From assembly GCA_038087875.1 (NCBI GenBank), contig CM075994.1, positions 1,986,001 to 2,050,000 on the forward strand: 64,000 bases of DNA. The letters run 5' to 3'. A model generated the notes under the pieces. It searched no databases and had not been told where the DNA came from. It worked only from the letters and a program-made list of their open reading frames with translations. Made by a program: the position numbers and the translations under genes. Shown here piece by piece: positions 1-64,000 of the stretch (the stretch's first letter is position 1; every line of letters starts with the position of its first letter). The DNA comes from Malacoraja senta. Its lineage: Eukaryota.

Positions 1-469
1 AGGATGTTTCCACTACTGGGAGAGACTAGGATCCAGCAGAAAGAGCGCCACTTAGAAAGAGATGAGGAGGATTTTTGTAGTCAGAGGGTGGTGAATCTGT
101 GGAATTCTTGACCACAGACAGCTGTTGAGACCAAGTCAATGGATATTTTTAAGGCAGAGATTGACAGATTCTAGATTAGGAGCAGGCCCATTATCCTTTA
201 TCCATCGTTACTTTTTTTACATATTTGTTCTATACCTCTCAACATCACTGTCTATATCTCTCATTTCCCTTTCCCTGACTCTCAGTCTGAAGAAGGGTCT
301 CAGCCTTTTTCTCCAAAGACGTTGTCTGACCCACTGAGTTACTCCAGCTTTCTGTCTCTATCTTCGGTCTAAACCAGCATCTGCAGTTCCTTCCACACCG
401 AGATAGAGGTGGTTACAAGTAGACAGTTCCCTGACAGTACTAACATAGGTGTACAAGCTGGTGAAGAAG

Positions 470-915
470 GCATATGGCACACATTGCCTTCATCAGACAA
501 GCTTTTAAGTACAAGAGTTGGGACGTCCTGATGGAGTTGTACAAAACTTCGGGAAGACCACACCTGGAGTATTGTGCAGAGTTCTGGTCGCCAGTCTGTA
601 TGGAGGATGTGATTAACTTAGCGAAGGTGCAGAAAAGATTCACAAGGACGTTGCTGGGACTGAAAGCTATAAGTGCAGACTTCAGAGGCTGGGCGCAGTT
701 TTCCCTGAAATGAAGGAGGCTGAGGGGTGATGTTATAGAGGTTTATAAAATCATGAGTGGTATAGATAGTGGAATGAAGCCACTGCTAATACTAAGACAT
801 TTGGATGGTTCATGGATAGAAAAAGTTTAGGGGGATATGGCTAAACACGGGCATATGGGACCAGTGTAGATGGGGTGTCTTGGTTGGCAGGTTAGTTAGT
901 CACCAGGGCCTGTTT
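470..915 (+). mobile_element. Older CR1 3' fragment
   Basis: ORF 474..713 RPHLEYCAEFWSP...KVQKRFTR. Confidence 0.75.
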
Positions 916-1743
916 TTTTTAAGTTTAGTTTAGTTTATTGTCATGTGTACTGAGGTACAATGAAAAGCTTTAATGCCGTGCTAACCAGTCAGCAGAAAAT
1001 ACTCTATATCTGTATGAATCTACAGATATATGACACTGTATGACCACTTTATAATAGTTATTTGACAAAGTGAAATAGTGGCTTGAAGTGATTTTGGCCA
1101 TGGCCTTATTCTGTACCTTAGTAAGTTCTCAAGCAACCCAAACAAAATCAGGAATTCAGCATGGATTAATCATTGCTGACCTACATTCTTGCTCTATGGT
1201 AATGCATTAACTTAACGTAACGTCCTGCTGCTTGCATTGTTGAGAGAACGCAATGCTGCTTGGTTCAATTGACTCCATACCAGTTGGGAATTCATCAAGG
1301 GCCTACACCACGCAAGCAATGCTCCCATTTCACTCTTGCCAAAGGGAAGAAGTTATAGGAGTCTGAAAACTGCTGCAATTCAGCACGAGACCCAGGTTCA
1401 ATCCTGACTACGGGGTGCTGTCTGTAAGGAGTTTGTTCATTCTTCTTGTGTCCACGTACATTTTCTCCAGGTGCTCAAGTTTCCTTCCACATCCCAATGA
1501 CGTAAATTGTCCCAAGGATGTAAGATAGAACTAATGTATGTGATCATTAGTCAGCGTGGATTGGGTGGCCAAAGCACCCATTTCCACCCTGTACTTTTAA
1601 ACTAAACTAAACTACTGAACATGACAAACTCTGAAAAATGAACTGCCTGGGTTGCACCAAGGACTTTGTTTTGTTTTTGTACTATATTGGCTTTTTATGT
1701 ATTGTACTTTATTTGTTTGGTTATTATATTATTTATTGAGTAA

Positions 1744-2044
1744 GGGCGGCACAGTGGCACAGCGGTAGAGTTGCTGCCTCACAGCGCCAGAGACCCGGGT
1801 TTAATCCTACTGCAGGTGCTGTCTGTACAGAGTTTGTACGTTCACCCTGTGACCATGTAAGTTTTCTCCAGGTGCTCCGGTTTCCTTCCACATTCCAAAG
1901 ACGTACAGGTTTGTAGATGGATTGGCTTTGGGAAAAAATTGTAAATTGTCCCTAGTGTTAGTGTACGGGGTGATCGCTGGTCAGCATGGACTTGGTGGGT
2001 CAAAGGCCCTGTTTCTGCGCTGTATCTCTAAAGTCTAAAGTCTA
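1744..2044 (+). mobile_element. tRNA-derived V-SINE (HE1-like)
   Basis: A box tggcacagcgg, degenerate B box ggtttaatcc, V-domain gagtttgtacgttc...ctccggtttccttccacattccaaagac, (CTAAAGT)n tail. Confidence 0.8.
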
Positions 2045-2217
2045 TTGTGTTTGCAAACCTGTTGTTCTGCTGCAAGTAAGAATTTTATTGTTCCGTTTCA
2101 GGACATATGACAATAAAACACTGTTGACTCTTGAGGTTGCTAATTGCATTGTGAAAGCTTTGTTCAACAGAGGTTGCCTCCTACAGTGTCTTTATATAGC
2201 TGTTTCTGTCACTCCAG

Positions 2218-2338
2218 GGCCAGCAATCTTAGAAGATGTACTTATAGAAGTTTTCAAGACATTGCATTCACAGTGCAAAGCTGAACTGAATCTGAAAACA
2301 CAACCTTCCTACAGCAAAGACCAGACTCAGTTAAGCAG
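2218..2338 (+). CDS. DOP1A: DOP1A internal exon (GPAILEDVLIEVFKTLHSQCKAEL...TQLSS)
   Basis: ctccAG acceptor at 2216-17 and GT donor at 2339; peptide matches recalled vertebrate DOP1A GPVILEDVLIEVFRTLYSQCKAEL; phase 1 to 2. Confidence 0.93.
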
Positions 2339-2386
2339 GTATAATAACTTAATTGTGTTTCTTACAAACTTATCAGTTAATTATTT

Positions 2387-5300
2387 TTTTTTTTTTTTTT
2401 TTTTAATTTTTATTTATTAGAAGTACATTACATCACAGCCACATACATTAATACTCGTCATTTATATCTTCTTACAATTAATGTACTCCCTTTATTTTTT
2501 TTTTACGCTAAAGAAAGAAAAGATTGAAAGAGAGAAGAAAGTGAAGGAAAAAGTGCAAGTGTAGAAAAGTGTAGAAAATGTAACAACAAACAAAAAAAAA
2601 AAAAAAGGACGAGGACCCTATGAAAGCGAAATTAAAGACAAAAAAAAAAAAGGAGTTAAGAAATAGGCCCTAAGAAAAGAAAAGAGAGAGAGAAAAAAAG
2701 AAAAACAAATGTTTTTTTTTTTTGAGCATCACGTAAATAGGACATACCAACTCTTCAACTATCATCCCCCCTTACCCGACCTCAATTTTTTATTTTTTTA
2801 AAGTACTTTTGCACCCTATGTTTGTAATAATTCTATAAATGCAGACCACGTCAGGTGGAAGTGATCTGGTTTACCTGCTAGGAGGAGTCTTATCTCTTCA
2901 AGGTGTAGTGTTTCAAACATATTTGAAATCCACATATTTATAGTTGGTATTGGAGCCTTCTTCCAAAATTTTAGAATTAGCTTTTTTCCAGTTATTAACC
3001 CATAATCCATTAATTTCTTTTGAAACACATTTAGTTCTGGATCATCTTCCGTTATTCCGAAGATAATCCATTCTGCTTTGGGTATCAGTCTTGTTTTAAA
3101 TAACTTTGTAAAGATTTCAAAAATTTCATTCCAAAATTTTTGAATTTTTGTACAGAAGACAAATGAGTGCGCTATAGTTGCTTCTTGGGATTGACATTTA
3201 TCACAAATAGATGATACGTTTGGGAAAATTTTATGAATTTTAGTTTTCGAATAATATAATCTATGTAAAATTTTAAATTGTATTAAAGTGTGTCTTACAT
3301 TAATCGAGCATTTATGTACTTTTAATAAGTATTCATTCCAACTTTCCTTTGAAATTTTAATGGCTAACTCTTGTTCCCAGTCTCTTCTGATACCCTCCGT
3401 AGATGGTATTTGTACATTTAAGATAATATTGTACAAATATGATATTAAGTTTGCTGATTCCGCTTTTGTCTGCATTGCCTCGTCCAGTACATCTGCTGGG
3501 TTATTATGATGATCTTTTATATATTTTTTCAAATAGTCGCATATTTGAAAGTATTTAAAATATTGATTATTTCCGAGTTTATATTTTATTTGTAATTGTT
3601 GAAATGAAAGTAATTTTCCAGTTTCATACAAGTCACCAAGCGTTTTAATTCCTAGTCTATCCCATTGTGTATAAGCTTTATCTATAATAGAAGGACTAAA
3701 CGAAGGGTTATTGACTATAGGTAATAAAAGTGATAAGTTTCTTAATTTTAAATTTTGTTTTATTTGTTTCCAAATACGGATTGTACTATGAATAATTGGG
3801 TTCTTATTATAGTTTATGTTATTCAATTTCATTGGAGAGAGGAGGATCGCTCCAATGTTTCTAGAGGAGCAATCCTCTTTCTCCATTACAATCCAGTCTA
3901 CTTGCTGGGCGGAGTTATCCATCAGTTGAATCATGTTTTTAATATTTACTGACCAATAATAATACATAAAATTGGGTAGTGCTAGACCCCCCAATACTTT
4001 AGATTTATTCAGATGGGTTTTTTGTATTCTATGTGATTTATAGTCCCATATAAAATTAGTGATATCTGAGTCGAGTTTTTTAAAAAACTTCTTAGGTAAG
4101 TATATAGGAATTGATTGAAATAGGTATAAAATTTGTGGTAAAAAGATCATTTTTATTGCGTTTATTCGGCCTATTAAAGACATCGGAAGCGTTTTCCAGA
4201 ATTTAATTAATGTATTCAGTTTATTAAGTAGGGGGTCAAAATTTGCCCTGAGCATACCTTGATATGCTCTGGTAATTTCGATTCCCAAATATTTAAATTT
4301 TTCTGTAGCTATTTTAAAAGGGAATTTTAAAAGATGTGTTGAATCTTTCGGTTTTATTGACATAATTTCACTTTTATTCCAATTTATTCTATATCCAGAA
4401 AAAGATCCGAAGTCTTCAATTAAATTTAATATATTTGGTATAGTGATTTGAGGTTTTGTGATATACAATAATATATCATCCGCGTATAAAGATATTTTAT
4501 TATATGAGTCTTTAGTATTATATCCATGAATATCAGGGTGTATTCTAATTTTTTCTGCTAGCGGTTCAATAATAAGAGCAAACAGCTGTGGTGATAATGA
4601 GCATCCTTGTCTATTTCCCCTTGATAGTTGAAATTTCGAGGATAATATGTTATTAGTAAGTATTCTAGCTGTAGGTTTGTTATATAGTAACTTAATCCAT
4701 AAAATAAAATTCTCTCCCAGTTGAAATTTTTGTAATACTTTATCCATATAATTCCATTCTACTTGATCAAATGCTTTTTCAGCATCCAGCGAAATAATTG
4801 ATAATTCTTGATCTTCAGATTTGTGTGAGTGCATTATGTTGAGTAGACGTCTCATATTATTAGAAGAGTATCTCTTAGGGATAAACCCTGTCTGATCTGG
4901 GTTTATTAATTTACTAATGTATTTACTTAATCTTCTGGCTAATGTTTTCGCTAATATTTTTTGATCTGTGTTTAACAATGCTATAGCTCTATATGAGCCA
5001 GGATCTTCTAAATCCTTATTTTTCTTAGGTATTAATGTAATCGTTGATTCCGCTAATGTATCAGGTAGTATTCGTTTTTTAAAAGCGTATTGGTACATTT
5101 TTTGTAATCTTGGTATTATTTTTTCATAAAAGTTTTTATAAAATTCATTAGTAAATCCATCAGGGCCTGGTGTTTTTCCATTTTTTAGTGAGTTTATTGT
5201 ATCTTCTAATTCCTTAATTGAGATTTGTGCACCCAGTTCCTCTTGTTCCTTCAGCTCTAACTTTGGAAGATTACAGGTATCCAAGAACTTTGTGATATTA

Positions 5301-5570
5301 TTGGAATCAATTATCGTTTTAGATGTATACAAATTCTCGTAAAATTGCGCAAATCTTTTATTAATATCCTTCGGTGTTGTTAATAATTCCCCTTTATCTG
5401 ATTTGATCTTTGGTATAGTATGTTCCTTTTCTCGTTTTTTTAGCTGGCGAGCCAAAAGTTTATGCGGTTTATCCCCAAATTCAAAGTGCTCTTGTTTTGT
5501 AATTTGAAAAAGTCTTATAAGTTTGGCAGATAATAATTTATTTAATTTAAATTTTAAAATTATTATTTTA
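2387..5570 (-). mobile_element. 5'-truncated L1-clade LINE (ORF2 RT + C-terminal CCHC, 3'UTR, poly-A)
   Basis: ORF 2816..5455 has SLDAEKAFD, GNRQGCSLSP, SLYADDILL and CDKC-x8-H-x4-C; T run at 2384-2404; TSD AGTTAATTATTT at 2375-2386 and 5571-5582; no endonuclease domain. Confidence 0.95.
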
Positions 5571-7865
5571 AGTTAATTATTTCTGTCAGAACTGATTATT
5601 TCTTGGAATTGAACAGCAAAAAGCTGTTGATGCAGTAAATGGGGCAGAGAAATGGAGAGAGAATGGAGTCAATGTTTAAGGCCTGTGATTCATTGCAACA
5701 GGCTGACAAGGGGTCTTTGACTTGAAATATTGGCTTAGTTCCTCTCTGCCTGTTGTGCTGAGTGTTTCCCTCATTTTTTGTTTCACCTGGGGATGTTTAA
5801 CCTTTGATGGTTTAGGTTTATTATTGTCACATTAACTGAGGTACAGTGAAAAGCTTGTGTAAAGAGGTTTCCTGCTCTGTGATCAAGGCTCTGTAGGAAC
5901 CTAGAACACAGATCATAGAACAGTACAGCACAGGACTAAGTCCTTCGGCCCACAATGTCTGTGCCAAACATGATGCCAACACTTATCTGCCTGCACGTGA
6001 TCCAAATCCTTACATCCCCTGAATATCCATGTACCCATCCAAAAATCTCTTAACCACCACTATCGTATCTGCCTCCACCACCACATCCAGCAGCACGTTC
6101 CACGCACCCACCACTCTCTGTGTGTAAAAAAAAAAAAACTTGCCCAGTGCAACTCCTCTAAACTTTACTCGCCTTAAAGCTCTGCCCTTTAGTATTTGAT
6201 GTTTCCATCCTGTGGAAAAGATTCTGACAGTACTCTTTCTGTGCCTCATAATTTTATGTACCTCTACCGGGTCTCCCAGCATCCTCCGGGGCTCCAGAGA
6301 AAGATCTGTCCAACCTCCCCCAATAGGCAATGCTACATAATCCTGGCGTCATTCTGGTAAACCCGTTCCAAAGTTTCCTCATCCTCATATTGGGGCGACA
6401 AGAACTGCACATAGTTAAAAAGAAGCTTAAAAAGTTTAAATCTGAAACATCACCTCACCTAGAGCCAATGTAGGTCAGAAAGTAAAGAGGTGTGAGTTTG
6501 AATGTGGGCAACAGCATATGTTCCAACTCCTACAGTGTATTAGTGCATGCTCTTCCCTTAACTCCAGTGCCTGAGATTAAATTCAGTACAACCTTTCATT
6601 TTGTACGGCAGATTACTTGCTGCTTGACTAAACACGTATTTTAAATTATATTAATAAATGGTTACACACAAAATGCAGTAGTAACTCAGTGGATCAGGCA
6701 GCATCTCTGGAGAAATGAAATGGGTCACGTTTTGGATTGGAACCCTTCTTCAGGCGGTATGCCTACTTTGAAGATGTTGTCCTCTTCTCTGCTCCACATT
6801 AATAAACGGTTAATTAGTGTGAAATATTACTTACAGATGGAGGGAGTATTTTAGGTTTATTATTGTCACATGTACTGATGTACAGTGAAAAGATTTGTTT
6901 TGCGTGCTGTCTAATCAAATCAGATAATACAGTTCATAAATACAATTAAGCCAAACTCATGCAATAAGTCGAGTAAATGGAAAGTGCAGAAGACAGAGTG
7001 CAGAATATAGTTCTCAGCATTGTAGCATCATAGTTCCAGGGACAAAATCCAGTGTCCGCAATGGAGTAGAAGTGAATCGACAGTACCCTAGCTCATGGAA
7101 GTTCAGAAGCCTATAAACAGAGAGGGAGAAGGTGTTCTTGGATCTGATGGGGTACACTTTCAAGCTACTGTACCTTCTGCCGTTTGGGAGCGGGGAGAAG
7201 GAGGAATGGCCAGGGTGAGAAAAGTCTTTGACAATAGACAATAAGTGCAGGAGTAGGCCATTCGGCCCTTTGAGCCAGCACCTCCATTCACTGTGATCAT
7301 GGCTGATCATCCACACTCAGTACCCCGTTCCTACCCTCTCACCATATCCCCTGACTCCGCTATCTTTAAGAGCTCTGTCTAACTCTTGAAAGCATCCAGA
7401 GAATTGTCCTCCACTGCCTTCTGAGGCAGAGAATTCCACAGAATCATAACTCTCTGGATGAAAAAGTGTTTCCTCATATCCTTTCTAAATGGCTTACCCC
7501 TTATTCTTAAACTGTGGCCTCTGGTTCTGGACTCCCCCAACATCGGGAACATGTTTCCTGCCTCTAGCGTGTCCAATCCCTTAATAATCTTATATGTTTC
7601 ATCCTTCTAAATTCCAGAGTATACAAGCCCAGCCGCTCCATTCTATCAACATATTCCCGGCATCCTGGGAATTTGACTATGTTGGCTGCTTTCCAGAGAC
7701 AACGTGATGTGTAGATGGAGTCAGTGTTGGGGAAACCTGACCATATATTGGAAATATAATCACTAATTATGTTAAAAATATTAAATCATTTGCATTTTTA
7801 TATTTCAATATTACCATTGCTTTCCAACCTCAGCAGAGCACTGATTATATTTTTCTTTGTTTCAG

Positions 7866-7985
7866 TAAAATGAGAGAGAACAAGAAAACTTCTGAGCTTA
7901 TTAAAACAGCAAATCTTTTGTTTAATTCATTTGAACCATATTATATGTGGGACTATATAGCTCGTTGGTTTGAAGAATGTTGTAG
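7866..7985 (+). CDS. DOP1A: DOP1A exon (KMRENKKTSELIKTANLLFNSFEPYYMWDYIARWFEECC)
   Basis: tttcAG / GTaagt; phase 2-2, continuous with previous exon; near-identical to recalled DOP1A. Confidence 0.95.
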
Positions 7986-8438
7986 GTAAGTCATATGTTT
8001 TTATTGACGATAGTATAGTCATCATTAAATAACTATTGCAGTTTTTCCAGAGCCGTACTGTCTATTTCAGGGTTTCAGAACAACTTTAGTGGAATGTTTG
8101 CTAGATTTTGGTCTAGCCTGTCCTAAATGATTACTTAAATAAAATCAAAGGGCATGACGAATGTAGATTTTTTAATTAAAATGCTTGCCGGCACTTTTCG
8201 TCCACAAAAAAGGAAACTGTCAATAATAGGCAAAATGAGCATTGAGAATTGGGATGCAGAATATAATTTGGAGATTGAATTTAGAATTGACCCAGCATAG
8301 AACAATCTTGCTCATGTGAAAAAAGCACGGAAATGAAAGAATCTTTCTATTAGTATCCACTTTAATTGCGTATTTATGCCAGGATACATTAGGAAGATCA
8401 AGTCTGCATTAATATTGACAAATAATACTAAGCTTGTA

Positions 8439-8742
8439 GGGGTGGCACAACAGTAGAGTATCTGCCTTACAGCACCAGAGACCAGGGTTCAATCCTGACT
8501 ACAGGTGCAGTCTAAGCGGAGTTTGTATGTTCTCCATGTGACCGCATGGTTTTCGTCCAGGTGTTCTGGTTTCCGCCCACACACCAAAGACCTACAGGTA
8601 TGTAGGTTAATTGGCTTTGGTAAAAATTTGTAAATTGTCCCCAGTGTGTAGGGTAGTGCTAGCGTACGGGGTAATTGCTGGTCGGCGTGGACGCGGTGTA
8701 CCGAAGGGTCTATTTCTGTGCTGTATCTCTAAAGTCTAAAGT
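8439..8742 (+). mobile_element. V-SINE inserted 19 nt upstream of a DOP1A exon
   Basis: Same SINE structure; CTTGTA duplicated at 8433-8438 and 8743-8748. Confidence 0.8.
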
Positions 8743-8761
8743 CTTGTACTTCTCTCGCTAG

Positions 8762-8873
8762 GAGAACACTGAATGCAAGATTGCAGGCTTCGTCTCGTGG
8801 CAAGGAAATGTCAGAGTACTCTCTGGGTGAATTCTGTCTCTTGGTGGACTTCCTCTTGGACATAGTATCATTG
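8762..8873 (+). CDS. DOP1A: DOP1A exon (RTLNARLQ...FCLLVDFLLDIVSL)
   Basis: cgctAG / GTaagg; phase 2 to 0; conserved FCLLVDFLLDIVSL. Confidence 0.93.
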
Positions 8874-11569
8874 GTAAGGATCTCACCGAATCAAGTTCTG
8901 TCATTATAAGCAGCAGAATTAAAAACTACTGGAGATTACAAACACAAATGTACAGTTCAGGTCAATGTCTTGACGTAGTGGCTACTGATTAGCATTTGCT
9001 TTGTGTATTCTACCTTTAAGCTAGCATTAACAATTTAATAACTGTTCAAGTTACATTTTATTCAACACGATAGGAGAGGGATATGGACTAAATGTGGGCA
9101 AATGGAACTAGGTAATGGAACATCTTGGTCGGCATGGATGAGTTGGGCTGAAGGGCCTGTTTCCATGCTGTATGACTATAAGACAATTTTTTTTTAGATG
9201 TTGGATTTTGGCAGGAGTATAGGGTTGAGAGAGAGAAATAGATGAGCCATGATGAAATAGTGGAGCAGACTTGATGGGCCAAATGGACTAATTTTGCTCC
9301 TATGCCTTAAGGTCTTAGTTTCTTCGATAAGTAAATTGGCCTGGGATTTCAATAGCAACACCCTGCTATTGTTGATGTTTGCAACTTGTGCAGTGCCCTG
9401 ACCCTTTAACCGAATGCCCATGGTATACACCTGCTAGGCTTTATGCTGAGAACTATAGGAACCTGCAACACGTCAGTAGGTAATACCAGAAAAAAGACAC
9501 GGAGTGCTGGAGTAACTCAGCATCGTTATGTAACATCTCTGGAGAACTCTGGATGACTGTCTGATGAAGGGTCCCGACATAAAACGTCACCTGTCTACGT
9601 TCTCCAGAGATGCTGCCAGACCCGCTGACCTTGTTTGTAAACCAGCATCTGCAGTTCCTTATGTCTACATTCTCTTTTGACGTACCTTATTGAGTTATTC
9701 ATATAAAAACGTGCTGTACTTGGCACGTGGCAAAATATAGTGTTTTTATGGGAAAGAACAGCAAAGTGGAAGTTAAGTCAAGCTGCATGTAGTCTTACTC
9801 CATTTACACAGCATGAAGAGAGCCCTTGAATTAGATTGCTTTTGATTTTGAAGTGCTGTCAACAAATCGCATGTTATGCAAAATACAAAGTGCTGGAGCA
9901 ACTTGGCAGCTCTGGCAGAAATGGAAAGATGCTATTTCGGGTTTGGACCCTTCTTCAGGTTGATTGTAATAGAGGGAGAAAGCTGGAAGAGAGAGGTGGG
10001 AGGCGGGATAAAACCTGGCAAATGATAGATGGCTACAGGTATAGGGGAGGTTTGCTTGGGCTGATTGGTGGAGGAAGTGACAAAAGGGTGTAAGGCAAGG
10101 AGGAGGGGTGAAATGTAAAGCCAGAGGGAGGGGTATAGGTGGAAGGAAACAGAGGGGGTGGGGGGCATGAGAGAGGGGGGGGATAAAAGGGAAATGGGAA
10201 AATTCCGGAATGGGAGATGAGTGTATGAAGGAGGGAACAGGAGCAGGATGGGGGGATGGGCGATAATGGGAGAAATAGGCATGCACAAGGGTGGGGAAGG
10301 CACAGAAAAGAGAGAAGAAGGGTATTATAGGTCCACCACCAATTAATCCAGACAAAATCCACGCCCTCCCCTCCCCCCAGGAAGACCCAACAAAAATGTG
10401 GCACCTGGGCTGGCTGAGGCATGCAATCACGACCTCATTGGGTCTTCTGCACCGATCGGCAGGTCGAATTTTCTGGCGACCGGGGCTCTGGAATTCCAGC
10501 CCAGTGGGGCTGGTGGATCCGTTCCCATAGCCGGCATCCGCTGTTGACGTTTCGGGCCGGTATCTCGGTCCCCCAAGGCGACCGCTGTTGGTCCAGCAAA
10601 ACGGACAATCCAGAACCTTTCAAGGGTGCCAGACCTGTACTTGAAATTGGAGTATTTAGTGTTCCTAACTTAGTGGGCATGTTGTGTTGTGCCTCAGAAT
10701 GGCACACAGCAGTGGTCGTTTGTACATTGCAATCTGTATTGAAGGCTATACTAATTTTTGCAGGCTATACTAATTTTTTTATATTTGTCTGAAAATAAAT
10801 GATTTTTGAATATGTCAAAGCTTCTTTGGAGATCTCCAATAAACCTTTATTAGTATGTCGTAAAGGTATCAAATTTTATAATCAAAATACTTTTTATTCC
10901 ATGGAATTTCTTTTCTTCCCAAACCCATATTGCCCATTTCTATCTCCTTTCCAAAAATAAAGATTTCTCTGGCAAGGAGTCATTGTCTCCTCGTGACAAC
11001 CCCTTCACAAACCAAACATAATAAACAAACCAAAAAAAGTTCAATAAATAAAAAAACAATATAGTGCAAAAACAAAACAAAACAAAGCCCATGTTCCCAA
11101 GGCAGTTTGGAGTTTAGTTGAAGTTTGTAGTGTTCAATAGCTTGATGGTCATTGGGAAGAAGCTCATTCTTGAGCCTGGACATTACAGGTTACAGTCATT
11201 CTTGAAAGAGCAGCAATTCTTCCTCTGTCAATCCAGATGTCACACATGACATAAATGAAGCCACTTTGCACAGACTATGTGTTACAATTAATGTTTTCCC
11301 TTGTATCTGCTAGGGTGTCCATAGGTAGCACTTCATATAACTACATTAAACAGTAATGCCTTTTCCATACCATTAACCTCTTCTCAAGGGTCAGGCGTAA
11401 TTGAAATAAAATGGAGGCTTGGATTTTACTAACTGACTACAATAAATTCTGAGCCCACACATGTGGATTTGTCAGGAGTTTCTGAGTGCACTTGTCAGAT
11501 TAATTTGCACCAGTTAATATAAGTCTGTGCTTCTTTCATGAGCTATGTAATGGATATTGTAGTAAGGAA

Positions 11570-12110
11570 TAGGCCGTAAGGTGAGGCTACATTTAGAGTA
11601 TTGTGTTCAGTTGTGGGCACCATGTCATAGGAAGGATGTTGTCAAGCTGGAAAGGGTGCAGAGAAGATTTATGAGGATGTTGCCAGGACTCGAGGGCCTG
11701 AGCTGTAGGGGAGGTTAAGCAGGCTGGGACTCTATTCCATGGAGCTCAGGAGGATGAGGGGTGATCTTATAGAGGTGTACAAAATCATGAGAGGAATAGA
11801 TCAGGTAAACACCCAGAGTCTCGGAGTAGGGGAATCAAGAACCAGAGGACATAGGTTTAAGGTGAGGCAGGAAAGATTTAATAGAAACCTGAGGGATAAC
11901 TTTTTCACACATATGGTGGTGGGTGTATGGAATGAGTTGCCGGGGGAGGTAGATGAGACAGGTACTATCACAACTTTTAAGAAACACTTAGACATGTGGA
12001 TAGGATAGGTTTAGAGCGATATGGGCCAAACAGGAGCAGGTGGGACTAGTGTCGATGTGACATGTTGGTCAGTGTGGGCAAGTTGGGCTGTTTCCACGCT
12101 GTATGACTAT
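11570..12110 (+). mobile_element. Older CR1 3' fragment
   Basis: ORF 11739..12008 RRMRGDLIEVYKIMRG...TRGHRFKV; tail ending tttccacgctgtatgact. Confidence 0.8.
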
Positions 12111-13164
12111 GAATAGTTTGACTGGCAGATTGATACTTGATTGATCCGCAGACCTGTGAGTCCTTTGTTGCGGCATTACATTGCATGTTTAGTTCCAGGG
12201 AGGCAACCTACAAACCTCATTTCAAACTTCGAGCATTGACTTTTTATCGGCAGCCTAATTTAGCAAGAAACGGCAATGCTTTCAACTCCAGTGAGTATCT
12301 CACAGTCTGCAGTCCCTGAGCATTTTACATCCATTGGAGTGTACTCCCAATTGTAATATCGGAAATGCACCAGCCAGCTCCCACAAATGGCACGGTAATG
12401 GGTCAAAAACAGTGTTATATTCATTAGCTGCTCAATAACCACTAAATGCTTTACACATGGAAGCTCGGAGCCTGTACTCCTATTGATGCTGTCCCTGCAA
12501 ACCAACAACATTGAGTATTTTAGATACATTTACACAGCAATGTGATTTTGTAATTTTACCATTGCGATTCAAGAGTCAGATCTAGTTTTTAAAACCCAAT
12601 GGCAAATACAGTAATTGACATGATTGCATTTATGGAGAAAAATGTTTGTTTACCTTTCAAAGATAAGTATACTAATTTTCTTTCCCCCCCTAATATGTAT
12701 AGTTCAACCATTGCATTCTAAGTTCGCAAGCCAACTTGGGACTTCTGTTTTGTATTATTAAACCCAAGTTCCACCAAGTTATCAGACGAAGGGTCCTGAC
12801 TTGAATCGCCATCTCTCTATGTTCTCCAAAGATGCTGCCTGACCCGACGAGTTACTCCAGCACCTTGTGTCTTTCAATCATGTTAATCCCCATTCCAGTC
12901 ATCTTTTGAAAATACAAGGCTGTTCTCTTACAAATATCTGCACAGTGGAATTGTCATGACTGATATGGCTACTGTGTTCTCTCTATCTGCTCTTGTGAAG
13001 GCACCATCTGCCTGCTGGGATTCCACACAGACCATTGCCCTGTTCTATCAGGGACAATTTCTAATTTCTCAGTCAGCCCTCTTAAATGACCAATGATCAA
13101 AATTGTTGGAGGATTCTGTCTCTTCCTAATTGGGAGTTGTGGCGGATATAAGAAACCGGGAAAA

Positions 13165-13452
13165 CACCGGTGCAGTTGCTTCCTTACAGTGCCAGAGACC
13201 TGGGTTCCATACTGACTCCGGGTGCTGTCTGTATGGAGTTTGTACCATCTTCCCGTGACCAGCGTGGGTTTTCTTTGGGTGCTCTGGTTTCCTCCCACAC
13301 TCCAAAGATGTACAGGTTTGGAGGCTAATTGGTAAATTTGTAATTTGTCCCTAGTGTTAGTGTAGGATGTTGTTAGTGTGTGGTGATCGCTGATCGGAGT
13401 GGACTCGGTGGACCGAAGTGCCTGATTCCGCGCTGTATTTCTAAACTAAACT
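13165..13452 (+). mobile_element. V-SINE
   Basis: V-domain and ctaaactaaa tail. Confidence 0.75.
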
Positions 13453-13800
13453 ATATCAAGCTTGAGTGTGATTTTATGAATTACATTTGTTAAGTCTTCT
13501 GTTTTTAAGGATCTCTCTTATAGGATATGTTGCTCATATTTTAATCATCTTGTTCTCATCTTCATTTGCAATGAATAAGTACTGAATTATCTATTTAAAA
13601 TTGAACGTAGTTATATGTAGGCATTCGATTCAATTCAACTGAAAACAGGGCAAACTATTGAGACTGAGAGGGAGAGAGGAAAAGAGAAAATGTATGAACC
13701 GCAAGTGTTCGTCAAGAATGCTGCAGTAATTTCTTGGTGTCATCGTTAGTGTGACGATTATGCTTTTTTTATAATTGTCTGCTTTCTTTTTTTTTTAAAG

Positions 13801-13830
13801 CCTACTCGAAGTATGAGAGTACTGTGTCAG
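13801..13830 (+). CDS. DOP1A: DOP1A 30-nt microexon (PTRSMRVLCQ)
   Basis: Long T tract + aaAG acceptor, CAG|GTATGG donor, symmetric phase 0; peptide matches the segment recalled between DIVSL and ETYIEIQ in human DOP1A. Confidence 0.9.
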
Positions 13831-15003
13831 GTATGGGACTCACACCCTTGTCATCTAATCTTTCTTCATCCTCATCAGCTCGACAGATGTACCATTGCAT
13901 GCAGTTCTGAAGTGGGTTTAAGGACCCTTGTTATGTAAAAAATGTTTATGCTAAATTTTCTGGCTCTGTTTTTTAATAAATTGCACTTGTGTTGTGTTTG
14001 AAAAGACACAAAGTGCCGGGATAACTCAACGGGTCTGGCAGCATCTCTGCCTGACCCGCTGAGTTACTCCAGCACTTTGTGTCTTTTTTTGTAAACCAGC
14101 ATCTTTAGTTTCTTGTTTCTAGATTTCTGTTCTGATGTTTGTTTAGCAAAGCACCCCAAAGCAACTAACAGAAACGTTACTGAATCAAAGCATCTTTTGG
14201 CAATGAGTTGATGAAAGAGATATCAAGTAGGTAGTAAAAAGAAAAGAGGAGATAGAAGTAGAAAAGTTTACAGAGGGGGTTTCAGGGCCTACAGACAGTG
14301 GAAATGAAAACACTGCCTCCATTGCGGAGCTATTAACATTGAAGGGGCATATGACACTGGAAATGGAGAGATAACAAATTTTCTATTTAAAATTGAACAT
14401 AGTTATATGTCGGCCTTCGATTGAAAGATGTTATACATTGAACATAGAATGGTGCAGCACGAGAAAAGGCCCTTCAGCCCACAATGTCCGACCTAACACA
14501 ATGCCAGTTAAACCAATCTACTCTGCCTGCACGTGATCCATATCCCTCCATACCCTGCATATCCAAAAGCCTCTTAAATGCCACGATCGTGTCTGCCTCC
14601 ACCACTACCCTTGGCAGGGTGTTTCAGGCCCCCACCACTTTGTAAATAAAACGTGGTCTCACGGATCTCCTTTAAACTTTGCCCATCTCACCTTAAAGCT
14701 ATCCCCCGTAGTCTTTGACATTTCCACCCTGGGAAAAGGGTTTTGGCTGTCTACCCTGTCTATGCCTCTCACAATTCCTCTCCCACACTCCAGAGAAAAC
14801 AATCCAAGTTTGTTTGACCTCTCCTTATACTGTAGCTAATACCCTGTAATCCAGGCAGTGAACCTGGTATATACAGATAGTATTGGACTGGGTGCCAGTG
14901 TCAGCATGCAAGCACTGGCATGAAGTGTGAGTTTAGGAAAATGGATTGAACGCACTGTTTTGTGTCTGGTGAAACATGGGTCAGCCAGGAGGATTTTCAA
15001 ATA

Positions 15004-18000
15004 GTCAAGTCAAGTCAAGTGAGTTTATTGTCATGTGTCCCTGATAGGACAATGACATTCTTGTTTAGCTTCAGCACACAGAACATAGTAGGCATTTACT
15101 ACAAAACAGATCAGTGTGTCCATATACCATAATATAAATATATACACACACGAATAAATAGAAACATAGAAAAATAGGTACAGGAGTAGGCCCTTCGAGC
15201 CTGCACCGCCATTCAATATGATCATGGCTGATCATCCAACTCAGTATCCCGTACCTGCCTTCTCTCCATACCCCCTGATCCCTTTAGCCACAAGGGCCAC
15301 ATCTAACTCCCTCTTAAATATAGCCAATGAACTGGCCTCAACTACCTTCTGTGGCAGAGAGTTCCAGAGATTCACCACTCTCTGTGTGAAAAAAGTTTTT
15401 CTCGTCTCGGTCCTAAAGGATTTCCCCTCTATCCTTGAGCTGTGACCCCTTGTCCTGGACTTCCCCAACATCGGGAACAATCTTCCTGCATCTGACCTGT
15501 CCAACCCCTTGAGAATTTTGTAAGTTTCTATAAGATCCCCCCTCAATCTCCTAAATTCTAGCGAGTACAAGCCGAGTCTATCCAGTCTTTCTTCATATGA
15601 AAGTCCTGACATCCCAGGAATAAGTCTGGTGAACCTTCTTTGCACTCCCTCTATGGCAATAATGTCCTTCCTCAGATTTGGAGACCAAAACTCTACGCAA
15701 TACTCCAGGTGTGGTCTCACCAAGACCCTGTGCAACTGCAGTAGAACCTCCCTGCTCCTATACACAAATCCTTTTGCTATGAATGCTAACATACCATTCG
15801 CTTTCTTCACTGCCTGCTGCACCTGCATGCCTACTTTCAATGACTGGTGTACCATGACACCCAGGTCTCATTGCATCTCCCCTTTTCCTAATCGGCCACC
15901 ATTTAGATAATAGTCTGCTTTCCTGTTTTTGCCACCAAAGTGAATAACCTCACATTTATCCACATTATACTGCATCTGCCATGCATTTGCCCACTCACCC
16001 AGCCTATCCAAGTCACCTTGCAGCCTCCTAGCATCCTCCTCACAGCTAACACTGCCCCCCAGCTTAGTGTCATCCGCAAACATGGAGACGTTGCATTCAA
16101 TTCCCTCGTCCAAATCATTAATATATATTGTAAATAGCTGGGGTCCCAGCACTGAGCCTTGCGGTACCCCACTAGTCACTGCCTGCCATTCTGAACAGGA
16201 CCCGTTTACTCCTGCTCTTTGCTTCCTGTTTGCTAGCCAGTTCTCTATCCACATCAATACTGAACCCCCAATACCGTGTGCTTTAAGTTTGTATACTAAT
16301 CTCTTATGTAGGACCTTGTCGAAAGCCTTCTGAAAGTCCAGATATAACACATCCACTGGTTCTCCCCTATCCACTCTACTAGTTACATCCTCGAAAAATT
16401 CTATGAGATTCGTCAGACATGATTTACCTTTCGTAAATCCATGCTGACTTTATCCAATGATTTCACCACTTTTCAAATGTGCTGCTATCCCATCTTTAAT
16501 AACTGACTCTAGCAGTTTCCCCACTACCGATGTTAGACTAACTGGTCTGTCATTCCCCGTTTTCTCTCTCCCTCCCTTTTTAGCTACCCTCCAATCCTCA
16601 GGAACTACTCCAGAATCTAAAGAGTTTTGAAAAATTATCACTAATGCATCCACTATTTCTGGAGCTACTTCCTTAAGTACTCTGGGATGCAGCCTATCTG
16701 GCCCTGGGGATTTATCGGCCTTTAATCCTTTCAATTTACCTAACACCACTTCCCGACTCACCTGGATTTCACTCAGTTCCTCAATCGCGGTCCCCTGCTA
16801 TTTCCGGCAGATTATTTATGTCTTCCTTAGTGAAGACGGAACCAAAGTACTTATTCAATTGGTCCGCCATGTCCTTGTTCCCCATGGTCAATTCACCTGT
16901 TTCTGACTGCAAGGGACCTACATTTGTTTTAACTAATCTCTTTCTCTTCACGTATCTATAAAAACTTCTGCAGTCAGTTTTAATGTTCCCTGCCAGTTTT
17001 CTTTCATAATCTATTTTCCCTTTCCTAATTAAGCCCTTTGTCCTCCTCTGCTGGTCTCTGAATTTCTTCCATTCCTCTGGTCGGCTGCTTTTTCTGGCTA
17101 ATTTGTACGCTTCATCTTTTGCTTTGATGCTATCCCTGATTTCCCTTGTTATCCACGGATGCACTACCTTCCCTGATTTATTCTTTTGCCAAACTGGGAT
17201 GAACAATTTTTGTAGTTCATCCATGCAGTCTTTAAATGCCTTGAATTGCATATCCACCGTCAACCCTTTAAGAATTAATCGCCAGTCAATCTTGGCCAAT
17301 TCATGTCTCATACCCTCAAAGTTACCTTTCTTTAAGTTCAGAACCATTGTTTCTGAATTAACCATGTCACTCTCCATCCTAATGAAGAACTCAACCATAT
17401 TATGGTCACTCTTGCCCAAGGGGCCACGTACAACAAGACTGTTAACTAACCCTTCCTCATTACTCAATACCCAGTCTAGAATAGCCTGCTCTCTCGTTGG
17501 TTCCTCTACATGTTGGTTTAGAAAACTATCCCGCATACATTCCAAGAAATCCTCTTCCTCAGCACCCCTGCCAATTTGATTCACCCAATCTATATGTAGA
17601 TTGAAGTCACCCATTATAACTGTTTTACCTTTGTTGCACGCATTTCTAAATTCCTGTTTGATGCCATCCCCAACTCTACTACTACTGTTAGATGGCCTGT
17701 ACACAACACCCACTAGTGTTTTCTGCCCCTTAGTGTTTCGCAGCTCTACCCATATCGATTCCACATCCTCCAAGCTAATGTCCTTCCTTTCCATTGCGTT
17801 AATAGACTGATAAAGTGCAGATAACAGATAATGGGTTATTAATAATCAGAGTTTTGTCCGAGCCAGGTTTAATAGCCTGATGCTGTGGGGAAGTAGCTAT
17901 TCCTGAACCTGGTTGTTGCAGTCTTCAGGCTCCTGTACCTTCTACCTGAAGGTAGCAAGGAGATGAGTGTGTGGCCAGGATAGTGTGGGTCTTTGATGAT

Positions 18001-18212
18001 ACTGCCAGCCTTTATGAGGCAGCGACTGCGATAAACCCCCTCGATGGAAGGAAGGTCAGAGCTGATGATGGACTGGGCAGTGTTTACTACTTTTTGTAGT
18101 CTTTTCCTCTCCAGGGCGCTCAAGTTGCCGAACCAAGCCACGATGCAACCGGTCAGCATGCTCCCTACTGTGCACCTGTAGAAGTTAGAGAGAGTCCTCC
18201 TTGACAAACCGT
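15004..18212 (-). mobile_element. Rex1/Babar-like LINE 3' part, interrupted by the CR1 at 15159-17783
   Basis: ORF 17869..18207 FYRCTVGSMLTGCIVAWFGN...LLPSGRRYRS...RFRNSYFP; (CTTGA)n tail at 15004-15020. Confidence 0.75.
15159..17783 (-). mobile_element. CR1-clade LINE, 5'-truncated, partial APE endonuclease + RT, disrupted
   Basis: ORF pieces with MGDFN, SDHNMVEF, YLDFQKAFDKV, GVPQGSVLGP, FADDTKL and LVRPHLEYC; (TTCTATGT)-like 3' tail at about 15159-15175; split by stops/frameshifts. Confidence 0.93.
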
Positions 18213-18424
18213 CTAGGAGTTACAAAGGCACAGAGGAGAATTTCAGCAGAAATTCCTGCTGATACAGGGTTTGAGTTGGGTGCTGCCATGGAGCTGTAGA
18301 CAGTCGTGGAGATGAGGCAGGTCTGTGGTCAGAACCTTATGTCTAGCCCAAACACTACGTGAAGAGCGCAGATGGTCCAGCTTAATTTTGGAGGCAGAGA
18401 AAAACAGGTTAGGGGTGACACACA

Positions 18425-18460
18425 ATGTCTGACGAAGGGTCCCGACCCGAAACGTCATCC
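18425..18460 (+). ncRNA. Minimal type I hammerhead-ribozyme-like core in a Penelope pLTR
   Basis: CTGACGA (18429-35), extra A, stem II GGGT-cccg-ACCC, GAAA (18449-52), palindromic ACGT stem III, GTC cleavage triplet ending 18456; stem I weak. Confidence 0.55.
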
Positions 18461-20206
18461 ATCCTTTTTCTCCAGAGATGCTGTCTGACCCACTGAGTTA
18501 CTTGAGCACTTTGTATCTATCTTTAGCATAAACCAGCATCTGCAGTTCTTTGTTTCTACATCCTTCCTACATCTGTATCCACTCAGATATCAACCTGGAG
18601 TTTCTCTGCAATCTCCCTAAAGACCACCCTCTCATAGAAGCACCTATATACGTGGAACCTGATCAAATTATGTCAGCAAGGGAATTACACAGAGGAAAAT
18701 AAAAGAGAGCTAAGTGGCGGCAGAGGAGCGCAGTGGGCAAGAACATAAGGAATAGGAGTAGAATTAGGTCATTCTGCCCAAGTCTACTCCGCCATTCAAT
18801 CATGGCTGTGTCTATCTCTCCCTCCTAAACCCATTCTCCTGCCTTCTTCCCATAACCTCTGACACCTGTACTTATCAAGAATCTATCTATCGCTGCCTTA
18901 AAAATATCCACTACAGCCTGATGTGGCAAAGAATTCTACAGATTCACCACCCTCTGACTAAAGAAATTTCTCCTCGGGGTAGAGTCGCTGCTTCACAGCG
19001 CCAGAGACCCGGGTTCGATCCCGACCTTGGGTGCTGTTTGTGTGTGGTATTTGCACGTTCTCCATGTGACTGTGAGGGTTTCCTCCGGGTGCTCCAGTTT
19101 CCTCCCACACTCCAAAGACGTGCAGGTTTGCAAGTTAATTGGCTTCTGTAAATTTTCCCCATGTGTGTAAGGCGTGGATGGGAAGGTGGGATAACATAGA
19201 ACTAGTGTGAACAGATGATCGATGACTGGCATGGACTTGATGAGCTGAAGGGCCTTTTTCCATGTTGTACCATTCATTGAATGAGTGAACAAAGCTAAGG
19301 ATATATCTCAGGCGTAGTTCAGAGAATTATTATTATTGAAACTGGTAAAAGAAAGTTGATATGAAAATAGTTTGGCAGTTCAGTCAGAATAGTGGAGGAG
19401 AGGTGCTGAGGAAGGGGTGTGTGGACCATGTGTGGAATGCTGTGGACATGTTGCGAAGAAACTGGATAGTTTACTGTGCTCTCTATGATGCAAAATGGTA
19501 CTTATTACTTTGATAAGAGTCATTTGTTGCTGTTTATTGCAGGTGGCCTGTTGCAGATTAATACCAATTCAGTTCTTGATTAAAATATATTTTTGCTGGA
19601 GTTTAATAACATGACCTCCATCTAAAATTTTGAAATGAAGGCTGAATTTTCAGAAACTTGTGCAAATCTGCTGGATAACATTAAATGAATATTTTTTTGA
19701 GCATATGACTATTGTTGCTGATGCCACAAGAAAAGTCACACCGATTTTTATATAGTTTCAGAAATTATCTCAGCCATTTAGAGAGCTTCATATCTTCTAC
19801 ATAAGCCTATTGATTATAATACTTATTACTGATATAGCTATATCTGAACATTGCCATTCATGCGTTAACATTTCTGAAGAGTGTGGTGTAACATATAAGT
19901 TTTATTTTCTGTATTATGGTAATTTGCTCACAACTTTAATCAAAATCGTGCAAGGTACAATAGAATCACACCATGACCAATCACTCCCAAATAAAACTGT
20001 TTTGGAATTAATTTGCAAGTTCATTTTAACTCATTCAATTCTTAATGCATTGGGGGGGGGGGGGGGGTTTCAAGAGCTTGCACAGCGGTTAGTGGCTTAG
20101 TAGCTCTAACACTCACTGAGATTTGTTGGACAGCTGTCTAGTTAACAGATAGTGAGTGAATCAATCACCTCAGTGGAGAAACAAACCATTTTGACCTCGG
20201 TCTTTA

Positions 20207-20511
20207 GGGCGCATGGTGGCACAGCTGTAGAGTTGCTGCCTTACAGCGCCAGAGACCCAGGTTCGATCCTGACTATGGGTGCTGTCTGTACGTAGTTTGT
20301 ATGGTCTCCCCGTTACCCTGTGCCCTTTTCCGCACATTCAAAAGACGTGCAAGTTTGAAGGTTATTTGGCATTGGTAAAAATGTATAAATAGTCCCTTGT
20401 GTGTAGGATAGTGCTAGTGAACAGGGTGATCGGTGGTCAGCACGGACTCGGTGGGCTTAGGCGGCGGTTTCCACGCTGTATCTCTCAACTAAACTAAACT
20501 AAACCAAACTA
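20207..20511 (+). mobile_element. V-SINE
   Basis: A/B boxes (ggttcgatcc), V-domain, (CTAAA)n tail. Confidence 0.8.
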
Positions 20512-21498
20512 TGGCATTGGTACAAATGACCACCACACTATCATAATATCATAACATGGATAGATGACGTTTTGGGTCAGGATCCTTCTTCAGATTCAAC
20601 CTGACCAGGTCCCAAACTGAAATGTCACCCATCCATGTATTCCAGGGATGCTGGTTGACCTGCTGAGTTACTCCAGCACTTTGTGATGTTCTTTGTAAAA
20701 CAGCATCTGCAGTTCCTTGTTTCTATTATAATGGAGGCTAACTCCTGGGAGAACTTTCTAGTTTAGTTTTTTTATTATCACCGAGGTACAGTGAAAAGCT
20801 TCATTGTTGCGTGCTATCCAGTCAGTGGAAAGACTGCATATGATTACAACCAAGTAGTCCATAATGTACGGACACAGGATAAAAGGAATTCCATTTAGTG
20901 CAAGATAATGTCAAGTAAAGTCTGATTAAAGATAGTCCGAGGGTCTCCAATGAGGTAGACAGTAGGCCAGGACCATTCTCTAGTTGATGATGGGATGTCT
21001 GTAGATTTCCCTAAAAGTTGCACCTTTCCCTGGAAATTTATCACCAGTCCTTCTTCATCACTAGGTCTAAATCCTGGAAGTTCCTGCCCAACAGCATTAA
21101 GGGGTTATTCTCAGCAGAACTGTAGTGATTGATACTGTGGTGAACTGCAGAGAGGCAATAAATGGTGGCTTTGTCCACGATGCCTGTATCTGAACAATGA
21201 AATAACCAAAAGAAATGAAGACAGGGTGCTGGAGTAGCTCAGCAGGTCGGGCAGCACCTCAGGAGAACATGGATAGGTGACATTTCGGGTCTTGGCCGTT
21301 CTTTAAACTGATGGTGGGGGTTGCGGGTAGGACAAAGCCTGGCAGGTAATAGGATGACACAGTGAGGGGGGTTATTTGATAGGAAGATGGTTGGACAGAG
21401 GTTAAAAGACAGAATGTGTGAGACAAAAGGATCGAACCCAGGGGGGTTGTTGGGGGGTGGTGGGGGGGGGGGGGGGAGAAATAGGTGTGTCCAGGTCT

Positions 21499-21804
21499 GG
21501 CACAGGTGGCGCAGCGGTAGAGATGCTGACCTGCAGCGCCAGAGATCCGGGTTCGATCCTGACTACGGGTGCTGTCTACGGAGTTTTTACGTTCTCCCTT
21601 GTGAACTGCATGGGATTTCTCTGGGGGTTCCGGTTTCCTCCCACATTTCAAAGATGTACAGGTTTGTAGGCAAATTGGCTTGGTAAAATTGTAAATTGTC
21701 CCTAGTGTGTGTACAATAGTGTTAATGTACGGGGATCGCTGGTCGGCGTGGACTCGGTGGGCCGCAGGGCCTGTTTCCATGCTGTATCTCAAAACTAAAT
21801 TAAA
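21499..21804 (+). mobile_element. V-SINE nested in a minus-strand Penelope remnant (about 21220-21920)
   Basis: Full SINE; PLE pLTR and GIY-YIG-tail sequence on both sides. Confidence 0.75.
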
Positions 21805-22387
21805 AGATGCGTTAAATGGTCGAAGAAGGGAGAGGGGGAGTGTTAAGTAGTTACCTAAAATTGGAGAATTCAGTGTTCATACTGTTTTGTTGTAAGCTAC
21901 CCGTGGAATATGAGGTGTGTCAAAATAAACGTTGGGGGCTCTAATCCCTTCTGCAATTGGCTGTTCATGAAGCTAAATATTTGGTTTTAATTTTACTTGG
22001 CTAATTATATTCAGCTAACAATGGTGCATCTGGAAGAACTGCTGCCTCACAGTGTCAGAGAGCAAGAATCGATCCTGACCACGGGTGACTGTTGTCTGTG
22101 TGGAGTTTGTACGTTCTCCCTGTGACCACGTGGGTTTTCTCTGAGTGCTCCGGTTTTCTCCCACATTCCAAAGACGTGTGGGTTTGTTGGTTAATCGGCG
22201 TCTGTGAATTGGCCCTAGCGTGTAGGGAGTGGATGACTGTGCACGCCATACGCAAGAAGAAGAAGAAGGTCTTTTAATCAGTTTAACCAATTAAAGCTTG
22301 AGGTCTTGATATTGTTTTATTTCAATGGTTCAGTGGTGCTTAATTGTCACATGTACCTAGGTTCAGCGAAATTTCATTTTTGTATAA

Positions 22388-22805
22388 GAAGGAACTGCAG
22401 ATGCTGGAAAGGTAGATAAAAATGCTGGAGAAGCTCAGCGGGTGAGGCAGCATCTATGGAGCGAAGGAATAGGCGGCGTTACGGGTCGAAACCCTTCTTC
22501 AGACTGATGTGGGGGTGGAGGGGGGGGGCGGGAAGAAGAAAGGAAGAGGCGAAGGCAGTGCGCTGAGGGAGAGCTGGGAAGGGGAGGGGAAAGAGAGAGA
22601 AAGCAAGGACAACCTGAAATTGGAGAAGTCAATGTTCATACCGCTGGGGTGTAGACTACCCAAGCAAAATATGAGATGCTGTTCCTCCAATTTACGGTGG
22701 GACTCACTTTGGCCATGGAGGAGGCCCAGGACAGAAAGGTTGGATTCGGAATGGGAGGGGGAGTTGAAGTGCTGAGCCACCGGGAGATCAGGTTGGTTAT
22801 TGCTG
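22388..22805 (-). mobile_element. Penelope-like element 3' end (GIY-YIG C-terminus + pseudo-LTR with hammerhead-like core)
   Basis: ORF 22499..22780 AQHFNSPSH...VLGLL...RKLEEQHLIFCLGSLHPSGMN resembles PLE GIY-YIG C-termini; CTGAAGA-AGGGTTTCGACCC-GTAAC downstream on the same strand. Confidence 0.75.
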
Positions 22806-23358
22806 TTCAGTCAAAATCCTACTATACGTAAGTACAATCATTCTGAAGTACAAGAGTGTAGGATCAGTAGGTTACACTGAGATAGTACACAAGAGTCGCC
22901 AGATTCCTGGCGCCATTTTGATTGCTTTTGGACACACATCTAGGCGAACCCGTTTTGTTTCATTGTGCTTGTTGTCATTCAGTTCAATTGCATGAATGGT
23001 TTATGAGCAATGCAAGGACTGTATAGTACCTCTTCTGTTTACAAACTTGATTTGCAACTATTTGGTCATTATAATTTGCCTCGTGTTAATAGTACACTAA
23101 CCCTGTTTGGTTAATGACCTAGACCAGTGACCTGTTGAGAAATTCTCACCTATCCTGTTTGCTTGTCTGGGATATGAGGCAGAGCATTTGTTTCCCTTCA
23201 GTACTCCAGTCTTGAAAGAATGTTAAAGTCATGTGACTCTAAAAGCTGGACAACTCTGAAGGTGTAAATATCTCTTGAATTCTTGTGCAAGCAAAGTAAA
23301 TTGATATTGAAAATCCATTTTGCAGATTATTGAGAACAATACAGCTTTATTGAGTTCA

Positions 23359-23618
23359 AGAAGGAACTGCAGATGCTGGAATATCGAAGGTAGACAAAAA
23401 TGCTGGAGAAACTCAGCAGGTGCGGCAGCATCTATGGAGCGAAGGAAATAGGCAACGTTTCAGGCCGAAACCCTTCTTCAGACTGAAGAAGGGTTTCGGC
23501 CCTAAACGTTGCCTATTTCCTTATCAATTTTCAATATCAATTTACAGGAAACGTTGCCTATTTCCTTCGCTCCATAGATGCTGCCGCACCCGCTGAGTTT
23601 CTCCACATTTTTGTCTAC
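23359..23618. mobile_element. Fold-back element made of two inverted Penelope pLTR copies
   Basis: Palindrome centre CCCTTCTTCAG-A-CTGAAGAAGGG at 23482; 17-bp flanking duplication CAGCTTTATT(G/T)AGTTCA at 23342-23358 and 23619-23635. Confidence 0.8.
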
Positions 23619-23740
23619 CAGCTTTATTTAGTTCAGTTGAATAATTAATGGCTATGTTTGCCATTTATATTTCATGTTGGAAAGGCAAATTGCAATTCTT
23701 ATTTTAAATAACATACTGAAGGCATCTGTTTCGTCCTTAG

Positions 23741-23971
23741 GAGACCTACATTGAGATCCAAACGGAACATTTGCCCCAGCTGTTGGTGCGAATGGTGTCT
23801 GCCCTGTCCAGCCACCTGCAGGCTTTGTGCCTCTCTGAGCTCACCGACTGTCTCAAGCTGTGCTCCAAAATACTGAGCAAAGTACAACCGCCTTTGCTGT
23901 CACCCGGGGCAGAGAACAGACTACATTACCCAGGACACTCCAACTTTGCCCAACAGACGGAAGAGAAAAGG
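23741..23971 (+). CDS. DOP1A: DOP1A exon (ETYIEIQTEHLPQLL...TEEKR)
   Basis: ccttAG / GTaaat; open frame, 231 nt, phase 0-0. Confidence 0.94.
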
Positions 23972-24688
23972 GTAAATTTTATCGACGGATTAGCTACTGT
24001 TTTTATTGAGGGTTTTTTTGTCTGCAAGTTGAAACTTAGTTATCTTTAATTAGACTTTTCTGTCTACCCCATATGACCGTTGCTGTTTCCATATAACCCC
24101 CCCACCTCCCTCGCCTCTCCTGGGCTCGCACCTATTTCTCCCCTCCATCTCCTCTTCCATCTGCATTCCTTACTCTAGCTTCACAATTCGCAATTCTTTG
24201 ATCATTTTGTCGCACACCTTTTCACCTCTGTTTCAACCATCTTCCTAGCAAATAACCCTCCTCACTGTGTCAGCCTATTACCTGCTAGGCTTCATTTATT
24301 TTGATTATTTCATTGTTCAGACACAGGTGTCGTGGAGAAAGCCAACATTTATCGCCTAGCTGCAATAGTCCTCCATCTGCCTTCCCAAATCACCTCCGTC
24401 CCTCTGGTGAGAATGACCCCTCAATCCTGTTGGGCAGGGACTTCCATGATTTAGACCCAGCGATTAAGAAGGACTGGTGATAAATTTCGAAGTCAGGGGA
24501 ATGTGCAGCTTTTGGGGAAATCCACACTCATTCCAACACCAACTACAGAGCGATCCTGACCTACCCCATCTACCTCATTGGAGACCCTCGGACTATCTTT
24601 AATTGGACTTTTCTAGACTCTATCTTGGACTAAACGTTATTCCCTTTATCCTGTATGTGCACACTGTGGACGGCTCGATTGTAATCAT

Positions 24689-27030
24689 AGATACATAGAA
24701 AATAGGTGCAGGTGTAGGCCATTCGGCCCTTCGAGCCTGCACCGCCATTCAATATGATCATGGCTGATCATCCAACTCAGTATCCCGTACCTGCCTTCTC
24801 TCCATACCCCCTGATACCTTTAGCCACAAGGGTCACATCTAACTCCCTCTTAAATATAGCCAATGAACTGGCCTCAACTACCCTCTGTGGCAGAGAGTTC
24901 CAGAGATTCACCACTCTCTGTGTGAAAAGGTTTTTCCTCATCTCGGTCTTAAAGGATTTCCCCCTTATCCTTAAGCTGTGACCCCTTGTCCTGGACTTCC
25001 CCAACATCGGGAACAATCTTCCTGCATCTAGCCTGTCCAACCCCATAAGAATTTTGTACGTTTCTATAAGATCCTCTCTCAATCTCCTAAATTCTAGCGA
25101 GTATAAGCCAAGTCTATCCAGTCTTTCTTCATATGAAAGTCCTGACATCCCAGGAATCAGTCTGGTGAACCTTCTTTGCACTCCCTCTATGGCTATAATG
25201 TCCTTCCTCAGATTTGGAGACCAAAACTGTACGCAATACTCCAGGTGTGGTCTCACCAAGACCCTGTACAACTGCAGTAGAACCTCCCTGCTCCTATACT
25301 CAAATCCTCTTGCTATGAATGCTAACATACCATTCGCTTTCTTCACTGCCTGCTGCACCTGCATGCCTACTTTCAATGACTGGTGTACCATGACACCCAG
25401 GTCTCGCTGCATCTCCCCATTTCCTAATCGGCCACCATTTAGATAATAGTCTGCCTTCCCGTTTTTGCCACCAAAGTGGATAACCTCACATTTATCCACA
25501 TTATACTGCATCTGCCAAACATTTGCCCACTCACCCAGCCTATCCAAGTCACCTTGCAGTCTCCTAGCATCCTCCTCACAGCTAACACTGCCCCCCAGCT
25601 TAGTGTCATCCGCAAACTTGGAGATGTTGCTTTCAATTCCCTCGTCCAGATCATTAATATAAATTGTAAATAGCTGGGGTCCCAGCACTGAGCCTTGCGG
25701 TACCCCACTAGTCACTGCCTGCCATTGTGAAAAGGACCCGTTTACTCCTACTCTTTGCTTCCTGTTTGCCAGCCAGTTCTCTATCCACATCAATACTGAA
25801 CCTCCAATACCGTGTGATTTAAGTTTGTATCCTAATCTCTTATGTGGTACCTTGTCGAAAGCCTTCTGAAAGTCCAGATACAACACATCCGCTGGTTCTC
25901 CCCTATCTACTCTACTAGTTACATCCTCGAAAAATTCTATAAGATTCGTCAGACACGATTTACCTTTCGTAAATCCATGCTGACTTTTCCAATGATTTCA
26001 CCACTTTCCAAATGTGCTGCTATCCCATCTTTAATAACTGACTAGCAGTTTCCCCACTACCGATGTTAGACTAACTGGTCTGTAATTCCCCGTTTTCTCT
26101 CTCCCTCCCTTCTTAAAAAGTGGGGTTACGTTTGCTACCCTCCAATCCTCGGGAACTACTCCAGAATCTAAAGAGTTTTGAAAAATTATCACTAATGCAT
26201 CCAATATTTCTGGAGCTACTTCCTTAAGTACTCTGGGATGCAGCCTATCTGACCCTGGTGATTTATCGGCCTTTAATCCATTCAATTTACCCAACACCAC
26301 TTCCCGACTAACCTGGATTTCACTCAGTTCCTCCATCTCCTTTGACCCGCGGCCCCCTGCTATTTCCGGCAGATTATTTATGTCTTCCTTAGTGAAGACG
26401 GAACCAAAGTAGTTATTCAATTGGTCCGCCATATCCTTGTTCCCCATGATCAATTCACCTGTTTCTGACTGCAAGGGACCTACATTTGTTTTAACTAATC
26501 TCTTTCTCTTCACATATCTATAAAAACTTTTGCATTCAGTTTTTATGTTCCCTGCCAGTTTCCTTTCATAATCTATTTTCCCTTTCCTAATTAAGCCCTT
26601 TGTCCTCCTCTGCTGGACTCTGAATTTCTCCCAGTCCTCTGGTATGCTGCTTTTTCTGGCTAATTTGTACACATCATCTTTTGCTTTGATACTATCCCTG
26701 ATTTCCCTTGTTATCCACGGATGCACTACCTTCCCTGATTTATTCTTTTGCCAAACTGGGATGAACAATTTTTGTAGTTCATCCATGCAGTCTTTAAATG
26801 CCTTCCATTGCATATCCACCGTCAACCCTTTTAGAACGAATTGCCAGTCAATCTTGGCCAATTCACGTCTCATACCCTCAAAGTTACCTTTCTTTAAGTT
26901 CAGAACCGTTGTTTCTGAATTAACAATGTCACTCTCCATCCTAATGAAGAACTCAACCATATTATGGTCACTCTTGCCCAAGGGGGCACGCACAACAAGA
27001 CTGCTAACTAACCCTTCCTCATTACTCAAT
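24689..27030 (-). mobile_element. CR1-clade LINE, 5'-truncated, same family as 15159-17783
   Basis: ORFs 24777..25886 and 26031..27029; same tail; AATCAT duplicated at 24683-24688 and 27051-27056. Confidence 0.93.
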
Positions 27031-27294
27031 ATTGTATTGCCTCATTACTCAATCATGTATTGCCTTTCTGCTGACTGGTTAGCTCGCAACAAAAACCTTT
27101 TCACTGTACCTCGGTGCACATGACAATAAACTAAACTAAACTAGTCTAAACTAAACTTAATTCATTTTGTTTTATATTTGTGATACCAATACCCTCATAA
27201 TACAGTGTTGTCAGATTGTGAATTAAGAACAGAATTAAACGGTCAGTCATCTCTCTATTTATTTTCGAATATCTGTTTTATTAAAAGTAAACCA

Positions 27295-27845
27295 GCATCG
27301 GGCCCTTCGGCTCATCTTGTCTGTGCAGAACACGATGCCAAGTTAACTAATCTCCTCTGCTTGCCTGTGATCTAACTCCCTCCATTTTTTTCATATTCAT
27401 GTGCCCATCAAAATGCCTCTTAAATGGCACTTTCGTATCTGTGTGTTTCAAACACCCACCACACTCTGTGTGTAAAAATAAAATAAAAAAATGGCCCCAC
27501 AAATCTCCTAAAAATATTGCCCCTCGCATCTTAAAACTATGATTCCTCTTTGACATTTCCAACCTCGGGAAAAGGGTTGTGTCTTTCTATACTATCTACT
27601 ATAATATCTCATTATTTTATATACCTCTGTCAGGTCGCCCTCAGCCTCCACGCTCCAGAGAAAACAATCCGTTTGTTCAACCTCCATTTATAATTTATAT
27701 TCTCTAATCCAGGCAGCAATCTGGTAAATCTCTTTTGCACGCTTTCTAAAGCCTCCATATCCTCCCTGTAATAGTGCCACCAGAACTGCACACAATACGC
27801 CAAATACGGCCGAATCAAAGTCCTATAAAGCTGCAACATGACTGG
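27295..27845 (-). mobile_element. Older CR1 3' fragment
   Basis: ORF 27630..27839 LQLYRTLIRPYLAYCVQFWW...VQKRFTRLLPG. Confidence 0.75.
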
Positions 27846-28004
27846 CTGTTATACTAAAAAATATAGGAAGATGAATGGGGCGTGTGACTTTAGAACAGCA
27901 TGGCCCAGTGGGAAAAATCATCTGTAAGATAGAAACAAAATTAAAATAATGCATATGCTGTAAACCTGAAATGTGAAGTGAGAACACCAGCATTCGATCA
28001 ACTA

Positions 28005-28585
28005 TGGGCTGCTGGATCTCCCGGCTGCCAACCATTTCAACTCTCCTTCCCATTCCCTTACTGATCTTTGCTCCTTAATTGCCAGAGTGAGAGCACACAC
28101 AAACTGGAGGAAATGTACCTCGTATTCTGCTTCGGGTTGCTTGCAAACTAACAGTACAAAGAGTGAATTCTCTAATTTTAGGTAACTAACCACCCCCCCC
28201 CACCCCCTTATATTTATATATATTTTCAACCCCCCTCTCTTCCCTGTGCCCCACGTGGATTCACACCTATTTCTCCCCTTCCAACTATATTCCTACCTCT
28301 GGCTTCACAATTCACACCTCTTCTGTCCATATATCACACCTTTTGTCTTTTCACCTCTGGCCTTTGTCAAGCCCTCTGCCTATCAACCCCCCACCCCCTC
28401 CTCCATCTCTGTATCTACCTATCACTCCCCAGGTTTGTCCTGATCCTCCTATCTTGTAGCATTCCCCCCCCCCCAACCACCACAATCAATCTAACGAAGG
28501 GTCCCGACCCAAAACTTCACCTATCCATGTTCTCCAGAAACGCCGCCTGACCCGCTGAGTTACTCCAGCACTTTGTGTCTTTTTG
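28005..28585 (+). mobile_element. Penelope-like element 3' end, degenerate
   Basis: Same GIY-YIG tail (caaccatttcaactctccttcccattccc...ctggaggaa), pyrimidine-rich UTR and pLTR ending ctgagttactccagcactttgtgtc. Confidence 0.65.
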
Positions 28586-29130
28586 CATCATTCTCTGGTG
28601 TACAAATGTCGTTTAAGTGAATAGAACACAAACACAGTTTTTCACTGTACCTCGGCACACATGACAACTTACAAATAATAAACTCTACCTTACAGTACCA
28701 GCGACCCAGCTTCGATCCTGACTACGGGTGTTTTCTGCGTGGAGTTTGCATGTTCTCCCTCTGACCCCGTGGGTTTCCTCCAGTTGCTCTGGTTTCCCCC
28801 CACATCCTAAAGACATGCAGATTTGCAGGTTAATTGGTCACTGTAAAATTGCCCACAATAGGAATTGGAAATGTAGGAAGTGGATGAGAGATATATATGA
28901 ACATGTGTTTGATGGTTGGTGGCGACTCGATGGCCCGAATGGCTTCTTTCCAAGCTGAATCTCAAACTAAACTAAACGGCATCCCTCCCATTAATCTGTA
29001 ACCTTATTTGTGTGGTTGGCGTATCTCATCCTGTTCGCACTTCACTCCAAAAATGAGGTGTCAAAATATGAAATTTTCACCGGCTCTTGGTTTTCCTGAT
29101 AGTTTTCATGCCTTTCATTTCTTTGTCCAG

Positions 29131-29752
29131 GCTTCATCAGCCGACCTTGGGGCTTCTGGTGACGTGTTTGAAGACGGGGAAAACCCTCCAAGTAGCCAGT
29201 CGTCGGAGAGTGGATTCACAGAGTTTGTGCAGTACCAAGCGGACAAGACCGATGACCTTGACAAGGTTCTAGTTGAGGGCCAGGTTTCTGGGTCGGTGCC
29301 ACAGGGCAGCACTTCGTCGGAGACCGAAACTGCTTCCACTGTTGGGTCTGAGGACACCGTGGTCCCATCTTCCACATCGCAGGAAGATAAAGTGGCCGTG
29401 CCCGTGGCAACCTCTACTCAGAAGACGACAATGCAGTATTGTTTAGAATACTTTGAGCAGTTTTTGACCCAGCTGATCACCCTCTACATTATTCCCTGCG
29501 AAACAGTTTGCCAGGCATTTTCAACAGATTTCCACACGGACCCATGTAGAGAGAGAAGCCAGACTAATGACCAGGATCTTGCTGGCAAAGGTGATGCAAC
29601 GTTTCCAGTGACAGAACCACATCTGGGCTCCAAGGAGCATCATCAGTCCTTCGCTGCTGCATGTCAACTTTTCTTTGAGTGCTCCAGCTTTCCTGTTTAC
29701 ATTGCAGAAGGAAGTCAGGCCTCTTCACCTCATAGTAATAAGTCAGAAATGG
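29131..29752 (+). CDS. DOP1A: DOP1A exon (ASSADLG...VFEDGENPPSSQSSESGFTEF...ECSSFPVYIAEG...SEM)
   Basis: gtccAG / GTaagt; lies within ORF 29008..29811; conserved motifs STSSETETASTVGSE and CSSFPVYIAEG. Confidence 0.95.
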
Positions 29753-30099
29753 GTAAGTTTTCCTGCATGCATCTCAGGTTAGACAATGCTTTTATGCTGC
29801 TTATTATGTGATCCTCACTGTTAGGTACCGCACTTTATGCGTGTTTGACCAACGCGTTTTTGAAATAACACGCTTGTTCATTTAATGCCACAGTTTGATT
29901 TACGTTCTTGTTCTTTTTGGAATAACGCGCTCAAATTAACGGCTAACAGCATAGTCACAGCCCAGACCATCACGCACGCAGCAAAAGTGGGAGATGAGAG
30001 GGGCAAGTGGGATGAATCATTTTTTGCTATTTGTCTGCTGTTGATTCAATGTTTGTGACAGCACAATGTTTTGACTGTTGTCTGTTCTCCTTTGTGTAG

Positions 30100-30374
30100 A
30101 TTGTGCACTGGTAAAGCCGCCAGTCTGGCTCCAGACTCTGATGACCGCCTGCTGCTTTGCCAGTGACTTCAGCATTCAGAGTATTGCCATTTCTCTGGTG
30201 CTTGACTTAGTTGGACTCGCACAGTCCGTTGCTGTAGTGAGTGGAGAATGCTTGAACAGCCTTGAATCAGCACAGCCACGGAGTCCCAACCAAGGCACGG
30301 TGGCGGTGGTCATCATGCCTCCACTAACGCTGGGAAACCTCAAGTTTATGGTTCAAAAGACGGGATTTTTCAAG
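30100..30374 (+). CDS. DOP1A: DOP1A exon (DCALVKPPVWLQTLM...KTGFFK)
   Basis: gtgtAG / GTgagt; phase 1 to 0. Confidence 0.94.
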
Positions 30375-30610
30375 GTGAGTCTGTCTTTAAAGATCTCGAG
30401 CTGTGAATGGTGAAGACTCTCTGCCTTCTCTTCTATTTTGGAATGCTTCTGTTTAGTTTAGAGGTACAGTGTGGAAACAGGCCCTTTATCCCACTGAGTG
30501 CGCGCTAACCAGCAATCACCCGTACACTGGTTCTATTCTACATGCTAAGGACAATTGACAGAAGCCAATTAACCTACAAACCTGAACAAAGTCTGAAGAA
30601 GGGTTTTGGC

Positions 30611-31765
30611 GTCACACACACACTAACCACCGCCACCCACACTAACCCCCTTCATATTATATTAATATTATTCATTCGATCCTTTTACCCCATTCCCCCC
30701 GCCCCATCCACTCACGCATAACCCCCAACTGCGCAGGCGCGGCTAGAGAGGGGGTGGGTGGAGAGAGAGGGGGTGGGGGTAGAGAGGGAGAGGGAGGGGG
30801 TAGAGGTGGGGGGGGGCTAGTTCATGAACGCAATACTCCACCACACCCATAGGTCCCAATATTCACCACTCCCAAGAGAGAGGGGGGGGTGGCAGAGAGG
30901 GAGGGAGGGGCAGAGAGGGAGGGCCCCCCCTCCTCCCCCTCTTCCACCTCACCTCCCCCCTCTTCCCCCCCCCTCCCTCCACCCCCCCTCTCTCCCCGCC
31001 CCCTCTCCCCGCACCCTCTCTCTCTCTCTTTCGCTGGCCCGGGGAGGGGGTAGCAAGGGAGGGGGTAGAGACAGCACCTACCCAGATCGTAGAGCAGGCC
31101 TCCCCACCAGGTGCCGAGCCCGAGCTAGGCTGCGGCTGGCGAGAAGCAGAGCGAGGCCCGGAGCGATCTGAGGACGGTGAAAAGCAGCGGGGGGGGCGGC
31201 CGATCGTGGCTTCCGCGAGGGTAAGCCCACTCACCAGCGTGATAGACGATCGGGCGGGGGAGACGGAGAGGAGGTCGTCCCCTGTGACGGCCGCCACGGC
31301 CACTTTTATTCCACGCTCAAAGTTCAAGCAAGCAAGCAAACATCCCCACAAGTAAACATACAAGATCAGAGTTTTATATTATACTAGACCAAGTGCAGAC
31401 CCGTTGGGTCTGGACTCCGAACGTGCTTCAGACCCCGGGGTCTGGTTCCCGAACGTGCTTCAGCGTCTTGACGGCGTAGACACAGAGGACGGCGAAAAGC
31501 AGAGGGGGAAGAGCCGATGTTTGGCTTGAGCCAGCGTGAGAGAGCTGGCCCGGGGTGGGGGGTAATGGAGGAGAGCCAGGCGGCAGCAGCGAAAATCGCC
31601 AGCGAATGAAGAAAAATGTCAGTGTTTTTGGAGGAGAGCTGGGCGCTTGAGCCAGCGTGAGAGAGCCGGCCCGGGGGGGGGGGTCGTGGAGGAGAGCCGG
31701 GCGGCAGCTGCGAAAATCGCCAGCGAAAGGATAAAAATGTCGGCGTTTTTGGAGCAGAATGGGCA
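30611..31765 (-). mobile_element. Non-autonomous Helitron-like elements (two, head to tail)
   Basis: 3' hairpin CAGACCC-aac-GGGTCTG (31396-31412), 8-nt spacer, CTAG (31384-87); adjoining 5'-end motif TATAAAACTCTGATCTTG; internal blocks shared with 40712-41700. Confidence 0.6.
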
Positions 31766-32206
31766 AATGTTTAGTTTAGAGATACAGTGTGGAAACAGGC
31801 CCTTCAGCCCACCGAGTCCACGCCAACCAGCGATCACCCCGTACACTAGTTCTATCCTACACACTTGGGACAATTTACAGAAGCCAAAGGGAGAATGTTC
31901 AAACTCTGTACACACAGCACCTGTAGTCAGGATCAAACCCGGATCTGTGGCGCTGTGAGGCAGCAACTTTACCGCTGCACCACCATGTTGCCCTGGCACA
32001 GGACAGATTGCTGGCAGGAACAGACGCATTAACTTGTCTTTGCCTGAAATTTCTAAAAGTATACCCTTAAATTAAGAAAGTTAAATTAATATATTGTATC
32101 ATCTATGGTGGAATGTCAGTATTAAATTTATAGCAAGTGTATATGCTGCACAGTTTATTAATTAACAATTAAATTGGCATTGATTTTGTTTTCTTTTCCC
32201 CTTAAG

Positions 32207-32359
32207 CAAGTGGCAGTGACACTTTGGAACCAGCTTGGGGAAAAAACACCCCAATATTATCAGAGGAGCGTGGAACTGTTTTATCAGCTGCATAATCTCG
32301 TTCCGTCCTCCAGCGTGTGCGAAGATGTCATAAGTCAGCAACTGCTCAACAAAGACAAG
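32207..32359 (+). CDS. DOP1A: DOP1A exon (QVAVTLWNQLG...CEDVISQQLLNKDK)
   Basis: cttaAG / GTatgg; 153 nt, phase 0-0. Confidence 0.94.
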
Positions 32360-32374
32360 GTATGGGGTTGCCTC

Positions 32375-32650
32375 GTTTAGTTTAGAGATACAGCATAGAA
32401 ACAGGCCATTTGGCCCACTGAGTCCGCATCGACCAGCAATCACCCCGTACACTAATTCTATCCTACACACTGGGGACAATTTACAAAAGCCAATTAACCT
32501 ACAAACGTTGCACGTCCTTGCAATGTGGGAGGAAAGTGGGGCACCTGGAGAAAACTCATGCGGTCACAGGGAGAACGTGCAAACTCCATACAGTCAGTAC
32601 CTGTAGTCAGGGTCGAATTCGGGTCTCTGGCGCTGTAAGGCAGCAACTAT
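32375..32650 (-). mobile_element. V-SINE just downstream of an exon donor
   Basis: tttagtttagagatacagc tail (reverse), V-domain. Confidence 0.75.
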
Positions 32651-34468
32651 ACAAGGTTTAGACTTGGTATATCTGAGAATGCAGAGATCACTAGTCATTT
32701 GATCTTCAAAGCAAAAGGGCATACCTTTCGAGGAGATGAGGAGGAATTTCTTCAGAGGGTGGTGAATCTGTGGAATTCATTGTCACAGATGGATGTGGAG
32801 GCAGTCATTGGGTATTTTTAAGGTGGAGATTGACAGATTCTTGGTTGGTACAGGCATCAGGGGTTATGGGGAGAAAGCAGGTGAATGGGATTGAGGGGGA
32901 AAGATAGATGGCCCATGATTGAATGGCAGAGTAGACTTGATGGGCCGAATGGCCTACATCTGCTTCAATAACATGAACCTCTTGCTAAATCTACAGCTGG
33001 AGTGACACAGTGACTCTTTTCATGCAATCATGTGAAGCTCCGAATGGAAGGCAGGAGTTTTAGACACCAGATATATCTGCGTGCCTTGCTGATATGGGTA
33101 AAAATGAAGTATCCTGGGGCCTGCAGCATGTGTTGGGCCCTTTGTGGATGAATGCAAGAACAACGTGTGGTTGAGATCCTACGTGAACATGGATGTGATC
33201 TGAGGTAGCACCATCCTAATGGAATCAACAATAGGGAGAGGGGAAGGCGGGAGGATAGAGGAGGAGGCAGGGGGTTGGGGAGAGGGAGAGGCGAGTGGAG
33301 ACGGGGGAGAGCAGGAAACGGGGAGAGGCGGAGGTAGAGACAGGTGGGGGGAGGCGGGGAGAGGTTTGCTCTATAACAGGTGAAAGAAACCTGATGAAAT
33401 GAACCAAAATTAGTCCCTTACAATAAACATTCTGTTCCTTCCTACACGTCTCCGATTGTATTGTTTGCAACACCCAGAAAACATATTAAAACTAATTTTA
33501 GGGGCAGCACAGTGGTGCAGTGATAGGGTTGCTGCTTTACAGCACAATAGACGGGGGGTTGATCCTGACTACGGGTGTCGTCTGCGCGGAGCTTGTACGT
33601 TCTCCCTGTGACCATGTGGGTTTTCTCCAGGTGTTCCGGTTTCCTCGCGCAGTTCAAAGACGTACAGGTTTGTAGGTTAATTGACTTCTGTAAAATTGTA
33701 AATCACTACCTACATTATAAAATGTAAATTATAAGTCACTACCTTTGAGGATATACTAACAACAACTATTTACTTGGAACCTTTAACCCAGGGACTTTTA
33801 CCCAGGGTAGAGGCATGAAGAACCATAGGGCATAGGTTTATGGTGAGAAGGGCAAGATTTAATAGGAAGCTGAGGGGCAAGTATTTCACTCAGAGGGTGG
33901 TGGGTGTATGGTATTTGAGGCAGATACTGTGACAATATTTAAAAGACATTTGTACAGCGACGTGGATAGGAAAGGTTTAGAGGGATATGGACCAAATTCA
34001 GGCAAATGGGATTAGCTTAAATGGGACATCGTGGACTGCATGGACAAGTTGGGCCGAAGGAGCCTGTTTCCTTGCAGTATGACTATAACCGAGTAAAGTG
34101 TCACATGGTTTTTCATAGCAGTGATGCCAATAATTTTTGTCAAGCCCCCGTTAGGGCAAAAGTTTGGTCAAGGAAGAAGGTTTATAGAAGCATAGGAGAG
34201 TTGGAGGTGTGTTGAGGCTTTGAAAGATGAAGGCTCAGACACCAATGTGGAACAATTTAAATTTGGGATACAGAAGAGGACAGATCTGCAGATTTACTAA
34301 ACAAGTTCTTTATAGCTGGTTTCAAATGAGGTTACATTTTTCCCCTTTATTTCCCAGCTTACCTGCCAGATAATTTCTTCTTGTGCTTAAGTAAAAATTG
34401 AACCGAAATTGAGCACCGTGTTGCCGCAACTGCATGCGGTTTTAACTTTTATCTTTCTTTTGTTATAG

Positions 34469-34569
34469 AAAATACGAATGGAAGCGCACTTAAAATTTTC
34501 AGTGCTTTGGCACATTACTCGGGATCTTCTCATCAATAAGTCTTCTTCCTTTAAACGCACTTTTGACAG
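34469..34569 (+). CDS. DOP1A: DOP1A exon (KIRMEAHLKFSVLWHITRDL...RTFDR)
   Basis: ttatAG / GTcagt; phase 0 to 2. Confidence 0.93.
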
Positions 34570-35640
34570 GTCAGTGATTTTATAAGCCCTGTGTTATTGT
34601 GGTGGAATAGTATTTTTAAACATGAAAATAGAAGGTTACATGGATACAAGATGCCATTTGTATAATAGAGCCAGAGACCTGCATAACACAGAGCTTTTTA
34701 CCCAGAGTAGGGGAGTCAAGAACCAGAGGAGACAGGTTTAAGGTGGAGGGGAAAGATTTAATGGGAACCTGAGGGACAACTTTTTCACACAGAGGGTGTT
34801 GGGTATTTGGAACGAGCTGCAAGAGAAGGTAGTTGGGGTAGGTACTATAAGGACATTTACATGGACAGGTACATGGATAGGAATGATTTAGAGGGATATG
34901 GGCAAGCACAGTCAAATGGGATTAGCTTAGATGAGGCATCTTGGTCAGCAAGGACAAGTTTGCTGAAGGGCCTGTTTCCGTGCTGTAGGACTCAATGAAT
35001 TAAATCCCAGCCTGCCCAACCTCTCCAAAAACTCAGTCCGTCAACTGCTGTCAAAGTTCTGGGCAGAGAGACACAGCGGTAGAGTTGCTGCCTCAAAGCG
35101 CGAGAGACTCGGGTTCGATCTTGACCTTGGGTGCTGCCTGTATGGAGTTTGTATGTGTACGGGTGATCGTTGGTTGGCATGGACTCGGTTGGCCAAAGGG
35201 CCTGTTTCCATACCGTATCTCTAAACAAAACTAAACACCCGCCCATTCTAGTTAGTTAGGTCCCACACCACCAGCCTCAGAAACAGCTACCTCCCAGGTT
35301 CTTGAACCAACCTACACAACCCTAATCCTATCTCAACAACAGAACATTTCTTACCACCTCTTGCACTTGAACATTGATCATAGATCAGTACAGCACAGGA
35401 AAGGCCCTAGTTTATGGATAATTGATGGTCGGCACAGACTCAGTGGGCTGAAAGGCTTGTTTCCAAGCTGTATAACTAAAACAAGGCATTTTCCAAGCAG
35501 TGCTTACATTTAGTGTAGGAAGGAAATGCAGATGCTGGTTTACACTGAGGATAGACACAAAATGCTGGAGTAACTCAGCGGGCCAGTCTGCATCTCTTGG
35601 AGAAAAGAAATAGGCTTTCATTTACAGTTGTGTTTTGCAG

Positions 35641-35900
35641 ATCTCTTTCCATAATGCTCGATAGCCTGAACAGTACGGATGGTTCCATTTGTTCAGTGGC
35701 TCAGGCTTGGCTGAATCAGGTCATCCAGAGACATGACATTGCAAGAATCCTTGAGCCACTCCTGCTGCTGCTCCTCCACCCAAAAACCCAGCGCATCTCT
35801 GTGCAACGGATGCAAATGGAGTGGCACGTCACGAAACCCAAGAACACTCCTGTGGAAGAAGATGGAAATAATTACTTAGGAGGAATCAATACAGTTGATA
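35641..35900 (+). CDS. DOP1A: DOP1A exon (SLSIMLDSLNS...HDIARILEPLLLLLLHPKTQR...NTVD)
   Basis: ttgcAG / GTgagt; phase 2 to 1; hallmark EPLLLLLLHPKTQR. Confidence 0.93.
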
Positions 35901-37173
35901 GTGAGTGTCCTTTTAATGAGTATTGTTATATGATAAGTCTAGTCATTAATCTATTTTGAATTTTCATTTAATTCACAGTTTGTTAAAATATTGATAAGGA
36001 GAAACAAGATGCTGGAGTCATGATCAGCCATGATTCAATGGTGGGGTAGACTTGATGGGCCAAATGACCTAATTCTGTTCCTATAACATGAACTTATGAG
36101 TGAGTATGTTCTTGTGCTGTACTATTTTATGTTCCATGTAAGAAGGACTTTTGATGACATAATAAAACATTTAAAACTCAATTATCAATATTTTAATTAA
36201 AGCACAAAAGGATGGAGTATGTCAGCGGGTCAGGTAGTATCTTAGTTTCGTATCAGTTTAGTTTGATTTAGATATACAGTACAGTGTGGAAATAGGCCCA
36301 CCGAGTCCATGCCAACCAATAATCGCTCATACACTATTCTATCCTACACACTTGGGACAATTGACAGAAGCTAATTAACCTACAAACCTGCACATCTTTC
36401 ATGATGCTGGAGGAGAATTGAGCAACCAGTGAAAATCCACACGGTCACAGCGAGAACGTACAAACTCCGCTCAGGATTGAACCCAGGTCTCTGGCATGTA
36501 AGTCTACAATTCTACCACTGCACCACTGTGTCTCCCTGTGGAGGGAAATGGACAGGTGGCGATTTGGGTCTGAAGAAGGGTCCTGACCCGAAACGTGAGT
36601 CTGAAGATGGGTCCCAACCGAAAATGACACCTATCCATGTTCTCCAGAGATGCTGCCTGACCCTCTGAGTTACTCCAGCGCGCTTTGTGTTTTCATTAAA
36701 ATATTGATCATTGAGTTTTAATTATTTTATTATGTAATTTAAAGTCCCTCATATATAGAACATAAAACAGTATAGCACAAGAACATGCCCTTAGGCCCAC
36801 AATGTCTGTGCTGAACATGATGCCAAGATAACCTCATCCCCTCTGCTTGCATGTGATCCATATCCCTGCATTCCCTGGATATCTGTGTACTTATCTCAAA
36901 GCTTCTTAAATGCCACTACCCTATCTGCCTCCACTGCCACCTCTTGCAGTGCATTCCAAGCACCCACAGCACTCTGTGTAAAAAGAAACATGTCCCACAC
37001 ATCTCCTTTAAACTTTGGGCCCTCTCACCTTAAAGCTATGCAAGTTACATTTATTGTCACATGCACCAATTGGTACAGTGAGATTTGAGTTACCATGCAG
37101 CCGTACGAATTTAAAAAAACTAGTCTTTAAGAATTTTGCCCCGTGAAAATGGACTATCTATCACTTTCATAAT

Positions 37174-37373
37174 NNNNNNNNNNNNNNNNNNNNNNNNNNN
37201 NNNNNNNNNNNNNNNNNNNNNNNNNNNNNNNNNNNNNNNNNNNNNNNNNNNNNNNNNNNNNNNNNNNNNNNNNNNNNNNNNNNNNNNNNNNNNNNNNNNN
37301 NNNNNNNNNNNNNNNNNNNNNNNNNNNNNNNNNNNNNNNNNNNNNNNNNNNNNNNNNNNNNNNNNNNNNNNNN
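37174..37373. other. Assembly gap (200 N)
   Basis: Run of exactly 200 N, likely a fixed-size scaffolding placeholder. Confidence 0.99.
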
Positions 37374-39095
37374 TCTCTTTTCCTTTTACCAGGCTCCTCA
37401 TCTCCTGCTGTTGTCTCTCCACTGTCTGTTTCTTTCCTCGCTCTTCCATTTTCATCCGACTTTTCTGCTATTGTCCCTTTCGTCTCTTTTGTCTCCCCAG
37501 ATGTACACAGGGAGAGGCGGCAGCATTGAGAAATTCGGTGAGTTACAGGCAGCAGAAAGCCGAGTTAGGAGGTCAGGTTACTGGAGCCCGAGTCCATTGC
37601 AAATAGCTGCATCCATCGATTAACGCAATGTAGTGCAGTGATAACGATTTGAGTGTATTCTGGTCACCTTTTCACCAGAGTGCCAAGTTCACAGGTTGTT
37701 GGAGCAGAATTAGGCCATTCATCCCATCTAGTCTACTCCGCCATTCATTCATGGCTGATCTATCTACCCCATTCTCCTGCCTTCTCCCCTTAGCCCCTGA
37801 CACCTGTACTAATCAAGAATCTGTCAATCTCCACCTTAACAATATCCATTGACTTGGCCTCCACAGCTTTCTGTGGCAATGAATTCCACAGATTGACCAC
37901 CCTCTGACTAAAGAAATTCCTCCTCATCTCCTTTCTAAAGATACATCTGTTATTCTGAGGCTATGTCCTCTGGTCCTAGACTCTCCCACTAGTGGAAACA
38001 TCCTCTCCACATTAATTCTATCCAGGCCTGCGAAGACAAAGTCTGTTTTGCAAAGGCTCTTGCTTCTATGTTATCCCTCATTCTCATCCACTCCCTACAC
38101 ACCAGAGGCAATTGCAAAGGCCAATTAACCTACAAACTCGCACGTCTTTGGGATGTGGGAGGAAACTGGAACACCCAGAGGAAACTTGCATGGTCGCAGA
38201 GAGAACCTTTGGTTTTAGGTTTAGGTATATTATTGTCACGTGTACTGAGATGCATTGCAAAGCTGCTGTTTGCCTGCTATCCAATTAAATCTGATAATAA
38301 TGACACAATGGCACTGCGGTAGAGTTGCTGCCTCACAGCACCAGAGACCCGAGTTTGATCCTGACCTCGGGTGCTGTCTGTATGGGGTTTGCACGTTCTC
38401 CCTGTGACCGCCTGGTCGACGTGGACTCGGTGGGCCGAAGGGCCTGTTTCAGTGCTGTATCTTTGCAGATGCTGCCTGATCTTTTAAGAAGCTTTTAGAT
38501 AGGCACATGGATATGCAGGGATATGGATCACGTGCAGGCAGAGGAGAGTAGTTTAACTTGGCATCATGTTTGGCACAGACATTGTAGGTCAAAGGACATG
38601 TTCTTGTGTACTGTTCTATGTAAGAACTTTAGATTACATAATAGTACAATTAAAACTCAATTATCAATACTTTAATAAAAACACAAAGGTGCTGGAGTAA
38701 CTCAGCAGGTCAGGCAGCATCTCTGAAGAACATGAAGAGCTCTCATTTCAGATTGGGACCCTACTTCAGACTTATATTTCGGGCCGGGACAATTCCTCAG
38801 ACTCGAATTGTCTTCTGTCCATTTCCATCCACAAATGCTGCCTGACCCGCTGAGTTCCTCCAGCACTTTGTGTTTTTCTCAAGATTCCAGCATCTGCAGT
38901 TCCTTGTGTGGTCAGTGTAAACTGGTCCTGCTACTGAGACCCTCTGACCCTCAATAGTTCTTCCTGGGGAGGTATCAAAGCATGACAAGTGCAGGCAGGC
39001 AGGATCCAAGATAACTGTGAATATCCGAAATACAATGGAAGAGGTTGACACTATGCTTAAGATTTTTAAGTTAATTGCCTGCTTTTCCTTTTAAG

Positions 39096-39269
39096 TTCTT
39101 GGTCACGGTGGACCAGAAGTACCTGACTGAAGCACGTAATGGAATACTTTTCATCCTGTACACCATCATGTCGTCTGTGAGCCTACTGTGGGGGGTCCTA
39201 CAGGCAGTAGACTCAACAGAGAGAACCACTGTGGCCTCTGCTATTACCATCAACCTGGGCTCCACGAAG
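39096..39269 (+). CDS. DOP1A: DOP1A exon (FLVTVDQKYLTEARNGIL...TINLGSTK)
   Basis: tttaAG / GTgggt; phase 0-0. Confidence 0.92.
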
Positions 39270-39471
39270 GTGGGTGCTGTTCAGGAAGTTCCCATTGTTT
39301 AGTTGATACAGTGAATTACAGACTATAAGAACGGTCTCGACCTGTCACATCACCTATTCCTTTTCTCCAGAGACGCTGTCAGACTCGCTGAGTTACTCCA
39401 GCTTTTTGTGTCTATCTTCGGTTTAAACCAGATTCTGCATGACTGCTGCAGTTCCTTCCTACAGTAAATTA

Positions 39472-39797
39472 CTGGTCCACCACTGATTTTCTGGCAACTG
39501 ATGGTCCGGCACCTCCTTTAATCCCCACACGTTTATGAAAGTGTTACTAGTGGAGCACGCTCTTTCACAACGTGTGACTCCATCCTGAAAAAATTAATTG
39601 TTTACTTCTTTGTAAGTTGTTCATATTTATTTAAGTTTTGTGCAGTCTATACTGTTTTAAAGATAAGGGAGGCATATAATTAGTGGGTCAGATCTGTATT
39701 GTTGAATTATTATTACATAACTTCTCTTGGTCCGGCAAAACGCATTATCCAGCAAGGCTCTGGAACCAAAGGTGTCGGAAAATCGGTGGTGAACCTG
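39472..39797. mobile_element. Tigger/Tc1-mariner-like MITE
   Basis: Imperfect TIRs of about 27 bp (ctggtccaccactgattttctggcaac / ggtgtcggaaaatcggtggtgaacctg), each flanked by TA. Confidence 0.55.
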
Positions 39798-40711
39798 TAT
39801 CAGTCAAAATGACAATAGGCCAGTTATCTGCCCCAAGTTTGAACAGAATTAAATGTTCCTGTGAACTAAAGCGGAAATTTTAAATACAGGCACTTCCCGA
39901 CTTACGGAATGGGCGACTTATATAAGCATATAAACATCAGCAATTCTTATAGATCATTGCTTTATTTCCGAGCTGCATGTCTCAGCAGCAGCGCGCTACT
40001 GCCGTTACACAAGGCCGTTTTTCCACAAGCCAGTCAGCTGTTCTCGTGGATGCTCCCCCCCCCCCCCCCCCGTGGTCTCCGTGTCAGAACTCCCCCCCCC
40101 CCCCATGGTCTCCGTGTCGGAGCTCTCCTGTGGTCTCCGCATCGAATAGTCAATTTACGTGTGCAGTAGCACTTCCTTTTCTGACCTGCGTAACATCCAA
40201 CTTACACAAGGGTCCATGGGAAATAAGCCTTACGAAAGTCGTAGAATGTCTAGCTTTATTTTTTATAGAATTTATAAACTTAGTTTACTCCCATACATTT
40301 TGTCCTTCAGGTGGGGATCTGCCATCCCCACCTGGTCTGGTATATTTGACTCCAGACCTAACAAACCAGTTGATACTGAAGGCCACGTTCAATTGGACTA
40401 GCAAGCCACAGAGTTGGGCAATTAGAGATGGGCAATAAATATTGCCAGAGGTGCCCAGATCCCAAGAAACCAACAGTAAATATAAAACAAATCTGTTTAT
40501 TATTTACTGTCCATATGTTTCCTCCTCCCCTCCCCACACTTTAAATTTGACACATTGTCATGAGCAAAACACAAAGTGCTGGAGGAACTCAGCAGGTCAG
40601 GCAGCATCTGTGGAGGCAAAGGATGGTCAATGTCTCAGGTCAAGATGTGATGTGGTGCCATTTTTCATGTTGGGAAATTAGCATGTTTAATATTGCATGG
40701 TTATTAAATAA

Positions 40712-41700
40712 TCTATATACTTAAAAGTCTGATCTTGGATGTGTATTTGTGTGTGTGTATATAATCACATCTTCGCGAAAAAACAACACGGTAATGGTAA
40801 CATTTTTATATATTCTGGTAGACATTTTTCCCGTGAAGTCCAAAATCTGAAAATGTCATGCTTTATTTCTCGAGTTATTACTGAAAATGTTCAAAAATCG
40901 GACAAAACTTTGAATTATAAAACGACTGTCTTTCGCTGATGACATCACAATGGGTCTGCATGCCGTTCTTCCTCGCGCTGCGAGTGACGTCATCCCCCTC
41001 ACCCTTCCCACCTCCCCCCCCGTCATTCAAAAGACGCAGCCGGAGATGAAGTCGGGCCGTCGACTGACCAAAGATCACAGCTGAAGAATGCGGCAGCCCA
41101 ACTCACGGTCCTTTGGTCAACGCTCGCCCGCCCGCGCCTCGGCTCGGCTCGGGTCCGGTCCTGGGCTCGGGTCCGCTCCTCGGTTGTGTCCTCCCTCTCT
41201 GCCCCCCTCCCTCTCTAGGGAGTGGTGAGTATTGGGACCTATAGGTGAGTGGTGGAGTGGTACCCCCTCCCTCTCTGCCCTGTCTCTGCCTCTGTGGCTG
41301 CCCTCTCTCTGCCTCTGTCGCTGCCCTCTACCCTCTCTGCCTATGTCTCTGCCCTCTCTGTCTCTGCCCTCTGCCTTCTCTCTCTGCCTTATCTGTCTCT
41401 GCCCTCTGCCCTCTGCCATGCCCTCTTCCCTCTCTCTCTGCCCTATGCCCTCTGCCCTCTCTGTCTCTGCCCTCTGCCCTCTCTCTCTACCCCCCTCCCT
41501 CGTCCTCTCTAGCCGTGCCAGCGAGTTGGGGCTATACGTGAGTGGATAGGGCGGGGATGGCGTAAAAGGAGCGAATGAATAATATTAATATAATATCAAG
41601 GGGGGTGGTTAGTGTGTGTGTGTGAGGGGTGGTTAGTGTGTGTGTGTGTGTGAGGGGTGGTTAGTGTGTGTGTAACGCCGCAGGCCGCCCCCCCGCAGGG
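40712..41700 (+). mobile_element. Non-autonomous Helitron-like element, 3' end missing
   Basis: A|TCTATATACTTAAAAGTCTGATCTTG 5' end; 41218-41258 and 41520-41680 are reverse complements of 30841-30873 and 30611-30735; internal (CCTCTG)n and (GT)n. Confidence 0.55.
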
Positions 41701-42689
41701 AAATCAAAATAAAGAGGTGAGGAAAACTTGGATTAGGAGGGAGAGGTAAAAATGATGGAAAGAAAAGTCTAAAATGAAAGGTCTCGATATAGTGGATATG
41801 GAGAGGATGTTTCCGAGAGTGGGAGAGTCTCGTACCAGAATCATGATCTCAGAATAAAAGGACGTACCTTTAAAAGGAAGATGAGGAATTTCTTCAGTCA
41901 CAGGGTGGTGAATCTGTGGAATTCATTGCCACAGATGGCTGTGGAGGCCAAATCATTGGGTTTTTTTAAAGAGGAGATTGATAAGTTCTTGATTAGTAAG
42001 GGTGTCAAAGGTTACGGGGAGAAGGCAGGAGAATGAGGTTGAGGAGGAACAATAGATCAGCCATGATTGAATGGCAGAGCAGACTCTATGGGCCAAATTG
42101 CCTAATTCCGCTCCTATGCCGCAGCCGTGATCATATTGAATGGCGGTGCTGGCTCGAAGGCCGAATGGCCTACTCCTGCTCCTATTTTCTATGTTTCTAT
42201 GTCTTATGGTCTTATAAGGCTATCTTTTTATAAAGCTTTAATAAATAATGACAACATGAATAAAAAGGCAATAATTGTGGTTCACAACAATGTAGAAACT
42301 CCACTTGTAACTGGATAGACTGATCCCAATTACTTTGGGTGTTTGGATACCATCCACTGTGTATACCCACTCTGTTTCACTAGACTCAGCGGAGTGCCCA
42401 GCATTCCAGTGAGATACAAGTATAAGGTAACTCTGGCATCAAGTTCCTGTACAGTTACCAGTTGTCAGATTTATCCAAGAACCACCAAGGGTGTTTTTTG
42501 CGACGAAATCCAGCCTTTGGTTGATACACATTTAGCGGAGACAAAAGAAACTGATTCACAGTTTACGACAGTGCCTATGTAACTCAGGCTTAAGAGGCTG
42601 ACTTGGGTGTTTACTGTACCCACGTTCCCAGTGTGGGCTCCGAAATATTGGCATTCGTTTCAGTGAACGTTTACGCTCAGTCCGTCTTG

Positions 42690-43120
42690 TACCACCCAAT
42701 CTCCCAGTTGCCAAACATTTAAACTCCCCTTTCCATTCCCATACTGACCTTTCTGTCCTGAGCCTCCTCCACTGTAGGAGTGAGGCCACACGCAAATTAG
42801 AGGAACAGCACCTCATATTCCACTTGGGCAGCTTACAACTCAGCTCTGTGAATGTTGATTCCTCGAATTTCAAATAACTCCTGCCCCCCTCTACCACACT
42901 AGTCGTCCTTCCGGTTCCACTGGTCGCATCCTTGCATCCCTCTTGTTATCACTTCTTCCCCAGCGAACATGTTCTGGCGTTTTCTCGCCTCCAGTTTATT
43001 CCCCTGCCCCCACCTCTACATTCAGTATGAAGAAAGTTTCCGACCTGAAACGTCACCTTTTCTTTTTCTTCAGAGATGCTTGTTGAATAACCTGCTGAGT
43101 TACTCCAGCATTTTCTGTAT
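42690..43120 (+). mobile_element. Penelope-like element 3' end
   Basis: Translates LPVAKHLNSPFHSHTDLSVLSLLHCRSEATRKLEEQHLIFHLGSL; degenerate core near 43026-43054. Confidence 0.7.
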
Positions 43121-43373
43121 ATCTTGCATGTTTCAAAATTCAATCTTGCTGAATTGTAAAGATGATACAATTGTGTGAAAATTTAATGAAAGGCATATCT
43201 TGTGACTTCTGCTCGCTTTTTTAATGCAATATGAACATTAATTCATATGTCTTCATTCATTTATTTTTAATTCATTCATAATTAATGTGAATGTTAATTC
43301 AACTCTGGTTTTATCTCAGAGAATGGTCTCCCTGCCTTATCAATGAAGTCTGTGTCCTTTCTATCCCATTTAG

Positions 43374-43499
43374 AGTCTCCGGCAACAGATCTTGGAGCTC
43401 CTCGGTCCTATTTCTATGAACCATGGCGTACACTTCATGGCTGCTATTGCGTTTGTCTGGAATGAGAGAAGGGAGAACTCAAATGCCAGCAGAAACAAG
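43374..43499 (+). CDS. DOP1A: DOP1A exon (SLRQQILELLGPISMNHGVHFMAAIAFVWNERR...NK)
   Basis: atttAG / GTggga; 126 nt. Confidence 0.94.
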
Positions 43500-44160
43500 G
43501 TGGGACTGAGCACTGCTGGTTTCTGGTGTCTAGCAGGTTGGGGAGGGGGGGGGGATCTTCAAGTGCCAAAAGTGTGCAGATTTGTAGGTTAATTGGCCTC
43601 TGTAAATTATCCTAGTGTTTAGGGAATTGGTGAGAAAGTGGGATAACATTGAACTAGTGTAAACAGATGATCGGTGGTTGCAGTGGACTCGATGGGCCAA
43701 AGGGCCGCTTTCATGTTGTATCAGTGTAAGAAAAAATCTTCCAAATGTCACTTTTTGATCCCCTTTCCAATCTCCTGCACCCACCAGTTCTTGATCCCTC
43801 ACCAATGGGAATGGTTTCACAATATCTACTCTGATGTTATCCTCAATGATCTTTAAGTATCACTCTCCAGGAAAAAAGCCCCATTTATGGGGCAGCTTGA
43901 GCAAATTAATCTGGAAGATTACCTTAATGGGTTAATGAAAAGTATTTTAAATATTGCTGCTAAAAACTTGTCTAACTTCCCTTCATTGTTTGAAGATCAG
44001 TCTGAAGAAGGGTCCCAATCAGTTCCTCCAGTACTTTGTGTTTTGCTCAGGATTCTAGCATCAGCACCTTCTTGTGTCCCCCTTCGTTGCTTCACTGATT
44101 CTGGAGAATTCTTTGTTGAACAGGCGTCAACAGTGGCGCGGTGGTAGAGTTGTTGCCTTA

Positions 44161-44852
44161 AGGGCCTGTCCCACTGCGGCGACCTAATTTGTGAGTTTAG
44201 AAGAGTTTGCTCTTGAGTCACACTCGCAGCATGGTCGACACGTGGTCCTAGAATGTCACTGTAACTCTCCTTCATGCTCGAGAGAAGTTCCCGCATGTTC
44301 GCGGCCTCAGTTTGGTCGAGGAAAATTTTTCAGCATGCTGAAAACAAATCCGCGAATAAAAATTGGTCGGCATGGTTCTTTTGAACTCATAGTGCAGTGG
44401 AGTGGGGTCGCAAGTGGAGTGGCAGTCGAGGGTAGCCGTAGGCAATCTCCTTTGCTGACCGGGCATTTTAATTGGCTCATTGGAGCTTTCAGGACCAAGG
44501 AAAACCGACGGGTAATGTTAAATGCCCACTAAACTTTATTATAAATTGTCTGGCTTCTTAAAAGTGTCTCCACTCCTTCTCCCCCCCCCCCCTTCTCTCC
44601 CCCTCCGCGCTCTCCAAAGGACTTACTGTACACTGTGGCAGCCGTCTTTTACCTTCCTGTTCATCGTGGGTGTGAATTTCAGAGAGCGCTCCCCCGCTTT
44701 CCCTAGCCCCCACCTTTGCGGTGTGTGTGTTCGTGTTCGTGTGTGTGTGTTCGTGTGTTCGATCCAGCTCGCGGTTTCATCGCTGACGGTCGATTCAGCT
44801 CGAGGTTTTTTAGGCGAGTGCCCTCCAGCTTGAAGGTCGAAGACAGTCACTG
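44161..44852. mobile_element. PIF/Harbinger-like MITE fragment inserted in a V-SINE head
   Basis: TTA|AGGGCCTGTCCCAC start; the same terminus follows TAA at 62609; SINE resumes (agcgccagac) at about 44853. Confidence 0.5.
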
Positions 44853-46647
44853 AGCGCCAGACATCCTGGCTCGAGCTTAACTACGGATGCTGTCTGCACA
44901 GCATTTGTACGTTCTCCCTGTGACCGCGTAGGTTTTCTCTGGTTTCCTTCCACACTCCAAAGACGTACAGGTTAATTGGCTTCTGTAAATTGTAATTTGT
45001 CCCTCGTGTGTAGGATAGTGCTTGTGTATGGGGTGATTTCTGGTCAGCGTGGACTTGGTCGGCCGAAGGGTCTGTTTGCACACTCTATCTCTAAAGTTTA
45101 AAGTAAAGTAAATGGCAAAATGCATACATACCACTCAGCAGCTAAAAAGGATAGAACACAAAGTGCTCAAGTAGCTGAGTGGGTCAGGCTGCATCACCGG
45201 AGGACATGGAGAGGTGATGTTTCAGGTTGGGACCCTTTGTTCAAAAGGATTTTGGGTCAGCCACCCAGCCAGAGGGAATTCGCCGCTTAGGATAAAAATG
45301 TTTGCCCTGCAATGTACACTGGGTACAATTTTACAGACTTTATTTCAGTTTTGAATGGTCTCCTGTGTTGAATTATGTGATAGCATTTGAAGATTAAATA
45401 CATTTCATATTTGTCCGAGTTCACAAGCACTGCAAATCTTAGATTCCTGAGCATTAAACTTGATAGTAGTGCTTATTTGGTTGACAACCATTAATAAACA
45501 CATGTGTTACATGGCTGGAAAACAAAATAATGACATTTAACTTTTAAAAGGCACCACCACGTACTGTCATAAGATAAGCACAGGCACATTGCATCTTACG
45601 TGTGTTTAATTTATATATTTTTGAAATAACACGCTTGTTTAATTAATACCAAAACCAAATTTACGTGATGTATTTTTGAAATATCGCACTTCCATTTAAG
45701 CCTATTTAAATATTTTAATTTATATCTTTAATTTATGCATTTATGAATTACGCGCTGCTTTTCCGGAAAAACGTAAAACGCAACATGCTTGTACTGGTTG
45801 ATAGCAATTGCCATTATCACTACTGTTACGACACAAAAAGCTGAAGTAACTCAGCGGGTCAGGCAGCATCACCGGAGAACATGGATAAGTGAAGTGTCGG
45901 GTCGGGACCATTCCACAAATTGAGTCACACAGTCTAAAGAAGGGTCCTGCCCTGAAACATCACCAAAGAAACAAGGGTGGCACAGTGGCTCAGTGGTAGA
46001 GCTGCTGCCTTACAGCGCCAGAGACCTGCATACAATCCTGACATCAGGTGCTGTCTGTGTGGAGTTTGTACGCTCTCCCTGTGACCACATGGGGTTTCTC
46101 TGGGTTATCTGGTTTCCTCCCACATTCCATAGACGTGCAGGTTTGTAGGTTAATTGGCTTCTGTAACATGACCCCTGTTTGTCGGATAGTGCTAGTGTTT
46201 GTTGGTCGGCATGGACTAGCTGGGTCGAAGGACCAGTTTCCATGCTTTTACCCATAAAAATCACCTATCCATGTTCATAAATTCATGTTGTCAGAACAGA
46301 ATTAGGCCATTTGGCCCATCACGTCTACTCCACCATCAAATCGTGGCTGATCTATCTTTCCATCTCAACCCCATTTTCCTTCCTTCTCCCCGTAACCCCT
46401 GACACCCTTATTAATCAAGAATCTATCAAGCTTTAAAAATACGCCTCCACAGCCTTCTGTTGCAATGAATTCCACAGATTCTGCCTGACCCGCTCAGTTA
46501 CTCCAGCACTTTATTTATTTTATTGTAAACAGCATCCGCAGTTCCTTGTTTCTACATCACCACTGTTGTGACAGGCTGACTTTCTGTACATTGATTTATG
46601 TCAGCACGCAGAATGTTAAATAAATTGTCACCTTAATTTTTTTAAAG

Positions 46648-46782
46648 GTTATTCCTGTACCCTGTTCTGAGCAATTATTGTTAGTGGAACTAGTGCGCTC
46701 GATTAGTGTAATGAGAGCTGAGACTGTTATACAGACTGTGAAGGAAGTGTTAAAACAGCCTCCAACCTCAGCCAAGGAGAAG
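46648..46782 (+). CDS. DOP1A: DOP1A exon (VIPVPCSEQLLLVELVRSISVMRAETVIQTVKEVLKQPPTSAKEK)
   Basis: ttaaAG / GTatgt; 135 nt. Confidence 0.94.
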
Positions 46783-48207
46783 GTATGTGGAGTATTAAAT
46801 ATATAACCCACATTATGTATTATTAATTCATTGATGTAGAACTTGTAGAAGCATATAAAAGTATGAGAGGCATAGCTGGGGTAGATAAAATCTTTTCCCC
46901 GTTGGAAATATCTAACACTAAGCCATGGTATAAAATGAGCAGGAGATCAGGTCAAGAGGTGTGGCAAAATACATGAACCTCCACAGTACATATGGAGTCG
47001 TAGCAAAATGACATGGATTTCATAAATTATAGGAACAAAATTAGACCATTCGGCCCATCAAGTCTGCTCTGCCATTCAATCATAGCTGATCTATCTTTCT
47101 CCATTTTCTGCCTTCTCCCCATAAAGCCTAACATGTGTACCAATCAAGAATTTATCAATCTCTGCCTTAAAAATATCCACGACCGTCTGTAGCAACGAAT
47201 TTAATAGATTCACCACCCTCTGACTAAAGAAATTCCTCCTCCTCTCCTTTCTAAAGGTACGTCCTTTTATTCTGATGCCTTGGCCTCTGGTCCTAGACTC
47301 TCCCACTAGTTGAAACATTCTCTCCACATCCAATCTATCCAGGGTATTCAGATATTTACATAAATATCTATTTCAGTTATTGACATTAATATCAAATGCG
47401 AGATGGAGTAGCTTTAAGGTGAGAGGGCGAAGTGTAAAGGAGATGTGCCGGGCTATTGTTTTTACAGAGGGTGGTGAGTATGTGGTGGTGGTTGAGGCAG
47501 ATACAATAGTGGCGCTTAAGAGTCTTTTGGATCGGCACAAGGATATGCAGGGAATGGAGGGATATTGATTATGTGCAGGCAAACAAGAGTTGATCTTGGC
47601 ATCATGTTTGACATGGACATTGTGGGCCAAAGCATTTGTTACTGTGTTGTACTGTTCTAGATTCATAGAGTCATACAGCGTGGAAACGGGGCCCTGCGGC
47701 CCAACATCCCCACACCGACTAACATGTCCTATCTACATCAATCTTGCCTGCGTTTGGCCCATATCCTGTCCCTGTACCTATCAAAATATTTCTCAAAAAC
47801 ATCGCAATTGTACTTGGCTCAACTACCTCCTCCGGCAGCTCGTTCCATATTCCCACCACCCTTTGTGTAAAGAAAAATGTTACCCTTCAGCTTCCTATTA
47901 AATCTTTTCCCCCCTCATCTTAAACCTATGTACTTTGATTCTCGATTCCCATAATCGGTCCTTGGTTCTATGTCATATGTAATCCATGTATTTTGTGTTG
48001 ACTCCACATTCACTGTGGAGGCGATAAATTCCATTTAACCCCTTAGCCCAGTCTCCTGCTCATTTTATACCATCTCAGTCAAAGTGCTGTAGTGATACCA
48101 GCAACTTGTGAATAATGTACACATCATACAGGCCTGCTGGTGGACTATGGGGATATTATTCTGAGGTTGCCTCAGGATCAAAATTAACAGTGGTGTCATT
48201 AGGAATT

Positions 48208-48519
48208 GGGGTGGCACAGTGGCACAGTGGTAGAGTTGCTGCCTTACAGCACCAGAGACTCGGGTTCAATCCTGACAACGGGTGCTGTCTGTACAGAGTG
48301 TGTACAATTCCCCATGACCACATGGGTTTTCCCCGGGTTCTCCGATTTCCTCCCACACTCCAAAGACGTACAGGTTTATAGGTTAATTGGCTTTTGGTAA
48401 ATTGTAAAAATTGTCCCTAGTGTGTTTAGATTGGTGTACGGGGTGATCGCTGGTCGGCGCGGACTCGGTGGGCCGAAGGGCCTGTTTCCGCGCTGTATCT
48501 CATAAGACTAAAGACTAAG
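48208..48519 (+). mobile_element. V-SINE
   Basis: Full-length, A/B boxes, tail ggccgaagggcctgtttccgcgctgtatct. Confidence 0.8.
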
Positions 48520-48877
48520 TATTCTGAATAGTTTCACATTGTAGCTCTCCAGAGTGACTCTTTGCAATGATGGACTTGGATATTTTTTGGGTAAAGAGTT
48601 TTAGACGGTGGCAAGATGGGTTTTAAATGATCCATTGTAATGGACAATTTAAAACCTGTTGTCTCCTGCACTGCTTTTCTTTGGACCCGTGCTTTCAACT
48701 GGCTGTTGAGATGTACATGTGTGTACAGCGAAGCTCCAGAGAGGACTGCAGGGATGGTAATAACATGCACCAATCAAAATATAATGGAAACCAAAGGTTA
48801 CTTTTTAAATGTGATTCAAAAAACTATGTTTAAAATTCTTTGTGCATCTTATGAGTTCCATGCTCCTTATGTTCCAG

Positions 48878-48933
48878 AAACAGCTCTCGCTGGAAGTCTG
48901 TATGTTGCAGTTTTTCTATGCATATGTTCAAAG
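48878..48933 (+). CDS. DOP1A: DOP1A exon (KQLSLEVCMLQFFYAYVQR)
   Basis: ttccAG / GTaatc; phase 0 to 2. Confidence 0.92.
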
Positions 48934-49067
48934 GTAATCTGCTTCAATTATATTATTATTTATACCTAATAACCAGGTGATTTATCTTCCCTATATGCTA
49001 AAGTAAGCTGGGAAGGGTGCAGAGAAGATCTACAAGGATGTTGCCACCACTCGAGGCCTAAACTATA

Positions 49068-49374
49068 GTTTAGTTTTTAGTTTAGTTGAGAGATACAGCG
49101 CAGAACCAGGCCCACCGGGTCCGCGCTGACCAGCGATCCCCGCATATTAACACTATCCTACATCCACTAGGGACCATTTTTACATTTCCCAAGCCAATTA
49201 ACCTACATACCTGTAAGTATTTGGAGTGTTGGAGGAAACCGAAGATCTCGTAGAAAATCCACGCAGGTCGTGGGGAGAACGTACAAACTCCATACAGATA
49301 GCACCCATAGTCAGGATCGAACCCATGCCTCCGGCACTGCATTCGCTGTAACTCTACTGCTGCGCCACTGTGCC
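49068..49374 (-). mobile_element. V-SINE nested in a CR1 fragment
   Basis: CR1 sequence continues on both sides (49005-49067, 49375-49520). Confidence 0.75.
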
Positions 49375-49522
49375 GGAGTTTGAGCAGGCTTGGGACTCTA
49401 TTCCTTGGAGTGCAGGAGGATGATGGTGGTCTTATAGAGGTGAACAAAATCATGAGTGGAATAGATCGGGTAAATGCACAGTCTCTTGCCCAGCGTAGGG
49501 GAATCAAGAACCAGAGGGCTTA

Positions 49523-50774
49523 CAGTTTTTGGGACAAAGACCCATTATTGATTTATTTGCCTCTGTACTTCATAATCTGAGATTTGTAATAGAAAAGATC
49601 ACATGTGGTTAAAGTGCACATTGTCAGATTTTAATAAAGGCCATTTTTATACATTTTGGTTTCACCATGTAGAAATTACAGCAGTGTTTATACATAGTCC
49701 CCTCATTTCAGGGCACCATAATGTTTGTGACACAGCAATGTCATGTAATTGAAAGTAGTCATGTTTAGTATTTTGTTGCATATCCTTTGCATGCAATGAC
49801 TGCTTGAAGTCTGCGATTGGTGGACATCACCAGCTGCTGGGTGTCTTCTCTGGTGATGCTCTGCCAGGCCTGTATTGCAGCCATCTTTAGCTCATGCTTG
49901 TTTTGAGGGCTAGTCCCCTTCAGTTTTCTCTTCAGCATATAAAAGGCATGCTCAATTGGGTTCAGATCTGGCGATTGTCTTGGCCACTCAAGAATTGACC
50001 ATTTTTTAGATTTGAAAAACTCCTTTGTTACTTTAGCAGTATGTTTGGGATCATTGTTTTGCTGTAGAATGAACTGCCGGCCAATATGTTTTGAGGCATT
50101 TGTTTGAACTTGAGCAGATAGGATGTGTCTATACACATCAGAATTCATTATGCTACTACCATCAGCAGTTGTATCATCAATGAAGTGAGCCAGTACCTTC
50201 AGCAGCCATACATGCCCAGGCCATAACACCCCCACCACCGTGTTTCACAGATGAGGTGGAATGCGTTGGATCTTGGGCAGTTCCTTCTCTCCTCCATACT
50301 TTGCTCTTGCCATCATTCTGATATAAGTTAATCTTTGTCTCATCTGTCCACAAGACCTTTTTCCAGAGCTGTGGTTGCTCTTTTAAGTACTTCTTGGCAA
50401 ATTATAAACTGGCCATCCTATTTTTGTGGCTAACCAGTGATTTGCATCTTGCAGTGTAGCCTCTGTATTTCTGTTCATGAAGTCTTCTGCGGAAGCGCAC
50501 CAGTGCTCTCTTTCTTCTTAATGATGTTCCAAACAGTTGATTTTGGTAAGCCTAAGGTTTGGCTGATGTCTCTAACAGTTTTATTCTTGTTTCTCAGTCT
50601 CATAATGGCTTCTTTGACTTTCATTGGCACAACTTTGGTCCTAATGTTGATAAACAGCAATAAAAGTTTCCAAAGGTGATGGAAAGACTGGAGGAAAGAC
50701 TAGGTGCTGAAAGCTCTCTTATACCTGCATTAAGGAGGGAATTAAACACAATTACAAACACCTGTGAAGCCATG
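49523..50774 (-). mobile_element. Defective Tc1-family transposon (IR/DR type)
   Basis: ORF 49765..50238 QQNNDPKHT...WPRQSPDLNPIEH (DD34E region, second D reads N); HTH piece 50475..50660; TA-CAGT end at 49521-49526; repeated TTTG(G/T)GACA at about 49528 and 49724. Confidence 0.85.
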
Positions 50775-51029
50775 CATCGGCGGAAATCCTAGGGGGATCC
50801 AGGTCCCCCCATGTTTTGTGACCTGGGCATTACAGCCATTCCCAGGTCGGCTCGCTTGTCCCAGGTCTGGCTGTAGCGCCCATGTCAGCTCTCCTGCCCC
50901 ACACTCCAAAGACATGCAGGTTTGTAGGCTAAGTGCTTCGGTAAATTGTAAATTGACCCCAATTGTCCCCGGATGGTGCTAGTGTACAGGGTGATTGTTG
51001 GTCGGCGCGGACACGGTGGGCCAAAGGAC

Positions 51030-51285
51030 CTGCAGTTCCCAGGTCGCCTGCGCGCCCAGATCGGCTCGCCTGTACCCGGGACTGGCTGTAGTGCCCAGAT
51101 CGGCTGGCAGGTCTGACTGTAGCGCCCAGGTCGGCTCAGTTGCCCCAGGTCTGGCTGCAGTTCCCAGGCTGCCTGCGTGCCCCGGGATTGGCTGTAGTTC
51201 CCAGGTCGGCGCTCTTGCCCCAGGTCTGGCTGTAGCGGCCAGGTCGCTTGCGTGCCCCAGGACTGGCTGCAGTTCCCAGGTCGCG
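51030..51285. repeat. Degenerate GC-rich tandem repeat (about 34-38 bp unit, CCCAGGTCGGCTC...CTGGCTGTAG)
   Basis: About 7 imperfect units; another unit pair at about 50840-50890. Confidence 0.7.
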
Positions 51286-51299
51286 AAAACCAATTGAAA

Positions 51300-51376
51300 A
51301 AAAATACGGCTGCGGGCCGGATGATTTCAGGTTACGGGCCGGACCTGGCCTGTGGGCTGTAGGTTGCCGACCCCTG
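51300..51376 (-). mobile_element. hAT/Charlie-like terminal inverted repeat (one end)
   Basis: Reverse strand reads CAGGGGTCGGCAACCTACAGCCC...GGCCCG, typical of Charlie/MER58-like ends; partner end not found. Confidence 0.55.
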
Positions 51377-51430
51377 TCCTAGATGTTAGGCCTCATTGTG
51401 TGTCCCCCCCCCCCCCCCCCATGTTTTCAA

Positions 51431-51749
51431 TTTCATAGCATTTCAAGCAGAGTGCAGGCCACCACATGCATTTTCATAGCATTTCAAGCAGAGTGCAGGC
51501 CACCACATTCGGTTTCATAGCATTTCAAGCAGAGTGCAGGCCACCACATTCAGTTTCATAGCATTTCAAGCAGAGTGCAGGCCACCACATTCAGTTTCAT
51601 AACATTTCAAGCAGAGTGCAGACCACCACATTCAGTTTCATAGCATTTCAAGCAGAGTGCAGGCCACCACATTCAGTTTCATAGCATTTCAAGCAGTGCG
51701 GGCCACCACATTCAGTTTCATAGCATTTCAAGCAAAGTGCAGGCCACCA
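51431..51749. repeat. 41-bp minisatellite, about 8 copies
   Basis: TTTCATAGCATTTCAAGCAGAGTGCAGGCCACCACATTCAG starting at 51431, 51472, 51513, 51554, 51595, 51636, 51677 and 51716; no spacers. Confidence 0.95.
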
Positions 51750-52434
51750 AATTGCCAAACAACTCATTGCATTGTCAATAAATCATTTATTGCAGACTCG
51801 CAGTTCAGTTGATTCACAGCTTAGAATCACAGTTGTGGATTCTCCCTCGCGACCTTCCAGAGTGACTGACACGTACAGGCATCTGGGGTTTTATAGTCCT
51901 GCTTTGATCCTGCCTATGGGTGCTGCCTGTAGGAGTTTGTACGTTCTCCCTGTGATCGTGTGGGTTTTCTCTGGATGCTCTGGTTTCCTCCTCCCGCACT
52001 TGAAAGACGTACAGGATTGTAGATTAATTGGCTTTGGTTAAAATTGTAAATTGTCCCTGGTGTGTGGAATAGTTTTAGCGTAAGGGGTGATCGCTGGTCG
52101 GCGTCGACTAGGTGGGTGTTTCTGCGCTGTATCTCTAAAGTCTAACGTACTCTACAGTGGACACTGGACTTTGTCTTTGGAACTGGTGCACTACAATGCT
52201 GAGAACTATGCACTCTATATTCCCCTTTGCTCTAGCTAATGTACTTGTACTTGAGTTCAGCTTGGTATTTATGTATAGTATTATCTGATTTGATTGGATA
52301 GCATGCAAACCAAAGCTTTTCACTGTACCAAGGTAGATTGTGAGATTGGGAATACATCCCACATTTCCGTGTCATATCATTTGATGATTGTGACTATCTG
52401 ATGGCTGCACCATAAAGGTATTTCCCTTTTGCAG

Positions 52435-52539
52435 GATCCCAGTACAGACTTTAGTTGATAGCTGGCCGTCACTATTGACCTTGCTGAAGGACTCTGTTCA
52501 ACTTTATCTACCCCCTCCTGGACAATTCCTCATCCTCGG
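52435..52539 (+). CDS. DOP1A: DOP1A exon (IPVQTLVDSWPSLLTLLKDSVQLYLPPPGQFLILG)
   Basis: ttgcAG / GTaaga; phase 2-2. Confidence 0.93.
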
Positions 52540-54824
52540 GTAAGATCTTGCACTAAATGTTATTCACATTATTCCCTTTATCTTGTATCTGTACACTGTG
52601 GATGGCTCGATCGTAATCATGTATTGTCTTGCCGCTGACTGGTTAGCACACAACAAAAGCTTTTCACTATGTCAAGATACACGTGACAATAAACTAAACT
52701 AAACTCAGCGAAGGACCGCAGAATTTGTGACAGGAACTTTTAAAGTGGTAGGTACAGAGGTTCAGGAAATATTGTTATGCCCGAAGAACAGAGAATTTAA
52801 ATCTACCTTTATGTTGGTTTTAGTGGGCCGCTAATACCAACTATATCTGGCCCAAAGGTTGTTAGATTAAGTCTACATTTTTAAGAACTTTAAAAATTGA
52901 AGGATACAAGCAAGGTATACAATTTAAGGGCAGCACGCGGCGTAGCAGTAGAGCTGCTGCCTCCCCACGCCATAGACTTGGATCGATCCTGACTAAGGGT
53001 GCTGTGTGTGCAGAGTTGGCACGTTCTCCCTGTGACTGCGTAAATTTTCTCCAGGTGCTCCGGTTTTCTCCCACATCCCAAAGACATGTAGGTTTGTAGG
53101 TTAACTGGCTTTGGTAAAATTGCCGCTGGTATGTAGGATGCAACAGTGGAATAACATGGAACTAGTGCGCAGGTGATTGGTGGTCGGCACGGGATCGGTG
53201 GGCTGAAGGGCTTTTTTCTATGCTGTATCTCTAAACTAAATTAAACTATGGTTGCTTATTCTTACTCTCTTGTACTTTGTGCGTGTGTTTAATAAGATTT
53301 TACTGGATTTTATGCAAAAAATGAATCTTGCTGTACCTAGGTAGGTGACAATAAAGTATAATTGAACCATTGACAATCCTTGGTTGAGGTGGTTGGTGGT
53401 ACAACCGGAGAGGGCTGCTAGTAAGCCTCTGAGGGAGTATAGGTGGCAGGGAAATATGGAGAACAGGATTGGTCTGAGATCTACTACTTGGCCTCCACTT
53501 GGGTCATGAAATATGATGGAGGTCCACCAGTCACAATCCTTCAGCGACAGAGAAGATGCGATAGAAAAGAAAAGTCAAAGTATCAGGGTATCTGTAACTC
53601 AAGTGTGAAGTGAAGAATGATAAAGTTGTTAATCTTGCATTGAAATATGGTTCCTTATGTTCTCAATGCCCATCTAAAGATTTGCAAGCCATAATTGTAT
53701 AGTTTACAACAAACTGTCTGGGATGTAGGTGGAATTCTATCACACAGAGGGTTGCTGGAGTATGGTCCACACTGCCTGAGTGGGTGGTGGAGGCTGATAC
53801 TCATGGCATTTAGGAAGCACTTATACAAATATGTTTGCACGTTCTTCCTGTAACCATGTGGGATTCCTCCAGGTATTCCCGTTTCCCAAAGATCTGAGGT
53901 TTGTAGGTTAATTGCTCTGCGTAGATTGCCCCTGGTGTCTCGGGAGTGGATGAGAAAGTGGATGACATAGAACTAGTATGAACGGATGATCAATGGTTGG
54001 CATGAACTCAGTGGGCCACAGGGCCTACTTCCATGGTGTATCTCTAAGCTAAATTAAAATTAACTACTTAAATTGCCATGGCATAGAAGGCTAAGGACCT
54101 AATGTGGGTAAATGGGATTAGTGTTGATAGGTACAATGGGCTGAATGGCCTCTTCTGTGCGAACAACTCTATCACGCTATGACTTTGCGTGCCTCACAAA
54201 TCCATTTTGATTCTTTAGTCATTAATTCATTGGGCTTGGTGTTTCCAATGGAGGTAATGCTCTTTGAAGTTGTTTAATGATCTGCAGTCGAGTGCATCGA
54301 GAAACAAGGAGCTGCAGGTGCTGTCTTGCAAAAAAAAAACACAAAGTAACTCAGCAGGTCAGGCAGCATCTTTAAACATGGATCAGTGACGTTTCAGATT
54401 GGGATCCTTCTTCAGTCTAACCCCCAATCCGAAACATTGCCTATCCATGTTCTACAGAGATGCTGCCTGACCCTCTGGGATACTCCAGCACTTTGTATCT
54501 TTTTCTATTGAATGTCTATATTTGTAGAGGTAAAGTAGCCAGTTGACCCAAGAGGTAGGGGATTTGCAACATCAAAAAATACATTATATGGAGACAATTA
54601 TAGGCATTGTGTGTAGCTGTTGGTAACCATTTACTCTTTAATCAATAACACCACAGCCAATTAGCAGGTTATTTGCATTACTGTTTATAGGATTTTGACT
54701 TGGCTCCTTTGCCTACATAGTAAAAAGCACATTATGAAGAAACAGTTAATGACCACTTAACATTTAGCATGTGCCAAGCATGCAGGAGTCTCTTTAATAC
54801 AAGTTTGTTCTTTGACGTCTTTAG

Positions 54825-54891
54825 AGTGCTCAATGAGTTCATCATGAAGAACCCCAATCTGGAAAGCAAAAAAGACCAAAGGGATCTCCAG
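54825..54891 (+). CDS. DOP1A: DOP1A exon (VLNEFIMKNPNLESKKDQRDLQ)
   Basis: ctttAG / GTcaga; phase 2 to 0. Confidence 0.93.
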
Positions 54892-55011
54892 GTCAGAGTG
54901 GTCAATATATTGTAAATATGCTTTTTTAAATTAATGGGCAGAAGTGTCCTTGTGCATCTGAGTTCCCCTGCATGAGGTTAGCGGCCTGAGTGCGCCTCTT
55001 TGTTTTCCTAG

Positions 55012-55156
55012 GATGTCACCCATAAGATAGTGGAGGCCATTGGGACCATCGCAGGGTCCTCGCTGGAGCAGACCACCTGGCTCAGGAGGAACCTGGAGGT
55101 GAAGCCTTCTCCGCAAATCCTCGTGGAAGGAAGCAGCCTGGAAAGAAACGTGGAAG
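55012..55156 (+). CDS. DOP1A: DOP1A exon (DVTHKIVEAIGTIAGSSLEQTTWLRRNLEVKP...NVE)
   Basis: tcctAG / GTacga; follows a 120-nt intron; phase 0 to 1. Confidence 0.94.
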
Positions 55157-55184
55157 GTACGATTAACGGAATGGTCACATAGAA

Positions 55185-55685
55185 TGACAAGAGTCAAGAG
55201 TGTTCTTTCCTTGTCACGTATCTCAAAACAGAACAATAAAATTCTTACTTGCAGCAGAACAACAGATATGTAAACATAGTTGTCTGCAAAACCCACAATA
55301 AACAACAACAAAAATGTTCAGTGTATATAAAAAACAAATAGTAATCCTGTCTATGTAATTCAGAGTTAATTTGGAGGTTGTAGTATTTAATAGCCTGATG
55401 GTTGTTGGTAAGAACCTGGACATTACAACCCCTCCTATACCTTCTTCCCAATGGCAGGAGTGAAATGAGAGAGTGGCCAGGATGGTGTGTCTGATGATGC
55501 TCGCTGTCTTTTTGAGGCAGCGACTCTTGTAGATCCCTTTGATGGTGGGGATGTCAGTACCTGTGATGGGCTGGGCAGTGTTCACCACTTTTGCAGTCTT
55601 CTTTGTTCCTGGGCGTTCCAAGTTGCCAAACCAGGGCTGTGCTCCCTACTGTACACTGTTCAAGAGCGTATTCATTGACATACCG
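55185..55685 (-). mobile_element. Rex1/Babar-like LINE 3' remnant
   Basis: ORF 55223..55621 KVVNTAQPITG...RCLKKTASII; CTTGACTCTTG tail. Confidence 0.65.
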
Positions 55686-56531
55686 TGTGAATTGTCATTA
55701 GTTGGGAGGTATTAATTCAAGTTCATAATAATCGTCAATGACAACTAGTTGCTAGCATTGTAGATGCATGAATGTCTAGATTTATATTGAGGTTTATTAT
55801 TGTCACCTGTACCGAGATATGTGAAAACCCTTGCTTTGCATGCCATCCAAACAGTTCAGATATACCATAGATTAATGAAGAAGGGTCTCGACCCGAAACG
55901 TCGCCTATTTCCTTCGCTCCGTAGATGCTGCCTCACCCGCTGAGTTTCTCCAGCATTTTTGTCTACCATAGATAGATACAATCAGTTCAAACTGAAGTAT
56001 AATCGACAGAACAAAGGGGAAGATATAGATTGCAGAATATCGTTTTCAGGATTGTAGTGTATCATTTCCAAAGACCAATGTCTGCAATGGGGTAGAGGTG
56101 AATTGGACAGTACCCAGGCTTATGGAAGGACCGTTCAGAAGCCTGATAACGGAGGGGAAGAAGCTGGTCCTGAGTCTGGTGTTGTGCACTTTCAAGCTTC
56201 TGTACCTTCTGTTCGATGTGAGCAGAGAGAAGGAAGAATGATCGGGGAGGGACAAGTCTTTGATTATGTTGGCTGCTGTTCCAAGGCAGGAGATGACTAC
56301 TTTTGAGAAACTGCAGATGCTGGAATCTTGCGCAGATTCCATTACAAAGGGCATTGTCAGAGATATTGTTAAAGAATGAAGTAGACAAACTAAAATGGAT
56401 CTTTGTAATCAAGATTGACAATGATCTGTGGTATTTAATTATTAATTGGAGGAAATGCCCTAAAAGTTATTGCACTATTTTTTGCTTTCATGCTGTATAG
56501 TAAATCCTGTTTTATTCTCTATCCTTTCTAG

Positions 56532-56614
56532 ACATCATGTTGATCCCAGTAATGGAGATATCCAGTGTTGCACCTTCGGTCTATAGTGTGCATGCACTAA
56601 CTTTATTAGCTGAG
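56532..56614 (+). CDS. DOP1A: DOP1A exon (DIMLIPVMEISSVAPSVYSVHALTLLAE)
   Basis: ttctAG / GTatgt; phase 1 to 0. Confidence 0.92.
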
Positions 56615-57419
56615 GTATGTGAATCTTTGCATCATGCTTGCCTGTTCTCTTCCCCTACTGCATCCACCACCTATGAAGACATTGACTAGACCAGACAGGG
56701 CCTGGATAGAGAGGATGTTTCCAATAGTGCAAGAGTCTAGGACCAAAGTCCGTAGCCTCAGAATAAAAGGATGTACCTTTAGAAAGGAGATGAGGAGGAT
56801 TTTTTTCAGTCAAAAGGTGGTGAATCTGCAATTTATTGCCACAGACGGCTGTGGGGGCCTTCACTGGGTATTATTAAGGCGCAGATTGATAGATTCTTGA
56901 TAAGGGTGTCGGATTATGGGGAGAAAGCAGGAGAATGGGGTTGAGAGGGAAAGATTGATCAGCCATGATTAAATGGAGAGTAGAATTGATGTGCTGATTG
57001 GCCTAATTCTGCTCCTATAACTTATGACTTCATTAGAATAGTCCAGTACCTCATCACAATAAGATTATTGGTGTGAGCATATTTAGTTTACCCTGTTGTT
57101 AAGTCATACAACATAGAAACAGGCCCTTCGGCCCAGCTCATCCATGCTGACCAAGATGCCCATGTAAGCCAGTCGCATCTGCCCACATTTGGTCCAAATC
57201 CCTCTCAACCTTTCCTGTCTAAGTGTCTTCTAAATGCTGTAATTGTACCTGCCACAACTACCTCCTCTGGCAGCTTGTTCCATATACCCACCACCCTCTG
57301 AGTGAAAAGGTTTCCCCTCAGGTTCCTTTTAAACCTTTTCCCTCTCACCGTAAAACCTATGTCCCCTGGTTCTTGATTCCCCTACTCTGGGTAAAAGACT
57401 GTGCACTCAAAGGATGAGA

Positions 57420-57731
57420 TATTTAGTTTCATTAAGAGATACAGTGCAGAATCATGCCCCTTCGGCCCACCGAGTCCACGCCGACCAGCGAGGATCACCC
57501 CCGTATACTAGCACTATCCTACACACAAGGGACAATTTTATAATTTTACCAAAGCCAATTAACCCACAAACCTGTACGGTCTTTGGAGTGTGGGAGAAAA
57601 CCGGAGCTCCCGGAGAAAACCCACACGGTCATGGAGAGAATGTGCAAACTCCGTAAATGCTGCACCCATAGTCAGGATCGAACACGGGTCTCTGGCGCTG
57701 TAAGGCAGCAACTCTACCATTGCACCACCGT
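57420..57731 (-). mobile_element. V-SINE ending about 20 nt before an exon acceptor
   Basis: Reverse V-domain and B box; more than 20 further copies or fragments in the window are not listed. Confidence 0.75.
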
Positions 57732-57751
57732 TGAAGTTCTCTGTCTTTCAG

Positions 57752-57861
57752 GTGTTGGCTCATCTTTTGGACATGGTGTTCCACAGTGATGAAAAGGAGA
57801 GAGTGCTTCCCTTACTTGTGAACATCATGTACTATGTGGTACCGTACCTCCGCAACCACAG
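57752..57861 (+). CDS. DOP1A: DOP1A exon ([37 protein letters not shown])
   Basis: tttcAG / GTatgc; phase 0 to 2. Confidence 0.94.
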
Positions 57862-59371
57862 GTATGCACTTGACCACTTGCATGGAATCTGATTGTGATT
57901 TTGTTGTTGTACAGCAAGTTGGGACCAGTGTGGGCTTTTTCTTACTTTAGTTTAGAGATGCAGCATTGAAACGTGCCCTTCGGCCCACTGAGTCTGTGCC
58001 GAGCAGCGGTCACCCTAGTTCTATTCTATACACGAGGGACAATTTTACAGAAGCCAATTAAACTACAAGCCTGCACGTCTTTGGAGTGTGGGAGGAAATT
58101 GGACCACCCGTAGAAAACCCATGCGGTCATGGGGAGAACATACAAACTCCGTACAATCAGCCCCCTTAGTCAGGATCGAACCTGGGTCTCTGCCGCTGTA
58201 TGGCAGCAACTCTACTGCTGCGCCATTGTGCCACCCAGAGTTCTATCTTTCCATTAGTTCTATTTTATCCCACTTACTCATCCACTCCCTACATACTGGG
58301 GCAATTCACAGAGGCCAATTGCTGTAACTATCTGTACGTTCTTCCTATTCCTACACTCACCAGCGCAGGGAGCAATCCTTTAGGTTTAGGTATATTATTG
58401 TCATGTGCACCAAGGTACAGTGAAAAGCTGTGTTTTGCATGCTGTCCAAACAAACAGATATACCATACATATGACACAGAGTGCAGGAGTAACTCAGCAG
58501 GTCAGGCAGCATCTGCAAGAGAAAATAGATAGGTGACATGTTGGGTCGGGATCCTTCTTCAGACTGGTTGGTCCCGACCTGAAAAGTCACCTGTGCGTGT
58601 TCTCCTGAGATGCTGCTTGACACATGGAGTTACTCTAGCACTCTCTATCTTCTTTTGTAAACCAGCATTTGTACTTCTTTGCTTCTACATCAAACTCAAG
58701 TATAATAGGTAGAGCAAAGGGGAAGATTCAGAGTGCAGAATGTAGTTCTCAGCATTGTAGCAAATCAATTCAAAGATAAAAGTCCAATGTCCACAATGGG
58801 GGAAGAGGTGAATTGGACAGTACCTTAGCTTGTGGAAGGGTCATTCAGAAGCCTGATAACGGATGGCTTCCTATTGGCATTTTATCAATGGTTCATTGGT
58901 TCTTTATTATCACATGTACCGAGGTACAGTGAAATTCATTTTTTGCATTCAGTTCAGTAAATCTTCACTCTACATAAACACAATCCAGATTAAGTACACA
59001 GTGTATAGAAATAGCTGGCAGACCATATACAAGAGTCACCAGGTTTTGACGCCATTTTCAAAGTCCAAGCTGCAGCTGGCCATAAAGGCCTGTTGTCCTG
59101 GCAGCGTTGCAGGGTCGGCCTGGCCAAGTGAAGCTGTAGGTGTCCTCCTCCGCTGCTCCACCACTCCGTGCTGCTGCAGGTCGCATCCTGTCTTCTGCTG
59201 AAAGATCAGTGATTCATTACACTCGAGGTGGAGCTCTGTACATGAAGGGAGGAGGGGACCCCCTTTCCACTTTCTGTTGCTTTCTATGACGAGGACTGTG
59301 TGTGTGTGTGTTTGGGGTGAACCATAGGGCAGCAATCCCCTGGTCCTGTGATTTCTGTGCTTCTCTTCCAG

Positions 59372-59522
59372 TGCCCACAACGCCCCAAGTTACCGAGCAT
59401 GCGTGCAACTGGTCAGCAGCCTGAGCGGTTATCAGTATACCAGGCGGGGCTTGGAAAAAGGAAGCATTTGATCTCTTCATGGACCCAAACTTCTTCCAGA
59501 TGGATGCTTCCTGCGTCAGTCA
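59372..59522 (+). CDS. DOP1A: DOP1A exon (AHNAPSYRACVQL...YTRR|AWKKEAFDLFMDPNFFQMDASCVSH) with +1 G frameshift in this sequence
   Basis: ttccAG / GTaagt; 151 nt, but both ends must be phase 2; extra G in the run 59446-59449. Confidence 0.9.
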
Positions 59523-59721
59523 GTAAGTAGTGATTAGCGTCGCTTGTCTCAACAGTTTATGTGGGCGTAAAGCAAACCGAGTAGACCGCTTCTTCCAGGT
59601 TTAAAAGAATATTGGTAATATATATCTATAATCTCATTTTTGATTAAGTGATGCCTCTGCCTAGTTTGAGAAAACGCTTGCACAGTAAATTTGTCATGTT
59701 TTTACGTTTCACACTTTGCAG

Positions 59722-59783
59722 TTGGAGAGGAATCATAGACCATCTGATGACCCATGACAAAACTACGTTCAGGGACCTCATGA
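59722..59783 (+). CDS. DOP1A: DOP1A exon (WRGIIDHLMTHDKTTFRDLM)
   Basis: ttgcAG / GTaagt; phase 2 to 1. Confidence 0.93.
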
Positions 59784-60929
59784 GTAAGTATCGGCACTGA
59801 TTCACTACCCTTGCTCATAAGTTCATGTCATTGGTGCAGAATTAGTCTATTCAACCCATCAAGTCTACTCAGCCATTCAATCATGGCTGATCTATCTTTC
59901 CCTCTCAACCCCATTCTCCTGCCTTCTCCCCATAACCTTTAATACCCTTACTAGTCAAGAATCTCCTCTTTGAAAACACCCACCCAAAAAATCCATCTGT
60001 GGTAATGGATTCACCACCCTCTGACTAAACAAATTCCTTCTCATCTCCTTTCTAAAGGTACGTCCTTTTATTTTGAGGCTGTGCCCTTTGATCTTAGCCT
60101 CTCTAGTGGAAACATCCCCTCCACGTCCACTTTACCCAGGCCTTTCACTATTTAGTAAGTTTCAATGAGGTCCCCCCTCATCCTTCTAAACTCCAGCGAG
60201 TACAGGCCCAGTGCCGTCAAACATTCATCATACATTAACCCAATCATCCCTGGGATCATTCTTGTAAACCACTTCTGGACCCTCTCCAATTGCCAGCACA
60301 TCCCTCCTCAGATATGGGGCTCAGAACTGCTCACAATACTCTAATCCTCATGTACCTTACCTTTCTTGTTCATCTTATTGTCTTTGCTTAACAGCATCAT
60401 TAGTATAAAAGGAAGCTTTTTGTACTTTTTGGTATGAAGTATTTTGCACGTAAGGCCAATAAATAGAATCATTGAAAAATTAGTTAGCAATTGGTTCATT
60501 ACAGCTGCAAGCACAATCAGATAGCTTTACTTTAAAAAAGAACTGCAGATGCTGGTTTATACCAAAGATAGACACAAAATGCTGGAGTAACTCAGCAGGT
60601 CAGGCAGCATCTCTGAAGAAATTGGATAGGTGATGTTTCAGGTTGGGACCCTTCTTCGGATATCTTTGCTAGTCAGACTGCACAGAGTTTATAATCAAAA
60701 ACGTTCAACAATTTCAGACAAGCCACATTTATTTTAAGTTAACCATATTGTTTAACTGATTATTTCATTTCAGTGAACCAAAAGTACTGGGCGTTTCATT
60801 GCCAAATTAATGCTATCATTTTGATAGGAAGAATAATTAATCCACATGTATAATGAGGATTATACATGAATAAAAGGGAGATGAGAAACAAACTAGGATA
60901 CCAATCTTTAAAGGTGGCAGTTTAAAGGT

Positions 60930-61430
60930 GACCATTTCAATTGCCTGTTCCCATTCCCATACTGACCTTTCTGTCCAGGGCCTCCTCCATTTCCTGAGTG
61001 AGGCCACATAAACTGGAGGAACCGCACCTCATATTCCACTTGGGTAGCTAACCCAACATTGTGTACATTGAATTCTCCAATTTTGGGTAACTAACAATCA
61101 ACCCCCATCCCTACTTTCTTTTTTCTCCTCCCTCTCTTCCCTATGCCCCACCTGGATGAGTGCCCATTTCTCCCACTATCCTGCTTTTTCCCCCACATAC
61201 ATCCCTTCCTCTGACCTCACACCACGTCTCGTCTCCTTATCTGACAGTCTTTTGTAACCTTCGCGTCTCTGGCCTTTGTGCACCCATCTGCCAGCCCCCC
61301 ACCTGTATCCACCTATCACTTGCCAGGCTTTGTCCCGTCCCCACCGCTCTTCCAGCTTTCTCCCCCCCCCCCCCCTACTACAATCAGTCTGAAGAAATGT
61401 CCTGACCCGAAACCGCCTATCAATGTCCTC
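60930..61430 (+). mobile_element. Penelope-like element 3' end, degenerate
   Basis: Same GIY-YIG tail and UTR; CTGAAGA...CCCGAAAC at about 61389-61413. Confidence 0.65.
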
Positions 61431-62188
61431 TAGAGTCAAGAGTGTTTTATTGTCATTTATGCCCCAAAACAGAACAATGAAATTCTTACTTACAGTAGCA
61501 CAACAGAGGTACTGCCTGACCCACTGAGTCACTTCAGTACTTTGTATATTTTGTTTAAAGGTGACATGTAGGTTCAGAAGTCCAATAAGGAAGGAAGCAA
61601 AGCACTGGAGGGTTAATGCAGCACAGGCTACGTCTGTTTTCTAGAAGAGAGAAAAATGAAGGGTGATACTAAAGTCTTTAACAATTGAAGTAAAGTGGTG
61701 GCTGAGACTGGACTTGGTGTTAAATAAAAGTTGAAACTTATGAAAACACTCAGCAGATCAGCCAACATCTATCAACAAAAACAACATTTTTCATGTCACA
61801 AGGGTCATATATAAGCTGGCTGGCAATAAATCTGAAAGACCTCAGATGTATCTCCTTCACCCAAAGAGCACAGTGGTGCCTCACAGTGCTAGAGACCTGG
61901 GTTCGATCCTGACTATGGGTGCCGTCTATACAGAGTTTGCACGTTCTCCCTGTGACTGCATTGCTTTGGTGTGTAGGTCGTGGATGAGAAAGTGGGATAA
62001 TATACAACTTGTGTGAATGATCAGTTGTTGGCATGGACTCAGTGGGCCGAAGGGCCTGTTTCAATACTGAAAGCAGAGGAGAATGTTGGATTGCTGCTGG
62101 TTTTGCCTGTGGAATTTGTGACAGAAGTTGAGTGAGGGCTGTAGCAGCAGCTGCCGCGTGTTCATGGCCTTTTCCCGTGTTTCCGCAG

Positions 62189-62341
62189 CTCGTGTGGCCG
62201 TGGCACAGAGCAGCTCCCTCAACCTGTTTGCCAGTCGTGAGGCAGAGCTGGAGCAGCGCGCCATGCTGCTGAAGAGACTGGCCTTTGCCATCTTCAGCAG
62301 CGAGGTGGACCAGTACCAGAAATATCTGCCGGACATACAAG
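62189..62341 (+). CDS. DOP1A: DOP1A exon ([51 protein letters not shown])
   Basis: ccgcAG / GTtggt; phase 1-1; the gene continues beyond the window. Confidence 0.94.
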
Positions 62342-62656
62342 GTTGGTGAGCCTCCCTCCGGGGTCAATTGCGCGGAAACAGGCCATTCGGCCCTACTCGT
62401 CCCTGTCGTCCAAGTTGCCCCATCTGCGCTGGTCCCATTTCCCCAACTTGCGCACTAGAAACGTAATAACAAGGAACTGCCGATGCTGGTTTATACCAAA
62501 GAAACACAAAGTGCTGGAGTAACTCAGCATCAGGCAGCATCTGCGGAGAACATCCCCGGAGAACACTTATCTGAATTAAACTCCATTTGCCATTCCTCAG
62601 CCAACTAAAGGGCCTGTCCCACCAGCATGCGACTGCATGCGGCGAGCGCGACCAAA

Positions 62657-64000
62657 TATAGAAACATAGAAAATAGGTGCAGGAGTAGGCCATTCGGACC
62701 TTCGAGCCTGCACCGCCATTCAATATGATCATGGCCGATCATCCAACTCAGTATCCTGTACCTGCCTTCTCTCCATACCCCCTGATCCCTTTAGCCACAA
62801 GGGCCACATCTAACTCCCTCTTAAATATAGCCAATGAACTGGCCTCAACTACCTTCTGTGGCAGAGAATTCCACAGATACACCACTCTCTGTATAAAAAA
62901 TGATTTTCTCATCTCGGTCCTAAAAGACTTCCCCCTTATCCTTAAACTGTGACCCCTTGTTCTGGACTTCCCCAACATCGGAAACAATCTTCCTGTATCT
63001 AGCCTGTCCAACCCCTTAAGAATCTTGTAAGTTTCAATAAGATCCCCCCTCGATCTTCTAAATACAAGCCGAGTCTATCCAGTCTTTCTTCATATGAAAG
63101 TCCTGCCATCCCAGGAATCAGTCTGGTGAACCTTCTCTGTACTCCCTCTATGGCAAGAATGTCTTTCCTCAGATTTGGTGACCAAAACTGTACGCAATAC
63201 TCCAGGTGTGGTCTCACCAAGACCCTGTACAACTGCAGTAGAACCTCCCTGCTCTTATACTCAAATCCTTTTGCTATGAATGCTAACATACCATTCGCTT
63301 TCTTCACTGCCTGCTGCACCTGCATGCCTACTTTCAATGACTGGTGTACCATGACACCCAGATCTCGTTGCATCTCCCCTTTTCCTAATCGGCCACCATT
63401 CAGATAATAGTCTACTTTCCTGTTTTTGCCACCAAAGTGGATAACCTCACATTTATCCACATTATACTGCATCTGCCATGCATTTGCCCACTCACCCAGC
63501 CTATCCAAGTCACCTTGCAGCCTCCTAGCATCCTCCTCACAGCTAACACTGCCCCCCAGCTTCGTGTCATCCGCAAACTTGGAGATGTTGCATTCAATTC
63601 CCTCATCCAGATCATTAATATATATTGTAAATAGCTGGGGTCCCAGCATTGAGTCTTGCGATACCCCACTAGTCACTGCCTGCCATTCTGAAAAGGACCC
63701 GTTTACTCCTACTCTTTGCTTTCTGTCTGCCAGCCAGTTCTCTATCCACATCAATACTGAACCCCCAATACCGTGTGCTTTAGTTTGCATACTAATCTCT
63801 TATGTGGGACCTTGTCGAAAGCCTTCTGAAAGTCAAGATATAACACATCCACTGGTTCTCCCTTATGCACTCTACTAGTTACATCCTCGAAAAATTCTAT
63901 AAGATTCGTCAGACATGATTTACCTTTCATAAATCCATGCTGACTTTGTCCAATGATTTCACCACTTTCCAAATGTGCTGCTATCCCATCTTTAATAACT
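62657..64000 (-). mobile_element. CR1-clade LINE (third copy; runs off the window)
   Basis: ORFs 62748..63011, 62999..63790 and 63751..63972 with the same RT motifs; frameshifted. Confidence 0.92.

What the first reader, a model, noticed from the sequence alone, without database searches (positions are those of the whole stretch)
18425..18460. DOP1A introns are seeded with hammerhead-ribozyme cores from Penelope-like termini
Seen: about 20 copies of a short repeat share CTGA(A/C/T)GA-A-GGGT-N4-(A/G)CCC-GAAA-CGT(C/T). Examples are + 18429-18456 (complete core), + 36570-36596, + 55876-55902 (C3 lost), - near 23455-23481, - 22478-22503 and - 9934-9958, with degenerate copies at 6729, 9561, 28491, 43026 and 61389. 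Where more of the element survives, the motif lies just 3' of a GIY-YIG-like ORF tail. Established: Penelope-like elements and retrozymes carry minimal type I hammerheads whose palindromic stem III (ACGU) works through dimers, and an extra base after A9 is tolerated in some natural hammerheads. Inference: sense-strand copies sit in the DOP1A pre-mRNA and could self-cleave or trans-complement. Most are mutated and stem I is only 2-3 bp, so activity is uncertain.
Basis: partly seen in the sequence, partly recalled or inferred. Interest (0 to 1): 0.7.

Follow-up and report, generated by a model that had tools for sequence, protein, structure and literature searches.

The report
Penelope retrotransposon stumps with minimal hammerheads
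The short ribozyme-shaped repeats in this cartilaginous fish's DOP1A introns are real, but they are mostly decayed end-pieces of a very abundant jumping gene of a known kind, no denser here than in other genes and unlikely to cut the host transcript; their sharply fixed front ends likely mark where the element's own RNA starts.

Summary
Observation confirmed: 17 window matches at up to 4 mismatches, 0 in 20 shuffles, and 55,339 exact matches genome-wide. The motif is the known minimal type I hammerhead in the terminal repeat (pLTR) of an RT + GIY-YIG Penelope-like element, Neptune-type by its linker motif; young tandem copies of about 3.9 kb exist.

DOP1A is not special: 7th of 20 gene regions by density, with one complete core (18429). 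That copy is predicted to fold into an inactive hairpin. In 1.26 Mb of gene-body DNA of inferred orientation, copies are 236 sense to 241 antisense, and intact cores 13/113 versus 17/110. Catalytic bases decay like flanks (5.0% vs 5.9%). Host pre-mRNA cleavage has no support, though weak selection is not excluded.

One by-product: 5' ends pile up at an initiator-like TCAGT just before the core (103 of 150 at risk), not at the cut site (6 of 249). 3' ends fall at two sites about 35 nt apart. Most stumps are therefore likely run-off cDNAs from uncut element RNA. The scan noted this before in other shark genomes (unreviewed AI notes). No RNA of this species was available.

The parts
18427..18557 (+). 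Solo pLTR stump of the Penelope-like element (hammerhead + downstream leader + tail), sense in a DOP1A intron; no ORF remnant upstream
18429..18456 (+). Minimal hammerhead core: CUGANGA box 18429-35 (N7 = C), extra A 18436, stem II 18437-40/18445-48, GAAA 18449-52, palindromic CG 18453-54, UC 18455-56; predicted cut after 18456; stem I = 18427-28 with 18457-58 (U-A, G.U)
   Evidence: sequence; only complete core in the window; predicted to be sequestered in a hairpin
22369..22810 (-). Longer stump: GIY-YIG C-terminal tail (22616-22801), 3' UTR, mutated hammerhead (22475-22502), leader and tail
23345..23624 (.). Head-to-head inverted stump pair (cores 23454-23481 on -, 23483-23510 on +) plus a third fragment at 23548-23624, about 120 nt before a DOP1A exon
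27982..28590 (+). Old stump with degenerate GIY-YIG tail and broken core at 28491-28518
36562..36702 (+). Tandem pair: first copy ends at U16.1 (N17 = G), second copy at 36601 is broken
42641..43130 (+). Stump with GIY-YIG tail (42641-42871) and broken core at 43027-43054
54290..54530 (.). Inverted pair; the - core (54388-54415) keeps catalytic bases but has G.U at 10.1-11.1
55876..55979 (+). Stump with C3 lost, flanked by a 10-nt candidate target-site duplication
9478..9974 (.). Inverted pair at 9478-9666 and a separate - copy (core 9931-9958); all cores broken
2217..62340 (+). Host gene DOP1A (part): about 20 exon hits in order on the + strand

Best explanation
The motifs are terminal-repeat stumps of an abundant Penelope-like retrotransposon carrying the known minimal hammerhead, scattered through introns in both orientations and decaying at the rate of their flanks, and they are likely inert passengers in DOP1A. 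Shown: the parent element is a unit of about 3.9 kb with an RT + GIY-YIG frame, and the hammerhead lies about 120 nt after the stop codon and 135 nt before the next ATG. Stump 3' ends fall at two sites about 65 and 100 nt past the cut site, and 5' ends pile up 0-4 nt before the core. Inferred: transcription starts at the TCAGT just before the core, RT starts internally at one of the two downstream sites and runs off the 5' end of an uncut RNA, and the 100-140-nt cDNA is inserted with a target duplication of about 10-15 bp or joined head-to-head to a second cDNA. Inferred from the literature: the ribozyme works, if at all, as a protein-assisted dimer on the element's own tandem RNA.
For: 55,339 exact cores, control 0. 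Tandem young elements with cores 3,888 and 3,946 nt apart and repeats 99% alike (L061, L056), with RVT_1 and GIY-YIG hits. No orientation bias: 236 vs 241 (477 of 677 fragments kept after dropping one satellite-rich region and tandem arrays); intact 13/113 vs 17/110, p=0.44; exact pattern 14 vs 20. Catalytic non-CpG mismatch 98/1971 vs flank 495/8401; core CpGs 211/874. 5'-end rate 11.4%/nt over six positions before the core vs 0.8%/nt at the cut site (314 copies). 3,361 and 3,857 genome copies whose match begins at the A or the G of TCAGT. 3' ends near core positions 93-95 and 126-132. Predicted energies: active dimer of the 18429 copy -2.5 vs -22.6 kcal/mol for two monomers. Literature: low in vitro activity even as dimers (PMC4209133); protein-assisted cleavage, dispensable for insertion, two internal RT starts giving the tail (PMC11167929).
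Against: The orientation test has low power for intact cores (sense share 95% CI 0.25-0.59, n=34); the point estimate leans antisense. About two thirds of the sample is dynein genes of probably restricted expression, and orientation is inferred from exon hits without checking nested genes. Catalytic A's decay slightly more slowly than flank A's (44/1092 vs 66/1080), which could be alignment ascertainment. The start-site reading has no RNA support, and a cap-derived G was not resolved (35/100 vs 28% expected, p=0.15). Nearest-neighbour energies ignore tertiary contacts and proteins.
Confidence: 0.8

Rival explanations
1. Sense-strand intronic copies cleave host pre-mRNA at a biologically meaningful rate, in cis or by pairing two copies through the ACGU palindrome.
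For: 18429 has every catalytic base. By sequence, halves that could complement exist on the + strand (enzyme half: 18429, 36570; substrate half: 9561, 23483, 23548, 43027, 55875). Intact cores lean antisense (14 vs 20, not significant). Intronic hammerheads have been domesticated in amniotes (PMC6155905, passages).
Against: Only 4+2 base pairs would hold partners kilobases apart. The 18429 copy's N7=C allows a 5-bp pairing that buries the core (61% of the ensemble for a 46-mer). There is no orientation bias, and decay is neutral. Published minimal hammerheads are inactive as monomers and weak as dimers (PMC4209133).
Confidence: 0.05
2. The 5' pile-up is not a transcription start but a strong RT stop or template switch caused by RNA structure or by the purine-to-pyrimidine transition at the hammerhead's 5' border in the 3' repeat copy.
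For: Truncation also rises within the core (1.2-2.4%/nt vs 0.4-0.8 just downstream). The youngest family folds a stable hairpin over the core. No cap-G signal was resolved. Inverted junctions cluster at the same place.
Against: The peak is narrow and sits on an initiator-like TCAGT kept in the subfamilies seen. In 4 of 30 loci (L220, L225, L237, L239) a duplicate of about 10 nt of the element's own 5' end follows the target duplication, so synthesis stopped twice near the same place; a strong stop could also do this.
Confidence: 0.3
3. The stumps are an independent non-autonomous element (SINE- or retrozyme-like) that copies itself from short transcripts.
For: Uniform 100-140-nt length with target duplications; about 0.9-1.0 million fragments by extrapolation.
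Against: Young stumps carry the same diagnostic bases as the full-length element's repeat. Tandem arrays built from this repeat lack the CUGA box (L127, L122), so they are not retrozyme units.
Confidence: 0.08
4. The conserved 28 nt are kept mainly as an internal core promoter (initiator plus downstream element) or protein-binding site, and the ribozyme in this lineage is vestigial.
For: Stem I is only 2 bp; the youngest family has U17 and a predicted competing hairpin (P about 0.94); no 5' ends pile up at the cut site; D. virilis Penelope has an internal promoter with a downstream element RGACGTGY (PMC2377424, passage), and an ACGT lies at +27 to +30 here.
Against: All five subfamily-level non-CpG differences in positions 1-30 fall in loop II, at U-A/U.G pairs or at H17 (C/U), and none at a catalytic base. 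This fits selection on a hammerhead but is only modest evidence. The two roles are not exclusive.
Confidence: 0.2

Closest known systems
Minimal hammerheads (min-HHR) in pLTRs of metazoan Penelope-like elements (Cervera and de la Pena 2014, PMC4209133; parts 1-2 of 4 read, supplements searched, one file not searchable)
   Same: Type I, no stem III beyond a palindromic pair, extra base between A9 and G10.1, G10.1-C11.1, located in pLTRs, mostly solo copies from truncated elements.
   Different: Stem I is 2 bp (as in their D. virilis variant) rather than 4-5 bp; stem II is 4 bp. There are 55,339 exact cores against about 4,000 (coelacanth) and 9,000 (Xenopus). No shark or skate term was found in the two supplements searched.
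Poseidon element of Anolis, PAc (Frangieh et al. 2024, PMC11167929; parts 1-2 of 4 read)
   Same: Hammerhead in the pLTR; two internal RT starts downstream giving a 30-40-bp tail; uncut RNA as the main template; no ends at the cut site.
   Different: Here the RT starts and the hammerhead lie in a 5' UTR upstream of the ATG; the linker has a CX4CxxC motif; a sharp 5'-end pile-up before the core was not described in the parts read.
Neptune-type EN+ PLEs (Craig et al. 2021, PMC8557442, passages; Arkhipova et al. 2013, PMC3846280, passages)
   Same: C-terminal GIY-YIG, CX2-5CxxC linker, partial tandems, inverted 5' copies, tail, target duplications.
   Different: Clade assigned by motif only, no tree; long Pro-rich N-terminal region (ORF about 1,200 codons).
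Domesticated intronic hammerheads of amniotes, such as RECK (PMC6155905, passages)
   Same: Type I hammerhead in an intron, retroelement origin.
   Different: Those are single, canonical and conserved across species; these are minimal, very numerous and decaying.
Non-LTR retrozymes (bioRxiv 10.64898/2026.07.22.740005; part 1 of 5 and passages)
   Same: PLE-derived, type I hammerhead, reported in one chondrichthyan.
   Different: Retrozymes are tandem units each with a complete hammerhead; the window's copies are solo or inverted.

Membership tests
min-HHR of metazoan PLEs | CUGANGA / GAAA / UH core | tested here: met
   family majority and young elements; 3 of 19 full-span window copies keep it
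min-HHR of metazoan PLEs | Extra nucleotide between A9 and G10.1; G10.1-C11.1 pair | tested here: met
   A in 216 of 220; G-C in 77 of 107 low-divergence copies, G.U (CpG decay) in 18
min-HHR of metazoan PLEs | Palindromic 15.2-16.2, no loop 3 | tested here: met
   CG in 67 of 107, most of the rest CpG-decay products
min-HHR of metazoan PLEs | Short helix I (4-5 bp typical, 2 bp in the published D. virilis variant) | tested here: met
   2 bp in dominant families, that is the variant range and not the typical one; 6 bp in 1 of 25 loci of a rare old type (L263)
min-HHR of metazoan PLEs | Located in pLTRs flanking an RT-EN frame | tested here: met
   L056, L061, L062
min-HHR of metazoan PLEs | Covariation in stems | tested here: inconclusive
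   Only U-A/U.G one-sided changes at subfamily level; the 5 two-sided cells in 16 hand-picked sequences are single copies
min-HHR of metazoan PLEs | Self-cleavage as dimer or with protein | not testable with these tools
   needs an in vitro assay; no raw RNA reads available
EN+ PLE, Neptune type | Single frame with RT then C-terminal GIY-YIG | tested here: met
   RVT_1 E=2e-6 and GIY-YIG E=7e-4, both under Pfam's cut-off; precomputed PF00078 on most homologues
EN+ PLE, Neptune type | CX2-5CxxC linker (absent in Penelope/Poseidon) and CCHH in EN | tested here: met
   CX4CxxC and C/C/H/H seen by inspection of the L061 translation; criterion from PMC8557442
EN+ PLE, Neptune type | Partial tandems, inverted 5' copies, 30-40-bp tail | tested here: met
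   207 of 477 fragments in inverted pairs; two 3' ends about 35 nt apart
EN+ PLE, Neptune type | RT phylogeny within Neptune rather than Nematis | not tested
   no labelled reference sequences in session
Non-LTR retrozyme | Tandem units each with a complete hammerhead | tested here: not met
   36570/36601 pair is broken; arrays in L122 and L127 lack the CUGA box
Domesticated intronic hammerhead | Canonical stems and slower decay than neighbouring repeat DNA | tested here: not met
   no stem III, 2-bp stem I; 5.0% vs 5.9%
Domesticated intronic hammerhead | Conserved at the orthologous site across species | not tested
   no relative genomes held for this window

The most novel reading that the evidence does not exclude
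The hammerhead sits at the very 5' end of the element's transcript and overlaps its core promoter. The roughly one million stumps are strong-stop-like cDNAs made by internal RT initiation and run-off at the transcription start, and full-length tandem copies arise when such a cDNA jumps to the RNA's 3' repeat, an LTR-like step in Penelope-like elements. The ribozyme would then be kept folded shut during reverse transcription.
Probability: 0.35. Interest if true: 0.55.

Novelty: new member of a known kind. Interest (0 to 1): 0.22.

Why it matters
For DOP1A it matters little: this is ordinary repeat content. The family still offers two things. First, about 55,000 intact cores, many intronic, give a large natural test of whether minimal hammerheads cut host transcripts; the sample here says not detectably. 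Second, the sharp ends of the stumps record steps of the unresolved Penelope-like replication cycle: uncut template, two RT starts and a probable transcription start at the ribozyme's 5' border. One CAGE or 5'-RACE experiment can test that.

Tried and rejected
Rfam scan: no hammerhead family among 67 hits. Pfam on the short ORF tails in the window: no hit; identity came from full-length copies instead. RNA evidence: no RNA holder listed for this species; all runs laid were contigs, which cannot show RNA ends. They show only that related organisms hold the same repeat, with loose ends at the same A/G positions. Cap-G test: 35/100 G before the A (p=0.15) and 51/100 G before the G (p=2e-5), both hand-counted from the first 100 listed matches and tested. 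Of the 15 G cases among 30 fetched loci, 13 are explained by target duplication, an inverted partner or re-copied element sequence, so the test is unresolved. Excess of 5' ends at the cut site: not found (6 of 249 at risk; p=0.24 against neighbouring positions). Other hammerhead families: a general descriptor over 1.61 Mb gave 110 hits, 108 of this family, 1 variant of it and 1 unrelated, against 0-1 in 3 shuffles; a relaxed genome pattern listed only this family in its first 100 of 3,542 matches. Automatic TSD search gave 87 candidates from 400 copies, many spurious; only clustered ends were used. Lunse et al. 2017 (PMC5785218) was not held; I saw only its title in a reference list and a review's summary. 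One search failed on a script error and was rerun. The literature search for a strong-stop or start-site model in PLEs found none; subscription papers and bioRxiv supplements were not searchable.

Full report
Observation. A profile finds 40 fragments at E<0.01, 22 on + and 18 on -. Of these, 19 span the core, 3 keep all catalytic bases, and only 18429 also keeps G10.1-C11.1. The named examples are present with small offsets; 36570 is followed by G at position 17 and by a second broken copy. The window lies in DOP1A on the + strand of a cartilaginous fish: best hits are 81% and 79% to chondrichthyan DOP1A, and exons are in order from 2217 to 62340. Rfam reports no hammerhead.

What it is. The exact pattern occurs 55,339 times in the 1.94-Gb genome, 27,882 forward and 27,457 reverse, control 0. 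The ORF tail at 22613-22810 (-) retrieved 82,339 candidates. An RT-region search led to open frames of up to 1,092 codons. In 16 fetched loci, L061 and L056 hold tandem units with cores 3,888 and 3,946 nt apart and repeats 99% alike. Their frames are split (an in-frame stop in L061, two overlapping frames in L056), and I saw no uninterrupted ATG-to-stop copy. The C-terminal frame has RVT_1 and GIY-YIG hits below Pfam's cut-offs and a CX4CxxC linker, which by PMC8557442 (passages) excludes Penelope/Poseidon and fits Neptune or Nematis; no tree was built. The hammerhead lies about 120 nt after the stop and 135 nt before the next ATG. This is the minimal hammerhead of Cervera and de la Pena (PMC4209133, parts 1-2 of 4 read): extra base after A9, G10.1-C11.1, palindromic 15.2-16.2, mostly solo copies, inactive as monomer and weak as dimer. 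Here stem I is 2 bp, as in their D. virilis variant.

Is DOP1A special? I fetched 1.26 Mb inside 20 gene regions whose orientation follows from exon hits (DOP1A, 11 myosin, 8 dynein). The profile found 677 fragments. DOP1A has 6.6 per 10 kb, 7th of 20, and 1 exact core in 84 kb against 2.4 expected. Extrapolated, the genome holds 0.9-1.0 million fragments.

Do sense copies matter? I dropped one satellite-rich region (135 fragments) and tandem arrays, leaving 477 fragments: 236 sense and 241 antisense. Among the 223 that span core and flank, intact cores are 13 of 113 sense and 17 of 110 antisense (p=0.44). Catalytic non-CpG bases differ from the majority in 98 of 1,971 cases and flank controls in 495 of 8,401, while the core's two CpGs differ in 211 of 874. 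The exact pattern gives 14 sense and 20 antisense (95% CI of sense share 0.25-0.59). So decay looks neutral and strong selection against sense copies is not seen. Weak selection is not excluded, the estimate leans antisense, and dynein genes make up about two thirds of the sample. Folding agrees: the 18429 copy has C at the free position 7, which lets the CUGA box pair with the cleavage strand (61% of the ensemble for a 46-mer). Its active double-hammerhead dimer scores -2.5 kcal/mol against -22.6 for two monomers; for the young family -6.5 against -14.4, with a competing hairpin at P about 0.94. These energies ignore tertiary contacts and proteins.

Covariation. Among 107 low-divergence copies, subfamily-level non-CpG differences in positions 1-30 occur at five places: two in loop II, two U-A/U.G exchanges and H17 C/U. 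None is catalytic and none is double compensatory. A 16-sequence hand-picked alignment gave 89.6% paired cells, but its two-sided changes are single copies. One of 25 loci of a rare old type has a 6-bp stem I. This is modest evidence that the parent element is selected to keep a hammerhead.

How the stumps arise. For 314 non-tandem copies anchored downstream, 5' ends are lost at 0.8% per nt at the cut site (6 of 249 at risk), 0.4-2.4% elsewhere in and after the core, and 11.4% per nt over six positions ending at C3 (103 of 150 at risk). Chance extension blurs this by 1-2 nt. Genome-wide, 3,361 copies begin their match at the A and 3,857 at the G of the TCAGT before the core, and contigs of this and related organisms show loose ends at the same two bases. 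3' ends cluster near core positions 93-95 and 126-132, with target duplications mostly of 8-15 bp. That matches the two internal RT starts and the 30-40-bp tail shown for the Anolis element, where uncut RNA is the main template and cleavage needs the protein (PMC11167929, parts 1-2 of 4 read). Every copy spanning the cut site must derive from an uncut template. TCAGT fits an initiator consensus (recalled), and D. virilis Penelope has an internal promoter with a downstream element (PMC2377424, passages). I therefore infer that RT runs off the transcript's 5' end, at about 0.55 against 0.3 for a structural stop. A cap-derived G was not resolved, and no RNA of this species was available.

Comparison and novelty. 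It is a member of the PLE minimal-hammerhead kind and of EN+ PLEs; activity is untested. It fails the tests for retrozyme and for domesticated intronic hammerhead. Searches found no paper on this family's hammerhead in cartilaginous fishes beyond a preprint's retrozyme survey that includes one chondrichthyan, and searches found no start-site run-off model; subscription papers were not searchable. Eight unreviewed notes from this scan describe the same thing in other shark genomes. Several share the start-site reading, which I had already listed at 10% before the look-up and raised after my own tests; two report footprints of cutting, which I did not find here. Verdict: real, correctly identified, ordinary for DOP1A; interest 0.22.

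Noticed in passing
window 35900-39090, N run 37174-37373: About 700 residues of DOP1A (1043-1750 of P0002) have no match in the window; the stretch holds a 200-N gap, so the large exon is probably lost in an assembly gap.
   Followed up: partly
window 59370-59523: A DOP1A exon changes frame within a G run; probably an assembly error, not checked against reads.
   Followed up: partly
window 2816-5572 (-): 918-codon open frame of an L1/Tx1-like LINE (RT region, label from recall), apparently young.
   Followed up: no
window 15170-17845, 24718-27123, 62689-63878 (-): Three CR1-like LINE copies 94-97% alike (label from recall).
   Followed up: no
window 49765-50699 (-): Fragments of a Tc1-like transposase (label from recall).
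   Followed up: no
window 8442-8748 and about 12-16 similar copies: A second abundant short repeat family, probably a tRNA-derived SINE (families D1-D5).
   Followed up: no
L122-L127, L093, L096: Satellite-like arrays of 33-34-bp and 66-bp units built from the hammerhead region but lacking the CUGA box; the same composite recurs at several places.
   Followed up: partly
L061:1910-2110: Young family has U at position 17 and a UUCG loop II with a competing hairpin; a short upstream ATG frame and a donor-like GT overlap the main ATG, so an intron is possible.
   Followed up: partly
L263, L179, L088, L251: Rare old hammerhead type reading CUGAUGC; L263 has a 6-bp stem I, and the others were not shown to.
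   Followed up: partly
window 51385-51753: 41-bp tandem repeat of about 9 units in a DOP1A intron.
   Followed up: no
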